This document shows, in pieces, positions 1 to 64,000 of a stretch of 64,000 bases of DNA. The notes below the pieces were generated by a model. That model was not told where the DNA came from and searched no databases. It was given only the letters and a program-made list of their open reading frames with translations. The stretch comes from Candidatus Iainarchaeum sp. (GTDB taxonomy: Archaea > Micrarchaeota > Micrarchaeia > Anstonellales > Bilamarchaeaceae): contig JAQTME010000001.1 of NCBI GenBank assembly GCA_028714535.1, forward strand, positions 69,955-133,954. The letters are read 5' to 3'. Both the position numbers and the translations under genes were made by a program. Within the stretch, counting starts at the first letter, position 1. Every line of letters starts with the position of its first letter.

Positions 1-162
1 ATTTCGCAGCCCAGCGCAACCTCAACACCAGCGAACGGATGGTGCCGCAGGTGCTCGTGAACGGGAGCGTGATAACCGACAGGTTCAAAATCAATGCGAC
101 GCTCGAAGGCATAATACTCGGTTACCGGAATCCCGAGGGATAATAAATCGGAATGGCGCAGG
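1..162 (+). CDS. 3' end of an upstream gene (partial, hypothetical)
   Basis: Open frame 3 runs from the window edge to a TAA at 160-162 (…VITDRFKINATLEGIILGYRNPEG*). No domain recognised in this fragment. Confidence 0.3.
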
Positions 163-169
163 TATTGCC

Positions 170-1201
170 ATGAGGATAGTGCACCTGGAAAGGAAGACCG
201 GCGAGATGAAGGTCCAGCCGGATACGCTCGACGACCTGTGGCACCTCGAGAAGGTCATAGCGCCAGGGGACGAGGTCGAGGCGCACAGCCTCCGCACCTA
301 CAGGGTCGGCACGAAAGAGGAGAAGAAATCCGTCACCATACGCGTGAGGGCTGAGCGGGTGGAGTTCGCAAAGGATGCGAACCGGCTGCGCATCCTGGGC
401 CCGATAACATGGGGCGAGCCAGAGGAGTACATACAGCTGGGCAAGTACCATACGATAGAAATCGAGCCCGGCGAGCGGCTGAAGATAACGAAGCAATGGA
501 AGAACCACGAGATAAAGCGGCTGCAGGACGCAGAGAAGGAAAGCAAGAGGCCGCGCATACGCATAATCGTGCTTGACGAGGAGAAGGCGCTCACCGGGTT
601 CCTCAGGGCGTCTGGGGTTGACTACGGCCCTGAGTTCTACAGCTCGGGCAGCAAGAGGGACGAGAAGTACGAGAAGACGAAGCTGGAGTATTTCGGGGCC
701 CTGATGGCAGAGGTCGAGCGGCACCCTGAGAAGTACGTCATCGCAGGGCCGGGGTTCGCGAAGGACAACCTGAAGGACTTCATAGCGAAGAGGAAGCCGG
801 AGCTCCTGAAACGCATCGTGTTCGAATCGGTCAGCTATGCGGAACGGAGCGGGGTGAACGAGCTGTTCGCCAACGGCATAATCGAGCGCATAATGGGCGA
901 GGAGCGCTCCGCGAACGAGATGAAGCTGGTGGAGGAGCTGCTCACCCACGTGTACAAGGACACAGGAAAGGCGGCCTACGGCCTTGCAGAAGTGAAGAAG
1001 GCGGCCGATGCGTCCGCAATAGACCGGCTCCTTGTACTGGACGAATACCTCCGCAAGGACAAGGAGGCGGAAGCAGTTGTCGACGCCGCAGACAAGAGCA
1101 GGGCCGAGATAGTGGTCGTATCATCCGAGGGCGACGCAGGCGCGAAGCTCAAGGGGTTCGGGAAAATAGCCGCGTTCTTGAAATTCAGGCTGCGGGAGTA
1201 G
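170..1201 (+). CDS. pelA: Pelota / Dom34 mRNA surveillance factor (archaeal)
   Basis: 343-aa ORF. N-terminus MRIVH…PDTLDDLWHLEKVI and overall eRF1-like architecture are typical of archaeal Pelota. Confidence 0.85.
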   Translation: MRIVHLERKTGEMKVQPDTLDDLWHLEKVIAPGDEVEAHSLRTYRVGTKEEKKSVTIRVRAERVEFAKDANRLRILGPITWGEPEEYIQLGKYHTIEIEPGERLKITKQWKNHEIKRLQDAEKESKRPRIRIIVLDEEKALTGFLRASGVDYGPEFYSSGSKRDEKYEKTKLEYFGALMAEVERHPEKYVIAGPGFAKDNLKDFIAKRKPELLKRIVFESVSYAERSGVNELFANGIIERIMGEERSANEMKLVEELLTHVYKDTGKAAYGLAEVKKAADASAIDRLLVLDEYLRKDKEAEAVVDAADKSRAEIVVVSSEGDAGAKLKGFGKIAAFLKFRLRE

Positions 1202-2135
1202 GCGCCAGGGCAGGCGGGCTGCCGGCGATCAGCAGGTTGAAATAGAGCAGGACCTTGCGGTGGAGCGCCACATAGGCCCGCCGTGTATATACCTCGTAGC
1301 CGTTCTCCTCTATCACGCGCAGGATTTCCCTGTAGAGCGTGAATGACATGAATATGACAGTGCGCGCCTCCTTGTGTATCGTGCGCAGCCCTTCCAGCGC
1401 CTCTTCATAGTATCTCCTCGCGCGTGCCACCTGGAATTTCAGGAACCGTATCAGGTTCTCGGTCTTGCGCAGCGACAGGATGTCCTCTATGGCCAGGCCG
1501 AACCTGGCGAGCTCGTCCTTCGGGAAATACACCCTTCCCATCCTCGCGTCCTCGCCGACGTCGCGCAGTATGTTGGTGAGCTGCATGGCGATGCCGAGCT
1601 TGATTGCGTGGCGCTTCGTCAGGTGCAGGTTATCAGCGCCAAAAATATACATCAGCATGATGCCGACCACAGATGCGACATGGTAGCAGTAGCGGCGGAG
1701 CTCTGCGAAAGTGCCGTATGCCTTCCTGGATATGTCCATGCTCACGCCCTTTATGAGCTGGAGCGGGTAGCGAAGCGGTATCGAGTATTTCTTCATTACA
1801 TGGACGAACGGCGCGAGTATGGGATCGTCGGAAAAGCCACTGTCGTACGCGGCGCGCAGGCGCTTCCGCCAGTCGCGCACGAGCATTTTCTGGAGGCGTG
1901 GGTTGCCCTCGTTGTTGTCAACCAGGTCGTCGGTCTGCCTGCAGAATGCATAAACAGCGTGGAAGGCGTTGCGGCTCTCCTGCCCCATGAAGCGTGAGGC
2001 GAAGTAGAATGTCTTCGAGCCCTTCTTGATGCTTTCTTCCGCGTACCTGAAGTCTATTTTCCCACCTGATGTTTTTTCCCAGGAAAGGTTTATATCGTCA
2101 TCTGCCGTTGATTGTGCATGGCATACGAGCTCCAT
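1185..2135 (-). CDS. squalene/phytoene synthase family (head-to-head isoprenoid synthase)
   Basis: SKTFYFASRF…AFCRQTDDLVD and YCYHVASVVG…NILRDVGED match the two Asp-rich regions of the trans-IPPS head-to-head family. The longer ORF (to 2441) has an implausible N-terminal extension; start is probably ATG at 2135 (MELVCHAQ…). Confidence 0.7.
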   Translation of the reverse strand: MELVCHAQSTADDDINLSWEKTSGGKIDFRYAEESIKKGSKTFYFASRFMGQESRNAFHAVYAFCRQTDDLVDNNEGNPRLQKMLVRDWRKRLRAAYDSGFSDDPILAPFVHVMKKYSIPLRYPLQLIKGVSMDISRKAYGTFAELRRYCYHVASVVGIMLMYIFGADNLHLTKRHAIKLGIAMQLTNILRDVGEDARMGRVYFPKDELARFGLAIEDILSLRKTENLIRFLKFQVARARRYYEEALEGLRTIHKEARTVIFMSFTLYREILRVIEENGYEVYTRRAYVALHRKVLLYFNLLIAGSPPALAPTPAA

Positions 2136-2150
2136 CTGGCCCTGGTTGTG

Positions 2151-2609
2151 ATGTTGTTCCTGGCTGCGCTGCCAGTGGCTTTCGCGGATGTCGGGCCTTC
2201 GCCCCAGCCCCCCAGCGTGGTCATCCACCTCGTCAAAAATAACATGCCGGTCACCACGGTCAGTGAGATAACGTATAATTGCCTTGGGAGCACTGACGAG
2301 AACGTGAGCAACGCTGTTGCCCCGGTGCCGATAAAGCTGGCGTGCACGGCCGGGACATGCACCAACGAAAACGGCTGGTATTACAAGTTCAGCCCCTGCT
2401 TCGGCTTCCCGGGCGGCTACATCTCCTATGACCTGGGGCATGGGAAAATCAGGACCGGCGATTTCACCTACAATGAAAGCTACCAGAAATATGAGATGAC
2501 GATAGATGCTGAAAGCGGCAACATAACCAGCAGGAGCGGCTCCAGCATCCCCTCGTGCCTGCCTGCGTTCCTGCTGCTTCTGGTGCCAATCCTGCTGCGG
2601 CGTGGTTGA
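2151..2609 (+). CDS. secreted protein with N-glyc sequons and a C-terminal Cys + hydrophobic + RR sorting signal
   Basis: Signal-peptide-like N-terminus (MLFLAALPVAFA if the start is 2151; an ATG at 2112 is also possible). Sequons NES and NIT. C-terminus …PSCLPAFLLLLVPILLRRG*. Confidence 0.5.
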   Translation: MLFLAALPVAFADVGPSPQPPSVVIHLVKNNMPVTTVSEITYNCLGSTDENVSNAVAPVPIKLACTAGTCTNENGWYYKFSPCFGFPGGYISYDLGHGKIRTGDFTYNESYQKYEMTIDAESGNITSRSGSSIPSCLPAFLLLLVPILLRRG

Positions 2610-2933
2610 TTGGACTTCTTACAGGCATACTGCCTGACCCTCATCGTCGAAGGGGCGGTGCTCTTCATCCTCCTGCGCAGCAGATATGCAGCCGCCTTAA
2701 TCGCAAAGAACACATTCGTGGCAAGCACGCTCACGCTGCCGCTCGTGTGGTTCGTTTTCCCCAGGCTTGGCATGGCCTGGAGCCTGCAGGTCGCAATTTC
2801 AGAGGTGTTCGCCGTGGCGGCTGAAAGCGGCGCCTACCTCCTGCTTTTCAAGAAGCTTGGCGCAAGGGATGCCGTACTTGTCAGCGCGGCCTGCAATCTG
2901 GCCTCCTTCCTGGCAGGGATGGCAATAAGTTAG
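2610..2933 (+). CDS. small 3-TM membrane protein, hypothetical
   Basis: 107-aa ORF starting immediately after the stop of the preceding gene. Three hydrophobic segments. Confidence 0.4.
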   Translation: MDFLQAYCLTLIVEGAVLFILLRSRYAAALIAKNTFVASTLTLPLVWFVFPRLGMAWSLQVAISEVFAVAAESGAYLLLFKKLGARDAVLVSAACNLASFLAGMAIS

Positions 2934-2983
2934 CGCTTTTTCCTCAGGAAAAGGTTTATATCGCCAGTTGCCGTTAGTGGAAC

Positions 2984-3718
2984 ATGGCCCAGCCCGCTGT
3001 CCAGGTCAATGAGCTCACAAAGATAATAGACGACCGGATAGTGGTGGACAGGATATCGTTCTCGGTGGAGGAGGGCGAGCTGTTCGGCCTGCTGGGCGCC
3101 AACGGCAGCGGCAAGACCACAACGTTCAACATGCTCGCCGGCCTGCTGTCGCCGTCTTCCGGCACGGTGACGCTCCTGGGGAAAAGCATAAAGGAGATGC
3201 AGAAGAGCAAAAGGCCGGAGATAGGCTTCGTAACCCAGGAGGACTCGTTCTATGAGACGCTCACTGTGGAGGAGAACCTGAAGTTCTTCGCGGACATGTT
3301 CGGCATGCCGGGCGTGGAGAGCGATGCGGCGATACGCAAGCTCCTGAAGCAGATGAGGCTCACGGAGAAGGCAGACACCATGGCCTCGCGCCTGTCCGGA
3401 GGCATGAAGAAGCGGCTGAACATGGCGTGCGCCATAGTCCACGACCCGAAGATAATATTCCTGGACGAGCCCACGGTCGGCCTCGACCCGGTAGTGCGCA
3501 AGGAGATATGGGCCCTCATAGAGTCGCTCCATTCCGAGGGCAAGACGATAATCATAACGTCGCACTACATGGACGAGGTCGAGCGGCTGTGCCACCGCGT
3601 CGCGATCATGTACTCCGCGAGGCTGGTGGCCAGCGGAACGCCCGCAGAGCTGAAGACGAAGTACAAGCTCAAGCAGATGGAGGATGTTTTCGCCGAAGTG
3701 GCGAAGCCGGTGTCCTGA
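2984..3718 (+). CDS. ABC transporter ATP-binding protein (ABC-2/DrrA-like)
   Basis: Walker A GANGSGKTT, signature LSGGMKKRL and Walker B IIFLDEPTVGLD. Its stop overlaps the ATG of the next gene (ATGA). Confidence 0.85.
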   Translation: MAQPAVQVNELTKIIDDRIVVDRISFSVEEGELFGLLGANGSGKTTTFNMLAGLLSPSSGTVTLLGKSIKEMQKSKRPEIGFVTQEDSFYETLTVEENLKFFADMFGMPGVESDAAIRKLLKQMRLTEKADTMASRLSGGMKKRLNMACAIVHDPKIIFLDEPTVGLDPVVRKEIWALIESLHSEGKTIIITSHYMDEVERLCHRVAIMYSARLVASGTPAELKTKYKLKQMEDVFAEVAKPVS

Positions 3719-5691
3719 TGAAATTCCTTTCTGCCATGCGCAAGGAGCTGCTGGAAATCATGCACGACCGCACCATGCTGGCAGTGCTTGTCATATTCCC
3801 GATTTTCATAATGGCATTCATGGGAAGCTCGTTCCGTTCCATGGAGATAGTCGGCCTGCCCATCGGCGTGGCGGGGGCGGCCAACACCACGTTCGCGGCC
3901 GCGCTTTTCAGCAGCATAAACGAATCGCACGCCTTCAACCTCCAGGGCTTCCCGTCAGAAGCCGAGGCCCTGGACGCGTTCAGGAACGGCCGGCTGAGGG
4001 CGGTCATAGTCGTCCCGCCGGATTTCGATGCGAACATCAGGCGGGGCAGCGGCTCCGAGGTGCGCGTGCTGGTTGACAATTCAGACCTGGCGCTGGAGCA
4101 GGCGATGCTCGCGGCGATGTCGTCTGTCATCGAGGCATCTTCCGTGAACATAACCAAGGGATACGTCTATTCCGCGTGGGAGGACCTGAAGGGCCTCAAC
4201 GCCTCAGCGGCTTCGCTCAGCGAGCAGATAACCGCCACGAAAAGCCGAATGGAAGAGACTAAGACGAGCCTCGCGGCCGTGCGCGGAAGGATAAATGAGC
4301 TGAGCGTATCCACACTGGAGGAGACGCTGGGCAATGCGTCCAGCGACGTAACAGGCATGCGCCAGGTGCTCCTGCAGCAGAAGGGGGCCCTGGCAAACAT
4401 CTCCACGAGCAGCGGTGAGCTTTTCAGCCAGAGCGATGCGTTCCTCGCCAACGCCACCGGCGCGATTAACCAGTCCATAGCAAGCGTTGACGATACGCAC
4501 TCGAAACTGGCATCGCAGGTGGCAGGCCTGAACAACAGCCTGCACACGCTTGACGCGTCAATAGCCGGCCTTGAGCTTATAAAGAACGCCACGCCGGACA
4601 ACCTGACGAAGGCGGCCCTGGACCTCAACCTGGCCGGCCTGCGCAGCCTCAGGAACGACACCGCGGTGCAGATGGCGAATGCCCAGGACGAGATGGCGTC
4701 GTTAAGGGAGCTGAACGCCACGCTGCAGAACACGTCCGCGTCCCTTGCCGATTACGCAGCATCCGTATCGGCCGCGAAAAATGACGCCGCATCGCTGGAT
4801 GATATGGAAACCGCGCTGAACAACGCGGCCGGGGCCCTGGACAGCCTCAACACATCGTTCAGCGGCGCGCGGGCGCAGGTGAGGGAGCTGAAGGCCCTGC
4901 TGGCGGACATAAACTCCACCAGCGCGCAGATAGAGGGGACGCTGGATGCCGCGCTGGCGCAGGCATCTTCGGTCGAAACCCTGATAGCGTCGCTGGAAGG
5001 CACCGTCGCTGAGCAGACCGGCAAGGATCCGGCCCTGATAGCGTCGCCGCTTTCGGTGAAGGTGGAGGGCCAGTATGCACGGCAGAGCTTCGTGGACTTC
5101 ATCATGCCGCAGGTGATATCGGTCTCCCTGCTGTTCTCCTGCTTCCTGCTCGGCTCTGTGAGCCTGGTGCGGGAAAGGACCAGAAAGACGATAATACGCG
5201 CGCTGCTGGCGCCCGACGGCTTCGTAAACCTTGTGGCCGGGAAGATAGCCACGCTGATGCTCCTTTCGTTCGGGCAGATAGCCCTGATACTGGTGGTGGC
5301 GTCGCTCGTGTTCGGGGTGAGGGTGCCGAACGACTGGGCGCTGCTCATGTGGGGCACGGCAATATCGTCCCTTGTGCTCTCCTCAATCGGCGTGCTCATA
5401 GGCTTTTATGCGAGGAGCGAATCGTCTGCCATCCAGGGCTGCCTCCTCATCGCCATACCCATGCTTTTCCTCGGCAACATCGTGTTCTCCCCGGACCTGC
5501 TTCCGGCGTATACGCAGGTGCTGCAGCAGGCCCTTCCGCTCGCGCACGTGACCAGCATATTCAAGGTCGTGCTGGTAACAGGAGGCAACCCGGCAGCGGA
5601 CGTGATGGCGCTCCTGTCCTATTTCATCCTGCTGATGGTATTGCTCGCCTACGTCCTTGTGAAGAGGCGTGACATAAGCAACTACACATAA
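3718..5691 (+). CDS. ABC-2 family permease with a large extracytoplasmic coiled-coil domain (YhgE/Pip-like)
   Basis: One N-terminal TM helix, a roughly 400-aa Ala/Leu/Ser-rich predicted coiled-coil region with N-x-S/T sequons, then five or six C-terminal TM helices. Translationally coupled to the ATPase. The ORF track's 3427 start overlaps the ATPase in another frame and is rejected. Confidence 0.7.
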   Translation: MKFLSAMRKELLEIMHDRTMLAVLVIFPIFIMAFMGSSFRSMEIVGLPIGVAGAANTTFAAALFSSINESHAFNLQGFPSEAEALDAFRNGRLRAVIVVPPDFDANIRRGSGSEVRVLVDNSDLALEQAMLAAMSSVIEASSVNITKGYVYSAWEDLKGLNASAASLSEQITATKSRMEETKTSLAAVRGRINELSVSTLEETLGNASSDVTGMRQVLLQQKGALANISTSSGELFSQSDAFLANATGAINQSIASVDDTHSKLASQVAGLNNSLHTLDASIAGLELIKNATPDNLTKAALDLNLAGLRSLRNDTAVQMANAQDEMASLRELNATLQNTSASLADYAASVSAAKNDAASLDDMETALNNAAGALDSLNTSFSGARAQVRELKALLADINSTSAQIEGTLDAALAQASSVETLIASLEGTVAEQTGKDPALIASPLSVKVEGQYARQSFVDFIMPQVISVSLLFSCFLLGSVSLVRERTRKTIIRALLAPDGFVNLVAGKIATLMLLSFGQIALILVVASLVFGVRVPNDWALLMWGTAISSLVLSSIGVLIGFYARSESSAIQGCLLIAIPMLFLGNIVFSPDLLPAYTQVLQQALPLAHVTSIFKVVLVTGGNPAADVMALLSYFILLMVLLAYVLVKRRDISNYT

Positions 5692-5739
5692 TCAGCCGCA
5701 AGAGCAAGTGTTTTATCCTTTTCATGCCCTTATCCCGCC

Positions 5740-6882
5740 ATGCAGGACTTCACGGTCACCCCATGGGAAGTGAGCGGCGACATAGACTATGACAGGCTTG
5801 TCAGGCAGTTCGGCACCAGCAGGATAGACGACAACCTCCGCAGCCGGATGAAGGCCGCATGCGGCGAGTTCCACCCGATGCTCAGGCGCGACTTCGTGTT
5901 CTCGCACCGCGACCTCAACCTGGTCCTGGACGACCACGAGAAGGGGAAGGGGTTCTTCCTCTACACCGGCCGCGGGCCGAGCAAGGGCATGCACATAGGG
6001 CACCTGGTCCCGCTCATCTTCACGAAATGGCTGCAGGAGAAATTCAAGGTCAACCTGTACATCGAGATAACCGATGACGAGAAGTTCCTCTACCGGCGCG
6101 AATACTCATGGAAGGACATCGGCGAGAGCGCGCACGACAACATCCTGGACATAGCCGCGGTGGGGTTCGACCCGCAGCGGACATTCATATTCAGGGACAG
6201 CGAATACGTGAAGAACGTCTATCCGCTGCTGCTGAGGACGGCGAGGAAGATAACCGGCTCGACCGTGAAGGCGGTGTTTGGATTTGATGATTCGACCAAC
6301 ATCGGGCTCTCGTTCTACCCGGCATACCAGGTCATACCCTCGTTCTTCGAGAAGAAGCGGTGCCTGATACCCTGCGCCATAGATCAGGACCCCTATTGGC
6401 GTGTGCAGAGGGACGTGGCCGAAGGGCTTGGGTTCCACAAGACCGCCGCCATACATACGAAATTCCTCCCCCCGCTGCAGGGCGTGAGCGGCAAGATGAG
6501 CTCGTCCGCAGGCCAGGAAACGGCGATATTGCTGACGGACGACGAGAAGGCGGTGAAGAACAAGATAAACAGGTACGCGTTCTCGGGCGGCAGGGCGACC
6601 ATTGAGGAGCACAGGAGGCTCGGCGGCAATCCGGACATAGACGTGCCCTACCAATGGATGAAGATACTTTTCGAGCCTGATGATAAGAAGCTGAGAACGG
6701 TGCACGACGACTACCTCGCGGGCAGGCTGCTCACAGGCGAGCTGAAGGCCATGCTCATAGACCGCATAAACTCGTTCCTCAAGGGCCACAGGGAGAAAAA
6801 GAAGAAGGCGGAGAAGGAAATCGAATCCTTCATGTACAAGGGAAAGCTCGCGAAGGAGATGTGGAGCCGCACCTACGAGTGA
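5740..6882 (+). CDS. trpS: tryptophanyl-tRNA synthetase
   Basis: 380 aa. Class I HIGH-like motif (TGRGPSKGMHIGH) and KMSKS-like motif (KMSSS). Confidence 0.85.
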   Translation: MQDFTVTPWEVSGDIDYDRLVRQFGTSRIDDNLRSRMKAACGEFHPMLRRDFVFSHRDLNLVLDDHEKGKGFFLYTGRGPSKGMHIGHLVPLIFTKWLQEKFKVNLYIEITDDEKFLYRREYSWKDIGESAHDNILDIAAVGFDPQRTFIFRDSEYVKNVYPLLLRTARKITGSTVKAVFGFDDSTNIGLSFYPAYQVIPSFFEKKRCLIPCAIDQDPYWRVQRDVAEGLGFHKTAAIHTKFLPPLQGVSGKMSSSAGQETAILLTDDEKAVKNKINRYAFSGGRATIEEHRRLGGNPDIDVPYQWMKILFEPDDKKLRTVHDDYLAGRLLTGELKAMLIDRINSFLKGHREKKKKAEKEIESFMYKGKLAKEMWSRTYE

Positions 6883-7529
6883 TGAGCCTTGAGATGGCTG
6901 CCGGGGGGCTGCAACAGCGCTTCTATGGCCTCAAAGAGGAGTGGTTTGCTCTCTTTCGTGAGGCTGGCGTAAAATGAAGCCACCTTGCCCCAGCGGATGC
7001 TGCCCATCACATCATTTACCTTGGCGAATCCGCCGTATGCCAGGACGCGGGTCGCGTTGGCCGGCGCGTATGCATGGAAATACTTGACCCCTTCATCTAT
7101 TTTGTCGATCAGGGCTGCCAGCGTAAGCAGGCTTCCGATTTTCCTGCACCTGAACTCCTCTGCCACCACCAGGTCAAGGACCTCTGCGGCTGGCGGCTTG
7201 TGCACGGTGATGTGCTCGGCAGAAAGCTTGAACAGTTTGACTTCTTTTACTATCCCTGCTGCCGCGGGGAACCTCCTGATGCCGACCAGGCCGGCCACCT
7301 GGCCAGCTACTTCGGCTACCTCGTAGTTGCGCTTATGCGCTGTTTTTTGAATGTTGCCAAAGCGGTAGGCCGCCAGCTCCCTCTCATAAAGCTGGGTTGC
7401 AATCTCCGGAAGCGGTGAGGGCACCTTGAAACTTTTGTTGAGAAGCGTACTGCAGCTGGCGGCGTCCCTGGGCTCGAATTTCCTTAACGTCACTGTTACG
7501 CCCGTCTTAAGCCTGAATTCTCTCACCAT
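6873..7529 (-). CDS. GNAT family N-acetyltransferase
   Basis: C-terminal 218 aa of the listed ORF (start MVREFRLK… at 7529). Acetyl-CoA-binding motif RCRKIGSLLTLAAL. The upstream 100 codons of the ORF look non-coding. Confidence 0.5.
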   Translation of the reverse strand: MVREFRLKTGVTVTLRKFEPRDAASCSTLLNKSFKVPSPLPEIATQLYERELAAYRFGNIQKTAHKRNYEVAEVAGQVAGLVGIRRFPAAAGIVKEVKLFKLSAEHITVHKPPAAEVLDLVVAEEFRCRKIGSLLTLAALIDKIDEGVKYFHAYAPANATRVLAYGGFAKVNDVMGSIRWGKVASFYASLTKESKPLLFEAIEALLQPPGSHLKAHHS

Positions 7530-7592
7530 TGGATGCACCTCAAGTAATGTTATGCTAAATAAGAATATGTGGGCGTATGATTTTAAATACCT

Positions 7593-8051
7593 GTGATGGG
7601 AAGGGAGGGCATGCGAACGAGGAAAATGAAGACCGGGACTCCGATGCCGAAGGCATTGGCATGCGGCATGCTGGAAGACGAAGGCCGCGCATTGTTCCTG
7701 GTGCGCAGGGACGAACATGGAACGGAGCGCATCGAATTGCCCTGCGTGCTCGTGCCCTCGGGGCGGAGCCCGTTCGCAGAGATAAAGGCCGAATTCGCCC
7801 GCCAGACAGGGATAGACGGGCAGGTGCACGAGATAATACTTGAGGGCAGGTACAACGCCGGCACAAGGAAGAGGAAAATCTGGGTTCCGTGCCTTGTTTT
7901 CCAGGTTACGGCACGCGAGAGGCGCGCGAAACCATCCGGGGGATTCTCAGGTTTCAGATGGCTTCCGCTCGAAGAGGCGAAAAAACAGAGATTGGGGCGC
8001 AATGCCGAATGGCTCCTGCGCAGTCATGCCAGCCTGAACTTGAAGCCGTAG
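7593..8051 (+). CDS. NUDIX-fold protein with a degenerate Nudix box
   Basis: Gx5Ex7-like segment SGRSPFAEIKAEFARQTGIDG at the expected position. The REUXEE residues are not conserved. Confidence 0.4.
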   Translation: MMGREGMRTRKMKTGTPMPKALACGMLEDEGRALFLVRRDEHGTERIELPCVLVPSGRSPFAEIKAEFARQTGIDGQVHEIILEGRYNAGTRKRKIWVPCLVFQVTARERRAKPSGGFSGFRWLPLEEAKKQRLGRNAEWLLRSHASLNLKP

Positions 8052-8431
8052 TGGATGAGCCCCTCCGGGTCGTCCTTCTGTATCATCCTGAAGACCTGCT
8101 CCACGCGGGTGCCGATTTTCACGTCCTTCTTGTGCGCGTCCACTATCTGCGCGGTGAGCTTGGCGCCTTCGTCCAGCTCAACGATGGCCAGGAGGTAAGG
8201 CACCTGGTCCTCGAAGCCCTCGGGCGGCGCTGTCACCTCGGTGAACGAGTAGACCTTCCCCTTGCCGGAATACTTGAACTCCACGAGCTTGCCCTTGCGC
8301 CTGCATTTCGGGCAGATGGAGCGTTTCGGGAAGTAGTGCTTGCCGCACGTTTCGCATTTGACGCCCAGCAGCCTGTACCTTTCCGGGATCCTTCTCCATG
8401 TGAGCGGTATCGATTCCTTCATGTGCATCAC
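8024..8431 (-). CDS. DUF35-type Zn-ribbon/OB-fold protein (thiolase/HMG-CoA synthase partner family)
   Basis: CETCGK…CPKCRRKG zinc ribbon followed by an OB-fold region. This is the family normally encoded beside archaeal thiolase/HMGCS. Confidence 0.7.
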
Positions 8432-9072
8432 TTCCTGGTCTTGGCGTAATCTTCCTTGAACTTTGCTATGCCCTTGTCAGTGAGCTGGTGTTTGAACATG
8501 TCGTCGAACACCGCGGCCGGGACAGTGGCTATATGCGCGCCGAGCTTCGCGGCCTCGACGACGTGCTTGACAGAGCGGACCGAGGCCACGATGACTTCTG
8601 TCTTGTACCCGTAGGCGCAGAATATCTGCATTATCTCGGCCACCAGCTTCATGCCGTCCTCTGAGATGTCGTCGAGCCGGCCCACGAACGGGGAGACGTA
8701 GGCCGCGCCTGCCTTTGCAGCGAGCAGCGCCTGCGCAGGCGAGAAAACCAGCGTCACGTTGGTCTTTATGCCCTTGCCGCTGAGGACGCGGACGGCCTTC
8801 ATGCCCTCCTTTGTCATCGGGATTTTCACGACCACGTTGGGCGCCCATTTGGCGAACTCAACGCCCTCGCCCACCATGCCATCGACGGTGTCGGCGATGC
8901 CCTCCACGCTTATGGGCCCCTTGACGATTTTGGCTATCTCCTGTATGACCGTCCTGTGGTCGCGGCCCTCCTTCATTATGAGGGTGGGGTTGGTCGTCAC
9001 GCCGTCGCACAGGCCCAGCTCCACGGCCCTCTTTATCTGCTCGACATTGGCAGTGTCCATGAAGAATTTCAT
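8428..9072 (-). CDS. transaldolase / fructose-6-phosphate aldolase (short, MipB/TalC type)
   Basis: 214 aa. [14 protein letters not shown]…GVTTNP and a Schiff-base Lys region VKIPMT. Confidence 0.85.
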
Positions 9073-9104
9073 AAGGAGATATCTATCCTGAAGGTTTTAA
9101 GCGA

Positions 9105-10082
9105 CTACTTTTTCCGCTTCAGGGCACCCCGCACGGCTTTTGCTATGCCTGCGGCGTCAAGACCGTATTTCTTATAGAGCTCTGAGCAGCTGCCGGTCTC
9201 GCCGAAGCCGTTCATGCCCACGCGCCTGAGCACGGCCGGGCAACTGGATTCCGCAAGCACTTCCGCGATGGCGCTTCCCAGCCCGCCATCGACCTGATGG
9301 TCCTCTGCGCTCACCAGAACGCCGCATTTTTTGGCATAGGCGAGGATGCATACCCTGTCTATGGGCTTTATGGTGTGCATGTCGATCACCGCCGCGCCTA
9401 TACCCTCCTTCTTCAGTTCCTCTGCAGCCTTCAGGGACTCGTAGACCTGCAGGCCGCATGCGAATATTGCAGCGTCGCTGCCTTCGCGGCAGACGTTCGC
9501 CTTTCCGACTGTGAACGGCGTGTCGGGCGTGGTGAACACAGGCGCGTTCTCGCGCGATGTGCGGATGTAAACCGGGGTTTTCAGCGCCGCGGCCGCGTGG
9601 GTCGCCTTCCTGGCCTCTTCCATGTCGGCCGGTGCGATCACTGTCATGTTCGGCAGCGCGCGCATCATGGCCATGTCCTCGAGCACCTGGTGGGATGCGC
9701 CGTCAGGCCCCACGCTCAGGCCGGTGTGCGACGCGTGGATTTTCACATTCACGTCGTTGTAGCAGATTGAGACGCGTATCTGGTCGAAGTTCCTGCCGGG
9801 CGAGAACGCCCCGAACGCAGAGATGAACGCCATCTTGCCGCAGGACGCGATGCCCGCAGCCACGCCTGCCATGTTCTGCTCCGCAACGCCGACCTGCACG
9901 AAGCGTTCCGGGAATTTCTCTGCGAACCAGTGCGTCCTGCTGGACTCTGAAACGTCGGCTGAGACCGCCCAGACGTTCCTGTCCCGTTCGCCCAGCTCGG
10001 CAAGCGCCTTGCCGAAGCCGTCGCGGCTGCTTTTCTTGGCCAGGGCAGGGGAGAACAGGTCCGGCGCGAGCTTGACTGTCAT
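9105..10082 (-). CDS. transketolase, C-terminal (pyrimidine-binding) subunit
   Basis: 325-aa split-Tkt C-section. Its start overlaps the N-subunit stop (ATGA). Confidence 0.85.
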   Translation of the reverse strand: MTVKLAPDLFSPALAKKSSRDGFGKALAELGERDRNVWAVSADVSESSRTHWFAEKFPERFVQVGVAEQNMAGVAAGIASCGKMAFISAFGAFSPGRNFDQIRVSICYNDVNVKIHASHTGLSVGPDGASHQVLEDMAMMRALPNMTVIAPADMEEARKATHAAAALKTPVYIRTSRENAPVFTTPDTPFTVGKANVCREGSDAAIFACGLQVYESLKAAEELKKEGIGAAVIDMHTIKPIDRVCILAYAKKCGVLVSAEDHQVDGGLGSAIAEVLAESSCPAVLRRVGMNGFGETGSCSELYKKYGLDAAGIAKAVRGALKRKK

Positions 10083-10924
10083 GCCATCGCCTCCAGTCTT
10101 TTCCTCTGCTCATCAAGCTCCTTCAGGGCCTGGGCAGCCTCTTCGGGATTGGGGGTCTTGCCATGCCACCCGAATTTCCCTTCCATGAATGACACGCCTT
10201 TTCCAGGGACTGTCTTCGCGATTATCGCGGTCGGCTTCTCGAAATTTTTCCTGGCGGCGTCGAAAGCCCCGAGTATGGCGCCCATGTCGTTGCCGTCTAT
10301 CTCAAGGACGTTCCAGCCGAACGAGCTGAGCTTGGCCGCGAGCGGCTCCAGAGGGAGCACGTCGTCGCTGGTGCCGTCTATCTGGATGTTGTTCCTGTCT
10401 ATTATGGCGGTGAGGTTGCTGAGCTTGTACTTCGCGGCGAGCAGGAGCGCCTCCCAGACCTGCCCCTCGTTCATCTCGCCGTCGCCCATCACGCTGTAGA
10501 CGCGCCAGTTCCTGCCCTCGCGCTTGGACACTATGGCCATGCCCACTGCCATGGAGATGCCCTGGCCGAGCGGGCCCGACGAGTTCTCTATGCCGGGCAG
10601 GGAGCCGCGGTGGGGGTGGCCCTGCAGCGGAGAGCCGAGTTTCCTGAGCGTCATGAGTTTTTCCCTGGGGAAATAGCCGGCGTTGGCGAGCGCTGCGTAA
10701 AGCACGGGGCAGACGTGGCCGTTGGACAGCACGAACCTGTCCCGGTCAGGCCAGTCGGGCTTCTTCGCGTCGTGGCGGAGCACGCCGAAGTAAAGCGCTG
10801 CGAATATGTCCGCGAGACCGAGGGAGCCGGCCGGGTGGCCGCTCTTCGCCTCTGTGAGCATGCGCACTATGTCCTGGCGCATGGTGTTGGCCGAGAGCAT
10901 AAGGGATTTGTTCCGGGCGTTCAT
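10079..10924 (-). CDS. transketolase, N-terminal (TPP-binding) subunit
   Basis: 281 aa. GHPAGSLG…GDGEMNEG TPP-binding motif. Confidence 0.85.
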   Translation of the reverse strand: MNARNKSLMLSANTMRQDIVRMLTEAKSGHPAGSLGLADIFAALYFGVLRHDAKKPDWPDRDRFVLSNGHVCPVLYAALANAGYFPREKLMTLRKLGSPLQGHPHRGSLPGIENSSGPLGQGISMAVGMAIVSKREGRNWRVYSVMGDGEMNEGQVWEALLLAAKYKLSNLTAIIDRNNIQIDGTSDDVLPLEPLAAKLSSFGWNVLEIDGNDMGAILGAFDAARKNFEKPTAIIAKTVPGKGVSFMEGKFGWHGKTPNPEEAAQALKELDEQRKRLEAMA

Positions 10925-11571
10925 GACGGGGCCCCTCCGAGAGCGCGCGCCTTCAGCGCGTCTATGGCGGCTTTGATGTCATCCGCAGCGAATATCGCGC
11001 TGGCCGCTGCGAGCACGTTCGCGCCAGCGGCGTACGCGCCGCGCACTGTGTCAAGGTTCACGCCGCCGTCAACCTCGATGTCGATGGACGGGAATTTCCT
11101 GCGGAGCTGCCGGATTTTCTTTTCCATGGCAGTTATGTAGCTCTGGCCTGAGAAACCTGGATGGACGGTCATGATGAGTATGCGCTGCGCCTTGGAGGCG
11201 AACGGGAGCAGCTTTTCCAGCGGCGTTTCTGGGTTTATCGCGAGCCCGAGCCTGCCGCCGGACTTCTTCACCGCATTTTCAATCGCGTCGAACGAGCGTA
11301 TGGTCTCCACGTGGACGAGGTGCAGGTGAGGGCCAGGGACCTTCGCGATCCACTTCTCAGGCTCCTTCACCATCCAGTGGAACTCGTACTTGGCGTTCTG
11401 CAACGCAGGCACCGCAGCGAGGTCGTCCATGCCGATTGTCCTGTTGGGCACGAACTCGCCGTCCATGATGTCCAGCTGTATCTCCTTCACCAGCCCGTTG
11501 ACCTGGGAGATGCGGCGCAGCAATTCCTCCCTGCTCTTGGCCAAGATAGCTGGTATGACCACTGGCTCCAT
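10921..11571 (-). CDS. rpe: ribulose-phosphate 3-epimerase
   Basis: 216 aa. TIM-barrel Rpe motifs (HLHLVH…, DGGVN). Confidence 0.85.
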   Translation of the reverse strand: MEPVVIPAILAKSREELLRRISQVNGLVKEIQLDIMDGEFVPNRTIGMDDLAAVPALQNAKYEFHWMVKEPEKWIAKVPGPHLHLVHVETIRSFDAIENAVKKSGGRLGLAINPETPLEKLLPFASKAQRILIMTVHPGFSGQSYITAMEKKIRQLRRKFPSIDIEVDGGVNLDTVRGAYAAGANVLAAASAIFAADDIKAAIDALKARALGGAPS

Positions 11572-11757
11572 CCTTAACGCCTCCCAGAAAACGAGCGGGT
11601 GCCCGTAACCTGATTTGCCTGGGGATTTATATAAAGATTGTGATTGCAGCCGCCCCTGCGGCCCGCCCTGCCGGGACGCGCCCCATTGGGGCGCAGGTTT
11701 TTGGTTGTTTATTGGTTTTCCACCAATAATTAAAAATCATGCCCGAGAAAGGAAAGC

Positions 11758-11979
11758 ATGAAAATCGACTTGAATGACGTGGTGCACGTGCAGGAGACAG
11801 CCCTTACCATAAGGGGGTCCAGGAGGCGGACGACCGTGCCTGGCGAAATCGTGAGGTTCCTGAAGCTCAAGGACGGCGAGCGCATACGCTGGGCGCTCCT
11901 CAGGAACGGCACGCTCATAGTTTCTGTCGCCACGGAAGCGCGTGGCAGGCACAGCACCAGGAAACAGGCAAAAGCATGA
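11758..11979 (+). CDS. AbrB/MazE/SpoVT-type swapped-hairpin DNA-binding protein
   Basis: 73 aa. …RTTVPGEIVRFLKLKDGERI… resembles the swapped-hairpin fold. Its stop overlaps the start of the substrate-binding-protein gene. Confidence 0.45.
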   Translation: MKIDLNDVVHVQETALTIRGSRRRTTVPGEIVRFLKLKDGERIRWALLRNGTLIVSVATEARGRHSTRKQAKA

Positions 11980-13022
11980 ATGCCGCCAGCACGCTGATTG
12001 CCTGCCTCGCCTGCTTCGCGCTTCTCATGGGCTGCATATTCCTGCAGTTCCAGGGAAGCGGCGGCCAGACAGGGAAGGAAGAGGTGAGGATAGGGTATTT
12101 CCCGAACATGCTCCACGGCCAGGCACTGGTGGGCTGCGCCAATGGCGCGTTCCAGGAGGCATTCGGCCCCAACGTGACGGTGAGGATGGTGCCGTTCAAT
12201 GCCGGGCCCTCGGCCATAGAGGCGCTTTTCGCCGGCGAGCTGGACCTGGCCTACATCGGCCCAAACCCGGCCATCAACGGCTATGTGAAATCAGGCGGGG
12301 ACGCGCTCTGCATAATCGCAGGAGGGGCGAGCGGCGGGGCCGTGCTCGTGGTGCGCAATGATTCCGGCATCAGCAGCGACGCTGATTTCGCAGGCAAGAC
12401 ACTCGCCAGCCCACAGCTCGGCAACACCCAGGACGTTGCGCTGCGCAGCTACATACAGAACGCGGGCCTGAAGATAGGCGAGGGCCCTGGCGGAGTGAGG
12501 GTCATCCCCACCGCCAACCCGGACATCCTGCTCCTCTTCCAAAAAAAGGAGATAGACGGAGCGTGGGTTCCGGAGCCATGGGGGGCACGCCTGGTGCAGG
12601 AGGGTGGCGGCAGGATTTACATTGACGAGCGGGAACTGTGGCCGGACGGAAAGTTCGTAACGGCGAACGTGATCGCGAGCAAGGAGTTCATGGGCAGGCA
12701 TCCGGACCTGGTGAAGCGGTTCCTTGAGGCCCACGTGGAGCTCACCAGGTGGATAAACGGCCACCCTGAGGAGGCAAAGGCGCTGATAAACGGGCAGATA
12801 AGGAACATCACGTCCAAGGCACTCGCGCCGGAAGAGATGGACGCCGCCTTCTCGCGGTGCGATATGACCTATGACCCTGTGAAAAGCTCGCTGGCCAAAT
12901 CCGCTGACGACGCCTACGCGCTCGGCTTCCTCGGCGCTGAGAAGCCGGACCTTTCCGGGATCTACAGCCTTTCCCTGCTTAACGAGGTGCTGCGGGAAAA
13001 GGGCCTGGAGGAGATAGGATGA
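11976..13022 (+). CDS. ABC transporter substrate-binding lipoprotein, NMT1/THI5 (SsuA/TauA/ThiY-like) family
   Basis: Lipobox (LLMGC) then a periplasmic-binding-protein type 2 fold resembling NMT1/THI5. First gene of an SBP-ATPase-permease set with 4-bp overlaps. Confidence 0.7.
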   Translation: MNAASTLIACLACFALLMGCIFLQFQGSGGQTGKEEVRIGYFPNMLHGQALVGCANGAFQEAFGPNVTVRMVPFNAGPSAIEALFAGELDLAYIGPNPAINGYVKSGGDALCIIAGGASGGAVLVVRNDSGISSDADFAGKTLASPQLGNTQDVALRSYIQNAGLKIGEGPGGVRVIPTANPDILLLFQKKEIDGAWVPEPWGARLVQEGGGRIYIDERELWPDGKFVTANVIASKEFMGRHPDLVKRFLEAHVELTRWINGHPEEAKALINGQIRNITSKALAPEEMDAAFSRCDMTYDPVKSSLAKSADDAYALGFLGAEKPDLSGIYSLSLLNEVLREKGLEEIG

Positions 13023-13834
13023 ACCGGCCAGATGTGGAAAGCCGCGCGGATAAGATCAGGCTCGAGGGGGTGCATAAGGGGTTTCCCATGGGCCAGGACC
13101 GCAAGGGCAGGCTCCTTGCCCTTCAAAACGTCGACATTGCCATAAAGCAGGGTGAATTCGTGTGCATCGTGGGGCCGACCGGCTGCGGCAAGACCACAAT
13201 ACTCAACATCATCGCGGGGCTGGCAAAGCCTGACCGCGGGCGGGTGCTGGTCGACGGCAGGGAAGTGGGCGGCCCGGCCCCGGACAGGGTGGTGATGTTC
13301 CAGGAGGCAGCGCTTTTTCCCTGGCTCACGGTGATTGAGAACGTGGAGTTCGGCCTGGAGATGCAGGGCGTGGGAAGGGCGGAGAGGCGCAAACGCGCGG
13401 AGAAGCACCTGAGCCTGGTGCGGCTTTCGCACTTCAGGGATTCTTTCGTGCACGAGCTTTCGGGCGGCATGAAGCAGAGGGTGGCGCTCGCCCGGGCGCT
13501 GGCAATGGACCCGGATATCCTGCTGATGGACGAGCCGTTCGCGGCCCTGGACGCCCAGACCAGGGACAGGTTCCACCTGGAGCTCCAGCAGATATGGATG
13601 AAGACGAAGAAGACGATTTTGTTCGTGACGCACAATGTGAGCGAGGCGGTCTGCCTCGGGGACAGGGTGCTGGTGCTGAGTTACCGGCCGGGGCGGATAA
13701 AAAAGGAATTCACGGTGGACCGCCCACGCCCCAGGGAGTACCGCACGACGCCGGAGCTCGCATGCATCACTGCAATGGTGCTTGACGAGCTCAGGGGAGA
13801 GGTCGACAAGGCGGCAAAGGAGGAGATGGGATGA
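13019..13834 (+). CDS. ABC transporter ATP-binding protein (SsuB/TauB-like)
   Basis: Walker A GPTGCGKTT, signature LSGGMKQRV and Walker B ILLMDEPFAALD. Confidence 0.85.
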   Translation: MNRPDVESRADKIRLEGVHKGFPMGQDRKGRLLALQNVDIAIKQGEFVCIVGPTGCGKTTILNIIAGLAKPDRGRVLVDGREVGGPAPDRVVMFQEAALFPWLTVIENVEFGLEMQGVGRAERRKRAEKHLSLVRLSHFRDSFVHELSGGMKQRVALARALAMDPDILLMDEPFAALDAQTRDRFHLELQQIWMKTKKTILFVTHNVSEAVCLGDRVLVLSYRPGRIKKEFTVDRPRPREYRTTPELACITAMVLDELRGEVDKAAKEEMG

Positions 13835-14607
13835 TGCTGGAACGGAGGGGCTTGCGCTTTGCTGCGTTCTGCATCGTGTTAGTGGCAGCATGGCAGCTGG
13901 TCGCCCTGCTCGGCATCTGGCCCCAGTATATCTTCCCGGCGCCTGCTGGCGTCCTCTCAGCGCTCTGGACGGGGATGTCAGATGGGACTTTCCTGCTTGC
14001 TGCGCTTGCAAGCCTGCAGCGCATGCTCATAGGATTCGGAATCGCATTCGCCCTGGGATTCACGCTCGGCGTGGCCATAGCGCGCAGCAGGATTGTTGGG
14101 GATACGGCCGGGCAGCTGGTGCTGGGCCTGCAGACGCTTCCGAGCATATGCTGGCTTCCGCTGGCTGTCCTTTGGTTCGGCCTGAACGACGCGGCCATAT
14201 TGTTCGTGGTTGTGGCCGGCGCGGTCGGGTCCATAACCATGGCCATCAGCTCTGGCATAGCGCACGTGCCGCCGCTTTTCATAAACGCGGCAAGGACGAT
14301 GGGCGCTTCAGGATGGAACCTCTATTCAAAGGTGATATTCCCTGCTGCGCTCCCGGCGATAATAGCCGGCGCCCGTCAGGGCTGGTCGTTCGCATGGCGC
14401 TCGCTCATGGCAGGGGAGCTCCTGTTCTTCAGTGTGGGGCTGGGGCAGCTGCTCCAGATCGGGAGGGAGCTGAACGACATAAACCAGGTGGCGGCGGTGA
14501 TGCTCGCCATCCTTGCCGTCGGGCTCCTGACCGAAAACCTGGTGTTCGCATCCCTGGAAAGGGCAGTGAAAAGGAAGCGGGGGCTGGAGCAGGAGTCCGG
14601 TTATTAA
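13831..14607 (+). CDS. ABC transporter permease (SsuC/TauC-like, BPD_transp_1)
   Basis: 258 aa with about six TM helices. EAA-like loop AARTMGASGW. Confidence 0.8.
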   Translation: MMLERRGLRFAAFCIVLVAAWQLVALLGIWPQYIFPAPAGVLSALWTGMSDGTFLLAALASLQRMLIGFGIAFALGFTLGVAIARSRIVGDTAGQLVLGLQTLPSICWLPLAVLWFGLNDAAILFVVVAGAVGSITMAISSGIAHVPPLFINAARTMGASGWNLYSKVIFPAALPAIIAGARQGWSFAWRSLMAGELLFFSVGLGQLLQIGRELNDINQVAAVMLAILAVGLLTENLVFASLERAVKRKRGLEQESGY

Positions 14608-14630
14608 ACCGTTGCGGCATATTTTACCCC

Positions 14631-15836
14631 GTGAAACTGAATCCGGGAGAGCTCAAGCTGGACCTTTACTGCAACGGGATGCAGCTGGACCGGAGCTGCG
14701 CGATTGACGAGGACGGATGCGGGATTCTCAGTACGCGCGGCGGGCTTGGCAGCGGGCTGGAACTGATTTTGCCCGGGGGCGTGCACGCCAACGTGCCCGT
14801 AACCGAAGAGTTCGCAAAAAAATCGCCCTATGTGCTGCACAAGGAGGCTGGCGGATACGTGGTAAGGAAGGGCGGCGTGGCTGTCTGCGGGGTCGCGCTT
14901 CTTCCACGCCCTGCGTTCTACGACAGGAAAACCGCCACGGGCAAGCCCATGGGCCGCATCGGCATCCTCCAGGGAACCTATCTGGGCATTTATCCGGCAG
15001 GGCTCTGCGATTTCTGGGGGATGGGGCCGCGCATGAACTGCAGGTTCTGCTCGGTGGGACTGAACCTTGGCGCGAACGAGGAGGCTGGCAAGACCGTCAT
15101 GGACGTGGTGGAAACCGCGCTGGCTGCGCGGGATGAATGCGGCGTCACCTTCGTCCATTTCAACTCGGGCTTTTGCAGGAACGGCGATGAGCTGGGCAAG
15201 CTGGAGCCCTACATAAAGGCCATAAAGGAGAAGACCGGCCTTCTGGTCGGGGTGCAGGCGATACCGTCCGCAGACCTGTCGGCCTATGACCGGCTGAAGA
15301 AGATGGGCGTGGACCACGTCTCATTCTGCATGGAACTTTTCGGGCCCGCGGAATTCAGGAAGACCTGCCCCGGCAAGGCGAAATACCTGGGGCAGGAACG
15401 ATTCCTGAAAGCCATCGGATACTGCACAAGGATTTTCGGCAAAGGAAAGGTGGCCGGGGAAGTGATTGCCGGCCTTGAGAGCCCTGGCAACACCATAAGG
15501 GCCATAGAAACATTCGCGAAGATGGGCGCGGTGGCCACTGTGTGCGTGTTCAGGCCATGCAAGGGAACTGATTATCAAGACCTGCCGCCTCCGGCGTACG
15601 AAGACATGGTCCCTGTTTTCAGGCGCGTTTACACAGCATGCCTGGACTATGGCATCCCGTTCGGCATCGCACCGAACATAAAGGTGAGCATAGTGATGCT
15701 CCCTGAAGAATGCGCCTGCCTTGTCCCGGAGATTACGCTCGGGCAAAGGCTCCAGCTGGCGAAACTCCAAGCCATGAAATTCGCCTTCCAGGCATATTTC
15801 AGGGCAGTCCTCGCCCTCAAATCAGGTAAGCTGTGA
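14631..15836 (+). CDS. radical-SAM-like TIM-barrel protein with a non-canonical Cys cluster (Cx10CxxC)
   Basis: Cys cluster CDFWGMGPRMNCRFC followed by Gly-rich (HFNSGF) and barrel-like segments. Start is GTG at 14631 or ATG at 14679. The ORF-track N-terminal extension (from 13782) overlaps the permease and is rejected. Confidence 0.4.
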   Translation: MKLNPGELKLDLYCNGMQLDRSCAIDEDGCGILSTRGGLGSGLELILPGGVHANVPVTEEFAKKSPYVLHKEAGGYVVRKGGVAVCGVALLPRPAFYDRKTATGKPMGRIGILQGTYLGIYPAGLCDFWGMGPRMNCRFCSVGLNLGANEEAGKTVMDVVETALAARDECGVTFVHFNSGFCRNGDELGKLEPYIKAIKEKTGLLVGVQAIPSADLSAYDRLKKMGVDHVSFCMELFGPAEFRKTCPGKAKYLGQERFLKAIGYCTRIFGKGKVAGEVIAGLESPGNTIRAIETFAKMGAVATVCVFRPCKGTDYQDLPPPAYEDMVPVFRRVYTACLDYGIPFGIAPNIKVSIVMLPEECACLVPEITLGQRLQLAKLQAMKFAFQAYFRAVLALKSGKL

Positions 15837-16695
15837 CTATCCCCAGGTGCGCGGCGGCCATCAGCAGGTACATGTGCAGCCAGGACGGGTGGTTTTCCCC
15901 GGATGCCAGGCGCTTTGGGTCCCGGATTATGGTATGCGCGATATACGCCCCCCATAGCGAGAGGAGGGAAAGGAACGCCACTGCCGGAGGAAGGATGCCT
16001 GCCGCCGCCCCCCAGGCGAAAAGCAGGAACGGGAGCGTGAGGAACGGCGCCATTATCCAGGCGGCCGTCCGTACGCCGTAGATTATCGGGAGCGTCCTGG
16101 CGCCGTAGCGCCTGTCCCCTTCCATGTCGGCGAAATCCTTGGTGCTCGCCGCGCCCAGAAGGAAAATGCCGAGTATGGACCCCATAAGCCACGGGGCTGG
16201 CGAGAGGGGGGTTGCGAAAACAGACCAGCCTGCCACCAGCAGCAGGAGGCCGCGTGGGAGCGCGATGGCCGCATTGGCGATCCATCCATGGTTTTTCAGG
16301 CGCACGGCCGGCCAGGAATAAAGTATCGTGAGGAGCGCGGCGGTTCCGGCGAGCAGCATGAAGGCCGTGCCAACCATGGCTGCGAAAATGAGGGCGACCG
16401 CATAGGCCGCCGCGGCGAGCGTGGTGGCTTCGCCGGCTGTTGCCCTTCCCGATGGCAGCGGACGAGTTGGCTTGTTTATCTTATCCAATTTCACATCGCA
16501 CGCTTGGTTGAATGAGTTGGACGCCCCGTTGAGGAGCATTGCGCTTGCTGAAGCGAGGGCGAGCGCAGGTATTGCCCCGGCGTTTAATACGATGCCATTT
16601 GCAACGGCCGAGGCGATGGCCCCTGAGAGAATGCCGGTCGCTGGCGGAAGGAGGGTGGGGAGCCTGAAAAGTTCGATGAGTTCGTATGGTTTCAC
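15817..16695 (-). CDS. UbiA family prenyltransferase (DGGGP-synthase-like)
   Basis: 292 aa, polytopic. NQACDVKLDKIN matches Nx3Dx3D. A second Asp-rich motif (DFADMEGD) is present. Confidence 0.8.
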   Translation of the reverse strand: MKPYELIELFRLPTLLPPATGILSGAIASAVANGIVLNAGAIPALALASASAMLLNGASNSFNQACDVKLDKINKPTRPLPSGRATAGEATTLAAAAYAVALIFAAMVGTAFMLLAGTAALLTILYSWPAVRLKNHGWIANAAIALPRGLLLLVAGWSVFATPLSPAPWLMGSILGIFLLGAASTKDFADMEGDRRYGARTLPIIYGVRTAAWIMAPFLTLPFLLFAWGAAAGILPPAVAFLSLLSLWGAYIAHTIIRDPKRLASGENHPSWLHMYLLMAAAHLGIVTAYLI

Positions 16696-16743
16696 GGGGT
16701 GATTGAACTGCGCATAAATATAAAGGCTGACGCAGATAAATGC

Positions 16744-19700
16744 TGGATGGACGGGCGGGTTTTGGCGATTTTGATTGCAGCTGCCGCACTGCTACTGATT
16801 TATTTTGTCTATACCGGGGCAACGGCCCAGAAAAAAGCGGACAGGACCGTGATCGTCCTTGGCTTTGACGGCATGGACGCGCGCCTTGCCGAGCAATGGA
16901 TGGACGAAGGCAAGCTGCCGAACCTTGCACGGCTGCGGGCCATGGGAACCTATTCGCGCATCCAGACCACGACCCCTGCTGATACCCCGGTAGCCTGGAC
17001 CACGGTTGCGACCGGGCTCAACCCCGGGAAGCACAATGTCTTGGACTTTCTTGACCGCGACCCTGCAACGTACATGCCACGGATTGCCCTGATAAAAAAG
17101 GAGGAGACAGGAGGCGGAAAGCCGCTCGTGTTCAACCTGAAGCAGGGGGAGCCCATATGGAAGACCGTGAGCGACAATGGGGGCAGGAGCACTGTGATAA
17201 CGGTCCCTGTGACCTTCCCTGCAGAAGATTTCGATGGCAAGATGTTATCTGGCCTAGGAACGCCCGACATACGCGGGACCTGGGGAACGTTCACGGCCTA
17301 TGTGGAAGGCGGGGAGGGCGGGGACAGCCTCATGGGCGGAAACTTCGTGCCCGTGGAATTCGAAGGGGGAGTTGCAAGCACCGAGCTCCGCGGCCCGAAG
17401 GAAATGGCGATAAACATGACCATCACCCGCACTGCGGATGGTGTGAAACTGTCATTTGGGGGGAAGGAATACGCCCTTAAGCAGGGGGAATGGAGCGAAT
17501 GGGCGGACATACAGTTCGAGGCCAATCCGTTCGTGAAGGTCAAGGGAACCGGCAGGTTCTACCTGATTAGCACGGACCCGCTCAGCCTTTACCTCATGCC
17601 GGTCAGCCTGGACCCCAGGGACCCGTTCTTCAGGATTTCCACGCCGGAATGGTATTCGCGCCAGGTCGCAGAGGACGATGGGCTCTACAAGACCGTTGGC
17701 TGGGCTGACGACACCTGGGCGCTCAATGACGACGCCATAGACGAGCAGGTGTTCCTCCAGGACGCCTACAGGACCCTGGAGCAGAAGGAGAAGCTCGTGC
17801 TTGATGAGATGGAAGAAAAGCCGGACCTCCTCATGGCGGTTTTCTATCAGACCGACACCGTCCAGCACATGTTCTACAGGTACATGGACCCGGAAAATCC
17901 GCTCTATGGCAGCATAAGCCCGGAAGAGAAGGAAAGGCACAAGGACGAGATACTGCGCGTCTACCAGAGGATGGACGAGGCTGCCGGCAAGGTCATGAGC
18001 AAAGCTGGCCAGGACGACGTCATAATCGTCATGAGCGACCATGGCTTCAACCCTTTCAGGAAAGCAGTCAATCTGAACACCTGGCTGGCAAATAACGGGT
18101 TCCTTGCAAAAAAGCCCGGCGCAAACACATCCTATTACAAGCTCAACAGCCTCTACGGCGAGCAGGGGCTTTTCTGGAACGACGTCCTGCTGAATGAGAC
18201 GCAGGCCTATTCCATGGGCCTTGGCAACATCTACATAAACCTGAAAGGAAGGGAAGCCCAGGGGGCTGTGGGTGTGGAACGGTATGACGCGGTCCGCGAC
18301 CGGATAATCAGGCAGTTGAAGGAGCTCCGGGACCCTGAGACAGGGGAGAAAGTGATCGCAGACGCCCAGAAGCGCGAGGATTTGTATTCGGGCCCCTATA
18401 TGGATAACGCCGCGGACATCGTGGTCTCGTTCAACCCTGGCTACCGTGTGTCGTGGCAGACTTCGCTGGGCGGGGTGCCGCCGCACGTTATTGAACCGAA
18501 CCTCAAGAAATGGTCCGGGGACCACTGCACCGTGGACCCGAAGCAGACCGAAGGGGTGTTCTTCGTGAACCGCGTTATGGGTCTTGACGGAGAGCCTTCG
18601 CTCCAGGATGTGAACCCCACGCTCCGCAGCCTTCTCGGCCTCCCGGCCAATGAAAGCCTGGACGGCATGTCGATGCTCCGCGATGGCAATGAAACCGCAG
18701 GCCCAGAAGCCGGCTGCAAGGACTGCAACGTCCTTGTCATAACCATGGACGACGTCCGTGCCGACTATCTTCCTCTTTTCAACCCCAAGGCGCTTGCGGA
18801 AACCCCGAACCTGGAGGCGCTCGCTTCAAAGAGCGTGCTGTTCACCAACGCGCACACGGCATTCACATTCACCTGCCCGTCGCACACCATCATGATGACC
18901 GGCAGGTATTTCACGGACGATGACCGCCAGACCAGCCTTCCCCGGATTCTGAAGGGCAACGGGTATGCCACCGGCGCCACGGTCGGGTTCGCCGGCCTGC
19001 GGCAGGAGGAGTGCCCCACCGGCGCAATGTTCGGCTACTACGATGAAAGCAGCACGGCTATAGGTTTCGGAGAGCGTGACGATAATTCTGCCGCCCAGGC
19101 CATGACATGGCTGCAGAACCACAGCAAGGGCAGGTTCTTCTTCTGGCTGCATCTTTATGACGCGCATCCCTTCGGGAAAGCAGCCAACGCCAGCGCGACC
19201 GGCAGCTATTCCGAGAGGATAGGGCAGATGGATGGCCACATTGGGGAGGTGCTCGCATTATTGGACAGGCAAAACCTAACCAACAAAACCATCGTGGTGG
19301 TCCTATCGGACCATGGGATGGGGGCGGATTTCGCCCACCCCGCCAATAACAGGCAGCTCTACGACCTGGCGACCCACGTTCCGATGATGATATACGTCCC
19401 TGGCGGGGCGCCAGCCAGGGCCGAGGGTCTTACGAGCACGGTGGACCTGGCGCCGACCCTCGCCGCGCTTCTTGGCGTGCACTACGCCGATGCAGATGGG
19501 GCTGCACTGTTAGATGCGGACGGCACCCTGGTTCCGGGGTCCGCAAGAGACCACGTATTTGCGACTTACCGCGCGCTCCAGGTGGTGCAGCACATGGTAC
19601 GCACCAATGAGTGGAAGTATATTGTGACCATGATTGAAAACGGCAACACCAGTTATGAGCTCTATAACCTTGCCCAAGACCCCGCCGAGAGCCGGAACCT

Positions 19701-19890
19701 CTATGGCAGCCAGCCGGAGATTGAAGCGCGGTTGAGAGGGCTCCTGCAGGGATACCCGACGGCAATGCCGGGCAGGCTCCGGGGCCTGGGCATGCCTGGG
19801 GCCATGACTGGTTGGTACGGTACCACCACTGCCACCCCAATGAGCAACCAGACCAGGGACGAGCTCCGCTCGCTGGGGTACATAAATTAG
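16744..19890 (+). CDS. membrane-anchored double alkaline-phosphatase-superfamily protein (N-terminal PglZ/NPP-like domain, C-terminal sulfatase-like domain)
   Basis: N-terminal TM anchor. Domain 1: GFDGMDA…TTPADTPVAWTT nucleophile-Thr motif. Domain 2: DDVRADYL…TFTCPSHTIMMTGRY, a sulfatase CxPxR signature with H in place of R, and DHGM later. The 16699 ATG leaves only 3 bp to the divergent UbiA start, so 16744 is preferred. Confidence 0.65.
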   Translation, partial: WMDGRVLAILIAAAALLLIYFVYTGATAQKKADRTVIVLGFDGMDARLAEQWMDEGKLPNLARLRAMGTYSRIQTTTPADTPVAWTTVATGLNPGKHNVLDFLDRDPATYMPRIALIKKEETGGGKPLVFNLKQGEPIWKTVSDNGGRSTVITVPVTFPAEDFDGKMLSGLGTPDIRGTWGTFTAYVEGGEGGDSLMGGNFVPVEFEGGVASTELRGPKEMAINMTITRTADGVKLSFGGKEYALKQGEWSEWADIQFEANPFVKVKGTGRFYLISTDPLSLYLMPVSLDPRDPFFRISTPEWYSRQVAEDDGLYKTVGWADDTWALNDDAIDEQVFLQDAYRTLEQKEKLVLDEMEEKPDLLMAVFYQTDTVQHMFYRYMDPENPLYGSISPEEKERHKDEILRVYQRMDEAAGKVMSKAGQDDVIIVMSDHGFNPFRKAVNLNTWLANNGFLAKKPGANTSYYKLNSLYGEQGLFWNDVLLNETQAYSMGLGNIYINLKGREAQGAVGVERYDAVRDRIIRQLKELRDPETGEKVIADAQKREDLYSGPYMDNAADIVVSFNPGYRVSWQTSLGGVPPHVIEPNLKKWSGDHCTVDPKQTEGVFFVNRVMGLDGEPSLQDVNPTLRSLLGLPANESLDGMSMLRDGNETAGPEAGCKDCNVLVITMDDVRADYLPLFNPKALAETPNLEALASKSVLFTNAHTAFTFTCPSHTIMMTGRYFTDDDRQTSLPRILKGNGYATGATVGFAGLRQEECPTGAMFGYYDESSTAIGFGERDDNSAAQAMTWLQNHSKGRFFFWLHLYDAHPFGKAANASATGSYSERIGQMDGHIGEVLALLDRQNLTNKTIVVVLSDHGMGADFAHPANNRQLYDLATHVPMMIYVPGGAPARAEGLTSTVDLAPTLAALLGVHYADADGAALLDADGTLVPGSARDHVFATYRALQVVQHMVRTNEWKYIVTMIENGNTSYELYNLAQDPAESRNLYGSQPEIEARLRGLLQGYPTAMPGRLRGLGMPGAMTGWYGTTTATPMSNQTRDELRSLGYIN

Positions 19891-19961
19891 CGCGCGGTCG
19901 GATTTCTGGGCACAAAATTCCAAAAAATTCCGTCAAAAAGCGTTGGCGCGCGAAAAACTGG

Positions 19962-19985
19962 GAATAGGCTTTTAAACATTTACTG
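19962..19985 (+). promoter_or_regulatory. putative archaeal BRE/TATA promoter for the speH-like gene
   Basis: GGCTTTTAAACATTTAC lies about 30-38 nt upstream of the ATG at 20010 in an AT-rich intergenic gap. Confidence 0.3.
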
Positions 19986-20009
19986 GATTTAGTATTTCCA
20001 AGATGTAAA

Positions 20010-20438
20010 ATGGCGAAACTCGAACACATACATATCACGGTAAACGCCAGGATCGACCCTAATTTTAAGGCACTTCCAAAGGACGATGCGGGGCGTTTTG
20101 TGGATAAACTGCTGAAAGCCATCAACATGAAGCCGCTCGGCCCGCTCAACTGGGCTGACGCCGAGGACCTTGACTTCCCGGGACAGAGCTTCGTGCAGAT
20201 GATAACCACGAGCCACTGCTCGCTGCACTTCTTCGCGCACCCCAACGGCGACAAGGAGATATACTTCGACCTTTACTCGTGCAAGCCCTTCGACCCCGAG
20301 GAGGTCGTGAGGCTGCTGGATGAGAAGTTCGGCCTGCGAGACTGGCACGGCACGCTCTACACCAGGGCGACTGACAGCGCGCCGGAAGTCCGGATGATAG
20401 GGAGCCAGGCCAGGGAAGTAATAGTGGCGCGGAACTGA
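20010..20438 (+). CDS. speH: pyruvoyl-dependent S-adenosylmethionine decarboxylase proenzyme family (SpeH-like; arginine decarboxylase paralog possible)
   Basis: 142 aa. TTSHCSLHFFAHP aligns to the ESHxSxHTxPE self-cleavage region of archaeal/bacterial class 1 AdoMetDC. A downstream YSCKPF resembles the conserved TCG region. Confidence 0.65.
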   Translation: MAKLEHIHITVNARIDPNFKALPKDDAGRFVDKLLKAINMKPLGPLNWADAEDLDFPGQSFVQMITTSHCSLHFFAHPNGDKEIYFDLYSCKPFDPEEVVRLLDEKFGLRDWHGTLYTRATDSAPEVRMIGSQAREVIVARN

Positions 20439-20477
20439 ATTGCTTGTTTTTTAATTCTTCCATCCCCAGTGTAAACC

Positions 20478-20933
20478 ATGTCCAAGATGTTTGCGGTTAT
20501 CCTGGTTTTGGCGCTTGTGTCGTTAGCATTCTCAATGAGCTGCGCGGCGGACGCATACAGAAAAGCGTGCGCCTCCTGCCCGTTCGATGAGAACGGCAAG
20601 ACTGACAAGTCGTGCTCCGGCGGCTACCAGGCATCAGGAACTGCATGCATCAGCGCGGCCTACCCGATAATGGCAGGCAAATACGCCAGCGGGGAATGCC
20701 CTGCCGTGGATGCGTGCGCCAGCGAATTATCTTCGTGCGTCGCCCAGTATTCCAGCGGCAATGACAGGGCAGACTGCCAGGAAGGCTCGGTGGCCATCTG
20801 CTATGCTGCCGCGGACCAGTGCACCCAGCAGGCCGCGGTCAAGTGCGGCGAGATAGAGAACCCGTGCAAGGCACCGTCGTTCATAATGCTGCTGCTACTG
20901 GCAGGGGCCGCATTTTACAGCAGGAAAAAATGA
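20478..20933 (+). CDS. small Cys-rich secreted protein with a C-terminal Cys + hydrophobic + RKK sorting signal
   Basis: Signal peptide MSKMFAVILVLALVSLAFS, about 17 Cys, C-terminus …NPCKAPSFIMLLLLAGAAFYSRKK*. A TATA-like TTTTTTAATTC lies about 25 nt upstream. Confidence 0.55.
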   Translation: MSKMFAVILVLALVSLAFSMSCAADAYRKACASCPFDENGKTDKSCSGGYQASGTACISAAYPIMAGKYASGECPAVDACASELSSCVAQYSSGNDRADCQEGSVAICYAAADQCTQQAAVKCGEIENPCKAPSFIMLLLLAGAAFYSRKK

Positions 20934-20937
20934 GAAG

Positions 20938-22116
20938 CTAGAGGTTGCGGTAGATGTGCACCACTGAGGTGGCGCCGCTGCCGCCGACGTTCTGGCTCAG
21001 CCCTATGTGCGCGCCCTTCACCTGGCGGCCTTCTGCCTCGCCGCGGAGCTGCCAGACAACCTCCACTGCCTGCTTCACGCCGGTGGCGCCGACGGGGTGG
21101 CCGCAGGCCTTGAGCCCGCCGGATGTGTTAATCGGGATTTCACTGCCAAGGGCGGTCTTCCCTTCCAGGGTGGCCTTCCCGCCCTCGCCCCTCTTGAAGA
21201 AGCCAAGGTCCTCTATGGCCATTATCTCCGCTATTGTGAAGCAGTCGTGCACTTCCGCGAAATCCATGTCCTTGGGCGTGAGCTGCGCACGCTCGAATGC
21301 CTTCTTCGCGGCGACCTGGGTTGCGCGCAGCCCGGTCATGCTCTCGCGCGAATGCAATGCGATCGCATCGCTGGCCTGGGCGCTGGAGAGGAGCTCTATC
21401 GGCTTTTTCACGTAGCTGGGCGCCACGTCAAGGGGCGCGAGCACCACCGCTGCAGCGCCGTCGGTTATCGGCGAGCAGTCGAAGACCTTGAGCGGGTCTG
21501 CTATCATCTTGGAGTCCATCACCGTCTCTATGGATATCTCCTTCTGGAACTGCGCGTATTTGTTCTTGGCGCCGTGCTTGTGGTTCTTGACCGCGACAGC
21601 AGCCATCATCTCCTCTGTCGTTCCGTACTCATGCATGTGCCTGCGCGCCATGAGCGCGTATATGGCAGGGAAGGTAGCGCCGAGGAAAAGCTCCCATTCC
21701 TGGTCGCCTGCGCCCCCGAGTATGTCGCTGACTGTGTTCACGCCCAGGTCGGTCATCTTCTCCACACCGCCGACGACGACCAGGTCGTGCATGCCGCTGG
21801 CCACTGCCATGATGCCCTGCCTGAGGGCAAGGCTGCCTGAGGCGCACGCGCCCTCGACACGGGTGATAGGGATGGGATTGAGCCCCATGTAGTCTGCGAG
21901 CAGGCCGCCGATGTGCTCCTGGCCTATGAGCCGGCCTGACGCCATGGTGCCGACGAAGCCGCCGTCTATCCTGTCCCCTGATATGCCCGCGTCGGCTATG
22001 GCCTTGACGCCTGCCTCGACCACCAGGTCGCGGAAGCCGGTTTCCCAGTGCTCGCCGAAGGCGGTCATGCCCGCCCCTATGATTGCGACTTTTCTCATAA
22101 GGATTACCGTCAGCAT
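20938..22116 (-). CDS. thiolase (acetyl-CoA C-acyltransferase, archaeal/SCP-x type)
   Basis: 392 aa. Thiolase active-site regions (…EGACASGS… Cys nucleophile, C-terminal GHPVGATG, NVGGSGATS). Confidence 0.8.
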   Translation of the reverse strand: MLTVILMRKVAIIGAGMTAFGEHWETGFRDLVVEAGVKAIADAGISGDRIDGGFVGTMASGRLIGQEHIGGLLADYMGLNPIPITRVEGACASGSLALRQGIMAVASGMHDLVVVGGVEKMTDLGVNTVSDILGGAGDQEWELFLGATFPAIYALMARRHMHEYGTTEEMMAAVAVKNHKHGAKNKYAQFQKEISIETVMDSKMIADPLKVFDCSPITDGAAAVVLAPLDVAPSYVKKPIELLSSAQASDAIALHSRESMTGLRATQVAAKKAFERAQLTPKDMDFAEVHDCFTIAEIMAIEDLGFFKRGEGGKATLEGKTALGSEIPINTSGGLKACGHPVGATGVKQAVEVVWQLRGEAEGRQVKGAHIGLSQNVGGSGATSVVHIYRNL

Positions 22117-22210
22117 ATTGCCGGGGACGGTTTAAAAAAGATGGGGCACGGAGTTCGGCACTGGACGTTGGCCTGCAAAAAATTAAAAACAGTTCATCTA
22201 TAGTATTCGT

Positions 22211-23605
22211 ATGGTAACCAAAATCACCAGTCGCTACTTTGATGAGAAGCACGAGGAGTGCGGCGTGCTCGGCATCTATTCCAAGACGGGCAAGGACGTC
22301 GCACCGCTGATCTACAAGGCCCTCATCGCGCTGCAGCACCGCGGTCAGGACGCGGCGGGCTTCGCGGTATTATACGACAGGAACATAGAGGCGCGCCTCG
22401 GCATCGGATTGGTGGACCAGATTTTCAAGCCTGACGACCTGGCGCTGCACGGCTCCATAGGCGTGGGGCACACCCGCTACCCGACCATAGGCGAATGCCG
22501 CATGTGCGACGTGCAGCCGTCGGTGTTCGGCGACATCGCCGCAGCGCACAACGGCCACATAGCGAACTATGACGACTTGAAGAAGCAGCTGGAGGGCGAG
22601 GGCTACAAGTACACGAGCACAGTGGATTCAGAGCCAATCGCATTCCTGCTCCACCGCAACACAAGCATAGAGGCGGGGGTCAGGGACGTGATGAAAAGCG
22701 CCGAGGGGTCATACTCGGACGCAGCCATCCTGGAGGGAAAGCTCGTCGTTTTCCGCGACCCGCACGCCATAAGGCCGTTGGTGTGGGGCGAGAATAAGGA
22801 CTTCATATGCTTCTGCTCGGAGACCGTGGCGCTCGACATAAACGGCATACCCTACAAGGGCGAGGTGAAGGGCGGCGAACTGATAATCGTGGACAGGAAG
22901 GGCATGAGGCGCCAGCAGCTCGTGCCCGAACAGCCGAAACACTGCATGTTCGAATACGTATATTTCGCCAGGCCGGATTCCAGCATGAACGGCAAGAGCG
23001 TATATGAGGCGAGGAGGAGGCTTGGGACGAACCTGGCGCGGGAGGCGCCTGCGAAGGCCGATGTGGTGGTGGCTGTCCCTGACACGTCGCGCATAGCGGC
23101 CGAGAGCTATGCGAGGGCTCTGGGCATCCCATGCGAGGAGGGCCTGATAAAGAACAGGTACATTGGGAGGACGTTCATAATGCCTGACCAGGAGAAGCGC
23201 ATGGATGCTGTTAAGCTGAAGCTCAACCCTGTGCGCGAGGTGGTCGGCGGCAAGTCGGTGGTGCTGGTGGACGACAGCATAGTGCGCGGCACCACGCTCA
23301 AGGAGATTGTCGCGCTGGTGCGTGGCGCAGGCGCCAAGGAGGTGCACCTGCGGATAACCTGCCCGCCCGTCCGGGCGCCGTGCTTCTACGGCGTTGACAT
23401 GTCAACCTATAGCGAGCTCATAGCGAACAAGAAGAGCATTGAGGAGATAGGGAAGTTCCTCGGCGCGGACAGCCTCGCCTATCTTTCCATAGACGGGCTC
23501 AAGGCCGCGCTGGACCTTCCGCTGTGCACCGCATGCCTTAATGAAGAGTATCATTCTGACTACGTAAGGAACATGGCCAAGGCCGTGAAGGCCAGGGAGA
23601 TCTGA
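22211..23605 (+). CDS. purF: amidophosphoribosyltransferase
   Basis: 464 aa. N-terminal Cys nucleophile (…EECGVLGIY) and a PRTase motif VVLVDDSIVRGTT. Confidence 0.85.
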   Translation: MVTKITSRYFDEKHEECGVLGIYSKTGKDVAPLIYKALIALQHRGQDAAGFAVLYDRNIEARLGIGLVDQIFKPDDLALHGSIGVGHTRYPTIGECRMCDVQPSVFGDIAAAHNGHIANYDDLKKQLEGEGYKYTSTVDSEPIAFLLHRNTSIEAGVRDVMKSAEGSYSDAAILEGKLVVFRDPHAIRPLVWGENKDFICFCSETVALDINGIPYKGEVKGGELIIVDRKGMRRQQLVPEQPKHCMFEYVYFARPDSSMNGKSVYEARRRLGTNLAREAPAKADVVVAVPDTSRIAAESYARALGIPCEEGLIKNRYIGRTFIMPDQEKRMDAVKLKLNPVREVVGGKSVVLVDDSIVRGTTLKEIVALVRGAGAKEVHLRITCPPVRAPCFYGVDMSTYSELIANKKSIEEIGKFLGADSLAYLSIDGLKAALDLPLCTACLNEEYHSDYVRNMAKAVKAREI

Positions 23606-23609
23606 GCGC

Positions 23610-25193
23610 ATGGTCGTCGTCGAATACCTTTACGAGGAGATGAAGGGGCTGGTCAACCTGCCCCTTGAGAAGGTGGTGAACGGCCTGAGCGAGCTGGGCG
23701 CGCCTTCCGAATACGAGGAGGAGACCAAGAAGATAATAACCGAGCTCACGCCGAACAGGCCTGACTGGTATTCCATGGAGGGCCTTGCCAGGGCCCTGAG
23801 GGCCTATTACGGCAAGGGGCATCCGGAATACAGCACCAGGAAATCCGATTATGAGGTCATCGTGGATTCATCGGTGGCCAGGATAAGGCCTTATACGGCC
23901 TGCGCTGTGGTCATGGGGCTGAAATTCAACGACCAGCGCATCACGGACATGGTCCTGCTGCAGGAGAAGCTCCTGGCGACCCTCGGCAGGAGGGTGAAAA
24001 AATTCGGCCTGGGCATCTACCCGCTCCACGTGATAAAATTCCCTGTGCGCTACACGACGATGAAGCCGGCTGAGATAAGGTACGTGCCGCTCGGCCATGA
24101 GAAAGAGATGAGCGCTGCCGAGATAATGGCGCAGCACAAGAAAGGCCAGCAGTACGGCCACCTGATAAGGCAATTCGACAGGTACCCGGTATTCGTGGAC
24201 GCCGCCGGCAAGATAATGGCACTCATCCCGGTCGTCAATTCTGCAGAGACAGGCAAGGTGGACGCGGCAACCAAGGACGTGTTCATAGAGGTGTCCGGAA
24301 CAGACCTGAATGCGTGCAAGGCCGCCCTTAACATCCTCGTGTGCACGTTCGCGGACATGGGCGGCACGATATATGAGGTCGGCGTGAAGTACGGCAAGGA
24401 AACGCTCGCCCTGCCAGACCTGGAGCCGAAAAAGGTGAAGCTGGACCTGAAGAAGGTGAACGGGATCCTTGGGCTGGAGCTCAAGGAGAAGGATGCCGCA
24501 GGCCTGCTCGCCAGGATGGGATACCGATACCAGGGCGGACATGCCATAGTGCCCCCGTATCGGGCAGACATCATGGGACCGATTGACGTCATAGAGGACA
24601 TAGCCATCGCCTACGGGTACAACAACTTCAAGCCGACCATACCTGACTTCTTCTTCCCTGGGAAGATAAACAGGGATTATGAGGATGCGGACGCTGCTAT
24701 GCGCGGCATGGGCTTCCTTGAGATAAAAACCTTCATACTGACGAACTGGGAGAAGCTGAAGCGCACGGGCTATGAGGGCAAGGTGGTTGAGATAGCCAAC
24801 CCGTCCAACGAGGAATACACAATAATCAGGCCGAACCTGCTCTCTGACATGCTGGACACCTTCGCCATGAACAAGATGAAGGGCCTGCCGCAGAGGCTTT
24901 ATGAGATTGGCACCGTGCAGGCGGCTTCCGGCGGCAGTAAGAGGCTCGTCTTCGGCATCATGGACAAGAAGGTCGATTTCTCCGAAGCGCGCGGCTGCCT
25001 GCAGGCGCTGGCGCAGGGCTCCGGCTTTGAATTCTCCCTTGAGAAAAAGAAGACCGGCCTTTTCGAGCCGTTGATTTCATGCTCGGTCGTCTCCAAAGGC
25101 AGGGAGCTGGGCGTTTTCGGCAAGGTCAGGGCGGATGTGATGGAAACGTTCGGCCTAGGCTTCGAGGCTTACATTTGTGAGCTGGAACTGTAG
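23610..25193 (+). CDS. pheT: phenylalanyl-tRNA synthetase beta subunit (archaeal type)
   Basis: 527 aa. B3/B4 and B5 domain organisation without the bacterial N-terminal tRNA-binding domain. Confidence 0.8.
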   Translation: MVVVEYLYEEMKGLVNLPLEKVVNGLSELGAPSEYEEETKKIITELTPNRPDWYSMEGLARALRAYYGKGHPEYSTRKSDYEVIVDSSVARIRPYTACAVVMGLKFNDQRITDMVLLQEKLLATLGRRVKKFGLGIYPLHVIKFPVRYTTMKPAEIRYVPLGHEKEMSAAEIMAQHKKGQQYGHLIRQFDRYPVFVDAAGKIMALIPVVNSAETGKVDAATKDVFIEVSGTDLNACKAALNILVCTFADMGGTIYEVGVKYGKETLALPDLEPKKVKLDLKKVNGILGLELKEKDAAGLLARMGYRYQGGHAIVPPYRADIMGPIDVIEDIAIAYGYNNFKPTIPDFFFPGKINRDYEDADAAMRGMGFLEIKTFILTNWEKLKRTGYEGKVVEIANPSNEEYTIIRPNLLSDMLDTFAMNKMKGLPQRLYEIGTVQAASGGSKRLVFGIMDKKVDFSEARGCLQALAQGSGFEFSLEKKKTGLFEPLISCSVVSKGRELGVFGKVRADVMETFGLGFEAYICELEL

Positions 25194-25206
25194 GAGACCC
25201 ACCCCA

Positions 25207-25236
25207 AACTTCCACTAATCAAGCGGTTTGTTTTTG
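25207..25236. repeat. left terminal inverted repeat of the AT-rich cassette
   Basis: aacttccactaat + 6-nt spacer + gtttgtttttg. The reverse complement recurs at 25538-25571 (13 bp and 10 bp perfect blocks). Confidence 0.6.
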
Positions 25237-25545
25237 TCAGAGCCGCTCTATACTCTCCGAATAGGATTTGTACACCACGACAGCCTTGCCGAAGCGCCGG
25301 AAGAAGGAATCCATTGTTTTTTCCATTTTTGGCTGCACTGCCAGGACTGATTTCGTCTTCCACGCCTCTTTTTTGAGGGAAAGGCGGCCCAGATGGTAGT
25401 AGAACAGCCGCTTCGCGCGGTTGAACGAACCCTTGTCCTTAGCTTTAACGTCGTAAATATACAATATCTGCACGAAAACCACGACCAGATGGCAGAAACC
25501 TTTCGTTGTTGTTATGTATCTATAGTTACATAAATTTAAAAACAA
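25237..25545 (-). CDS. small basic hypothetical protein inside an AT-rich IR-flanked cassette
   Basis: 102-aa ORF, Lys/Arg-rich, in a low-GC segment bounded by inverted repeats. No secure family assignment; a faint Cas2/VapD-like pattern (…LYIYDV…, …VVVYKS…) is not convincing. Confidence 0.3.
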   Translation of the reverse strand: MFLNLCNYRYITTTKGFCHLVVVFVQILYIYDVKAKDKGSFNRAKRLFYYHLGRLSLKKEAWKTKSVLAVQPKMEKTMDSFFRRFGKAVVVYKSYSESIERL

Positions 25546-25571
25546 ACAACGATGGTTTATTAGTGGAAGTT
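25538..25571. repeat. right terminal inverted repeat of the AT-rich cassette
   Basis: aaaaacaaac + 11-nt spacer + attagtggaagtt, the reverse complement of the blocks at 25207-25236. Confidence 0.6.
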
Positions 25572-25631
25572 ACCCCCCTCCCCACCTGTCTTTTTGCTCG
25601 TTCCATACGGCGTTGCCGGGTTCTGCGCCGC

Positions 25632-27023
25632 CTATTTCTTGCCGAGTTCAGCGCAGTATTTGGAATAAGTGATGAACCGCTCCATCGCCTTCACGGCGGC
25701 CCGGGGCGAGTTGTAGCTCGGCACTCCCTTGCTTTCCAGGACCTTCCTGTAGCTTTCCGTGTATGTGCCGCCGACCGATATCGTGGCTATGGGCTTCTTG
25801 CCATTGCCGGCAGCGGCGGCAAGGACGTGGATTATGCGCTCATCAATCGGCGGTGTCTGCAGCAGCACGACCACGACCAGAGCATCCACCCCAGGGTCCT
25901 TCAAAAGGAGGTTCAGGGCCTTCTCATAGGCTTCCACGCCGGCGTCGGCCACAAGGTCCAAGGGATTGGCGACGTTGCCGTATGCCGGCAGGATCTTCTT
26001 CAGCTCTGCTTCCGTCTCCTTGCTGAACTGTGCCAATGCGAGCCCCTCGCTTTCTATTGCGTCGGCCGTGAGGACCCCCATCCCGCCGCCGTTTGTTATG
26101 ACGCCAACGCGGTTCCCGGCCGTTTTGGGCTGGTCGAATATCTTGACGATGTCGAAAACCTCGCTTATACCCTCGGCTTCGGTCACCTTGGCCTGCTTGA
26201 ACGCGGCCTGGTACGCAAGGTAGCTGCCTGCGATGTTGCCCGTGTGCGACCGCGCTGCGGCCTGCCCGCCCATGCCACGGCCTGCCTTGAGCGCTATTAT
26301 GGGCTTCACCCGGTTGACTTTCTTCATGGCCTCAAGTAACCGCCTGCCATCCTTGGCGCCTTCCAGGTAGAGTATTATTATCTCAGTTTCCTTGTCCTGC
26401 ATGAGGAACTCAAGGTAATCGCTCTCATCAAGGACGGTGCTGTTGCCGTAGGATATGAATTTGGAAAATCCCAGGCCGTAGAATGCGGCCAGATCCATCA
26501 CCGTGGAGCCGACCGCGCCGCTCTGAGTTATGAATGCTATGTTGCCCGGCTTCGGCCTTTCCAGCTTGTACGTGGGCAGGAACACACTGTCGAGTTTGCT
26601 GTATGGGTTGTATATGCCAAGGCAGTTCGGTCCGACCACCGGCATGCCGTTCGCATCTGCTATCTCCTTTATCCTCTGTGCCAGGTCGGTCCTCCCGACC
26701 TCCTCGAAGCCGCCGCTGAGTATGAGGACGCCGCCTGCCTTCTTGGCTGCGCAGTCCTCGACCACGCCCGGTACTGTTTCTGCCGGCGTCGCAATGATGA
26801 CGCAATCCACGCTGCCTGGTATGTCGCTCACCTTGGCATAGCATTTCAGACCGTACATCTCAGTGTGCTTGGGGTTGACAGGGTAGACCTTGCCCGGAAA
26901 TTTCGCGTCCAGGAAGTTCCGCAGCACCACATTGCCTATCTTGTTCTGCGTCGGCGATGCGCCGACTATGGCAACCGACCGTGGGTTGGCCGCCAGTTTC
27001 AGTCTCTGTAGCATCTTCTTCAT
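25632..27023 (-). CDS. acdA: acetyl-CoA synthetase (ADP-forming), alpha subunit
   Basis: 463 aa. CoA-binding domain (AIVGAS…) and succinyl-CoA-synthetase-like domain with a His-loop region. Confidence 0.8.
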   Translation of the reverse strand: MKKMLQRLKLAANPRSVAIVGASPTQNKIGNVVLRNFLDAKFPGKVYPVNPKHTEMYGLKCYAKVSDIPGSVDCVIIATPAETVPGVVEDCAAKKAGGVLILSGGFEEVGRTDLAQRIKEIADANGMPVVGPNCLGIYNPYSKLDSVFLPTYKLERPKPGNIAFITQSGAVGSTVMDLAAFYGLGFSKFISYGNSTVLDESDYLEFLMQDKETEIIILYLEGAKDGRRLLEAMKKVNRVKPIIALKAGRGMGGQAAARSHTGNIAGSYLAYQAAFKQAKVTEAEGISEVFDIVKIFDQPKTAGNRVGVITNGGGMGVLTADAIESEGLALAQFSKETEAELKKILPAYGNVANPLDLVADAGVEAYEKALNLLLKDPGVDALVVVVLLQTPPIDERIIHVLAAAAGNGKKPIATISVGGTYTESYRKVLESKGVPSYNSPRAAVKAMERFITYSKYCAELGKK

Positions 27024-27027
27024 GTGA

Positions 27028-27651
27028 TTACCTGCTGAACCTGGCGTCGACGATGTCGCAGCCCTGGTCGTCGAAAACCACCGGATTGAGGTCCATCTCC
27101 TTTATGTCCTCCTTCTGCATGAAATTGCACGCCTTGAGGATGAGCTGCTGCAGCGCCTTCTTGTTTACCGGTTTCTTGCCCCTCGCCCCCTCAAGCAGCG
27201 GGTGGGACTTGAGCTCAGACACCATCTCCTCCACGTCGGAACCGACAAGCGGGCATATCCTGGCGCTCACATCACGGAATATTTCCACATATATGCCGCC
27301 CAACCCCAGCACCATCATGTGCCCGAACTGCGGGTCCTTCTTGCCGCCGATAATGAGTTCCACGCCCTTGCGGGCCATCTTCTGCACTAGCACGCCATCA
27401 ATCTTCTTGCCGGCAGCGCTCTGCACGATGTCGCGGTATGCGAGCGCTAGCGACTCGTCGTTCCTGATATTGACCTTGACCCCGCCCACGTCCGTCTTGT
27501 GCTCGATTTCAGGCGAGACTATCTTCAGGGCCACCGGATAACCGATCTTTTTCGCAGCCCCAACCGCTTCCTTCTCGCTTTTCGCGAGCCTGTAGGGGAG
27601 AAGGGTGAAGCCGTGCTTCTCGAGCAGGGCGAAGTCTTCAACCAGTGTCAT
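27028..27651 (-). CDS. acdB: acetyl-CoA synthetase (ADP-forming), beta subunit (ATP-grasp)
   Basis: 207-aa ATP-grasp fold protein directly upstream of the alpha subunit. Confidence 0.75.
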   Translation of the reverse strand: MTLVEDFALLEKHGFTLLPYRLAKSEKEAVGAAKKIGYPVALKIVSPEIEHKTDVGGVKVNIRNDESLALAYRDIVQSAAGKKIDGVLVQKMARKGVELIIGGKKDPQFGHMMVLGLGGIYVEIFRDVSARICPLVGSDVEEMVSELKSHPLLEGARGKKPVNKKALQQLILKACNFMQKEDIKEMDLNPVVFDDQGCDIVDARFSR

Positions 27652-27708
27652 GGAGGTAACTAAACAGGCGCGCCTATTTAATTTTTGCTCATGCCTGGAA
27701 GGGCCGGG

Positions 27709-28857
27709 TTACTCCTGCACCGGCTCTTTTGGCACACGAAACTGCCCTGTCTTTGTGCTTTTTATGTACTCTGCCGTGAGGGGGAAGTCCGGGGCGATCT
27801 CAATGCCGAACCCCGTTGCCCAGTCGCACATCTTGCTCGTATATGCGGCGATTTTGGCGTGGGACCGCTTTTTCATAACCCTGATGAATTCGTTGTCCCC
27901 GCATATGTAGTTCAGTACATGCCCTTTCACAATGTCCGTGTCCAATAGCCCCTTCTGATCGCCGCTATACCTGAGCCTTTCCACGAGTGCATCTGCCTCG
28001 CCCGGCTTGATGTCGTACATGGCGGTGAGCAGGCAGCTTACTGTGAGCGGGTCGAGTTCGGTGCCTGCCATCATGATTGCGTATCCTACAGCCTCGTCGA
28101 CTGCCGTTATCCATTGCTGCTGGTAAACCGGCCGGTATTTGCGTGGCAGCACCGCGGATACGAAATCCGCTGTCTTGGCGATGCGGCAGTGGAACGGAAG
28201 GTCCATCCCTCGCTTGCCAAGCGGATAACTTGGGTATGAGCCATCCTGGCCGTTGTACGTTACATGGTGCAACCCTATCATGTCCTGGGCGATGATGAGA
28301 CTGGTGTCGTCATCGCGATTCCAGTAGATTTTCCCGATTTCACTGCCAAGCCTTATGTGCTCGTGACGCAGCGTGCACCTTTCCACAATCGTGAGTTTCA
28401 CGCCCAACAAAAGCCTCAGCCCAAATATCTCGATACCGCCTTCCTTGGAGAGGAGCGCCCTGGGCAGCACAGTCTTGCCTACGTCATGCACGTACCCCCC
28501 AGCGAAAATACATTTAGGGTCTACGCCCCGTGTTTCAGGGAGGTCGCGTTGTATCCCTTCGTTGATAATCGCCCCTGCGAGTGTGGCCGCTTCGCGCGAA
28601 TGCTTGTTAGTGTCCCTGCCCCCCCCGTTCTCCATCCCGATCAGACGCCTATGCGCTGCCTGTACGAGCGCGCCAAGGCCTTTTCCCTCGCGGGCATCCG
28701 CCTCCCTGCGCAACTCTCTATTCGCATGGAAAGTCACGAGGCTCCTGTAAATCGCCCCATCCATGTTCTGCGGCCAGAACATGGCGGCCTGCAGCAGTGA
28801 AACCCCCCTTGCATTCCCGTCTGCCGGTGGGCGTGTTCTTTTAGTGTAAATTAGCAT
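27709..28857 (-). CDS. HD-domain metal-dependent phosphohydrolase (HD-GYP-like)
   Basis: 382 aa. H…HDVGK motif plus downstream His and Asp residues typical of the HD superfamily. Confidence 0.55.
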   Translation of the reverse strand: MLIYTKRTRPPADGNARGVSLLQAAMFWPQNMDGAIYRSLVTFHANRELRREADAREGKGLGALVQAAHRRLIGMENGGGRDTNKHSREAATLAGAIINEGIQRDLPETRGVDPKCIFAGGYVHDVGKTVLPRALLSKEGGIEIFGLRLLLGVKLTIVERCTLRHEHIRLGSEIGKIYWNRDDDTSLIIAQDMIGLHHVTYNGQDGSYPSYPLGKRGMDLPFHCRIAKTADFVSAVLPRKYRPVYQQQWITAVDEAVGYAIMMAGTELDPLTVSCLLTAMYDIKPGEADALVERLRYSGDQKGLLDTDIVKGHVLNYICGDNEFIRVMKKRSHAKIAAYTSKMCDWATGFGIEIAPDFPLTAEYIKSTKTGQFRVPKEPVQE

Positions 28858-28941
28858 GAATATGTGTTATACACAGATACCCTTTAAATACCCCCTACTG
28901 GCCGCAAAAACCGATTTAAATAACAATGTAAAAAGGAAATC

Positions 28942-29469
28942 ATGGCTATTTACACAAAATTCGGCGACCAGGGACAGACCTCGCTCCTCGGCGGCTCCGT
29001 GGTGGCGAAGGACGACCCGCGCGTGGAAGCCTATGGCGCCGTGGATGAACTGAACGCAGCCCTGGGAATCGTGGTTGCCTTCGGTGACATTGGCGACGTG
29101 AACGCTTCACTCTTATGCATCCAAAAAGACCTCTTCGTCATAGGCGCAGAACTTGCCGGCGGCAAAAAGCACCTGAGCCCATCCCGCGTCAGCGACCTGG
29201 AGAGGGAGATTGACACCCTTTGGCCGGAGTTGCCGCCGCTGAAGCACTTCATAATCCCCGGCGGCAGCAAGACGGCGTCCCTGATCCACCTCGCAAGGAC
29301 GGTCTGCAGGCGGGCAGAGCGGCAGGTGGTGCTGCTTTCCAACGTGGAGAAGAAAAAGGTGAACCCTAACATAATCACATATCTGAACCGCCTCGGCGAC
29401 CTGCTTTTCACCCAGGCGCGGTACGTGAACTACAAGAAGAGGAAGGAAGAGGCGGTCTGGAGGGGCTGA
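28942..29469 (+). CDS. ATP:cob(I)alamin adenosyltransferase, PduO type
   Basis: 175 aa. MAIYTKFGDQGQTSL…RVEAYGAVDELNA is the PduO-type adenosyltransferase signature. Confidence 0.8.
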   Translation: MAIYTKFGDQGQTSLLGGSVVAKDDPRVEAYGAVDELNAALGIVVAFGDIGDVNASLLCIQKDLFVIGAELAGGKKHLSPSRVSDLEREIDTLWPELPPLKHFIIPGGSKTASLIHLARTVCRRAERQVVLLSNVEKKKVNPNIITYLNRLGDLLFTQARYVNYKKRKEEAVWRG

Positions 29470-29484
29470 GCCCACCCAACGCCA

Positions 29485-31014
29485 TCAAATAGCGTCAATT
29501 ATCTCCTTGTTCAGGCCCTTGAACTGCCCCAGCCACGCGCGCCGCTCCTGCATGAGCTCCTCGGTAAGCCTGCGATATTCCTCCGCGGTGTAATATTCCG
29601 AGCTCCTGAAGGGCTGCAGGTCAACATCGCCTGCCCACGCAGCCACCTCATAGCCCCAGTCGGGGTCCTTTTCCCATTTTATGGTTCCGCGCGCTGCGTT
29701 GGCCAGCAGCCTGGCCGAATCGTATACGGTTATCTTCCTGCCCTCGTCCTTGCCAGGATGCGCGCCGAAATGGCCGGTGTCCACGAGGTAGCATTCGACG
29801 TGCGGGTTCGCCTTGAGGATTTCCAGGAACCGGTTGCCCTCCTCCTCGTAGGGCCCGATTATGAACGGGTTCGTTCCCACCACGCGCAGCGGCCTGCCGG
29901 CTTGTGTCGGGTCTCCGGCTGACGACTCAACCGACTCGCCGAGCATGAAGAATGCCGCTGCCTGCGCCCTTGTCAGCCTGGCGATGGGCGGCACGATCGT
30001 CTTGCGCCTGGTTATGAATACAATCATGTCGACCCTGGCAAGGTCGATTTCGTCATCCGTGAAATCCAGCTCCTTTCTTACGACGACCCCCCTGCCGTTG
30101 GACGTTATGCTCGAATCGAAGAAATTTACCTTTCCGCCGTGCTCCGCATCGACCTTCACGTTCTCCAGGATGGCGTTCGGCGATGTGGCGCCCTTGTAGA
30201 GGAGCGGCTGGGATTCCGGCTCCAGCCCGTCGGTCTTTATGTAGAAGTTGTTCTCTGTGCCCATGGCAGAGCTGTCCTTGTTCAGAAGCACGATGTCGTC
30301 CTGCCGTATGCGCACCAGCTCGCCTGACTTCCCGTCCACCCAATGGTGGTGGCATGTCAGCGTCGTCTTGCCCGTGGCGCTCAGCCCGAAGAGCAGCACG
30401 CCCCTGTCCAGCAGCTTCCCGCTCGCCGCGTCGCGCACCCTGAGAACCTTGGAGCCGGCGTGCAGCCCCAGCCCGCCGCGCTTTTTCTTGTGCGCGTACA
30501 TCATCATGCGCAGGCCGGCCTTCTTTATCTCGCCGCAGTAGTCAGAGCCCAATATGAACGTGGTGAAAGAGCTGGGGTCAACGAGGATTTTCCGTTCCGG
30601 CCATTCAGGCACGTCAACTATGTGGAAATCCGGCCGTTTGACCTCCTTCTCCGGCAGGAAAAGCATCTTGCCCCACATGTATGCCAGCCGCGCGTACCTT
30701 TCGGTCACTAGCAGCCTGATGTTGGTCTGATAGCCCTTCCGCTGGCACATCGTCCTGTCGATGGCAATCAGCCCCTTGTCTCCGAGGTATTCCGAGACCT
30801 TCGCCAGCGTCTCGCGGTGCTGCGCGGACGGCTCGAAGACTATCTCAGTGAACTTGGCGCTCCGCGAGCGCACATCTGTTATGTAATTAGGGCTGCCGAA
30901 CTCGGTTGTCTGCTCGTCCGGCCTTGCCATCTCCCTGAGGACATGGCTGGCCGGGTTAGGCAGCAGCCTCCCGCTGGAAATGGCCCTGACCGCTAGTGAA
31001 AACGGGTTATCCAT
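29485..31014 (-). CDS. pckA: phosphoenolpyruvate carboxykinase (ATP)
   Basis: 509 aa. Kinase-1a motif GLSATGKTTLT and PEPCK-ATP family architecture. Confidence 0.8.
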   Translation of the reverse strand: MDNPFSLAVRAISSGRLLPNPASHVLREMARPDEQTTEFGSPNYITDVRSRSAKFTEIVFEPSAQHRETLAKVSEYLGDKGLIAIDRTMCQRKGYQTNIRLLVTERYARLAYMWGKMLFLPEKEVKRPDFHIVDVPEWPERKILVDPSSFTTFILGSDYCGEIKKAGLRMMMYAHKKKRGGLGLHAGSKVLRVRDAASGKLLDRGVLLFGLSATGKTTLTCHHHWVDGKSGELVRIRQDDIVLLNKDSSAMGTENNFYIKTDGLEPESQPLLYKGATSPNAILENVKVDAEHGGKVNFFDSSITSNGRGVVVRKELDFTDDEIDLARVDMIVFITRRKTIVPPIARLTRAQAAAFFMLGESVESSAGDPTQAGRPLRVVGTNPFIIGPYEEEGNRFLEILKANPHVECYLVDTGHFGAHPGKDEGRKITVYDSARLLANAARGTIKWEKDPDWGYEVAAWAGDVDLQPFRSSEYYTAEEYRRLTEELMQERRAWLGQFKGLNKEIIDAI

Positions 31015-31021
31015 ACTCCCT

Positions 31022-31294
31022 CTACCTTCTGCTTCTCACGAATGCAACGCCGCCAAGCACAGCCAGCAGCAACGCGCTAGGGCCGCAGCAGCTGAGCGTC
31101 CCGCCCGCAATCTGCTCGCATGTCTGCGAACAGGTTGAATAATCGCTTGAGCTGGAAGCGCCTGAGCAGTAGCCGTCGCTCCAGGCCCCTCCATACTGCT
31201 CGCAGCACCCCATTTGGCACTGGGTGCGTACGTCCCCACTGGCTGCGAACGCCGATGAAGCCAGCAAAACCAGAAACAAAATATGCGTTTTCAT
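31022..31294 (-). CDS. small Cys-rich secreted protein with a CGP-CTERM-like sorting signal
   Basis: Signal peptide MKTHILFLVLLASSAFA, 8 Cys, C-terminus …SCCGPSALLLAVLGGVAFVRSRR*. Confidence 0.6.
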   Translation of the reverse strand: MKTHILFLVLLASSAFAASGDVRTQCQMGCCEQYGGAWSDGYCSGASSSSDYSTCSQTCEQIAGGTLSCCGPSALLLAVLGGVAFVRSRR

Positions 31295-31337
31295 GGCCCT
31301 ATCTATCCTTAAAGAATTTTAAATGCTCAGGTAGCCA

Positions 31338-31676
31338 TTACCTTCTGCTTCTCACGAATGCAACGCCGCCGAGCACAGTCAGCAGCAATGCGGCCGCGCC
31401 GCAACATGACGCACCCGTGCCGAAGCTGGCGCCGCCCTCGTTCGCGATGCATTGCTGGTAAGCATCTGAGCAGGGCAGGCACGCGCTTATACATGCCTGG
31501 TCCGGGTTGTCCGCTGTCCCGGCATTGCATACAAGTTCGCCATTGGCATCCGTGCCAAGCGTCGAGCCGCACGTGTAGCAGCAGTTTGTTATGCACTGTT
31601 CGTAATCGCTGTTGCACGACGCATAGGCCAGCGGCGAAGCCAACAGGGCAGCCAAAACAATGAATAGCGTCTTCAT
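31338..31676 (-). CDS. small Cys-rich secreted protein with a CGP-CTERM-like sorting signal (tandem paralog)
   Basis: Signal peptide MKTLFIVLAALLASPLAYA, about 14 Cys, C-terminus …SCCGAAALLLTVLGGVAFVRSRR*. The last ~50 nt are near-identical to the 3' end of 31022-31294. Confidence 0.6.
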   Translation of the reverse strand: MKTLFIVLAALLASPLAYASCNSDYEQCITNCCYTCGSTLGTDANGELVCNAGTADNPDQACISACLPCSDAYQQCIANEGGASFGTGASCCGAAALLLTVLGGVAFVRSRR

Positions 31677-31726
31677 AACGGCACCTCGGTTCTGCACCTG
31701 CCTTCTGCGCTGCGGTTTATATTTTT

Positions 31727-32638
31727 ATGGTGGGCAAGCTGGTGCAGATGAAAAGCACGGAAAGACTGCCGATTATCGCCGTTGCGGCGTTTTTGCTTTT
31801 AGGGGCTTTGCTCGCCTACTCGGTTTTCATAGAGCCGCGCTCCTATTCAATCACACGCCTCAGCGTCGACGGCGCGCCTGCCCGGGTGGTTTTCATCGCC
31901 GACCTCCACGTCCGCGGCGCGAACTACGATTACATAAAATATGTCGTCAGCGAAGTCAACAAGCTCAACCCCGACATGGTCCTGGTGAGCGGGGATTTCA
32001 TCCTTGAAAATGAGACGGACGCCCAGTATCTGGACGCCCTATCCGGCCTCAAGGGGAGGAAATACGCGGTCCTGGGCAACCACGATTACCTGGCATCCAT
32101 AGATTTCGCCGGCTCGCAGATGAAGGTGAAGGAAAAGGCGCAGGCCAACTTCAGTGTGGGGGGCTACGACGTTTCAAGCCTCGACGACGGCCTCTACAGC
32201 CAGGCTGCGGCCGGCACGGTGACCAGAAAACTCCAGGCCCTCGGTTTCCATGTCCTCAAGAACGATTACGAACTGGCGGATGCAGGCGGAAAGCGCGTCC
32301 TTGTGGTGGGCCTGGACGACTGCTGGGCAGGGAAGACGAAGCCCCCAATCACGCTTCCGGCAGCGGATTATGGGATTTACCTGCTGCACGAGCCGGAGTG
32401 CATCGCGGACTGGGATTACGACCTGCTGCTGGCCGGGCACACCCACGGCGGGCAGATCGTATTCCCGATAGTCGGCGCACCGCAGAGCTGGACCGGGATG
32501 GATGCGTTCAGCGGCATGCTGGTGGACGAGCCAGGGAAAAAGGCCTACGTGACCCGGGGCGTCGGCTCCTACCCGATGTTTTTAGGAATCGCGGAGATGC
32601 GCTTCAATTGCGCGCCGGAAATCGTCCTGATAAACTAG
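31727..32638 (+). CDS. membrane-anchored calcineurin-like metallophosphoesterase
   Basis: N-terminal TM helix. Motifs DLH, GDF, GNHDY and GHTHGGQ. Confidence 0.7.
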   Translation: MVGKLVQMKSTERLPIIAVAAFLLLGALLAYSVFIEPRSYSITRLSVDGAPARVVFIADLHVRGANYDYIKYVVSEVNKLNPDMVLVSGDFILENETDAQYLDALSGLKGRKYAVLGNHDYLASIDFAGSQMKVKEKAQANFSVGGYDVSSLDDGLYSQAAAGTVTRKLQALGFHVLKNDYELADAGGKRVLVVGLDDCWAGKTKPPITLPAADYGIYLLHEPECIADWDYDLLLAGHTHGGQIVFPIVGAPQSWTGMDAFSGMLVDEPGKKAYVTRGVGSYPMFLGIAEMRFNCAPEIVLIN

Positions 32639-32702
32639 CACCTTCCGTTTCTGCCGCCAGCCGAATGCAAGGATTTATTTACTTTCAAAGCAATTCCCCA
32701 GC

Positions 32703-33836
32703 ATGAGCATTTCCTTACGGAACCCTGTTTTGATGCTGGCAGCCGCATTTCTCATATTTTCTATGGCTGGATGCGCCTCTCCATCCGGGCCTTCCGACTG
32801 CCCTCCTGCATGCGCCGCACCGGCGATAGGCCTGCATGTCCAGGAGCCGCCGGCATATTCGCTGCTCGGCGGCAAGCCAGTGCTGTTCTATGAGCTTTAC
32901 ATTTCCAACTACAATCCGCCCGGCCTATACCGTGTGGAAGTCCTTGAAAACGGCCCCGGCGGCCGCGTGTTGAAAACTATCGAGGGCGACGAACTGAACA
33001 AGACCCTGCGCGCGCCGCAAAAAGGGGTTTCTGACTACGTGGCCTTCATGTGGGTGGACCTTGGTGCCAACACAACCCCTGCATCAATCTACCATAAGCT
33101 TTACACCAACAGATCCGGCAACATTGAAATCACCGGAGGCGCAACAGATGTGAAATACGCGGCCCCCGTCATAATCTCCCCTCCGGTAAAAGGCGACGGC
33201 TGGGTGGCTGCCGAAGCGCCGTCCAATTACAACCATCATCGCATTGCGGTCGTCACCCTGCAAGGTACCCCCAGGGTGCCCGAAAGATACGCCATCGACT
33301 GGGTAAGATACGGTCCGAACGGCAAGATATACAAGACAGACGGAAAGGCCAATGAGGATTATTATGCCTACGGGGTTGACATACTTTCGGTTGCAGACGG
33401 TACGGTCGTGGACGCCAAAGACGGCATACCCGATGACCTGCCCGGGACCAAACCCCCCATGACCGTTGCCTGGGCAGGAGGCAACTATGTCATGGTGGAT
33501 ATTGGCAACGACTCATACGCCTTCTATGCGCATATGATCCCTGGAAGCGTGAAAGTGAAGATTGGTGACAGGGTAAAAACCGGCGATGCCCTGGGCAGGC
33601 TGGGCAATTCAGGCAACTCTGACCTGCCGCACCTGCACTTCCACGTCGATACAGGAAAGGATGCGTTGTTCTCAGACGGGCTTCCCTATGTCTTCCCGTC
33701 ATATCTCCAACAGGGCGAGGCGAAGGACTGGGGGGAGCGCCTGGAAGCTGACGCATCCTGGGCAGGATGGCTTCAGGTGCCCGCGGAGCGGGTCATGACC
33801 ATGCCGATAAACGGCGATGTGGTGAGCCTGCCATGA
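32703..33836 (+). CDS. secreted lipoprotein peptidase, M23 (LytM) family
   Basis: Lipobox (SMAGC). HxxxD-like region and C-terminal HLHFHV of M23 metallopeptidases. Confidence 0.65.
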   Translation: MSISLRNPVLMLAAAFLIFSMAGCASPSGPSDCPPACAAPAIGLHVQEPPAYSLLGGKPVLFYELYISNYNPPGLYRVEVLENGPGGRVLKTIEGDELNKTLRAPQKGVSDYVAFMWVDLGANTTPASIYHKLYTNRSGNIEITGGATDVKYAAPVIISPPVKGDGWVAAEAPSNYNHHRIAVVTLQGTPRVPERYAIDWVRYGPNGKIYKTDGKANEDYYAYGVDILSVADGTVVDAKDGIPDDLPGTKPPMTVAWAGGNYVMVDIGNDSYAFYAHMIPGSVKVKIGDRVKTGDALGRLGNSGNSDLPHLHFHVDTGKDALFSDGLPYVFPSYLQQGEAKDWGERLEADASWAGWLQVPAERVMTMPINGDVVSLP

Positions 33837-33921
33837 CGCCGCCGGCGAGCGGATGCGGCTATTTTTACCGCAGCAAGCCCGGCATCCTAGGTCTTTTATT
33901 CGTTGCTCTGCAGATTAGGGC

Positions 33922-35019
33922 ATGAACCTACGTCTTCTCGGCCTCCTGGGCCTTGCGCTTCTTCTCACCACCGGTTGTATCTATCCCCATCCCCTTCCCG
34001 GTCCGCCCGCGAATGGCACCGGCATTGCAGGGCCGAATACCACAAACGCACCGATGGACAACACAGCCCCCTCCATTCCATATAAGAATTACACCGAGAG
34101 CGCCCTGTCATTCTACACGTTCACAGAACCCAACGAAGGCGCGTTCAGCCTTGAAGTGCCAGAGGGCTGGGTTGTGACCCCCGGCTCAGGTCTCGTGAGG
34201 CCTTACATAGACGCGGCCGTGGCGTTCGAGGCGAAATCGCCTTCAGGGCAGGGCGTCTTCATCCAGGACCCGTACGTGCCCATATACGCCACGCCGAACC
34301 AGCTGCTGGACTTCGCCGGCTTCACCGAGGGCTCCCAATACGACCCCTCAGGCGGGATCGCGCAACCGATGGTGGTGCAACGCTATGCAGACGCGCCATC
34401 GTTCGCCTCAGGCCTGCTCAGCGCGAGCGGCATCACTGCCTCCAATGTAGCGGTGGTGGAGCGGCCGGACCTCCTCCAGGCCGGAAACCCGCTGGTTTCC
34501 CAGCAGTCAGCTGCCGAGCTGTCATTCGACTACAATGCAGGCGGGCAGAAGATGCGGGCCGTGCTTCTCGTCAGGACAGTGCTGATCGAACTTTCCGGCA
34601 CAGGGGTATGGTACGCATCGGTCATGGAATACTACTCTCCGGAGGAGCTGATGAACGAGACCGAGCTTCTCGCTCTCCACATGCAGAAATCCTTCAGAGT
34701 GGACCCGGCCTGGGCTGCCCGCGAGCAGGCAGAGGTGCGCAAGCGTTCCCAAATCCTCTCCCAGAGCCAGAGCGACATAAGCGAAATCATCTCCTCTACG
34801 TTCGAGATGCGGAGCAGGACCATGGACGACCTGAACCGGAAGTGGGACAACTACATACTGGGCGTGGAGGACGTCTACGGTCCTGCTACAGGCGAGCACT
34901 ACGTAGTTGACAGCGGCTCAAATTACTACTGGGCTGATGCACACGGAAACGTATATGGCACGGACACCGCAGATAATCCCTTCCCGCTGGAAAACCTGCA
35001 GCTGCTGACCAGAAAATAG
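33922..35019 (+). CDS. secreted lipoprotein, hypothetical
   Basis: Lipobox (LLTTGC), Pro/Asn/Thr-rich linker with sequons. No recognised domain. Confidence 0.45.
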   Translation: MNLRLLGLLGLALLLTTGCIYPHPLPGPPANGTGIAGPNTTNAPMDNTAPSIPYKNYTESALSFYTFTEPNEGAFSLEVPEGWVVTPGSGLVRPYIDAAVAFEAKSPSGQGVFIQDPYVPIYATPNQLLDFAGFTEGSQYDPSGGIAQPMVVQRYADAPSFASGLLSASGITASNVAVVERPDLLQAGNPLVSQQSAAELSFDYNAGGQKMRAVLLVRTVLIELSGTGVWYASVMEYYSPEELMNETELLALHMQKSFRVDPAWAAREQAEVRKRSQILSQSQSDISEIISSTFEMRSRTMDDLNRKWDNYILGVEDVYGPATGEHYVVDSGSNYYWADAHGNVYGTDTADNPFPLENLQLLTRK

Positions 35020-35102
35020 CCCAGCGGAAATACAGGCCGGAAGCCCGGCGCCGTTCCTTCCACCTCGCAAATTATTTAAACATCAGTCAGGTATACTGGT
35101 TC

Positions 35103-35498
35103 ATGGTAGAACCGGCCAAATCCGACATAACCGACGATGTGCTCAGTAGCATAAGGAAAAACGATGCGAACATCAAGCGGAAGCCCGTGAACGAAAGCGA
35201 GGATGACGAGCCGCGCTCGGCCGATGCCGAGGCCGTGGGCGAAATCGTGCAGCAGGCCAAGCACGTCCAGCGTGTGGCCGAAAAGATATACTTCCTTTCA
35301 GTCCTAAAACGGTTCGGGATGGCTTTTGGCGGGATCCTGCTGTTGCTCGGCGCCATAAGCGCCACGGGGTTTTTCCTGTTGTTCTTCGGCATTTTCTCCT
35401 TTGGGTTCGCGACAAATGTCGAACTCCTGCTTGAGGTCCTGCTGGTGCTAATGGCCGTCGTCCACATCCTTGCCGGGCTGACCCTGCTCGCCGGCTAA
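35103..35498 (+). CDS. small membrane protein, hypothetical
   Basis: 131 aa: acidic cytoplasmic N-terminus then 2-3 TM helices. Its 3' end overlaps the convergent permease gene. Confidence 0.3.
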   Translation: MVEPAKSDITDDVLSSIRKNDANIKRKPVNESEDDEPRSADAEAVGEIVQQAKHVQRVAEKIYFLSVLKRFGMAFGGILLLLGAISATGFFLLFFGIFSFGFATNVELLLEVLLVLMAVVHILAGLTLLAG

Positions 35499-36959
35499 CC
35501 CAGCGTTCTTCCCCGTGAACAGGATTAGGCGTATTGATGACGCAAAAAGCGCAAGGGTAACCAACAGTACGATCCCGTTGAGGTTGAACGAATCAATTTT
35601 TGGCAGGTAAAACTCCCCGGCCTCTATCATGAAATAGAACGTGAACCCGATTGCCGACAAGAAAAGCAGCATGCCGCCAAAGGCGATCTTCACGCGGTCC
35701 AGCCCTATCACATAAAGATAGTATGCGAGCACGCCGGTCAGCAGCCAAAGCATGCCCATGAACAGCGCCTGCGGTGTCATGAAGATGATGGCGCTGGCGC
35801 TGAGCACAATCGCAGCGTACGGGACGTATGGATAGAACGGGACCAGAAAAGGCCGTTCCAGGGAGGGCTGCTTATGCCTCAGCGTTATGAGGGCGTACCC
35901 CGATATCGCGATTGCCATGAAGTACGCGAAGTCGCTCAGGTATGCGACGAATGCAACGGCTTCGGTTGCGGCAAAGACGCTTATGATGATCGCACTGGCC
36001 AAAATGGCATTGGTCGCAGTGCCGTGTGGGCCGATTAGCGTGAGCTTGCGGGGCAGGTACTTGTCATGCCCCAGGGCAAATGCGTTCATTGTCGCTGCTG
36101 TCATCGCCGCATTGAGCGATGTGACTATGGCAACCAGGCCTGCGATGGTGAAAAGCAGCTTGCCGTTTGCGCCCAGCGCCACATTCACGGCATCGAGCAC
36201 CGCATTTTCTGACGTCGCCACTACGGAGAGCGGAAGCACCGCGAAAACCGCGAGCGAAACCAGGACATAGATCGCCAATAGCACCAAAAGCGTCAGAATT
36301 ATCGCGCGCGGTATCGTTTTCCTCGGTTCCTTGATTTCAGAAGAAACCGAAACGATGTCTTCAAACCCTATGAACGCGATGAAAAGGAACGCGGCTGTTG
36401 AAAACGTGGCGCGCCAGTCTCCCCCGATAAGGCCTGAGATGTATGTCCAGTCGCCGATGCCGGTTGTCGAGTAAACAAACCCCGCAAGCATAATGATCAG
36501 CCCGGCCACCATCACATTTTGCACACGTTTCAGCGTGCTCATCCCCAGGTAGATCAGGAGACCTGCGGCAGCCACGAACGAGATGGCGGTCAGGCCAACC
36601 GGCACCGGGATGATAATTTTCAGGAAGTACGCCACGGCAATCGCATTGAATGCAGCATAGACCATGTTCCCGAACCAGACAATCCAGCCTATGATGAACG
36701 GCAGCATCCCCTTGAACGCCCGCCTAGCAAAGACGTAGTCTTCACCAGACGCAGGGATTGCGGTCGCAAGCTCAGCATAACAAAGGCCCACGAGCAAGGC
36801 AAGGACAAACGCGATGCATATCGATAGAATCGCCTGTATCCCCGCCAATGCGCCAGCAAGGCCCAACAAGAGAAATATTTGTGGGCCCAGCGCGCTGCCC
36901 ACCCCCAGCATCACGCAGTCAAAAAGCGAAAGTTCGCGCTTGCCCATGCATACAATCAA
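35448..36959 (-). CDS. amino acid/polyamine permease (APC superfamily)
   Basis: 503 aa with about 12 TM helices and APC-family G-rich segments. Confidence 0.8.
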   Translation of the reverse strand: MIVCMGKRELSLFDCVMLGVGSALGPQIFLLLGLAGALAGIQAILSICIAFVLALLVGLCYAELATAIPASGEDYVFARRAFKGMLPFIIGWIVWFGNMVYAAFNAIAVAYFLKIIIPVPVGLTAISFVAAAGLLIYLGMSTLKRVQNVMVAGLIIMLAGFVYSTTGIGDWTYISGLIGGDWRATFSTAAFLFIAFIGFEDIVSVSSEIKEPRKTIPRAIILTLLVLLAIYVLVSLAVFAVLPLSVVATSENAVLDAVNVALGANGKLLFTIAGLVAIVTSLNAAMTAATMNAFALGHDKYLPRKLTLIGPHGTATNAILASAIIISVFAATEAVAFVAYLSDFAYFMAIAISGYALITLRHKQPSLERPFLVPFYPYVPYAAIVLSASAIIFMTPQALFMGMLWLLTGVLAYYLYVIGLDRVKIAFGGMLLFLSAIGFTFYFMIEAGEFYLPKIDSFNLNGIVLLVTLALFASSIRLILFTGKNAGLAGEQGQPGKDVDDGH

Positions 36960-36993
36960 TATGCATCCCTTAAATTCATTATGTCAGGGCTGC

Positions 36994-37626
36994 TTATTTT
37001 CTCCGGATTATGACCAATGCGCCCGCTAGCACTGCCAAGATGGCCGCCGATGACTTGCACCCGGCATTGCCGCCCTCATTTTCCGCCTCAGGGTTCAGCT
37101 GCACGCATCCTATTTCGTCTGCCTCAGGGTCGCCGAATTTGCACACCATATCTGCCGGGCATGCGCAGTCGAGCTTGCTGTCGACGCAGTTCTCGCCCTT
37201 CACATAATCGCATATCTCGTCGTTCACAGCATAACCCTGGACGCACCGCAGCCCTAAAGTGTCGCACCCATGTGCGCATACCTCTCTCTGGACGTACTTG
37301 CACTTCCCATCTGCCGGGTCACAAGTGCCAATGGAAAATGCGCCGTTCTGACATTTGTTGGCGCATACCACCCCAGTGCACTTGTCCTCGGTCTGTGGAT
37401 TGTAAGGCTTGGCAGGGCAGTAGCAGATGCATGCCTTTCCCTGCGGGCACTCGCAAGCGACATGGCCGAGCCCGGGCCTGTCCGGCCCTGTCGGGCAGTT
37501 CGTGGTGCAGGGTTCGCCACTTACCCCGCCGCAAAGAAAGCACGAGGTATCGCTGGGGTCGCACCCACCAGCCATGACGAATCCAAACGAGATCAACAGG
37601 ACAATGACCGTTATCCAAGGCCTCAT
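36994..37626 (-). CDS. Cys-rich (EGF/knottin-like) secreted protein with a C-terminal Cys + hydrophobic + RRK sorting signal
   Basis: Signal peptide MRPWITVIVLLISFGFVMA, 30+ Cys in CxxC / C-x-C patterns, C-terminus …NAGCKSSAAILAVLAGALVIIRRK*. Confidence 0.55.
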   Translation of the reverse strand: MRPWITVIVLLISFGFVMAGGCDPSDTSCFLCGGVSGEPCTTNCPTGPDRPGLGHVACECPQGKACICYCPAKPYNPQTEDKCTGVVCANKCQNGAFSIGTCDPADGKCKYVQREVCAHGCDTLGLRCVQGYAVNDEICDYVKGENCVDSKLDCACPADMVCKFGDPEADEIGCVQLNPEAENEGGNAGCKSSAAILAVLAGALVIIRRK

Positions 37627-37845
37627 GGTAATGTCCCTCCAGTTTCTCATTTAAGGCTTTGCATAACGAGCCGAAGGCGAACCGAAGCCCTGCCAATGCT
37701 GGTTTTCATATACCAGACCGCACGTTAGCGAGGTTTTGTAGGGGGGTTGCGCTCATCATGCCGGGATTTGCAGGGTGTTCTCCAACTGCAGCGCCGGGCG
37801 AACAGCTTATCAACCGAGCGAAAGGCATAAATACTTTATGTTAGT

Positions 37846-37867
37846 TATACCTAACATGTTAGGTATA
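37846..37867. promoter_or_regulatory. perfect 22-bp palindrome, candidate operator (XRE regulator target)
   Basis: TATACCTAACATGTTAGGTATA is 20 bp upstream of the ATG at 37888, downstream of an AT-rich TATA-like element (AAATACTTTAT). An XRE-family HTH gene lies in the same operon. Confidence 0.45.
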
Positions 37868-37887
37868 TATCACCTGGTGGTGCTGCG

Positions 37888-38307
37888 ATGGAGAAACAAC
37901 TCAATCTTTTCATAAGGGTTTTTGTCCTGGCGTTGATTATTGCCGCTGGTTCCCTGTTTTTCACGTTTCCGGGGAAATCAATTTGGCTACTGGCTTCAGT
38001 TGCCATCGCCATGGCGGTTGCACTCGTTGCCCTTGTTGCCGCTTCTGAAAGAGTTACTTCGATGAAAACCGGTTTGCCGCTGGAGGACGAACTCTCCAGA
38101 AAAGCCACCTGGAAAGCAGGGTATTATGCGTTTGTCACTGGCTTATGGCTTGCAATTGGGATAATGGCAGCCAACCTGATTGGTGGGGAAATATTCAAGC
38201 TTCCAGACATTGATTTCAGATACGCATTTGAGGCAATGCTTGTAGTGCCTGGGCTCACCTTCGTTGTTCTTGCGATGTTGTTTAAGAAAAAAGGAAATGT
38301 GGACTAG
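37888..38307 (+). CDS. small 4-TM membrane protein (DUF2178-like partner of XRE regulators)
   Basis: 139 aa, four hydrophobic helices. Stop abuts the start of the XRE gene. Confidence 0.45.
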   Translation: MEKQLNLFIRVFVLALIIAAGSLFFTFPGKSIWLLASVAIAMAVALVALVAASERVTSMKTGLPLEDELSRKATWKAGYYAFVTGLWLAIGIMAANLIGGEIFKLPDIDFRYAFEAMLVVPGLTFVVLAMLFKKKGNVD

Positions 38308-38511
38308 GTGTTCGGTTTGAGGACGAGAATCAAGGAACTGAGGGACAGGTTCCACCTTACGCAGGAAGACCTGGCAAAGAAAGTCGGCGTGCGCAGGGAA
38401 ACAATCGTCCTCATAGAAAAGGGCGACTATAACTGCTCCATAATGCTAGCCCATGCACTGGCAAAAGAACTGAAAACAACAATCGACAAGCTGTTCATCT
38501 GGGAAGATTGA
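38308..38511 (+). CDS. XRE-family (Cro/C1-type HTH) transcriptional regulator
   Basis: 67 aa. [23 protein letters not shown] is a canonical HTH_3 motif. GTG start. Confidence 0.75.
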
Positions 38512-38726
38512 CTCCTATCGCCCTTCTATTTTAATGAAATGTCAGACCGCACGTCAATCGTCATCGTTTTCGCCGTGGCCGGGTTTCCCCTGTTCCTGGC
38601 GGCACTGACGCGCCATCAGGACGCTGGCTTAGGGCTAGACTCAGTGATCACCTTGGTCATCACGATGTTATTATCGCTGAAGGGGTTTAAGTAGCTTTTT
38701 TATTATCAGCCGCGCCAACTCATGCG

Positions 38727-40268
38727 ATGCTCCAGCTAATCAACCACATATTCGTCGCCCTGCTCATGCTTGCCGCGGCAGCAGGCGTATCCCTGACCCT
38801 GCTCATCCTCCTGGTGCCGGCCCTGTTGGAAAACAACGAACTGGGCGGCGAGGAAAGGCCCGACTTCGTTCTCGGCGGCGGCAATTTCATGATTGCGGCT
38901 GATGATTCCCCTTCCGAGGTCAATTTCACCATCCGTACCCCAAGGCTTGGCGAGGGCGACCTTCTCAACCTTGAAATATACGAGAACGGCCTCCAGGTGG
39001 CGTCTGCGGACTGCCTCAATGACGATGAGCAGAACTACACCGGGGCGACCGATATCACATGCGCGGCCGGCCTTCCATACGCCTATGTTGACTGGAGCAC
39101 CTACCAGGTCGTCGCAATCCTCACCGCAGGAGGAAAAGATTACACCTCAGGGCCTGCCGACGTGACTGTGGATTGGTCGGCCTACGAGGCCGGTTTCTGG
39201 GGCATGGAGGGCGTCCTCCTGCTGCTCGTGGCCGCAGTATACGCCATCGTGGTCCTGCCAGTGCTGCTGTTCATCTTCTGGACCGTTTCAGGCATGAAAC
39301 ACGCAGGTGCAGAGCCTGGCGAATATTCCCTGCGCTCGCTCATCTTCCTAAACGGGCAAACGCTGCTGCAAAAATTCCATGCCTTCCTCACATCGCCGTA
39401 TTTCTGGGCCTTTGAATTCATAGGCGTCATCCTGATAGTCTGCTATCTAGTCCTCAGCCAGGAAATCTGGAAGTCAGGGACCGCCTTCGTCGCCTTTGTC
39501 ATATCCGGCCTCATCTCGTTCATAGTCCCTTTCCTGTGGTGCTGTGCCTGGTGGTACGCCGACTACCGTGAACGAGAGCCCATGCGGATAATGGTGACGT
39601 TTTTCCTGTGGGGCATGCTCGCGGCCCTGATGGCCATAGGCATAAACACTGTTTTCGGGGTGTTGTTCGGGCTCATCGGCGTGGGGTTCCTCGGCTCGTT
39701 CTTCATCGCGCCCCCGGTGGAGGAGTTCTATAAGGCCTCCGGGCTCGGCCTTCTCGCCGAACATAAGGAGTACAATTCCATAGAGGACGGCATCCTGTTC
39801 GGCTTCACAATCGGCATGGGGTTCTCCTTCATAGAGAACTGGATATACCTGCTTGACAATCCCATGGGCTCTGATGTGGGCGCATGGCTCGCGATCTTCT
39901 TCATGCGATGCATCCTGTTCTCTGCCAACCATGGCTTTTTCACAGCCATCACCGGCGCCACAATAGGCTGGCTCATAGAGCGCAGGTTCGCAGCCCCGGC
40001 CCTCGGCCTGCTTCTCGGCGCGCCAGTGGCGGCCCTGTTCCATGCGATGCACAATTCAGGCGAGATGCTGGCCGCGCTCCTTGGAGGTGGCGGCCTGCTC
40101 ATCTACTGCTGCCTGTTCATGCCGTTTTTCGACTATGGCGGCCTGCTGCTGGTGGCGGCGTTCTTCATCCGCTCAGTGCTGCGCCAGAAAGGGACGGCCC
40201 GCAAAACGGCCAGGGCACCTGCCAAAAAACAGGGTATTAATTCGGTTCGATTCAATATTTTACGATGA
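38727..40268 (+). CDS. PrsW-family intramembrane protease with an N-terminal extracytoplasmic domain
   Basis: 513 aa. N-terminal TM, a roughly 130-aa external domain, then a multi-TM core with EExxK (VEEFYK), FxxxH (HGFF) and HxxHN (HAMHN) motifs of PrsW/CAAX-like proteases. Confidence 0.65.
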   Translation: MLQLINHIFVALLMLAAAAGVSLTLLILLVPALLENNELGGEERPDFVLGGGNFMIAADDSPSEVNFTIRTPRLGEGDLLNLEIYENGLQVASADCLNDDEQNYTGATDITCAAGLPYAYVDWSTYQVVAILTAGGKDYTSGPADVTVDWSAYEAGFWGMEGVLLLLVAAVYAIVVLPVLLFIFWTVSGMKHAGAEPGEYSLRSLIFLNGQTLLQKFHAFLTSPYFWAFEFIGVILIVCYLVLSQEIWKSGTAFVAFVISGLISFIVPFLWCCAWWYADYREREPMRIMVTFFLWGMLAALMAIGINTVFGVLFGLIGVGFLGSFFIAPPVEEFYKASGLGLLAEHKEYNSIEDGILFGFTIGMGFSFIENWIYLLDNPMGSDVGAWLAIFFMRCILFSANHGFFTAITGATIGWLIERRFAAPALGLLLGAPVAALFHAMHNSGEMLAALLGGGGLLIYCCLFMPFFDYGGLLLVAAFFIRSVLRQKGTARKTARAPAKKQGINSVRFNILR

Positions 40269-42568
40269 TAAAATCCATCCGCCTTGTAAACTGGCGCTCG
40301 CACGCTGATACGTCGCTGCAGTTCAGGCAGGGCACCAATCTCCTCGTCGGCATGATGGGGGCCGGCAAGTCCAGCGTGCTGGAGGCGATATCCTTCGCGT
40401 TCTTCGGGACCTTCCCTGCGCTTGAGCGGCGGAAGATGAAGCTGGAGAACATCCTCAGGCTTGACGAGAGCACGGCCAAAATCACCCTTGAGTTCGAATG
40501 GGAGGGCCAGGGCTACCGCATAGAGCGCAGGCTCGAGCGCTCCAAGCGCGGCATCGCCTCGGGCGCAGAGCTGTTCAGGGGCGGCTCAGAAATCGATCAC
40601 GGCTCCACTGCGGTCACGGCGGCCGTCCAGCGCATCACCGGCGTGGACTACGACCTTTTCACCAGGGCGATATACTCCGAGCAGAACAACATCGACTATT
40701 TCCTCAACCTGGACGCAGGCACGAGGAAGCATGAGATAGACACCCTGCTCGGCCTGGACAGGTTCGAGGACGCCAGGTCAAGCATAGTCAGCGTCATCAA
40801 CCGCGTGGCCGAGCAGCGCAGGATGCTGGAGGAGCGCTTCAGCAGGGTACGGATGGCAGAGCTTGAGAGCAAGGAGAAGGAACATGCGGCGGCCGCAGCA
40901 TCGGCCCGGGACAAGCTCGCACATGCCACGGCCGCCTCAGAGCGTAAGGCCAAGGAACTGACAGGCAGCTCTGCTAAGTTCGACGAGATGCGCAGGCACA
41001 GGGAGGCGTTCGAACGGCTGGACAAGGAGGCCATAGCCCTGGCAGCCCAGCAGGAATCCCTGAAAAAGGAGCTGGAAGGGGTTGTTGCAGATGAAGCCTT
41101 CCATGCCGAATCGAAAAAGCGCCTGGCAGGGCTTGTGGGCGAGCGCAACAAGCTCGCAGAGCAGGCCAGGGCGGTTGACAGCCGGAGCGCCGTCCTGTCA
41201 AAGGAGGCAGGCACGCTGGAAGCCCGCATGAAGTCCGCCTCCGAGGCAAAAAGCAGGCTAGACTCGCTCCGGAAGGAGCTCAAGTCCCTACTCGGGGCCA
41301 AAACAGTGGATGCACTGCAGACAAGGCAGAAGGAGGCAGAAAAAGAGGTGCTCGCGCACGAGTCAGAGCGCCGCTCGCTGGAAAGCAGCGTGGCAGAAAT
41401 CGACGAATTGGTCCATAAGCTCAAGCCCGGGCTTGCAGAATGCCCGCTGTGCTCGTCAAAGCTCGACGATGCAGGGATATCACACATAAAGCACGAGAAG
41501 CAGGCCCTGGCCGAAGCCAGGAAGAAGCGCATCAAAGAACTCCTGGCAGCGGTGGCTGCCGGAAAGAAGGAGAACGAGGCGCTCCTGGCAGGCATAAAGA
41601 AGGCCGTTCTCCTGTCTGAGCAGGGGATCGTGCTTGAGAAAGAGCTCAAGGGCGCAGAAGGGTTGCCAGAGCGCAAAGCCGAGCTTGAAGCAGCCTTGGG
41701 CGGCATCCATTCCGAACGCGATGCAATTCAAAAGCGCTCCACCGCACTTGCCGACGCCATAGAGAAGCTGCGCGTCGAGCTGAGCGGCATGGAAAGCGCA
41801 ATAACCAAGAAGAAATCGCTCGCATCGCTGGAGGTGCGGCTCGCAGATGCACTGGCAAGGCTCGCAGCCATGAAATTCGACGAGAAGTCGTTCGAAACCC
41901 TTCGCAGCGCCGTTGAAACGCTGCGCCTTGGCGCCGCTACGGCCGCCTCGGAGAAGCAGTCGCTAGAGGCCCAGTCCAGGATGGCAGCAGACATGCTCAA
42001 CCTCGTCAGGGGTGAGCTTTCAGGCCTGAAGCAGATGGAAAAGGACGCCATCGCGCTCGCGAAGCTCGGTGAGGAGCTTGCCATATACAGGAATGCGGTC
42101 CTGGAGACCCAGATATCGCTCCGCGCCAGCCTCATAGACGCCATAAACACAGCCATGAACGAGGTCTGGGCCATATTCTACCCATACAGGAACTACTCCG
42201 CCATACGGCTCGAGGTCACGGAAAAGGACTACCTGTTCGAGGTCAACGACGGCAACGCCTGGAAGGGCCTGGAAACCACCGCCAGCGGGGGAGAGCGTGC
42301 GAGCGCTGCGCTCACCCTCCGCGTCGCCCTGGCCATGGTGCTGACGCCCAGGCTGAGCTGGCTCATCCTGGACGAACCGACGCACAACCTCGACACAGAG
42401 GCCATAGAGATGCTTTCAACAGCGCTCCAGACCAAGGTGCCGCAGGTCGTCAACCAGACGTTCGTGATAACGCACGAGGAGGGGCTTATGGGATCGGATT
42501 TCGCCTCAAGCTACCGCCTGAGCCGCGACAAGGAGCACAATGGGGATACGAAAGCAGAAGTGATATGA
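40265..42568 (+). CDS. Rad50/SbcC-like SMC-type ABC ATPase with a CxxC zinc hook
   Basis: 767 aa. Walker A GMMGAGKSS, long coiled coils with a central CPLC hook, signature SGGERA, Walker B LILDEPTHNLD and H-loop ITHEE. Start overlaps the stop of the PrsW gene (ATGA). No Mre11 gene adjacent. Confidence 0.7.
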   Translation: MIKSIRLVNWRSHADTSLQFRQGTNLLVGMMGAGKSSVLEAISFAFFGTFPALERRKMKLENILRLDESTAKITLEFEWEGQGYRIERRLERSKRGIASGAELFRGGSEIDHGSTAVTAAVQRITGVDYDLFTRAIYSEQNNIDYFLNLDAGTRKHEIDTLLGLDRFEDARSSIVSVINRVAEQRRMLEERFSRVRMAELESKEKEHAAAAASARDKLAHATAASERKAKELTGSSAKFDEMRRHREAFERLDKEAIALAAQQESLKKELEGVVADEAFHAESKKRLAGLVGERNKLAEQARAVDSRSAVLSKEAGTLEARMKSASEAKSRLDSLRKELKSLLGAKTVDALQTRQKEAEKEVLAHESERRSLESSVAEIDELVHKLKPGLAECPLCSSKLDDAGISHIKHEKQALAEARKKRIKELLAAVAAGKKENEALLAGIKKAVLLSEQGIVLEKELKGAEGLPERKAELEAALGGIHSERDAIQKRSTALADAIEKLRVELSGMESAITKKKSLASLEVRLADALARLAAMKFDEKSFETLRSAVETLRLGAATAASEKQSLEAQSRMAADMLNLVRGELSGLKQMEKDAIALAKLGEELAIYRNAVLETQISLRASLIDAINTAMNEVWAIFYPYRNYSAIRLEVTEKDYLFEVNDGNAWKGLETTASGGERASAALTLRVALAMVLTPRLSWLILDEPTHNLDTEAIEMLSTALQTKVPQVVNQTFVITHEEGLMGSDFASSYRLSRDKEHNGDTKAEVI

Positions 42569-42571
42569 GAA

Positions 42572-43453
42572 TCAGTTGTAGACTTCCTCTTCTATCTTCG
42601 CGGCCAGGTCGAACTGGTCAGATGCCTTCTTCCCGGTCTTCTCCTGGTACCATTCGCTGCAGCTCAGCTCGTTCTTGCCTGTGTAGTATGCGATGGCGCA
42701 GTAGATGTCCTCCCTCGTCGCGAAGCCGATCGCGAAAAGGTATTGGAGTATGTTCTTGAATTCCTCTATGACATAGGCCCTCTTCCTGGACACCCTCATC
42801 TTCCTGAGGTCGCTGAGCGTCATGTCATCCCTGCCCAGGAGTATGTTGTTGAGCGTGAACCTGCCTATGATGACGTTGCCGGAGTGCAGTTCCGCGATCT
42901 TTTCCGCTATCATCTCGGTGAGCTTGCTCCTGCTCTTGGCCTTGAGGCTGTCGACGTCGACGTAGTGTATGCTGCCCCTCGTTATCCTCCTGTCGAATGC
43001 CCAGGAGTCCTGCTCCACCTTGGAAATCACGTAGTCGCTGCCGAGCGCGGTGGTGAGGTAGCCGACGATGTTCTCAAGCGCGCCTGTTATCTTGCCGTAT
43101 GCGTTGTAGAGCGCCTGTGCGATTTCATGGGCTGTCTTCCTTGCGATATAAGTCATGTTATTGTGGCTGAAGCATATGCTGTCCGCGCCGTCCCTGGCGG
43201 CTATGCGGTAGAGGCCGGAAAGGTCCTCGCCGCTCCTGAAGATGAGCCTGGTCACCCTTATGCTCGGGCTGTCGGTGCGCTTCCAGGTGTATTCCATGGT
43301 GACGTTGCTGCCGCTTTCATGTTTCCTGGATGAAACTGGCACTTCCTTCGAGAACTCCGGCAGCGCATAATCGTCGTGCTTGCCGGTCTCCAGTTCCTGG
43401 AGCTTCTCGTCGGCGCTAGGTATGTGCGCTTCTGCGTATTCCGTTTTCTTCAT
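42572..43453 (-). CDS. hypothetical protein, possibly a degenerate RIO/Kdo/APH-like kinase fold
   Basis: 293 aa. …GNVIIGRFTLNNILLGRDD… sits where kinase-like folds carry HxDLHxxNIL, but the catalytic His/Asp are replaced. Tentative. Confidence 0.3.
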   Translation of the reverse strand: MKKTEYAEAHIPSADEKLQELETGKHDDYALPEFSKEVPVSSRKHESGSNVTMEYTWKRTDSPSIRVTRLIFRSGEDLSGLYRIAARDGADSICFSHNNMTYIARKTAHEIAQALYNAYGKITGALENIVGYLTTALGSDYVISKVEQDSWAFDRRITRGSIHYVDVDSLKAKSRSKLTEMIAEKIAELHSGNVIIGRFTLNNILLGRDDMTLSDLRKMRVSRKRAYVIEEFKNILQYLFAIGFATREDIYCAIAYYTGKNELSCSEWYQEKTGKKASDQFDLAAKIEEEVYN

Positions 43454-43557
43454 CCATGGTCACCGATATTAATGAATCTGGGCGATGCCCACATTCGACT
43501 ATAATTACGCATTCCCCCCTTTTAAATCTGTGTATCGTAATTCGTCATCCGTCGAAG

Positions 43558-44301
43558 TCACTCTGTCTCAATCCTCGGCGCAAGGTAGTATACTATCCTC
43601 GCCCCCTCGATTTCATATTCGAGCTTCAGCGGCCTGTCCGTCTCCAGGTTTATCCTCACCATGGCGTTGCCTGATGTGGCCTTGACCATGTCCTCTAGAT
43701 ACTGCAGCGGGAACGTGGCCTTTACCGAAGCAGGCGTCTGCATCTCCGGCACCTCTGGCGAGCCTTTGTCGAACTCGGCCTTGACCTCCCCGCTCTCGCC
43801 CCTCACATCGACGATGAACTGCTCCGGCGTGAGCTGGAGCCGCACATGAGAGCTTATCAGCTTCGCGTCCTTGAGCGTCTCCTTTATGGAGTCGGCCCTG
43901 ACCATGGCATGGCTCTTGAACTCTATCTTCGGCTCCCTCTGGCTCCTTTCCCCGCTCTCTATGAGAGGCACCTTGAAGGTCCGCTTGTGCTTTTCCCCTG
44001 TGAACCTCACGACCAGCCGCCCCTCCTCCAGGGAAAGCTCGACCTTCTCGCCCTTCTTGCCGCGGGAGAGCACGTTGGCGAGCTGGCCTATGTCTATGCC
44101 TATCTTGCGCTCCTCCGTGACATTGTATTCTACGAAGGCGCTCTTGGGCATGCTGAAGGACACCATGGAGATCTGCGACGGGTCCATCGCCATGAGATGC
44201 AGGCCGTCCGCCTTCACCTCGAACTGCCCTTCCTCGACAAGGCTGACTATGCAGTCTATCACAGACTTAAGCGCTGGAGCGTCCTGTACTACCAATCTCA
44301 T
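43558..44301 (-). CDS. pcn: DNA polymerase sliding clamp PCNA
   Basis: 247 aa. MRLVVQDAPALKSVIDCI… and …AMDPSQISMV… match archaeal PCNA. Confidence 0.85.
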   Translation of the reverse strand: MRLVVQDAPALKSVIDCIVSLVEEGQFEVKADGLHLMAMDPSQISMVSFSMPKSAFVEYNVTEERKIGIDIGQLANVLSRGKKGEKVELSLEEGRLVVRFTGEKHKRTFKVPLIESGERSQREPKIEFKSHAMVRADSIKETLKDAKLISSHVRLQLTPEQFIVDVRGESGEVKAEFDKGSPEVPEMQTPASVKATFPLQYLEDMVKATSGNAMVRINLETDRPLKLEYEIEGARIVYYLAPRIETE

Positions 44302-44368
44302 GCTTACACCTCTCAGCCTACACTGGGGCGTAAAACAATATAATGGTTCTTGTGGCCCGGCGCCCTGG

Positions 44369-44989
44369 TCATCCGAGCGCGCCTGCCAGCGCAGTTTTTT
44401 CCTGTTCTGCCCCCCTTGATTTGAGCAGTTCGCTGGCCACGCGGTTCACTGTCGCCATGCCAGTCCGCAGTTTGAGGAGCTCTGTATCGATGAGCGAAAC
44501 CGTGTAAATGGACGTTTCAGCGGCCACTATGCAACTGAGCGTGACAAGCACCCTTCCATGCCTGCCGCCTGCGCCGCTGACGCCCACCCCGGTGGCATTC
44601 TCGAGGTAACTGATGAGTCCCGGATCCGGGTCTTTATCCGGCGTCCTGATATTGACAGCTGCATACCACCCGTTCTCATGCGCGCCGCACTCGGCCCTTT
44701 CAAAGCCAGGTATTACGCCCGGCAGCCCTTCGTGATAGGGCACCAGGTGCACAACCGTATTGCCAAGCGGCTGGAGGAACTTAGTGCCGAGCCCCCTGTA
44801 TCCGAGCCCCTGCATGGAGAGCGCATCGACCACCTTGCCATCCGGCTTCAGCGTGTCGCAAAGCGGCTCTTTGCCCCTAATCCCGTTTATGATGTGCCAT
44901 AGCTCTGCAGTCGGAACCTTATTCTTCGTGATAAAAAGTTCTGCGGTCATGCGTTGTCTCAGTCCAGCCACTGTATGATCATTTCTCAT
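44369..44989 (-). CDS. hypothetical protein (possible PAC2-family proteasome assembly chaperone-like)
   Basis: 206 aa. EGLPGVIPG resembles the PAC2 GxPGxGxVG motif but is displaced from the N-terminus. Weak. Confidence 0.3.
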   Translation of the reverse strand: MRNDHTVAGLRQRMTAELFITKNKVPTAELWHIINGIRGKEPLCDTLKPDGKVVDALSMQGLGYRGLGTKFLQPLGNTVVHLVPYHEGLPGVIPGFERAECGAHENGWYAAVNIRTPDKDPDPGLISYLENATGVGVSGAGGRHGRVLVTLSCIVAAETSIYTVSLIDTELLKLRTGMATVNRVASELLKSRGAEQEKTALAGALG

Positions 44990-45196
44990 CCCGATGCACC
45001 TCCACGCTTTGTGCTGATTTGAAACAGGATTGCATTTGCCCGCTTTATAAATTTATGTAACCGGACTTCGGCGGATGCCGTCGGCTAAAATCAGGTGGCA
45101 ACTCGGTAGCTACTCTTGTCGTCATCGCCTTGCGGCTGTGTCTGGGACGGTACAGTCATCATTGCCACTATGTTTTGTGCTGAGTTGTGTTTAAAA

Positions 45197-45502
45197 TTAC
45201 CTGTATGATTCGCTCTTTTCCATGGGCCGCTGCGCCTTGGGCGCCCTGGGCACGCGCGGCATGACCTGGCCTGAGCGCATCAGGAGCACGACGGCAAGGG
45301 CGATTATGAAAAAGCCGACAAGGAACTCGCCGCTACCCTTCACATCCAGGAAATCAGTGACAAAAGAAGCGATGCCCAGCAGCACGAAAAGCAGGCCTAC
45401 CAGCAGCAGGAAGTCGCCGGTGACCGAAAGGGCGGCCGCGCGCATCACCATTGGCTGCACCTCGGCCTCGTCCCCCTCTTCAACCGGTTTCGGCGCTGCC
45501 AT
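45197..45502 (-). CDS. small 2-TM membrane protein, hypothetical
   Basis: 101 aa, two hydrophobic helices. Immediately downstream of the kinase-deaminase gene on the same strand. Confidence 0.4.
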   Translation of the reverse strand: MAAPKPVEEGDEAEVQPMVMRAAALSVTGDFLLLVGLLFVLLGIASFVTDFLDVKGSGEFLVGFFIIALAVVLLMRSGQVMPRVPRAPKAQRPMEKSESYR

Positions 45503-46510
45503 CTATCCCACCTTGTGCTGCCTGACCTTTATGCCGGCGTCCTTCAGCAGCCTCATCGGCGTCTCGGCCATAGGGTAGTCGAGGTTGTATACGACCTCCT
45601 TTATGCCGGCGTTGATTATCATCTTGGTGCACAGCAGGCAGGGCGAGAACGTGGTGTATATGACAGAGTCCTTTATGCTTATGCCGTGGTAGCTGGCCTG
45701 GACTATTGCGTTCTCCTCGCCATGGCTGCACAGGCACTCATCGAGGTTCTTGCCCGACTCCGTGAACTTGTTGCACCTTGGGCAGCCCCCTTCCGAGCAG
45801 TTGCGCGTCCCGCGCGGCGTGCCGTTATACCCTGTGGATATTATCCTCTTGTCCTTGACTATGACCGCCGCGACCTTGCGCTTCACGCAGTTGCTGCGCG
45901 ACGCCACTACCTTGGCTATGCCCATGAAATATTCGTCCCAGCTCGGCCTTGCAAGCTTGAATTCGTCCGAGACCTCCGCCAGGGCGGTGTCCACCTTGTC
46001 ATGGAGCTCGTTGAGGTCGCCCTCATTGACGATTTTTTTCTGTGCGAGAGCGAACGTGCCCTTCAGGTTCTGCTTGGTCCTGTCCGCGTTCTCGATCTCC
46101 AGCTTCTCTATCTCCACGAAGGCGCCATACGTTTGCGGGTCCTCCTCCCTGCGCCTCGCCCGCGTCCTTTCGAACCTCGCCTCGCTGGGTGCTGTGATGT
46201 AAAACAGGAAGAACCGGCCGAGCTTCTTGAGTTCCTCGACCTCCGCGGGGTTGCGGATGGAATCCACGACGTAGTTCTTGTCCTTCTCGAGCTTTTGGGC
46301 GATCTTGGTCCCGAGCACGCCGGGCCCGAACTTCTCGCGCAGCTCGTTGCCCCTGGCTATGAGGTTCTCGCGCGTCACTGGCTTGCCGTGCGCCTTGAGC
46401 TCCTCGCGGATGACGTCAGACAAAGAATAGTAGTAGAACCCCTTCTTCATGAGATACTCTGCGACAGTGCTCTTGCCTGCGCAGTTCTCGCCTGTAAGCC
46501 CGATTATCAT
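45503..46510 (-). CDS. fusion protein: N-terminal P-loop nucleotide kinase domain + C-terminal dCMP (cytidine/deoxycytidylate) deaminase domain
   Basis: N-terminal P-loop IIGLTGENCAGKST (CoaE/dNMP-kinase-like). C-terminal domain has the zinc-ligand motifs HGEENA and PCLLC of CDA/dCMP deaminases plus an extra CxxC (CSEGGCPRC). Confidence 0.7.
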   Translation of the reverse strand: MIIGLTGENCAGKSTVAEYLMKKGFYYYSLSDVIREELKAHGKPVTRENLIARGNELREKFGPGVLGTKIAQKLEKDKNYVVDSIRNPAEVEELKKLGRFFLFYITAPSEARFERTRARRREEDPQTYGAFVEIEKLEIENADRTKQNLKGTFALAQKKIVNEGDLNELHDKVDTALAEVSDEFKLARPSWDEYFMGIAKVVASRSNCVKRKVAAVIVKDKRIISTGYNGTPRGTRNCSEGGCPRCNKFTESGKNLDECLCSHGEENAIVQASYHGISIKDSVIYTTFSPCLLCTKMIINAGIKEVVYNLDYPMAETPMRLLKDAGIKVRQHKVG

Positions 46511-46607
46511 AAGAATCCCCTGCCTTATGCGGATTGGGCTTATCGTTATTATAATTGTTGTCTTTGCCCTGCCTTCACATCACATTTTAAGACATTCGAA
46601 CTAACAT

Positions 46608-47243
46608 ATGACCATGAATCCTCCTGCTGCTAACCTGCAGCAAAGAGTCGTAGTGGAAGTCTGCCACAAGGACAGGCCATTCTGCCCCTTTGCGAAGCGG
46701 AATCCGCTCCCAGACGGCATAAGATACGAGCGCATCCATGTCGGTCCCTTCCACATCCCCGGCATGGGCAGCACAGGCGACGGCGATTTCTTTAGCGCCG
46801 GGAGAATATTCCAATTCCCCCTCGTATCCCTGGGCAGCCATTCAGTGCATGAGCTTTACCTTTCCGAGGTCCCGACCAACCCCTTCCTTGACTCATCCCT
46901 TTTCTCGCTGCTGGTGAGCGAAGCCCATCGCGTCCTCGACCCGTCCGGCACCCTCGTCCTGTTCAATGGCTATTTCAACTCCCCCTCGAAAATAATCATT
47001 GATTTTAGCGCCGGCTGCGCCGGCCTTCCAAAATTCCAGAGGTCTAAAGGCGCGCCTAAGGAGCTCTTGATCTCTGGAATCGCAGAAGCAGGCAATTTTA
47101 TCGACATGGTCGACCGCCTGAACGAACACTTCAGGCCGCTCACCCTTCCTGAGCACACAAAGTTCCTCATGGAAAGGGACCTTGGCCCGGCGACCGAGCT
47201 CCAGCCCGGCGACCAGATATCCGTGTTGGCAGCGAAACACTAA
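46608..47243 (+). CDS. hypothetical protein
   Basis: 211-aa ORF with a protein-like composition; the opposite-strand ORF here is Arg/Gly-rich junk. No family recognised. …RVLDPSGTLVLF… vaguely resembles a methyltransferase motif. Confidence 0.35.
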   Translation: MTMNPPAANLQQRVVVEVCHKDRPFCPFAKRNPLPDGIRYERIHVGPFHIPGMGSTGDGDFFSAGRIFQFPLVSLGSHSVHELYLSEVPTNPFLDSSLFSLLVSEAHRVLDPSGTLVLFNGYFNSPSKIIIDFSAGCAGLPKFQRSKGAPKELLISGIAEAGNFIDMVDRLNEHFRPLTLPEHTKFLMERDLGPATELQPGDQISVLAAKH

Positions 47244-48985
47244 AAAGAGCGGACGAGCGCGCGCCTTATCTCGGCGAACAGCGCCTTCTCGTCCTCGCTG
47301 AGCATGTGCAGCTGCCCGTCCCATTTCTTCAATTCGTCGACAATCATGTAGGTGTAGAGAAGCTCGCCCTCGGCCACGTTCTTGCCTATGGATATCCCGT
47401 CGCAGGATATGGCCAGCTGGTCGCCTGCCGAAGCCTCGGTGACCTTTTCCTTCTCCTTCTGTATCTCCCTTATCTCGCCTACGACCTCGCCGGCCTTGTT
47501 CATCAGCCTGTAGCCGCTCTTTATCCTGCCTGCGAGCACGTCCACGCCGAAGACCGCCGGCTTGGACGCACGGAACACGTACCCGTCCAGCACCTTTATC
47601 TTGCCTGGCCATGTGAGCTTCTCCAGGCTCTCCTTCTTCATCCTCTTCCTGCTTTCCTCCACCCACTCCTTGTAGTTGTCTATGAGCCTGTAGACTATGT
47701 CGCTGGTGATTATCGGGATCTTGCTGTTCCTGCTCTCTTCGGCTGCCTCGTCCAGGATGCTCACATTGAACCCCAGGACAACGCCAAGGAACGGGTCCTG
47801 CTGCGCCACAACGCCGGCAGCTATGACCTCCTTGCGTGTGATGTGACCGACCGACGCCTCGCGTATTGGGATATTCTCGTTGGCCAGAAGCTTCAACAGC
47901 GCCTCGACCGAGCCCAGGCTGTCCGCCTTTAGAACAACCCCCGCCTCGCCCTTCTTCTCGAATATGATGTTCTTGAACTGCACCTCTATGGCCGCGCTGT
48001 CGCGCTCGAAGTCTTCGACCACCTCGAGCGGCGAGCCGGGTATCGCCCCTTCCAGGCCCGGGGCATAGATTTTCACGCCTGCGGCGGCGACCACCGAATC
48101 CACGTTCAGGTACTTCTCCCCGCCGCCGAGGTTCGGCAGCAGCAGCCCCCTGACCTTGGTCTTCTTCACCCCGTTGATGGTCATGTAGGCGATATCGTCG
48201 TTCTTCCTGAGTATGCCGTCGTAGAGTATGACATCGACCGTGGTCCCGAGGCCCTTCTCCTCCTTGACCTCCATGACGCTTCCCTTGCCCCTGCCGTTCT
48301 CGTCGATTTCAAGGCTTTCGCCGAGAAATCGCTGGCTGAGGCCAGCTATGAGCACCAGGAGCTCGCTCAGCCCCTCCCTGGTCTTGGCGCTCACCGGTAT
48401 TATGGCTATCTGCTTCGTGAAGTCAGTGACCTTGTCGTACCTCTCGCTGTCGAATCCGTGCTCTGATATCTTGCCCATCAGCCCGTAGAGCTTATCATCG
48501 AACGCACTCCTGACGTACTCAGGCTGCTGGCTGTAGGACTCCATGAAGGACAAGGTCCCATGGCTCTTCCACCCATTGAGGGCGTCTATCTTGTTGGCGG
48601 CCACTACGAAAGGCGTCTTGTACTGCTTGAGTATCTTTATGCTCTCAATGGTCTGTGGCTGGAACCCCTGGTTGATGTCCACTAGCAGGATGACCAGGTC
48701 CGCTATGCTGCCCCCCCGGTCCCTGAGGTTGCCGAAGGCCTCATGGCCGGGCGTGTCGATGAACAGAAGCCCGGGTATCCTCAGGGTCAGCTTCATCTTC
48801 GCGGCCAGGTCCTTTGAGATGGCATCGATGTCCGCCCTGGAGACGTAGCTGGCGCCTATCATCTGGGTTATGCCGCCAGCCTCCTTCTTGGCCACGGCCG
48901 TGCCCCTGATGCTGTCAAGCAGCGAGGTCTTGCCGTGGTCCACATGGGCCAGCAGGCAGATTATCGGCGAACGCGTGAATTTCAT
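47240..48985 (-). CDS. infB: translation initiation factor aIF5B (IF2 homolog)
   Basis: G-domain motifs AHVDHGKTSLLD, DTPGH and NKID with C-terminal beta-barrel domains. Start taken at MKFTRSPI (48985). No intein. Confidence 0.85.
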   Translation of the reverse strand: MKFTRSPIICLLAHVDHGKTSLLDSIRGTAVAKKEAGGITQMIGASYVSRADIDAISKDLAAKMKLTLRIPGLLFIDTPGHEAFGNLRDRGGSIADLVILLVDINQGFQPQTIESIKILKQYKTPFVVAANKIDALNGWKSHGTLSFMESYSQQPEYVRSAFDDKLYGLMGKISEHGFDSERYDKVTDFTKQIAIIPVSAKTREGLSELLVLIAGLSQRFLGESLEIDENGRGKGSVMEVKEEKGLGTTVDVILYDGILRKNDDIAYMTINGVKKTKVRGLLLPNLGGGEKYLNVDSVVAAAGVKIYAPGLEGAIPGSPLEVVEDFERDSAAIEVQFKNIIFEKKGEAGVVLKADSLGSVEALLKLLANENIPIREASVGHITRKEVIAAGVVAQQDPFLGVVLGFNVSILDEAAEESRNSKIPIITSDIVYRLIDNYKEWVEESRKRMKKESLEKLTWPGKIKVLDGYVFRASKPAVFGVDVLAGRIKSGYRLMNKAGEVVGEIREIQKEKEKVTEASAGDQLAISCDGISIGKNVAEGELLYTYMIVDELKKWDGQLHMLSEDEKALFAEIRRALVRSF

Positions 48986-49142
48986 AGGGATGCCTTCCAA
49001 TGGCTGCAAACAAGGCTTCTATTTCATCTACAGTATTCTAATCCTTTCCCCTGGCGCCGACAGGCATGAATTTCCACCCTCAAACACATGTATTTATAAA
49101 CACTTTCAGCCATAAATATCCATATCACAGGCAGGCGATTTA

Positions 49143-52100
49143 ATGGTTGCAACCCAAATCATCGAGAAGAGGCCGGCTATGCCAAAAAAGGAGGCAAAGG
49201 CGGTCTTGAGGAACATCGAGATTCTGCTCTCCAAGGCGATGGCAGGCAGCAACGGCACTGCCCACAGCGCCCTAGGCGATGCAATCACGGCATTCTCAGG
49301 CCTTGACCCTGCATTGCAGCTCAAACAGCTCGACGCCGTGGCCAAAGCGCTGAAAAGGTCCTCCAAGGGCGTTTTCACATGCAAGCAGCCGAGGCGCGCG
49401 CCTGACGCTTCTATCCTGGAATCCAAGGCCCACGTCGTGGACGTTCTTTCTGCTTTCCTTGCAACCGCTGCCCTGCACGTCCCCCGCAACCAAGAAGACG
49501 GCTCCATCATATTCCCTATCAATAAGAGGGGCCAGACTGTGGTCCCACGGCCCTATGAGAAGATTTACACCGCCCTTGCAGAGGTCGGCGACTCAGCCCC
49601 TGTAGCGAACCCGGCGCATGCCAACGCGCGCATCAAAGCCAGCGCGGCCCTCTGGGAACTCGAATATGGGCACATCCCGTTCTGGATCGCGAGGGTGGAG
49701 GACCCTGTCACCCGCAGCCAGGCAATAGACTATCTAGTCAACATGCCAGGAACCGATGGCTGGAACATCCTGGAAAGCCTGCTGGACCGGTATGGCACAG
49801 ACATCGCCAGGTCCCCATCGCCGGCGGCAGCTGAATTCCTGCTCAGGTCAGTGCAGCGCACGGACCCTGCAGTCGCCTGCGCAGCGCTCCGCGCATCCGC
49901 ATACCTCACACGCATCCACCCGGAGATCCTCGATATCGCACAGCGCATGCAGCTCCCTCCCCCGGCGCCGTCCGGTCTTGTTCCACCTGATGCATTGGAT
50001 AATGGTGCGATGAAGACATTCCTTCCCCCGCCAGTTCCAGAAGGCCCGAAGCCCATAGCCTGCGACCCTCAAATCAAGCAGGCCGCGGCAGAGCTGCTGT
50101 TCGTCAACGACGCACGCAAGTTTTCCGCAGATGGCGACTGGTTCGCAGGCGCGTTCGCCCTCGTCATGTTTTACAAGGCAGGAGGCAGGGAATGGCTGAG
50201 GCCGATGCTTGAGGGCATGTGCGCGCAGGCAGAGCAGGCTGCAACCGAAACCATCGCCACCCCGGCCAGCACGCAGCACCAGGACGCACTCCGCATCCTC
50301 GGCGTCCTCGGCATCGCAGGCATAACCGTGCAGGGCGATCTCCAAAATGCTTCAACCACGTACACTTCCAAATCCCCGGAGCCCGTGCCAAAGGAGGCTA
50401 TCGAGGCCGCGGCAGGCATGAGCGCAGCAGACTGCGTGCTCTCCACCGCGATATACCTCGACCGCGTTCCGAGGCAGGTGATTGATTTCGCCGCAGTCCA
50501 GGCAGCTTCTACCCGCGACCAGGCCACCATGAACACGGCCATGGACGTCCTTTTCATAGCCGAGGCAAAGGAAATGCTCGCACAGGGATATGACAGGCAA
50601 TTCGCAGGCACGCTCGCGCTCGCGCTCCTTTACAAGAGCGACAGATATGCACAGAACGGCAGGTATGACATAAAAGCCATGGTTGAAGGCATGGCGGTGT
50701 CCACCGCCGATGCCGGAGCCAAGGTCCAGGCGAGGCTGGAGCGGCTCCAACTACTCCGCGCCGGCAGCGCAGCCCTCGATGCCATGGCCAAAGATGCGAA
50801 AACCAAAGAAGGCTTCCCAATCGACACCGGAGCCGTGGCAGCCAAACAATCTGAGCTCCGCGAGGAAATAGCAAAACTCGCGAAGACCGAAGCCAGCGAC
50901 ATGGCGCAGCTGAGCATGGCGAACAGCGCCCTGCTGGCCCTGCACCAGCTGGGCATAGATGCGCCTGGCCTTGCCTACCCGGTAAATCCTGCGCCGCTTC
51001 CCCAGGACGTTATCAACGGCGCGGTCATCAGGCGGGTGCCGGCCTGTGTTCTTTCAGCAGGCATTTACCTCGATCCTCTTCCAGCAGAGATGACCGCCTA
51101 CGCAGAATCGCTCTATGGCGACGCCGCTGCAGACGCAAAAACCGCAGCCTGGGAATTTCTGCTCATAAAGGACGCTGCAGGCAGCACCGATTATGCTGAT
51201 GGCAGGCAGTTCAAGGCAACCCACGAACTCCTGGACCTCTACAAGGCAGGCCGCAAGGACCTCGGTCCGCTCCTCGTCGACCAGGGCATCGAGATGGCAG
51301 ACGTCATCATGAGGCCAAGCACCCTGGAACAGCGCACCAAGGCCTGGAATCTGCTTGAGGCCATTGACCGCGCAGGTGTGGACCTCGCAAGTCACAGGCT
51401 GCGCGCGGCAGCGTATCTCAACCCCATCCCGGCGGCCATGCTTTCATTCGCAGAAGCCCTGCTCGCGCAAAAATCCGTGCCTGCAGGCCTTCAAGGCGCC
51501 GCCCGCGACCTCATCGCCATAAACGATGCGAAGAATGCCATCGCCCAGGGCAGCATGTTCACAGGCGGCCATGCACTCGCTGACCTTGCCAACAGCGGCA
51601 GCGTGCACCTCAGGGACATGGTGGAGGACACAGGCGCCCAGGCAGTGCTCACCATTGCCGGCGCCTCCGATTCACAGGCCCGCCAGAAAGCCATGCGTCT
51701 GCTTGCCTCGCTCGCGAACGTAGACGTGCCAGGCGACGCCCTTTTCAGGGTGGCTCTTGCACAAGAAATAAACCCTGATGTCCTGACAGTTGCAGAAGCC
51801 ATCGCCTCAGGCAATTACCCCCAAAGCGTCAAAATGGCCGCAGAGGATCTTCTCACAATTAATTACGCGAGGTACCAGCTTGCCATCGCAGAACAGCAGT
51901 TCGATGGCGCCCAGGCGCTCATAGACCTGTATTGTGCAGGAAGGCATGAACTCGGGCAGATGCTTGATGAGCAGGTCGCCCCGCAGATGCTCCGCGTGTT
52001 CGCGAACGCAAGCGCCCAGGGCCTGCAGGACGCAGCAATGGGTACGCTCGCCTCGCTTTACGCTTCAAGGCCTGATGCGGTCCGCATGCCTCTGGCCCAG

Positions 52101-53105
52101 ACAGCCGAAACCATGCTCAGGGAACTCAAAAGGCCGGGCCGTGGAACCTCGCGCATGCGTGAAGCCCACGGGCTGGCGCTGCTGGCAGGCATAGACGACA
52201 AGGCCGTCCAGCAGGTGGTGATGCGCGCGGCAACAGACCTGGCAATAGTTTTCACCCACCCGAAGGGCAAGACCCTCCAGGAGAAAATTGCCCGCCAGAC
52301 CGAGGCCGTTGAAGTCATGCAGGGCGCGTATCCACTCATGAAGGCAGATATCGCCAAAAAGCTCGGCGACAACGTCGATGCCATGGTCGGCATTGTGAAG
52401 TCATCCTGGTCCGGAACCCATACGCAGGAGCTCGCAGCCAACTGGCTCGCTGGCCTGCCGGCCATCGCAAATGGGAATCTGGCCGAAGGGGACGAGCTGC
52501 ACGGCATGATCGCCACAGTAGGCGCGGAGATGGTGGGCATACTCGCAGAGCCTGAGGGCCACGATGCAGGGCAGATGGGCAAACAGCAGGCAAGTGCCCT
52601 TCGCGTCCTTGGAAGGGCCTATCCACACGCCCGGAAGGAGCTCCAACCGATAATCCGTGCATCCCATGAAACATTGATGAAAAAACTCGCAGAGGCTGAA
52701 GGCATGACGCCACGCTGGCAGGCGGCGGTCACCGCTGTCACCAGCATGTTTATCGCCACCAGCGACATGCACATACATTCAGGGTTCGAAACGCTGTGGA
52801 AGAGCGAGTTCAGTAGCCTGAGGGATGCGCTTGCGCAGAAGGATGCCGCGCGCGTCGAGACGATATCCAGCAGGATAACATTCATGCACAACACGTTCAC
52901 AGGCGCATGCGTGCAAGACGAGCAGAGGATACGCGTGCTCGGGGTAATCAAGAGCCTGCCGGTGGAAGATAAGCCGCCAAAGCCGGCGCCAGTGGCACCT
53001 GAGCCTGCTGCGCCCGTGGTAACCAGGACAGGCCTCGCCGGGCTCTGCAAAAAGTATGGCAACTGGGTGGAGAAGCGCCTGGGGCTCGAGCAGTGTGCAA
53101 GGTGA
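49143..53105 (+). CDS. giant Ala-rich cytoplasmic tandem-repeat protein, no recognisable domain
   Basis: 1320 aa, no signal peptide or TM helix. At least five degenerate 115-200-aa repeats, each with an A-x-YL-x-P-[IVL]-P…[ML]-x-[FVI]-A-[EQ] segment and an [LF]L-x-[IV]-N-[DY]-A-[KR]…F-x-G…AL-x-[DL]-LY-K/C-AG-R segment. Repeat starts near 49900, 50450, 51060, 51410 and 51750. Confidence 0.6.
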   Translation: MVATQIIEKRPAMPKKEAKAVLRNIEILLSKAMAGSNGTAHSALGDAITAFSGLDPALQLKQLDAVAKALKRSSKGVFTCKQPRRAPDASILESKAHVVDVLSAFLATAALHVPRNQEDGSIIFPINKRGQTVVPRPYEKIYTALAEVGDSAPVANPAHANARIKASAALWELEYGHIPFWIARVEDPVTRSQAIDYLVNMPGTDGWNILESLLDRYGTDIARSPSPAAAEFLLRSVQRTDPAVACAALRASAYLTRIHPEILDIAQRMQLPPPAPSGLVPPDALDNGAMKTFLPPPVPEGPKPIACDPQIKQAAAELLFVNDARKFSADGDWFAGAFALVMFYKAGGREWLRPMLEGMCAQAEQAATETIATPASTQHQDALRILGVLGIAGITVQGDLQNASTTYTSKSPEPVPKEAIEAAAGMSAADCVLSTAIYLDRVPRQVIDFAAVQAASTRDQATMNTAMDVLFIAEAKEMLAQGYDRQFAGTLALALLYKSDRYAQNGRYDIKAMVEGMAVSTADAGAKVQARLERLQLLRAGSAALDAMAKDAKTKEGFPIDTGAVAAKQSELREEIAKLAKTEASDMAQLSMANSALLALHQLGIDAPGLAYPVNPAPLPQDVINGAVIRRVPACVLSAGIYLDPLPAEMTAYAESLYGDAAADAKTAAWEFLLIKDAAGSTDYADGRQFKATHELLDLYKAGRKDLGPLLVDQGIEMADVIMRPSTLEQRTKAWNLLEAIDRAGVDLASHRLRAAAYLNPIPAAMLSFAEALLAQKSVPAGLQGAARDLIAINDAKNAIAQGSMFTGGHALADLANSGSVHLRDMVEDTGAQAVLTIAGASDSQARQKAMRLLASLANVDVPGDALFRVALAQEINPDVLTVAEAIASGNYPQSVKMAAEDLLTINYARYQLAIAEQQFDGAQALIDLYCAGRHELGQMLDEQVAPQMLRVFANASAQGLQDAAMGTLASLYASRPDAVRMPLAQTAETMLRELKRPGRGTSRMREAHGLALLAGIDDKAVQQVVMRAATDLAIVFTHPKGKTLQEKIARQTEAVEVMQGAYPLMKADIAKKLGDNVDAMVGIVKSSWSGTHTQELAANWLAGLPAIANGNLAEGDELHGMIATVGAEMVGILAEPEGHDAGQMGKQQASALRVLGRAYPHARKELQPIIRASHETLMKKLAEAEGMTPRWQAAVTAVTSMFIATSDMHIHSGFETLWKSEFSSLRDALAQKDAARVETISSRITFMHNTFTGACVQDEQRIRVLGVIKSLPVEDKPPKPAPVAPEPAAPVVTRTGLAGLCKKYGNWVEKRLGLEQCAR

Positions 53106-53110
53106 ATGGC

Positions 53111-53356
53111 ATGGACGAAATCTCAGTCATCCTGGAAATGCTTTCAAGCAAGAGCGTGCTCACACGCAAGGAAGCGATAAAGCAGCTGGCAGCGCACCTG
53201 CACCTGAAGGACGCCTACATGGCCAGGCTGTCCCTGCATTACATATCAGAGCACGACCCTGCCTGGACAGTACGCAACATCGCCCGCCAGGCGTTCTACC
53301 GCATAGGCGCGCCGCCGTCAAAGGACGCCACTTGGGACAAGGCGTATGTGTTCTGA
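53111..53356 (+). CDS. small HEAT-like (PBS-lyase-type) repeat protein
   Basis: 81 aa. …RKEAIKQLAAHL…EHDPAWTVRNIARQAFYRIG fits the PBS-lyase HEAT-like pattern. Starts 5 nt after the giant gene's stop, with GGTGA upstream. Confidence 0.4.
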   Translation: MDEISVILEMLSSKSVLTRKEAIKQLAAHLHLKDAYMARLSLHYISEHDPAWTVRNIARQAFYRIGAPPSKDATWDKAYVF

Positions 53357-53365
53357 GTTATCCGG

Positions 53366-53388
53366 GTGTGGGGAAACCCACTTTTTTA
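53366..53388 (+). terminator. stem-loop + T6 tract, putative transcription terminator
   Basis: GTGGG-GAAA-CCCAC hairpin immediately followed by TTTTTT, 10 nt after the HEAT gene stop. Confidence 0.3.
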
Positions 53389-53489
53389 AACCCTTCGAAA
53401 CATCAATATTCCAGGAAGCTTAGAATTATTGTTCCCGGACAGTGGTCCGGCCGATTCTCAGAGCGACCGCAAGAGCAAGGTGGAAAATA

Positions 53490-53984
53490 ATGCAAAAATC
53501 CCTAACAACCAGACCCATCGCCCTGTCTGCTGCCAATCCTAAGCCAGTTGAAAGGCTGCAGTTGCATGCAAAGACCATCGCAGACAGGAAGGTGGTCCTT
53601 GTCGTTCCAAACGTAGAATCAGACGAAAGCGTCGAGCAGTTCGCCGATCTCACCCGTCGCTGTCTGCCCACTGCCAACCTTTCGCCCATCTCTTGGCCGA
53701 CCTTCCTAAAGAATCTCCCAACCCTCGATGCGGACATCATATTCATAACCAGCATGAGGGGCGCCCCCGACGACTTTGGTGCGCTGAGAGAAGGCTTGAA
53801 AGCATTCAGGGGCAGGAACCACAAGGCGGTCGTCGCCATGGCAAACGCCCACATGGAGAGCATCACAGTGCGCTCACTCCAATCAGCTAATCTCATTGAC
53901 CATGTGGAGCACCAGGCTATTTTCTCCCTGTCATTCCTGGCCGAAGGCGTTGAATTGTTCACAAGGAGGCAGGAACTTCGGTAG
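53490..53984 (+). CDS. CheY-like receiver-fold protein lacking the phospho-acceptor Asp (pseudo-receiver)
   Basis: Paralog of the next gene (KAVVAMANAH vs KAVVIAGKPA; DADIIFIT vs KDLIILD). Thr occupies the aligned phospho-Asp position and the conserved Lys is absent. ATG at 53490 has GGTGG upstream. Confidence 0.4.
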   Translation: MQKSLTTRPIALSAANPKPVERLQLHAKTIADRKVVLVVPNVESDESVEQFADLTRRCLPTANLSPISWPTFLKNLPTLDADIIFITSMRGAPDDFGALREGLKAFRGRNHKAVVAMANAHMESITVRSLQSANLIDHVEHQAIFSLSFLAEGVELFTRRQELR

Positions 53985-53993
53985 GCTGATGAT

Positions 53994-54704
53994 ATGCACA
54001 TCCCTCAAAATCCTGAAAAACCAGTTGCAGTTGCGGCTGCAGCCCCCGGCAAGCCACGCCTGGCTGCCGCGCCGCTTATCAGCCGCAGCGCCAGGAAAAT
54101 AACTGACGTCCTCCAACACAAGCGCGTATGCCAAGTGCTGAACGACAAAAGCTTCGAAATGTCTTTCCGCAGCCACGTCGCCATAGACTATGATCACCGG
54201 TCCAAATTCGAGATAAAGCCAGGCGAACCGATAGACCCGCTTCTATTGGACTCCTGCATGACCATCACAAACATGTCCGTGTTCCTGCGCATGCTTCCTG
54301 CCCGGCAGGAGCATGAAGCGGGCCAAACGGCCCCCAAGGCGCCGTTCCTGTCAAAGGACCTCATAATCCTGGATTCGCCTGTGCTTCTGGAGACGGATGC
54401 ATTCGATACGCTTGAGGCCGGCCTCGCGGTTTTCCGCAGCACGCACCCCAAAGCTGTAGTCATTGCCGGAAAGCCGGCAGATGAGGCGGCCATGCTCCAG
54501 ATGAAAGTGCTCAAGGAGAAGGGCCTCGTGGACATTGTGGTCACCAAACCCCGCACGTCCTCCAAGCTCATGCTCTGCGGAGCGAATATCCTCGAGCAGA
54601 AACTCCAGAAATTGGGCGCGGCATTAGAGGCTGGAAAGGTGGCACTGCACTGCGACCCAGCCGACGTCCACGAAACCGTGCTCATAGAGTCCATTCAGAA
54701 ATAG
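53994..54704 (+). CDS. divergent CheY-like receiver (REC) domain protein with an N-terminal extension
   Basis: Residues about 80-186 follow the REC pattern: …LLLD… (beta1 acid), …DLIILD… (phospho-Asp candidate), …AVVIAGKPADEAAM… (beta4) and …DIVVTKP (conserved Lys). Confidence 0.45.
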   Translation: MHIPQNPEKPVAVAAAAPGKPRLAAAPLISRSARKITDVLQHKRVCQVLNDKSFEMSFRSHVAIDYDHRSKFEIKPGEPIDPLLLDSCMTITNMSVFLRMLPARQEHEAGQTAPKAPFLSKDLIILDSPVLLETDAFDTLEAGLAVFRSTHPKAVVIAGKPADEAAMLQMKVLKEKGLVDIVVTKPRTSSKLMLCGANILEQKLQKLGAALEAGKVALHCDPADVHETVLIESIQK

Positions 54705-55149
54705 GGTCAAACATCAGTAGCCAATTGTAAACCCGACGAAATTCGTTGATAAATGGCACACTCATTACATTCTCCGCCACAAACTCAATAGGGACAAACC
54801 ATAACTTCTTAGATGCTAATGATCTCCTCATTAGTTCTATTTCGTGGGAGTCCGACTGTTCGAGCATTTTTTTTGGTTCGTTTTTCTTAAAAAATTCCCT
54901 ACATACCTCTCTGTGCAAAAGATTGCGATTATAATTAATCGCTAGGTATTCCAGCGAATTCCTCAAGCATTGTTGTTCCTGTTTTTTGGCCTTTCCTTCA
55001 GAGGTTTGTATTTTGTAGAATTGTTCTAGTGAAACGAACGACATCTTTTGTAAAAGTTCCAGCTTACGGAGATTAGTATTACGATGCACTGTAATTACTG
55101 CAATGACTGCAGCCAGGACACCAACGCACAATGCCTCATAGTCTGCCAT
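54682..55149 (-). CDS. hypothetical protein encoded in an AT-rich island next to tRNA-Val
   Basis: 155 aa with an N-terminal TM helix and a Lys/Glu-rich remainder. Lies in a ~38% GC segment that contrasts with the ~60% flanks. Confidence 0.35.
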   Translation of the reverse strand: MADYEALCVGVLAAVIAVITVHRNTNLRKLELLQKMSFVSLEQFYKIQTSEGKAKKQEQQCLRNSLEYLAINYNRNLLHREVCREFFKKNEPKKMLEQSDSHEIELMRRSLASKKLWFVPIEFVAENVMSVPFINEFRRVYNWLLMFDPISEWTL

Positions 55150-55183
55150 CCTAACCCACCTCCGAAAACCTAAAACAAAAAAT

Positions 55184-55256
55184 TGGGCCCACGCGGGATC
55201 GAACCGCGAATCTCTACCATGTCAAGGTAGCGTCTTAACCATTCGACTATGGGCCC
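55184..55256 (-). tRNA. tRNA-Val (anticodon GAC)
   Basis: Manual fold of the minus strand: acceptor GGGCCCA/TGGGCCC, anticodon stem CTACC/GGTAG with loop TTGACAT, T-arm CGCGG-TTCGATC-CCGCG and discriminator A. CCA is not encoded. Confidence 0.8.
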
Positions 55257-55315
55257 GGCCAACGCCTACAAATAGCAAACCTTTTTCTGCCACGATGTAA
55301 TTTTATACCTTATCC

Positions 55316-56956
55316 TCACTCGCCGTGCGTCTCGCCGGCCGATTTCGAGGGCTTGCCCCTGAAATCCTTGGCCGCCTTCATGAACTCCACGAAAAGCGGC
55401 CCTGGCGTCTCGAGCCTGCTCTTCAGCTCTATGTGCGCCTGCGTGGCGACGCCGAAGCTGCCCTTCCACTCGGTCATCTCCACGACTCCCTTGGGGTGCG
55501 TGGCTGATACCACGAGGCCGTGGTCTTCCAGTTCCTTGACGTAGTTGGGGTTGACCTCGTACCTGTGCCTGTGGCGCTCGGATACGGTGTCGCTCTTGTA
55601 AGCCGCATGTGCGACGGTCCCGGCATTCACCTTGCAATCATAGGCGCCGAGCCGCATGGTCCCGCCCATCTTTGAAATCTGGTGCTGCTCAGGCAGCATG
55701 TCTATCACCGGATGGGGGGTCTTCTTGTCGAACTCGGTTGAATTCGCGTTCGCAAGGTTGCACTTGTACCTCGCATATTCAACAACCATGAGCTGGAGCC
55801 CCAGGCAAAGGCCGAGATACGGCACCTTGTTCTCGCGCGCGTATCTTATCGCCATTATCTTGCCCTCGATCCCGCGCTCGCCGAACCCGCCAGGGACGAG
55901 TATGCCGTCGTAGGGCGCAAGCACCTCGGCGACATCGCCCAGCTTCTCGAGGTCGCTGGCCTCTATCCAGCCGATCTCCAGTCCGCTGTTGACCGCAGCC
56001 GCACCGTGCACCAGCGCCTCCTTGACGCTGATATAGGCATCCTTCACAGCCGTGTATTTGCCTACAATGGCTATCTTCAGCGGCCTGTCCTTTGGCTGGA
56101 GGATGTGTGTGACGTTCTTGTGCCATTCCTTCAGGTCCGCTTCCTTGTTGGGCAGGTCAAGCTTCTTCGCCAGCTGCGCATACAGCCCCTGCTTCTCCAG
56201 GATGAGCGGCAGCTCGTATACTGTCTGCAGGAGCGGGTCGTCGAACACCGCTTCCTCGGCAACATTGCAGTACAGGCTTATCTTCTTCTTGGATTCCTCG
56301 GTGAGCTTTTCCTGCTCGCGCGTTATTATTATGTCCGGCTGGATGCCGAGGCTCTGCAGCAGCCTCGTGGCCTGCTGCGTCGGCTTGGTCTTCTGCTCGC
56401 CGACGCTCAGGCTCGGGATGTAGGTCAATTGCACGAACGCCATGTTGTTGTGCTCGAAATGCAGCTGCCTAAGCGCCTCTATGAAATATCCGTTCTCCAG
56501 GTCGCCGACCGTGCCGCCGACCTCTATAAGCACGAAATCAGCGTCGTTGTCCCTGCCCACTTTCTGCACCCAGGCCTTTATCTCGCCTGTGAGGTGAGGC
56601 ACGAACTGCACGTCCCTGCCAAGGTATTCGCCCTTGCGCTCCTTCTCTATTATCTTCTGGAACAGCTTGCCCCCGGTTATTGAGCATTCGCCTGGCAATG
56701 ATTTGTTGAGGAATCGTTCGTACGTCCCGAAGTCCATGTCCACCTCGGTCCCGTCGTCCAGCACGAAGACCTCTCCGTGCCTGAACGGGTTCATGGTGCC
56801 GCAATCAACGTTGAGATAGCCGTCGAACTTTATCGGCACGACGTTGAAGCCCCTGGCCTGCAGCAGCTTCGCGATAGAAGAAGTCACTATCCCCTTGCCG
56901 AGCCCGGACATGATGGAGCCGGTAATCACAATGAACTTGGTCTTTTTTTCTGGCAT
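55316..56956 (-). CDS. pyrG: CTP synthase
   Basis: 546 aa. N-terminal synthetase domain (KFIVITGSIMSGLGKG) and C-terminal GATase1 with a Cys nucleophile (GLCLGLQ). Confidence 0.9.
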   Translation of the reverse strand: MPEKKTKFIVITGSIMSGLGKGIVTSSIAKLLQARGFNVVPIKFDGYLNVDCGTMNPFRHGEVFVLDDGTEVDMDFGTYERFLNKSLPGECSITGGKLFQKIIEKERKGEYLGRDVQFVPHLTGEIKAWVQKVGRDNDADFVLIEVGGTVGDLENGYFIEALRQLHFEHNNMAFVQLTYIPSLSVGEQKTKPTQQATRLLQSLGIQPDIIITREQEKLTEESKKKISLYCNVAEEAVFDDPLLQTVYELPLILEKQGLYAQLAKKLDLPNKEADLKEWHKNVTHILQPKDRPLKIAIVGKYTAVKDAYISVKEALVHGAAAVNSGLEIGWIEASDLEKLGDVAEVLAPYDGILVPGGFGERGIEGKIMAIRYARENKVPYLGLCLGLQLMVVEYARYKCNLANANSTEFDKKTPHPVIDMLPEQHQISKMGGTMRLGAYDCKVNAGTVAHAAYKSDTVSERHRHRYEVNPNYVKELEDHGLVVSATHPKGVVEMTEWKGSFGVATQAHIELKSRLETPGPLFVEFMKAAKDFRGKPSKSAGETHGE

Positions 56957-57052
56957 AGGAAAAGTTTTCCCGCAACTATTTTTAATTCGATGGCTTCGGC
57001 CGACATGGCACCGGCTTTCTCCCGCGAGCGAAGCGGGCTAAGGAGAAAAAAA

Positions 57053-57751
57053 TCAGATGCGGTTGAGCGCTTCCTTTATCGTTTCTATGGACGCGTTGCT
57101 CACGATGAGAGGGATGCGCTCGCGCTCGGATATCCTCATCGCCAGTTTGTCCACTTTCGTGGGGTCTATGTTGTGCAGGACGATGGCCGACGGCTTGGAC
57201 GAGCTGACGCGCACGACGACCAGCGGGCTGCGCCCTGTGCTGACGCCGGTGAAGATGAACACGCGCTCGCTCACGTTGCCGTAGAGGTTCTGGAAATAGG
57301 AGAACGGCATGTCGAGTATGACCTTTATGCTGTCTATGAGCGTGTAGCCGTAGATCTTCTTGGACTCTATCAGGTCTGCGTTGGACAGCACCTTGCCATC
57401 GACCAGCTTCACGAAATCCTTCAGCGAAATGGAGCGCGCGAACTCATGGACCTCGAAATATTCAGTGAGCGGCTTCTGCTTCTCGGTCAGCTTCTCTGTT
57501 ATGGTGCCGCCCTTGGCCTTGTCTATGTCAAAAATCGCATTCACGAACCGCTTTATTACCGCGGTGCCCGGCGATTTCCTCCGGTTGCCCTCGTAATCGC
57601 TGATCGTGGAAACGGTTATGCCGAGGTGCCTGGCCAGCTCTACCTGCGATATGCTGAATATCTCGCGCCATTTCCGCATGGTCGCGCCAGGGTCCTCGGA
57701 GAGCGATATCTCGCCGGCGATTTCCATCTTGACCTTTTCCATCAGCAGCAC
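57053..57751 (-). CDS. HTH (XRE-type) transcriptional regulator with an uncharacterised C-terminal domain
   Basis: 232 aa. N-terminal SQVELARHLGITVSTISDYE HTH, then a roughly 150-aa domain with no match I can name. Confidence 0.5.
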   Translation of the reverse strand: MLLMEKVKMEIAGEISLSEDPGATMRKWREIFSISQVELARHLGITVSTISDYEGNRRKSPGTAVIKRFVNAIFDIDKAKGGTITEKLTEKQKPLTEYFEVHEFARSISLKDFVKLVDGKVLSNADLIESKKIYGYTLIDSIKVILDMPFSYFQNLYGNVSERVFIFTGVSTGRSPLVVVRVSSSKPSAIVLHNIDPTKVDKLAMRISERERIPLIVSNASIETIKEALNRI

Positions 57752-57920
57752 CTGGCAAAATGGAAAGACCTGGCCATCAGGCCGGGGCGATTTCCATCTT
57801 GACCTTTTTCCATCATTGAAATATGCGCTCCAAACGCTTTAAATGTATTCGTCTTTTGCCTATGCCCACTTCGTCAGTCTGCCCTGCTGCCGTCGTAGCG
57901 TTTTAAAACAATCCGTGCCA

Positions 57921-58406
57921 ATGCCTATCATGGCATTCAACCTCATAGCCGATTTCTTCAGCATAATCAGCCCATCGCTTTTCTACAATGCGTCAGTGAT
58001 CCTGGTGATAAGCTTCATCTTCTGGGAGCTCCCGCGCTCCGTGAAGCTGATCTCAGAAGAGTACACGAGCGGGCTTTACCCGGACACGGGCAGGGTAATC
58101 GACTTCGGCCTGCTCTTCATAGGGCTGGCCGCCATCGCCTATCTGGTGCTCTTCAACGCCACCGACCGCGTGGTCACGTTCCTCAAGACGCCCGGCATAA
58201 CATCGCTGTTCCTCATCATCATGATAACCGTGCCGCTCCTCATCCTGCTCGGCTTCCTGAAGCGGTTCTTCGGCAGGTTCGATTCGCACAACTCGGTCAC
58301 TGTCTTCCTGGTGCACGGCTTCCTTGATTTCATGCACACGCTGTTCTTCATCTCGCTCGTCGTGCTGGCGGTTCCAGTGGTCGGGTCCCTCCTCATGGGC
58401 CGGTGA
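57921..58406 (+). CDS. polytopic membrane protein, hypothetical
   Basis: About 160 aa with 5 TM helices. The ORF-track start at 57843 adds a Cys/Arg-rich leader that is probably not translated. Confidence 0.4.
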   Translation: MPIMAFNLIADFFSIISPSLFYNASVILVISFIFWELPRSVKLISEEYTSGLYPDTGRVIDFGLLFIGLAAIAYLVLFNATDRVVTFLKTPGITSLFLIIMITVPLLILLGFLKRFFGRFDSHNSVTVFLVHGFLDFMHTLFFISLVVLAVPVVGSLLMGR

Positions 58407-58450
58407 ACGCCTTATAAAATCTTTCCATCAACGTTCCCTGGGGTGTTAAG

Positions 58451-58699
58451 ATGGTCGCAAAAAAGAAGGTCAATGCCGTGAAATCTTCCGATAACTGCAT
58501 GTGCGGCGACGGCTGCCACGCTATGGATTCCTGGCTTCCTGCCTACCTGCTCATATGCTTCGGTGCCCTGGCGCTGCCGATAAACTTCGGCGTCCTGCAA
58601 GGCCTGGAAGTGCTGAAGGCATGGCCGGTGCTGATGATACTGGTCGGCATAGTGCTCGTCGTGAAAATCGAGCTGTGCAGATCCAGGTCCAAAAAGTAG
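58451..58699 (+). CDS. small 2-TM membrane protein, hypothetical
   Basis: 82-aa ORF: Lys-rich N-terminus, CxC…C…H cluster, two TM helices. Confidence 0.3.
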   Translation: MVAKKKVNAVKSSDNCMCGDGCHAMDSWLPAYLLICFGALALPINFGVLQGLEVLKAWPVLMILVGIVLVVKIELCRSRSKK

Positions 58700-58701
58700 C
58701 T

Positions 58702-59478
58702 TCAGAACCCCTTTTCCTGTGCATGCTGCACGGCATTTTTGAAGACACGCAGCCCCAGGGCCTCCTTCACGTTCCCCCTCACCCAGTACGGGCAGTTCTC
58801 AGGGATGTTGAACGCCTCGGGGTGCGGCATCATGCCGAACACGCGCCCTGAGCTGTCGCATATGCCAGCGATGTTCTCCACCGAGCCGTTGGGGTTGTGC
58901 GGGTAGCCCGCCAGTGAGCCCCGTTCATCTATATATTGGAATACGATCTGGTTCCTTTCCTTCAACTGCTTCAGCACATCGTCGTTCGCAGCCACGAACT
59001 TGCCTTCGCCGTGGCGGACCGGGACCAGCATGGCCTCGATGCCCTTCGTGAATATGCACGGCGAGGCCGCGTTCCCCTTCAGTATGACCCACCTGTCCTC
59101 GAAATGGCCGGAGTCGTTGCTTATCAGGCTCACCTTCTGGGCAAAGTCAGGCTCAGGCAGGAGCCCCATCTTCACCATCACCTGGAAGCCGTTGCATATG
59201 CCCAGTATGAGCTTGCCTGATTTCACGAACGAGTCGAGCGGCTCGCGGAGCCTGAATTTCATCTTGTTGCCGAACACCTTGCCTGAGCCGAGGTCGTCGC
59301 CGAACGAGAACCCGCCGGGTATGAACAGCATGTTGTACGTTTCAAGCAGCTTGGGGTCGTCGAGCAGCTTGTTGACGTGGAGGATGTCTGCAGCGCCGCC
59401 GCTCTTCTCTATCGCATATTTGCTCTCGTTCTCGCAGTTTATGCCGTAGCCGGTAAGGACGAGCGCCTTGAGCCCCAT
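58702..59478 (-). CDS. purQ: phosphoribosylformylglycinamidine synthase subunit PurQ (glutaminase)
   Basis: GATase1 with LILGICNGFQ (Cys nucleophile) and a C-terminal HPE. Start at MGLKALVL (59478); the longer ORF-track extension is rejected. Confidence 0.85.
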   Translation of the reverse strand: MGLKALVLTGYGINCENESKYAIEKSGGAADILHVNKLLDDPKLLETYNMLFIPGGFSFGDDLGSGKVFGNKMKFRLREPLDSFVKSGKLILGICNGFQVMVKMGLLPEPDFAQKVSLISNDSGHFEDRWVILKGNAASPCIFTKGIEAMLVPVRHGEGKFVAANDDVLKQLKERNQIVFQYIDERGSLAGYPHNPNGSVENIAGICDSSGRVFGMMPHPEAFNIPENCPYWVRGNVKEALGLRVFKNAVQHAQEKGF

Positions 59479-59533
59479 GGATATACCGTCATGCTCAAGT
59501 AATAAAAAGCAGAGCGCCATTATGTACGGTGAT

Positions 59534-59758
59534 ATGATGAGGGTGCTCTTATTGCTGGTCGCTGTCCTGCTGCTGCTCGCCGGATGCGCCCAAATCGCCC
59601 AAAGTGCATTAGGGGAACTCGGGACGTGCATGGGCAAGTGCCAGCAGCTCTGCGGCCTGGCCAAAAACAACAGCATGGACCTCGGCGGCTATGATGTCGG
59701 TCTTTCCAAGTCGAGCGGCGGCATGAAGGTGTCATGCAGCTGCATGTGCCCGCCATAG
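59534..59758 (+). CDS. small Cys-rich secreted lipoprotein, hypothetical
   Basis: Lipobox LLLAGC; about 8 Cys in 55 mature residues (…CMGKCQQLCG…SCSCMCPP*). Confidence 0.35.
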   Translation: MMRVLLLLVAVLLLLAGCAQIAQSALGELGTCMGKCQQLCGLAKNNSMDLGGYDVGLSKSSGGMKVSCSCMCPP

Positions 59759-59907
59759 CGCTTCAACCAGCCTTCTCCAACAAGCCATTCCATCAAGCAG
59801 TGGACGCACACGCTGGACCGCCTGGCGAAGCGGCTCGTGCTCAGCAAGGAACTGCGCCAGTTCCAGGACTTCAAGGCAAAAGACCTCGTCCAGTGCCTGC
59901 CGCAGAT

Positions 59908-60282
59908 CTAGACCTTCTTCAATCCCTTTATCCCGTCGAAATCAGACGGCTTCTGTGCGAAAAGCAGCGCATCGTTCGCCATGCATATGGCCGCCGTCAG
60001 GACTATCTCGCTCCGCTTCCCCGCGTTCCCCTTCTCCTCGAGCTCGCGGTTTATCGCCGCGGCTATCTGCGCGGCCTTGCGGTCGAACGGCAGCACGTTG
60101 ACGCCGTTGGCGAACGCGCTCACCACCTCGGGCTTGTTTATGACCTCGATGATGTGCAGCATGGTGAAGCTTGTGATGCACATCTCCTCGCTGTCCGCGT
60201 AATACCGCATCTTCTCCACTGTGGCCTTTCCACCGTGCAGGAAATCGAGCGCCGTCTCAAAATCAAGGCATATCTTCTCCAT
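59908..60282 (-). CDS. vapC: PIN-domain ribonuclease toxin VapC
   Basis: 125 aa from MEKICLDFETALDFL. Conserved acidic residues spaced as in PIN (D at β1, …D…TAAICMANDALLF…). Its start overlaps the stop of the upstream antitoxin gene. Confidence 0.6.
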   Translation of the reverse strand: MEKICLDFETALDFLHGGKATVEKMRYYADSEEMCITSFTMLHIIEVINKPEVVSAFANGVNVLPFDRKAAQIAAAINRELEEKGNAGKRSEIVLTAAICMANDALLFAQKPSDFDGIKGLKKV

Positions 60283-60286
60283 GATG

Positions 60287-60505
60287 TCACCTGTTCCATG
60301 CGTAGACCCTGCGGACCTTCTCCATGGCCCGCCTGTCAACGTCCATCTCATTTATGCTGCCGGCGAGCGCGATTATGTTGCGGTTCTCATCGCGCCTCTG
60401 CTTGACCAGGTACCTCAAAATCTCGCTGAAGCTCATATTCTTCGATCTTTTCAGCTGGTAGAGCTCAGCGTATATATCATCCATTATTGTGATGACCTTG
60501 ACCAT
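60287..60505 (-). CDS. vapB: VapB-type antitoxin (archaeal ISDDxYxxL…SFSEVI family)
   Basis: 72 aa. MVKVITIMDDIYAELYQLKRSKNMSFSEILRYL matches the common archaeal PIN-associated antitoxin family. Confidence 0.55.
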   Translation of the reverse strand: MVKVITIMDDIYAELYQLKRSKNMSFSEILRYLVKQRRDENRNIIALAGSINEMDVDRRAMEKVRRVYAWNR

Positions 60506-60550
60506 TCCAATCCCCCATTATACACTAAAATGCGGGTTTTTGCCTGCATA

Positions 60551-60564
60551 AGTAAATGCATTTA
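60551..60564. promoter_or_regulatory. 14-bp perfect palindrome, candidate VapB operator
   Basis: GTAAATGCATTTAC lies 46 bp upstream of the vapB start in the AT-rich vapB/ftsZ divergent region. Related half-sites (ATGCATTT) recur at about 60625. Confidence 0.35.
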
Positions 60565-60754
60565 CCAAATACATTTATATGTTTGACCTCGTTTTTCGCC
60601 ACTTTGTTTCTTTTGGGCAACATTTATGCATTTTTTCTTCCGCCGTAAAAGCGAATCTATTTAAACCGCCAAACACCGTCAATTAGTCCACGCATTTCCT
60701 CAGGAAATGATGATGAAAATATGAAATAAAGGCGACCAAAAACAAGGTGAAAAA

Positions 60755-61840
60755 ATGGACGACTTGGTAAGATCTGTAATGGGGGAGAATACGCCGCAGG
60801 AGAAGCAGTCTTCTTCAGAGGCGCTGAGCTCGGAGAGCATAAAAATCGTGACCGTCGGCGTAGGTGGTGCTGGCAACAACACCATCAACAGGCTGATCAA
60901 GTCCGGAGTGAAGGGCACCGACCTGGTTGCCATAAACACGGACAAGCAGCACCTGAACATCGTCCACGAGAGGGCGAAGAAGGTGCTCATCGGCCGCTCT
61001 GTCACAAAAGGCCTTGGCGCAGGAGGCTACCCGGATGTGGGTGCCAAATCGTGCGAGGTTGACAGGCCGTTGGTCGAAAGGGAACTCGAGGGAGCACACC
61101 TGGCGTTCATATGCGCAGGCATGGGCGGCGGAACCGGCGGCGGTGCCGCACCGGTCGTGGCCCAGATCGCCAAGGAGCAGGGCGCAATCGTAGTCGCCAT
61201 GGTGACCTACCCGTTCGCGCTTGAAAGGGCGAGGAAGAAGAAGGCAGACGAGGGCATCAAGCTCCTCAAGAAATACTGCGACTCGGTCATCATACTGGAC
61301 AACAACAGGCTGGTCCAATTGGTCCCGAACCTGCCGATGGCAGAAGCGTTCGCTGTTGCAGACGAGATCCTCTCGAGGGCGATAAGCGGCCTCGTGTGGA
61401 CCATCACGCAGCCATCGCTGATCAACATCGACTTCGCCGATGTGCGCTCCATCATGGAGGGCGGAGGCGTAGGGTTCATCGCGGTCGGCGAGGGCAAGGG
61501 CAACGACAAGGTCCGCGCAGCTTCCGAGGGCGTCATAAAGAACAGGCTCCTGGACGTTGACTTCGAGGGTGCCAAGGGCGCGCTCATCCACATAACCGGT
61601 GGCAGCGACCTGACGCTCGGCGACGCGATCAAGGCCGGCGAGATGATAACCGAAAAGATGGACGCGGAAGCGAACGTGAAATGGGGCGCGCGCATCATGC
61701 AGAACTACGAGGGCAAGCTTGAAGTGGTTGCCATCGTGACCGGCGTGAAGGGCGCTTCGATCGCGGGCAACTCCATGTCCCAGGACGAGGAGTCCTCCTC
61801 GATACCGGCCTACTCCCAGGACCTCGAAGTCCTCGGCTGA
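60755..61840 (+). CDS. ftsZ: cell division GTPase FtsZ
   Basis: 361 aa. Tubulin signature GGGTGGG (…CAGMGGGTGGGAAP…), T-loops, and a C-terminal acidic tail. Confidence 0.9.
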   Translation: MDDLVRSVMGENTPQEKQSSSEALSSESIKIVTVGVGGAGNNTINRLIKSGVKGTDLVAINTDKQHLNIVHERAKKVLIGRSVTKGLGAGGYPDVGAKSCEVDRPLVERELEGAHLAFICAGMGGGTGGGAAPVVAQIAKEQGAIVVAMVTYPFALERARKKKADEGIKLLKKYCDSVIILDNNRLVQLVPNLPMAEAFAVADEILSRAISGLVWTITQPSLINIDFADVRSIMEGGGVGFIAVGEGKGNDKVRAASEGVIKNRLLDVDFEGAKGALIHITGGSDLTLGDAIKAGEMITEKMDAEANVKWGARIMQNYEGKLEVVAIVTGVKGASIAGNSMSQDEESSSIPAYSQDLEVLG

Positions 61841-61913
61841 AGGCCAGTATTTTTCCTTCTTTTTATTTTCCTTATTTTTCCTATTTTTCCGGCAGGCGAC
61901 CATTTTTTCTCTT

Positions 61914-62417
61914 TCACCTAGCCGGTATGAACAAATTAGCGATGGCCCCATTTACGTTATTGAAACCCCCCTGGTCCAGCACATGGAGATCGCCAGAGCC
62001 AGCCCCAAAAAATTCGCCGACCGTTTCAATCCCCTTCGACTTCAGTTTCTGCAATGCTCCGACGTCTATCCCTGGGCATGTGTCCAGCCGCCTTTCTGAT
62101 ATTGCCCCAGGCAGCCTCATTGCTGAAAGATTGCTGTACCCTCGTATGACTGCTTCAGGGCTGAGCCGCCCCCCACTCCCCTCGGCTTTTTCCACGGCCC
62201 TGCGTTGCCGGCCTAGATTTTCATCCACATCGCGTAAAGTATCCGGGCTCAGTAATCTTGCCATCTTCTTCAAATACGGTGCCACTTCGTCAATCTGCCT
62301 GCGGAGATTCCCGTATTTTCTCCTTTCAGGGCCGATGTACGTCCTTTCTCCCACCCATTCACCTGTTATTATTTGTGGAAGAAAATATTTTAATGCTGCC
62401 GGTACCAACCATCCCAT
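61914..62417 (-). CDS. hypothetical protein with a C-terminal helix-hairpin-helix motif
   Basis: 167 aa. …CPGIDVGALQKLKSKGIETVGEF… fits LxxxPGIGxxxAxxI. The opposite-strand ORF over this region is Ser/Pro-rich junk. Confidence 0.4.
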   Translation of the reverse strand: MGWLVPAALKYFLPQIITGEWVGERTYIGPERRKYGNLRRQIDEVAPYLKKMARLLSPDTLRDVDENLGRQRRAVEKAEGSGGRLSPEAVIRGYSNLSAMRLPGAISERRLDTCPGIDVGALQKLKSKGIETVGEFFGAGSGDLHVLDQGGFNNVNGAIANLFIPAR

Positions 62418-62445
62418 TTATTTCCCTTCCCAGCGTATCATTTTC

Positions 62446-63174
62446 ATGGACCTCAAAATAATCGCCAACCCGCGCAAGCCCTGGGCCAAGGAACTCGCGC
62501 GAGAGGTCTCGTCGGTCCTGAGGCGCGGGCACCGCATCGTGAAGAAGGGCGCGGACGCCACCATCTGCATCGGCGGGGACGGCACAATCCTGTTCGCCAA
62601 CCACCAGCACAGGCTCGAAGGCCCTGTGCTCGGCATCGGCGGCGCGAAAAGCTACGTCTGCCAGCTCAGCAAAAAATCCTGGCGCGGCAAACTCCTCGCC
62701 ATCCTGCGGAAAAACAGGATTGTCAGCACAATGACGCTCGACGCGCACATCGGGAAAAAACGCTACCGCGCGCTCAACGACTTCGTCGTCCACGCGACGC
62801 ATTTCCGCGTCGCGGAAATCCGCGTGGCGACATCATCCGGAAGGAAAAGGCGGCTGTTCTCCTTCGAAGGCGACGGCGTCATCGCCTCAACAGCCCTCGG
62901 CTCTGCGGCCTACGCCTACTCGGCCGGCGGTATTAAAATGGCACCGCTCCAAAGGAAGATCAGCATTGTCCCTATTTGTCCTTACAAGCGCGCGTTTCTC
63001 CCATCCGTGCTGTCGGAAAAAGGCAAGGCGAATATAACTGCAGGCCGGGATTGCGCCTTCATAGTTGACGGAATCTACGTCCGCCGCCTGAAGAAGGGCG
63101 AGGTCGTGCGCATAGGGAAGGGCAGGGACATGCGATTCTTTGAAGGAGTTGGTGTTCATGATTGGCAGGGATGA
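62446..63174 (+). CDS. ppnK: NAD kinase
   Basis: GGDGT motif, NDxxV… and a C-terminal DGxxxxTxxGSTAY-like segment (ASTALGSAAYAYSAGG). Start at MDLKII (62446). Confidence 0.8.
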   Translation: MDLKIIANPRKPWAKELAREVSSVLRRGHRIVKKGADATICIGGDGTILFANHQHRLEGPVLGIGGAKSYVCQLSKKSWRGKLLAILRKNRIVSTMTLDAHIGKKRYRALNDFVVHATHFRVAEIRVATSSGRKRRLFSFEGDGVIASTALGSAAYAYSAGGIKMAPLQRKISIVPICPYKRAFLPSVLSEKGKANITAGRDCAFIVDGIYVRRLKKGEVVRIGKGRDMRFFEGVGVHDWQG

Positions 63175-63472
63175 GATACTCAGGCGCGGCTTCGTTGACG
63201 TCAAGGTCTTCGTTTCAGGCCTGCGCCAGTCGCACAGGCTCACCATAGAAAGGGAACGGATGGCCCAGGGCCTGGTCCCGTTTCTCGTGTGCAAGCACTA
63301 CATACCGACGCCAGAACTGCTCAGGCTGTCCGAAGAGCTGCAGCTGCCCGTGAAATGCAGGGACGTGCGCGTCTTCCCCAGGGGAAAGATGGCCGGCGAC
63401 TTCGCAGAGAAAGTGTCCCCGCTGCTGGCCACGGCCGAAGCAGACACTGTGGAAGCTGAATTGGAGGAATAG
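63158..63472 (+). CDS. hypothetical protein
   Basis: 104-aa ORF (MIGRDEIL…) overlapping the ppnK stop. No family recognised. Confidence 0.3.
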   Translation: MIGRDEILRRGFVDVKVFVSGLRQSHRLTIERERMAQGLVPFLVCKHYIPTPELLRLSEELQLPVKCRDVRVFPRGKMAGDFAEKVSPLLATAEADTVEAELEE

Positions 63473-63475
63473 GCA

Positions 63476-64000
63476 ATGGCAGCCGGGCGGGCAGTGAGAA
63501 TCCCTGCGGGCCAGGCAATCCTCGAAGGCAATCTCGTTATCCCAAAGGGCGCAAAAGGCCTCGTCATCTTCGCACATGGGAGCGGAAGCTCGCGCCTGAG
63601 CCCGCGGAACATGTTCGTTGCAGGCGAGCTGCAGAAGCGCAAGATGGCAACGCTCCTTTTCGACCTTCTCACAGAGCAGGAGGACCAGCGCTACGAGAAC
63701 CGCTTCAACATCGAGCTTCTCGCCGGGCGGCTCATTGCGGCGACTGAATGGGCCATGAGGCGGCCTGAGAGCGGGAAACTGAAGGTAGGCTATTTCGGCG
63801 CCAGCACAGGGAGCGCTGCCGCGCTCATTGCGGCAGCGAAGATGGGCGCAGGCATACGCGCAGTGGTCTCGCGCGGCGGCAGGCCTGACCTCGCCATGCA
63901 GGCGCTCCCTTTCGTGGATGCGCCGGTGCTTCTGATAGTTGGCGGAAACGACCACGAAGTCATAGGGATGAACGAAACCGCGTTCGCCCGGCTGAAATGC
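63476..64000 (+). CDS. dienelactone-hydrolase-like alpha/beta hydrolase (partial, continues past the window)
   Basis: …LVIFAHGSGSSRLSPRN… and GxSxG-type nucleophile elbow YFGASTGSAA. No stop before the window end. Confidence 0.5.
   Translation, partial: MAAGRAVRIPAGQAILEGNLVIPKGAKGLVIFAHGSGSSRLSPRNMFVAGELQKRKMATLLFDLLTEQEDQRYENRFNIELLAGRLIAATEWAMRRPESGKLKVGYFGASTGSAAALIAAAKMGAGIRAVVSRGGRPDLAMQALPFVDAPVLLIVGGNDHEVIGMNETAFARLKC

Follow-up and report, generated by a model that had tools for sequence, protein, structure and literature searches.

The locus examined here raises two questions: what a 1,320-aa protein without annotation is, and which of its neighboring genes belong with it. It lies in a 64,000-nt stretch of contig JAQTME010000001.1 (assembly GCA_028714535.1) from Candidatus Iainarchaeum sp., and we refer to the whole of this stretch as the window (G+C content, 58%). 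The genomes of DPANN archaea, Micrarchaeota included, are small, and many of the genes specific to these lineages have no known role. The initial annotation described four consecutive genes, encoding an Ala-rich tandem-repeat protein (referred to here as the giant), a PBS-lyase-type HEAT-like protein, a pseudo-receiver, and a receiver paralog, and suggested that they form a scaffold plus regulatory-adaptor system. All four open reading frames were borne out (1,320, 81, 164, and 236 aa) and agree with the NCBI calls, in which each product is named "hypothetical protein" (MDD5339742.1 to MDD5339744.1; locus tags PHV13_00655 to PHV13_00670). The 1,320-aa frame is also unbroken in a separate, 100% identical Logan assembly (L006). 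The features of the locus are as follows.

49091..49100, forward strand: TATA-box-like element (tatttataaa), read from the sequence, ~45 nt 5' of the ATG of the giant gene
49143..53105, forward strand: gene for the 1,320-aa HEAT-type alpha-solenoid, the hypervariable large subunit (MDD5339742.1); ATG start, TGA at 53103-53105
49200..49955, forward strand: N-terminal helical domain, family defining (approximately aa 20 to 270), from homolog alignments
49872..52067, forward strand: degenerate helical repeat units R1 to R5, from shuffle z-scores, a repeat HMM, and helix boundaries
52068..53105, forward strand: C-terminal region of the giant (aa 976 to 1320), from the AF2 model to aa 1200 and nucleotide identity
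53101..53113, forward strand: coupling junction (GGTGA, 5 nt, ATG), from the sequence and a comparison of junctions over 15 loci
53111..53356, forward strand: gene for the 81-aa protein (MDD5339743.1), with its ATG 5 nt past the TGA of the giant gene
53369..53386, forward strand: short hairpin (gtgggg aaa cccac; 5 bp) followed by T6 (53381-53386)
53490..53984, forward strand: gene for the 164-aa pseudo-receiver-like protein (MDD5339744.1); 164 aa from ATG, 180 aa from GTG at 53442
53994..54704, forward strand: gene for the 236-aa protein with a putative CheY-like fold (PHV13_00670), an open reading frame

The TATA-box-like element lies within the 133-nt divergent intergenic region common to the giant gene and the aIF5B gene; as a consensus match only, it is a candidate archaeal promoter. 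In none of the four proteins did a 19-residue window reach a Kyte-Doolittle value of 1.6, and thus no transmembrane helix is predicted. Profile searches with the four proteins against PADLOC and PHROGs gave no match at E <= 0.01, and the giant matched nothing in Pfam or NCBIfam, in keeping with its first description as a protein without a transmembrane helix or known domain. Literature searches found no paper on the family.

We assessed the fold of the giant with an AF2 model of aa 1 to 1200 built from a 21-row alignment. The model was all helical (56 helices; pLDDT, 88.6; pTM, 0.63). In Foldseek searches against the PDB, the best matches were importin-4, CAND1, RanBP5, and SF3B1 (E values, 5e-8 to 1e-5); the matches also included UTP10/20 alongside the importin-beta family, and the top 50 PDB matches were all long helical-repeat proteins, mostly HEAT solenoids. 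This predicted structure supports the reading of the giant as a soluble protein whose tandem repeats form a HEAT-type alpha-solenoid, a fold that the initial annotation had named for checking.

Long HEAT solenoids are best known from eukaryotes, where those of importin-beta, CAND1, and SF3B1 act as flexible protein-binding scaffolds. The giant resembles these proteins (importin-beta/karyopherin, CAND1, and SF3B1) in consisting of one long chain of arrayed antiparallel helix pairs and of no further domain, and the Foldseek alignments extend over >1,100 columns. Identity is 9 to 13% and TM-scores are 0.10 to 0.16, so that only local repeat geometry is shared. Unlike its eukaryotic counterparts, the giant is built of a ~115-aa six-helix super-repeat and is found in a DPANN archaeon, and it offers no signature for the binding of Ran or cullin; convergence is the likely origin of the resemblance. 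The family is new and without annotation, and its structural kind is already known.

At least five degenerate repeats had been described in the giant, and these were recovered as units R1 to R5, which begin near aa 244, 427, 630, 748, and 862 (spacings, 183, 203, 118, and 114 aa). In pairwise local alignments judged against 200 shuffles, 9 of the 10 repeat pairs scored 4.7 to 16 SD over the shuffles, the exception being R1-R3 (z, 2.0). An HMM of the five copies detected five or six copies in the homologs from loci L001, L007, and L011 (E values, 1e-11 to 1e-24). R3 to R5 each comprise ~115 aa and six helices, and R2 has an extra long helix (aa 508 to 554). The repeats are visible solely with anchored segments scored against shuffles and with the HMM; a blastp self-comparison of the giant gave no off-diagonal match, and a search for DNA-level repeats in 48900-54800 found nothing beyond chance-like 28- to 33-nt matches of 71 to 75%. 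The repeats are therefore old and degenerate.

Upstream of the repeats, the N-terminal domain carries the motifs LP[KR]D..G, ALWEL.Y...FW..R..DP.T, HGW..L, and IA..SP.K..FL, with F105, W181, W207, L210, and F232 invariant in the N-terminal alignment (A3). Only 49 cluster representatives of the large family were found among 1.84 billion proteins; nearly all match the N-terminal domain in part, and this domain is what most of them have in common with the query in the best-matching stretch. A PDB profile search with alignment A3 gave a single match, a designed coiled coil (E value, 2e-5), which we took as a match of coiled-coil composition, and a word-index protein search with the same alignment returned no homolog. 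At the other end of the protein, regular helix pairs continue to at least aa 1199 and then give way to a Pro-rich linker and, last, the tail TGLAGLCKKYGNWVEKRLG, which is kept in homologs P0012 and P0016; the last ~200 nt of the gene are 82% identical to those of L007. Family members range from ~390 to 1,330 aa, with one to six six-helix units after an N-terminal domain of ~250 aa, and the giant of the window is a long form with five units. HEAT_2 was matched by only 3 of 45 members (best E value, 1e-4) and HEAT_PBS by none.

The epithet "Ala-rich" holds for the giant itself (17.3% Ala). As judged by eye, many homologs lack this richness; it seems to reflect composition and not to mark the family, and it may be tied to the 58% G+C of the window.

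The 81-aa protein has an invariant core (ARL.LHY.SEHDP..TVR..A..FY...PP.....W) and a HEAT-like helical-hairpin sequence pattern (D-P-x-x-T-V-R-x-x-A, by eye). Its assignment to the PBS-lyase type of HEAT repeat was not upheld. The protein reached 17.5 to 17.9 bits with Pfam HEAT (PF02985; cutoff, 23.5) and 14.8 bits with HEAT_2 (PF13646; cutoff, 27.7), three or four of 15 orthologs matched these two profiles weakly, and none of the 15 matched HEAT_PBS (PF03130); the weak matches of some large-family members to this group of profiles likewise lie below the gathering thresholds. PDB sequence and profile searches with the 81-aa protein gave nothing meaningful, and hhalign found no relation between its profile and the N-terminal domain of the giant. 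We also considered whether the protein is a detached solenoid repeat or occurs fused to the large protein. Its profile matches no large-family member, and thus it is neither.

The tight coupling of the two genes was corroborated. At the junction, a Shine-Dalgarno-like GGTGA contains the TGA of the giant gene, and the ATG of the 81-aa gene follows after 5 nt. The distance from the large-gene stop to this ATG was -11 to +5 nt in 13 of 15 loci, GGTGA was present in most, and the junction geometry is kept across the phylum. Given a start codon within a few nucleotides of the upstream stop and behind GGTGA, coupled translation is probable. Downstream of the 81-aa gene, the annotated hairpin and T6 are indeed present, although the folding energy of the hairpin region is ordinary (z, -1.0). 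Archaeal transcription can be terminated by oligo-T alone, and the element probably marks the end of the transcription unit of the giant and 81-aa genes, as far as can be read from the sequence.

Regarding distribution, a genome scan with the 81-aa alignment detected the gene in 12 GTDB genomes, all labelled Micrarchaeota, Micrarchaeia, Bilamarchaeum, or "ainarchaeum." The equivalent scan with patterns from the giant alignment found nothing, the patterns being too specific. Of 26 informative distinct loci, 23 have a large-family member directly 5' of the 81-aa gene. The remaining three (L016/L033, L025, and L035) carry the 81-aa gene without an adjoining large-family member; the small protein can therefore occur without the solenoid. 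Of the 16 loci with enough downstream sequence, 6 lack the pseudo-receiver genes, and a SAM-synthetase gene, inserted in 17 loci, often stands between these genes and the 81-aa gene. The conserved unit is thus two genes (large plus 81-aa) and not the four first proposed, and this two-gene module is found at the same core-genome position in nearly all relatives sampled.

The reading that we favor, and to which we give about an even chance of being correct, is a Micrarchaeota-specific module of two genes, i.e., a HEAT solenoid scaffold with an 81-aa subunit, from which the pseudo-receivers are separate. The large gene would encode a soluble HEAT-type alpha-solenoid consisting of the ~250-aa N-terminal domain and one to six ~115-aa six-helix units. 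Coupled translation would probably yield near-equal amounts of the two proteins, which most likely form a putative complex in which the 81-aa subunit binds a conserved part of the solenoid. The fast-changing repeat array may then serve as a modular protein-binding surface (scaffold or adaptor). The 164-aa and 236-aa proteins would be CheY-like (flavodoxin-like) tandem paralogs, in which a conserved phospho-acceptor was lost or never present, and they are most likely pseudo-receivers, i.e., phosphorylation-independent binding modules. Their genes may be transcribed separately, in loose association with the large and 81-aa pair, and any link of their products to the solenoid is putative; we place them in a separate downstream unit because of the T6, the SAM-synthetase insertion, and their absence from some loci. 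"Scaffold" is a generic reading for any HEAT solenoid, with no ligand indicated. The locus also offers a well-defined test case, pairing a confidently predicted long HEAT solenoid with a constant 81-residue partner.

The most striking feature of the locus is hypervariability between near-identical genomes. Relatives in which aIF5B is 93 to 94% and pyrG 95% identical showed no detectable nucleotide similarity to the window across exactly 49119-53098, and similarity to these close relatives starts again at 53099. In these relatives the large gene is present in a long or in a short form, and the two forms run against the flank phylogeny: L007 has the long form and L002 and L005 the short one, all being equally close to the window, and L011 is more distant than these three, yet has the long form. 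Even among long forms, nucleotide identity falls to 64 to 69% in the interior of the gene, versus 82 to 84% at its ends and in the flanks. The large gene is among the fastest-changing genes of its neighborhood: its dN is 10 to 30 times that of the housekeeping neighbors, and its dS is above that of the flanks. Its dN/dS is 0.39 to 0.51, versus 0.10 to 0.16 for the 81-aa gene. Such divergence is unusual for a housekeeping scaffold, and a role in an arms race would fit it better. A fixed locus with a fast-changing large gene may be a candidate for a function that these cells have to adapt again and again, for instance contact with a host or virus or a changing set of client proteins.

Micrarchaeota are episymbionts of host archaea. 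It is possible, although we hold this only tentatively, that the solenoid touches a partner that keeps changing, such as proteins of the host archaeon or of viruses, and for that reason experiences diversifying or frequency-dependent selection. Recombination in the conserved flanks would exchange the alleles, as happens in replacement genomic islands, and the 81-aa protein would be the constant subunit. The abrupt loss of similarity between near-identical flanks, the spread of long and short forms against the flank phylogeny, the low identity of the gene interior in the long class, and the raised dN and dS are all as this explanation would have it. The adjoining pseudo-receivers also evolve fast; the 164-aa protein is 61% and 34% identical (dN/dS, 0.35 to 0.5) to its counterparts in relatives with 93 to 94% identical aIF5B. 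Against diversifying selection, the dN/dS of the large gene was below 1 in every 120-codon window (0.20 to 0.76), and positive selection is therefore not shown. Alpha-solenoids tolerate rapid drift without selection, the large protein has neither a signal peptide nor a transmembrane segment, and the searches of PADLOC and PHROGs were without a match. DNA-level repeats and template/variable pairs like those of diversity-generating retroelements (DGRs) are also lacking: we considered the gene as a DGR target and rejected this, given no template/variable DNA repeat in 48900-54800 and no reverse transcriptase among the scanned window proteins.

A more elaborate form of the same idea is unlikely in our estimation. 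Here the solenoid would act inside the cell as a sensor or effector, and its gene would be a hypervariable cassette of the replacement type. Closely related Micrarchaeota would maintain deeply diverged long and short alleles and exchange them through recombination in the conserved aIF5B and 81-aa flanks, driven by an arms race with viruses or the host archaeon, and the 81-aa protein, perhaps with the pseudo-receivers, would be the constant signaling or output part. If true, DPANN archaea would have a variable recognition system of a new kind, consisting of cytoplasmic repeat proteins throughout.

Both the initial annotation and the comparison with haloarchaea bear on a further explanation, which we consider improbable: a scaffold plus regulatory-adaptor signaling system in which the 236-aa protein functions as a phospho-receiver, with the 164-aa protein as a pseudo-receiver that partners it, as for the HEAT_PBS protein and CheY at the archaellum switch of haloarchaea. 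In Halobacterium salinarum, motor switching requires a HEAT_PBS protein whose interaction partners are CheY, CheD, and CheC2 (PMC2666748). The haloarchaeal HEAT_PBS protein OE2401F, with CheY and CheF, is comparable as an archaeal HEAT-like protein with functional ties to a CheY-fold protein, and it occurs solely within the che regions of motile haloarchaea (PMC2666748). Unlike that system, the loci examined here have no che or archaellum genes and no kinase in the scanned proteins, and their CheY-like proteins are without a conserved acceptor. As stated at the outset of this work, no histidine kinase or CheA was detected nearby: there was none among 37 window proteins scanned against Pfam (including all selected open reading frames of >= 300 aa), and the genes called in L002 and L005 likewise showed no kinase. 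The sub-threshold HEAT matches of the 81-aa protein, its lack of a HEAT_PBS match, and the frequent absence or separation of the pseudo-receiver genes weigh further against this explanation.

The two small proteins are paralogs, as annotated, but weak ones (BLASTP E value, 5e-5; 31% identity over 72 aa; HMM cross-matches). The 164-aa protein matched nothing in Pfam, and its fold would follow from this paralogy only. The reported Thr at the acceptor position of the 164-aa protein is present (IIFITS). The 236-aa protein has Asp at this position (LIILDS) and a VTKP motif, and the window sequence contains the full set of ND ending beta1, D126 ending beta3, and K185-P186 after beta5. The Asp/Lys pattern is thus retained in the window, and the set is complete there only. 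Among ten orthologs, the acceptor is Asp or Glu, K185 is shared by just two sequences, the window protein and P0003 (its nearest relative; 88% identical), and the invariant residues lie elsewhere. Across 12 distinct sequences of the family, the residue in the acceptor position varies (D, L, T, C, H, F, R, or N), and neither the Thr/Ser nor the Lys is conserved. The 236-aa subfamily has an invariant motif of its own, TITNMSVFLRMLP, plus K/A-D before beta3. Membership in the REC family was not supported: neither protein matched PF00072 at E <= 0.1, hhalign of the 236-aa family profile against Escherichia coli CheY (sequence entered by hand) gave a probability of 0.3%, and PDB sequence and profile searches with this family gave nothing meaningful. 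The model of the 236-aa protein, as a putative (beta/alpha)5 flavodoxin-like fold, is of no more than moderate confidence (pLDDT, 58), and flavodoxin-like folds other than receivers reach almost the same scores. No sequence relationship to pseudo-receiver (REC-like) domains such as the N-terminal domains of CpaE/TadZ, BcsE REC*, and AmiR was detected; unlike these, the small proteins stand alone and have N- and C-terminal extensions. The tempting reading of the two neighbors as a two-component signaling pair is thereby corrected, and this correction would stand even if the module were a drifting scaffold and nothing else.

Finally, it is hardly credible that the large frame has stayed open by chance in DNA of 58% G+C or is an incipient pseudogene, as its extreme divergence, its absence from L025, L016/L033, and L035, and its split into two frames in L007 could suggest, given that it is unbroken at 1,124 to 1,327 aa in several independent lineages, yields a confident AF2 model, keeps its N-terminal motifs and the junction with the 81-aa gene, and has a dN/dS of ~0.45, well under 1.

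A word-index search with the whole giant recovered one homolog among the 8,000 candidates that share most words, and the giant's own protein cluster is represented by a 43-aa fragment.

The four ORFs of the initial annotation were all recovered by ORF calling, and the NCBI annotation of the source contig contains the same four proteins, each as "hypothetical protein" (MDD5339742.1 to MDD5339744.1; PHV13_00655-00670). They are arranged with their flanking genes as follows:

47240-49009, minus strand: aIF5B gene, flank on one side
49143-53105, plus strand: giant gene (1320 aa; ORF call)
53111-53356, plus strand: 81-aa gene (ORF), with its ATG 5 nt past the giant's TGA (53103-53105)
53490-53984, plus strand: 164-aa gene (ORF; length counted from ATG)
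53994-54704, plus strand: 236-aa gene (ORF)
55184-55256, minus strand: tRNA-Val gene, flank on the other side
55316-56956, minus strand: pyrG, beyond tRNA-Val

The Logan assembly of run SRR22315509 (L006) was 100% identical to the window over 10.5 kb and left the giant ORF unbroken, which settles the question of a frameshift as far as assemblies allow. The organism is a DPANN archaeon, listed by NCBI as "Candidatus ainarchaeum sp."; each of the 12 related GTDB genomes carries the label Micrarchaeota, Micrarchaeia, Bilamarchaeum, or ainarchaeum. None of the four proteins falls within a Pfam, NCBIfam, PADLOC, or PHROGs family (the giant has no Pfam or NCBIfam match), and a literature search returned no paper on this family.

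Homologous loci (12 from GTDB and 17 from metagenomes) were gathered with the 81-aa protein as a probe and mapped by HMMs. The typical order was aIF5B (-), a member of the large family (i.e., long and short homologues of the giant; +), the 81-aa gene (+), often SAM synthetase (+), 0 to 2 CheY-like genes (+), and pyrG (-). Of 26 informative distinct loci, 23 had a large-family gene directly 5' of the 81-aa gene; L016/L033, L025, and L035 did not. The distance from the large-gene stop to the 81-aa ATG was -11 to +5 nt in 13 of 15 loci, usually in or beside GGTGA, which we take to be a Shine-Dalgarno motif in view of the 3' end of archaeal 16S rRNA. Mainly on the basis of this geometry, we propose that the two proteins are translationally coupled and form a stoichiometric complex. 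The conserved unit is this gene pair rather than the four-gene system originally described; the 164-aa and 236-aa proteins and their homologues, a single family, occurred in only 10 of the 16 loci with sufficient downstream sequence, often beyond SAM synthetase.

In the marine lineage of L016 and L033, the 81-aa gene is preceded by a 522-aa ORF that does not belong to the solenoid family (L016, 8352-9920; L033, 6352-7920). This ORF carries the radical-SAM-like motif CNRHCNHCG (CxxxCxxC) and is separated from the 81-aa ATG by 74 nt. At L025 (3463-5654), the 81-aa gene follows aIF5B after a 162-nt gap, the large gene is missing between them, and SAM synthetase, CheY-like gene, and pyrG are all absent downstream; the 81-aa gene can therefore stand alone.

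The giant contains no 19-residue segment with a Kyte-Doolittle mean of ≥1.6. Its five repeats (R1 to R5) begin near aa 244, 427, 630, 748, and 862. Nine of the 10 repeat pairs scored 4.7 to 16 SD over shuffles, and an HMM built from the five copies detected 5 or 6 copies in the homologues at L001, L007, and L011 (E, 1e-11 to 1e-24), upholding the at least five degenerate repeats first reported. Degeneracy is indicated by blastp self-comparison and a DNA repeat search at the locus, neither of which revealed the repeats. AlphaFold2 (aa 1 to 1200; alignment of 21 rows) predicted 56 helices and essentially no strand (mean pLDDT, 88.6; pTM, 0.63), with six helices apiece in R3, R4, and R5 and an additional 47-residue helix in R2. 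Foldseek matches in the PDB were exclusively long helical-repeat proteins, mostly HEAT solenoids (including importin-4, RanBP5, Kap121/123, CAND1, SF3B1, UTP10/20, and mTOR/TRRAP; E, 5e-8 to 1e-5; identity, 9 to 13%; TM, 0.10 to 0.16). Eukaryotic HEAT solenoids are the nearest structural analogues.

An exhaustive phmmer search with aa 1 to 1200 of the giant (E ≤ 1e-3) identified only 49 proteins among 1.84 billion cluster representatives. Five were full-length long forms (1124 to 1327 aa; identity, 40 to 46%), and P0016 was a C-terminal fragment (265 aa; 76% identity). Most of the remaining homologues (196 to 1051 aa) matched the giant best in part of its N-terminal ~250 residues, and two did so in a repeat unit. 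An alignment (A3) delimits the N-terminal domain, with F105, W181, W207, L210, and F232 invariant; its final ~80 residues recur within other family members. HEAT_2 matched weakly in just 3 of 45 members. The solenoid family is new and unannotated but of a known structural kind. Alanine makes up 17.3% of the giant; we regard this as a composition effect of the 58% G+C genome, because many homologues, by eye, visibly lack Ala-richness. Many members (P0017, P0023, P0031, P0032, and P0042; window 49143-49200) have at their N-terminus a basic and probably disordered tail bearing a G-[LM]-[LF]-E-x-[WL]-x-R/K-rich motif (e.g., KPGLRERWKKKR and SGLFEGLRKRKE); aa 1 to 8 of the giant had a pLDDT of <50.

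The 81-aa protein has the invariant core ARL.LHY.SEHDP..TVR..A..FY...PP.....W. Its designation as PBS-lyase-type HEAT-like was not borne out: HEAT_PBS did not match, and all HEAT and HEAT_2 matches were sub-threshold. A PDB search found no relative, and profile comparisons with the large family ruled out a detached solenoid repeat.

Among close relatives, aIF5B of L002, L005, and L007 was 93 to 94% identical to that of the window; in L002 and L005, pyrG (95%) and PCNA (87 to 89%) were likewise similar, both genes being absent from the short L007 contig. Background dS was 0.55 to 0.7, and blastn identity was 80 to 88% on both flanks of the large gene. Across window 49119-53098, blastn found no similarity in L002 and L005; it picked up again at 53099. 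Their large genes are short forms (674 and 699 aa) with 24 to 32% identity to the giant over ≤270 aa plus one repeat. L007 (CAZYGF010000048.1) is as close, yet its large gene is of the long form, with 44% identity over 957 aa. It is divided between two overlapping frames (834-1850 and 1709-5332; 338 and 1207 aa), through a frameshift or else an assembly error. A long form also occurs in L011, which is more distant (aIF5B, 86%). Within the long class, nucleotide identity was 82 to 84% in the first ~135 and last ~200 nt and 64 to 69% in the interior. The dN/dS ratio was about 0.05 for aIF5B and pyrG, 0.04 to 0.14 for the dCMP deaminase/kinase gene (all housekeeping neighbours), 0.10 to 0.16 for the 81-aa gene, 0.33 to 0.51 for the 164-aa and 236-aa genes, and 0.39 to 0.51 for the large gene. 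Large-gene dS (~1.0 or more) exceeded flank dS, and dN/dS was ≤0.76 in every 120-codon window; positive selection was not demonstrated. The pattern fits recombinational allele replacement, or very relaxed or diversifying evolution. A hypervariable large subunit with a constant small one at a fixed core-genome site is an unusual, previously unnoticed pattern. A second stretch lacking nucleotide similarity to L002 lies just upstream of aIF5B (window 46618-47244; ORF 46608-47243, +, 211 aa, no PADLOC or PHROG match); its L002 counterpart holds 197-aa (+) and 180-aa (-) genes.

With moderate confidence, we favor a Micrarchaeota-specific soluble HEAT-type scaffold that would be co-translated with the conserved 81-aa subunit, its repeat array providing a variable binding surface and the pseudo-receiver-like proteins being loosely associated neighbours of the pair. 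The main rival, possible but less probable, is that the same complex takes part in an arms race against a host or virus; this would account for the cassette-like hypervariability of the large gene.

The 164-aa and 236-aa proteins are paralogues (E, 5e-5; HMM cross-matches). Neither matched PF00072, hhalign found no similarity to CheY, and members of the family have D, L, T, C, H, F, R, or N as the acceptor residue, so their designation as a pseudo-receiver and a receiver was not sustained. The Asp/Lys pattern of the 236-aa protein is present in the window (D126 and K185-P186) but not conserved: orthologues have Asp or Glu at position 126, retain Lys only in the nearest relative, and have their invariant residues elsewhere (TITNMSVFLRMLP and K121-D122). 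A Pfam scan of 37 window proteins, ordinary housekeeping proteins (e.g., eRF1, TrpRS/TyrRS, transketolase, purF, PheRS-beta, PEPCK, and an SMC-like protein), agreed with the initial annotation in finding no histidine kinase or CheA. Because PF00072/CheY similarity, a conserved acceptor/Lys, and, among the scanned window proteins, a histidine kinase or CheA are all missing, we term both proteins pseudo-receiver-like; a CheY-like fold is only moderately supported.

The reported terminator 3' of the 81-aa gene was confirmed in its T6 run (53381-53386), but the preceding hairpin is short and of ordinary fold energy. SAM synthetase occupies this spot in 17 loci. Window 53374-53530, comprising the opening codons of the 164-aa gene and the sequence before them, has 85% nucleotide identity to L005 9378-9534. 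That L005 stretch directly follows SAM synthetase, a gene missing from this site in the window; the remainder of the 164-aa gene has only 34% amino acid identity to L005. Together, these observations suggest a transcription unit separate from that of the giant and 81-aa genes.

For an archaeal HEAT-like protein acting together with a CheY-like protein, the closest conceptual analogue is haloarchaeal OE2401F, a HEAT_PBS protein (PMC2666748); its context (che genes, motile haloarchaea) is wholly absent at the window locus. The signalling reading first proposed (scaffold plus regulatory adaptor) is poorly supported and improbable, and that of the large gene as a junk ORF, also poorly supported, is more improbable still. 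The original observation stands, and its interpretation stands in part.

The 236-aa gene and tRNA-Val flank a 155-aa ORF (54682-55149, -), whose N-terminus is hydrophobic and which matched phrog_18449 weakly (E, 3.7e-5). Window 54680-55171 has no counterpart in L002 and L005, with similarity back at the tRNA, and looks like a strain-specific insertion of ~0.5 kb beside a tRNA gene. Elsewhere, a 1047-aa protein (16747-19890, +) has both a type I phosphodiesterase/nucleotide pyrophosphatase domain and a sulfatase domain, an unusual fusion for a small DPANN genome.
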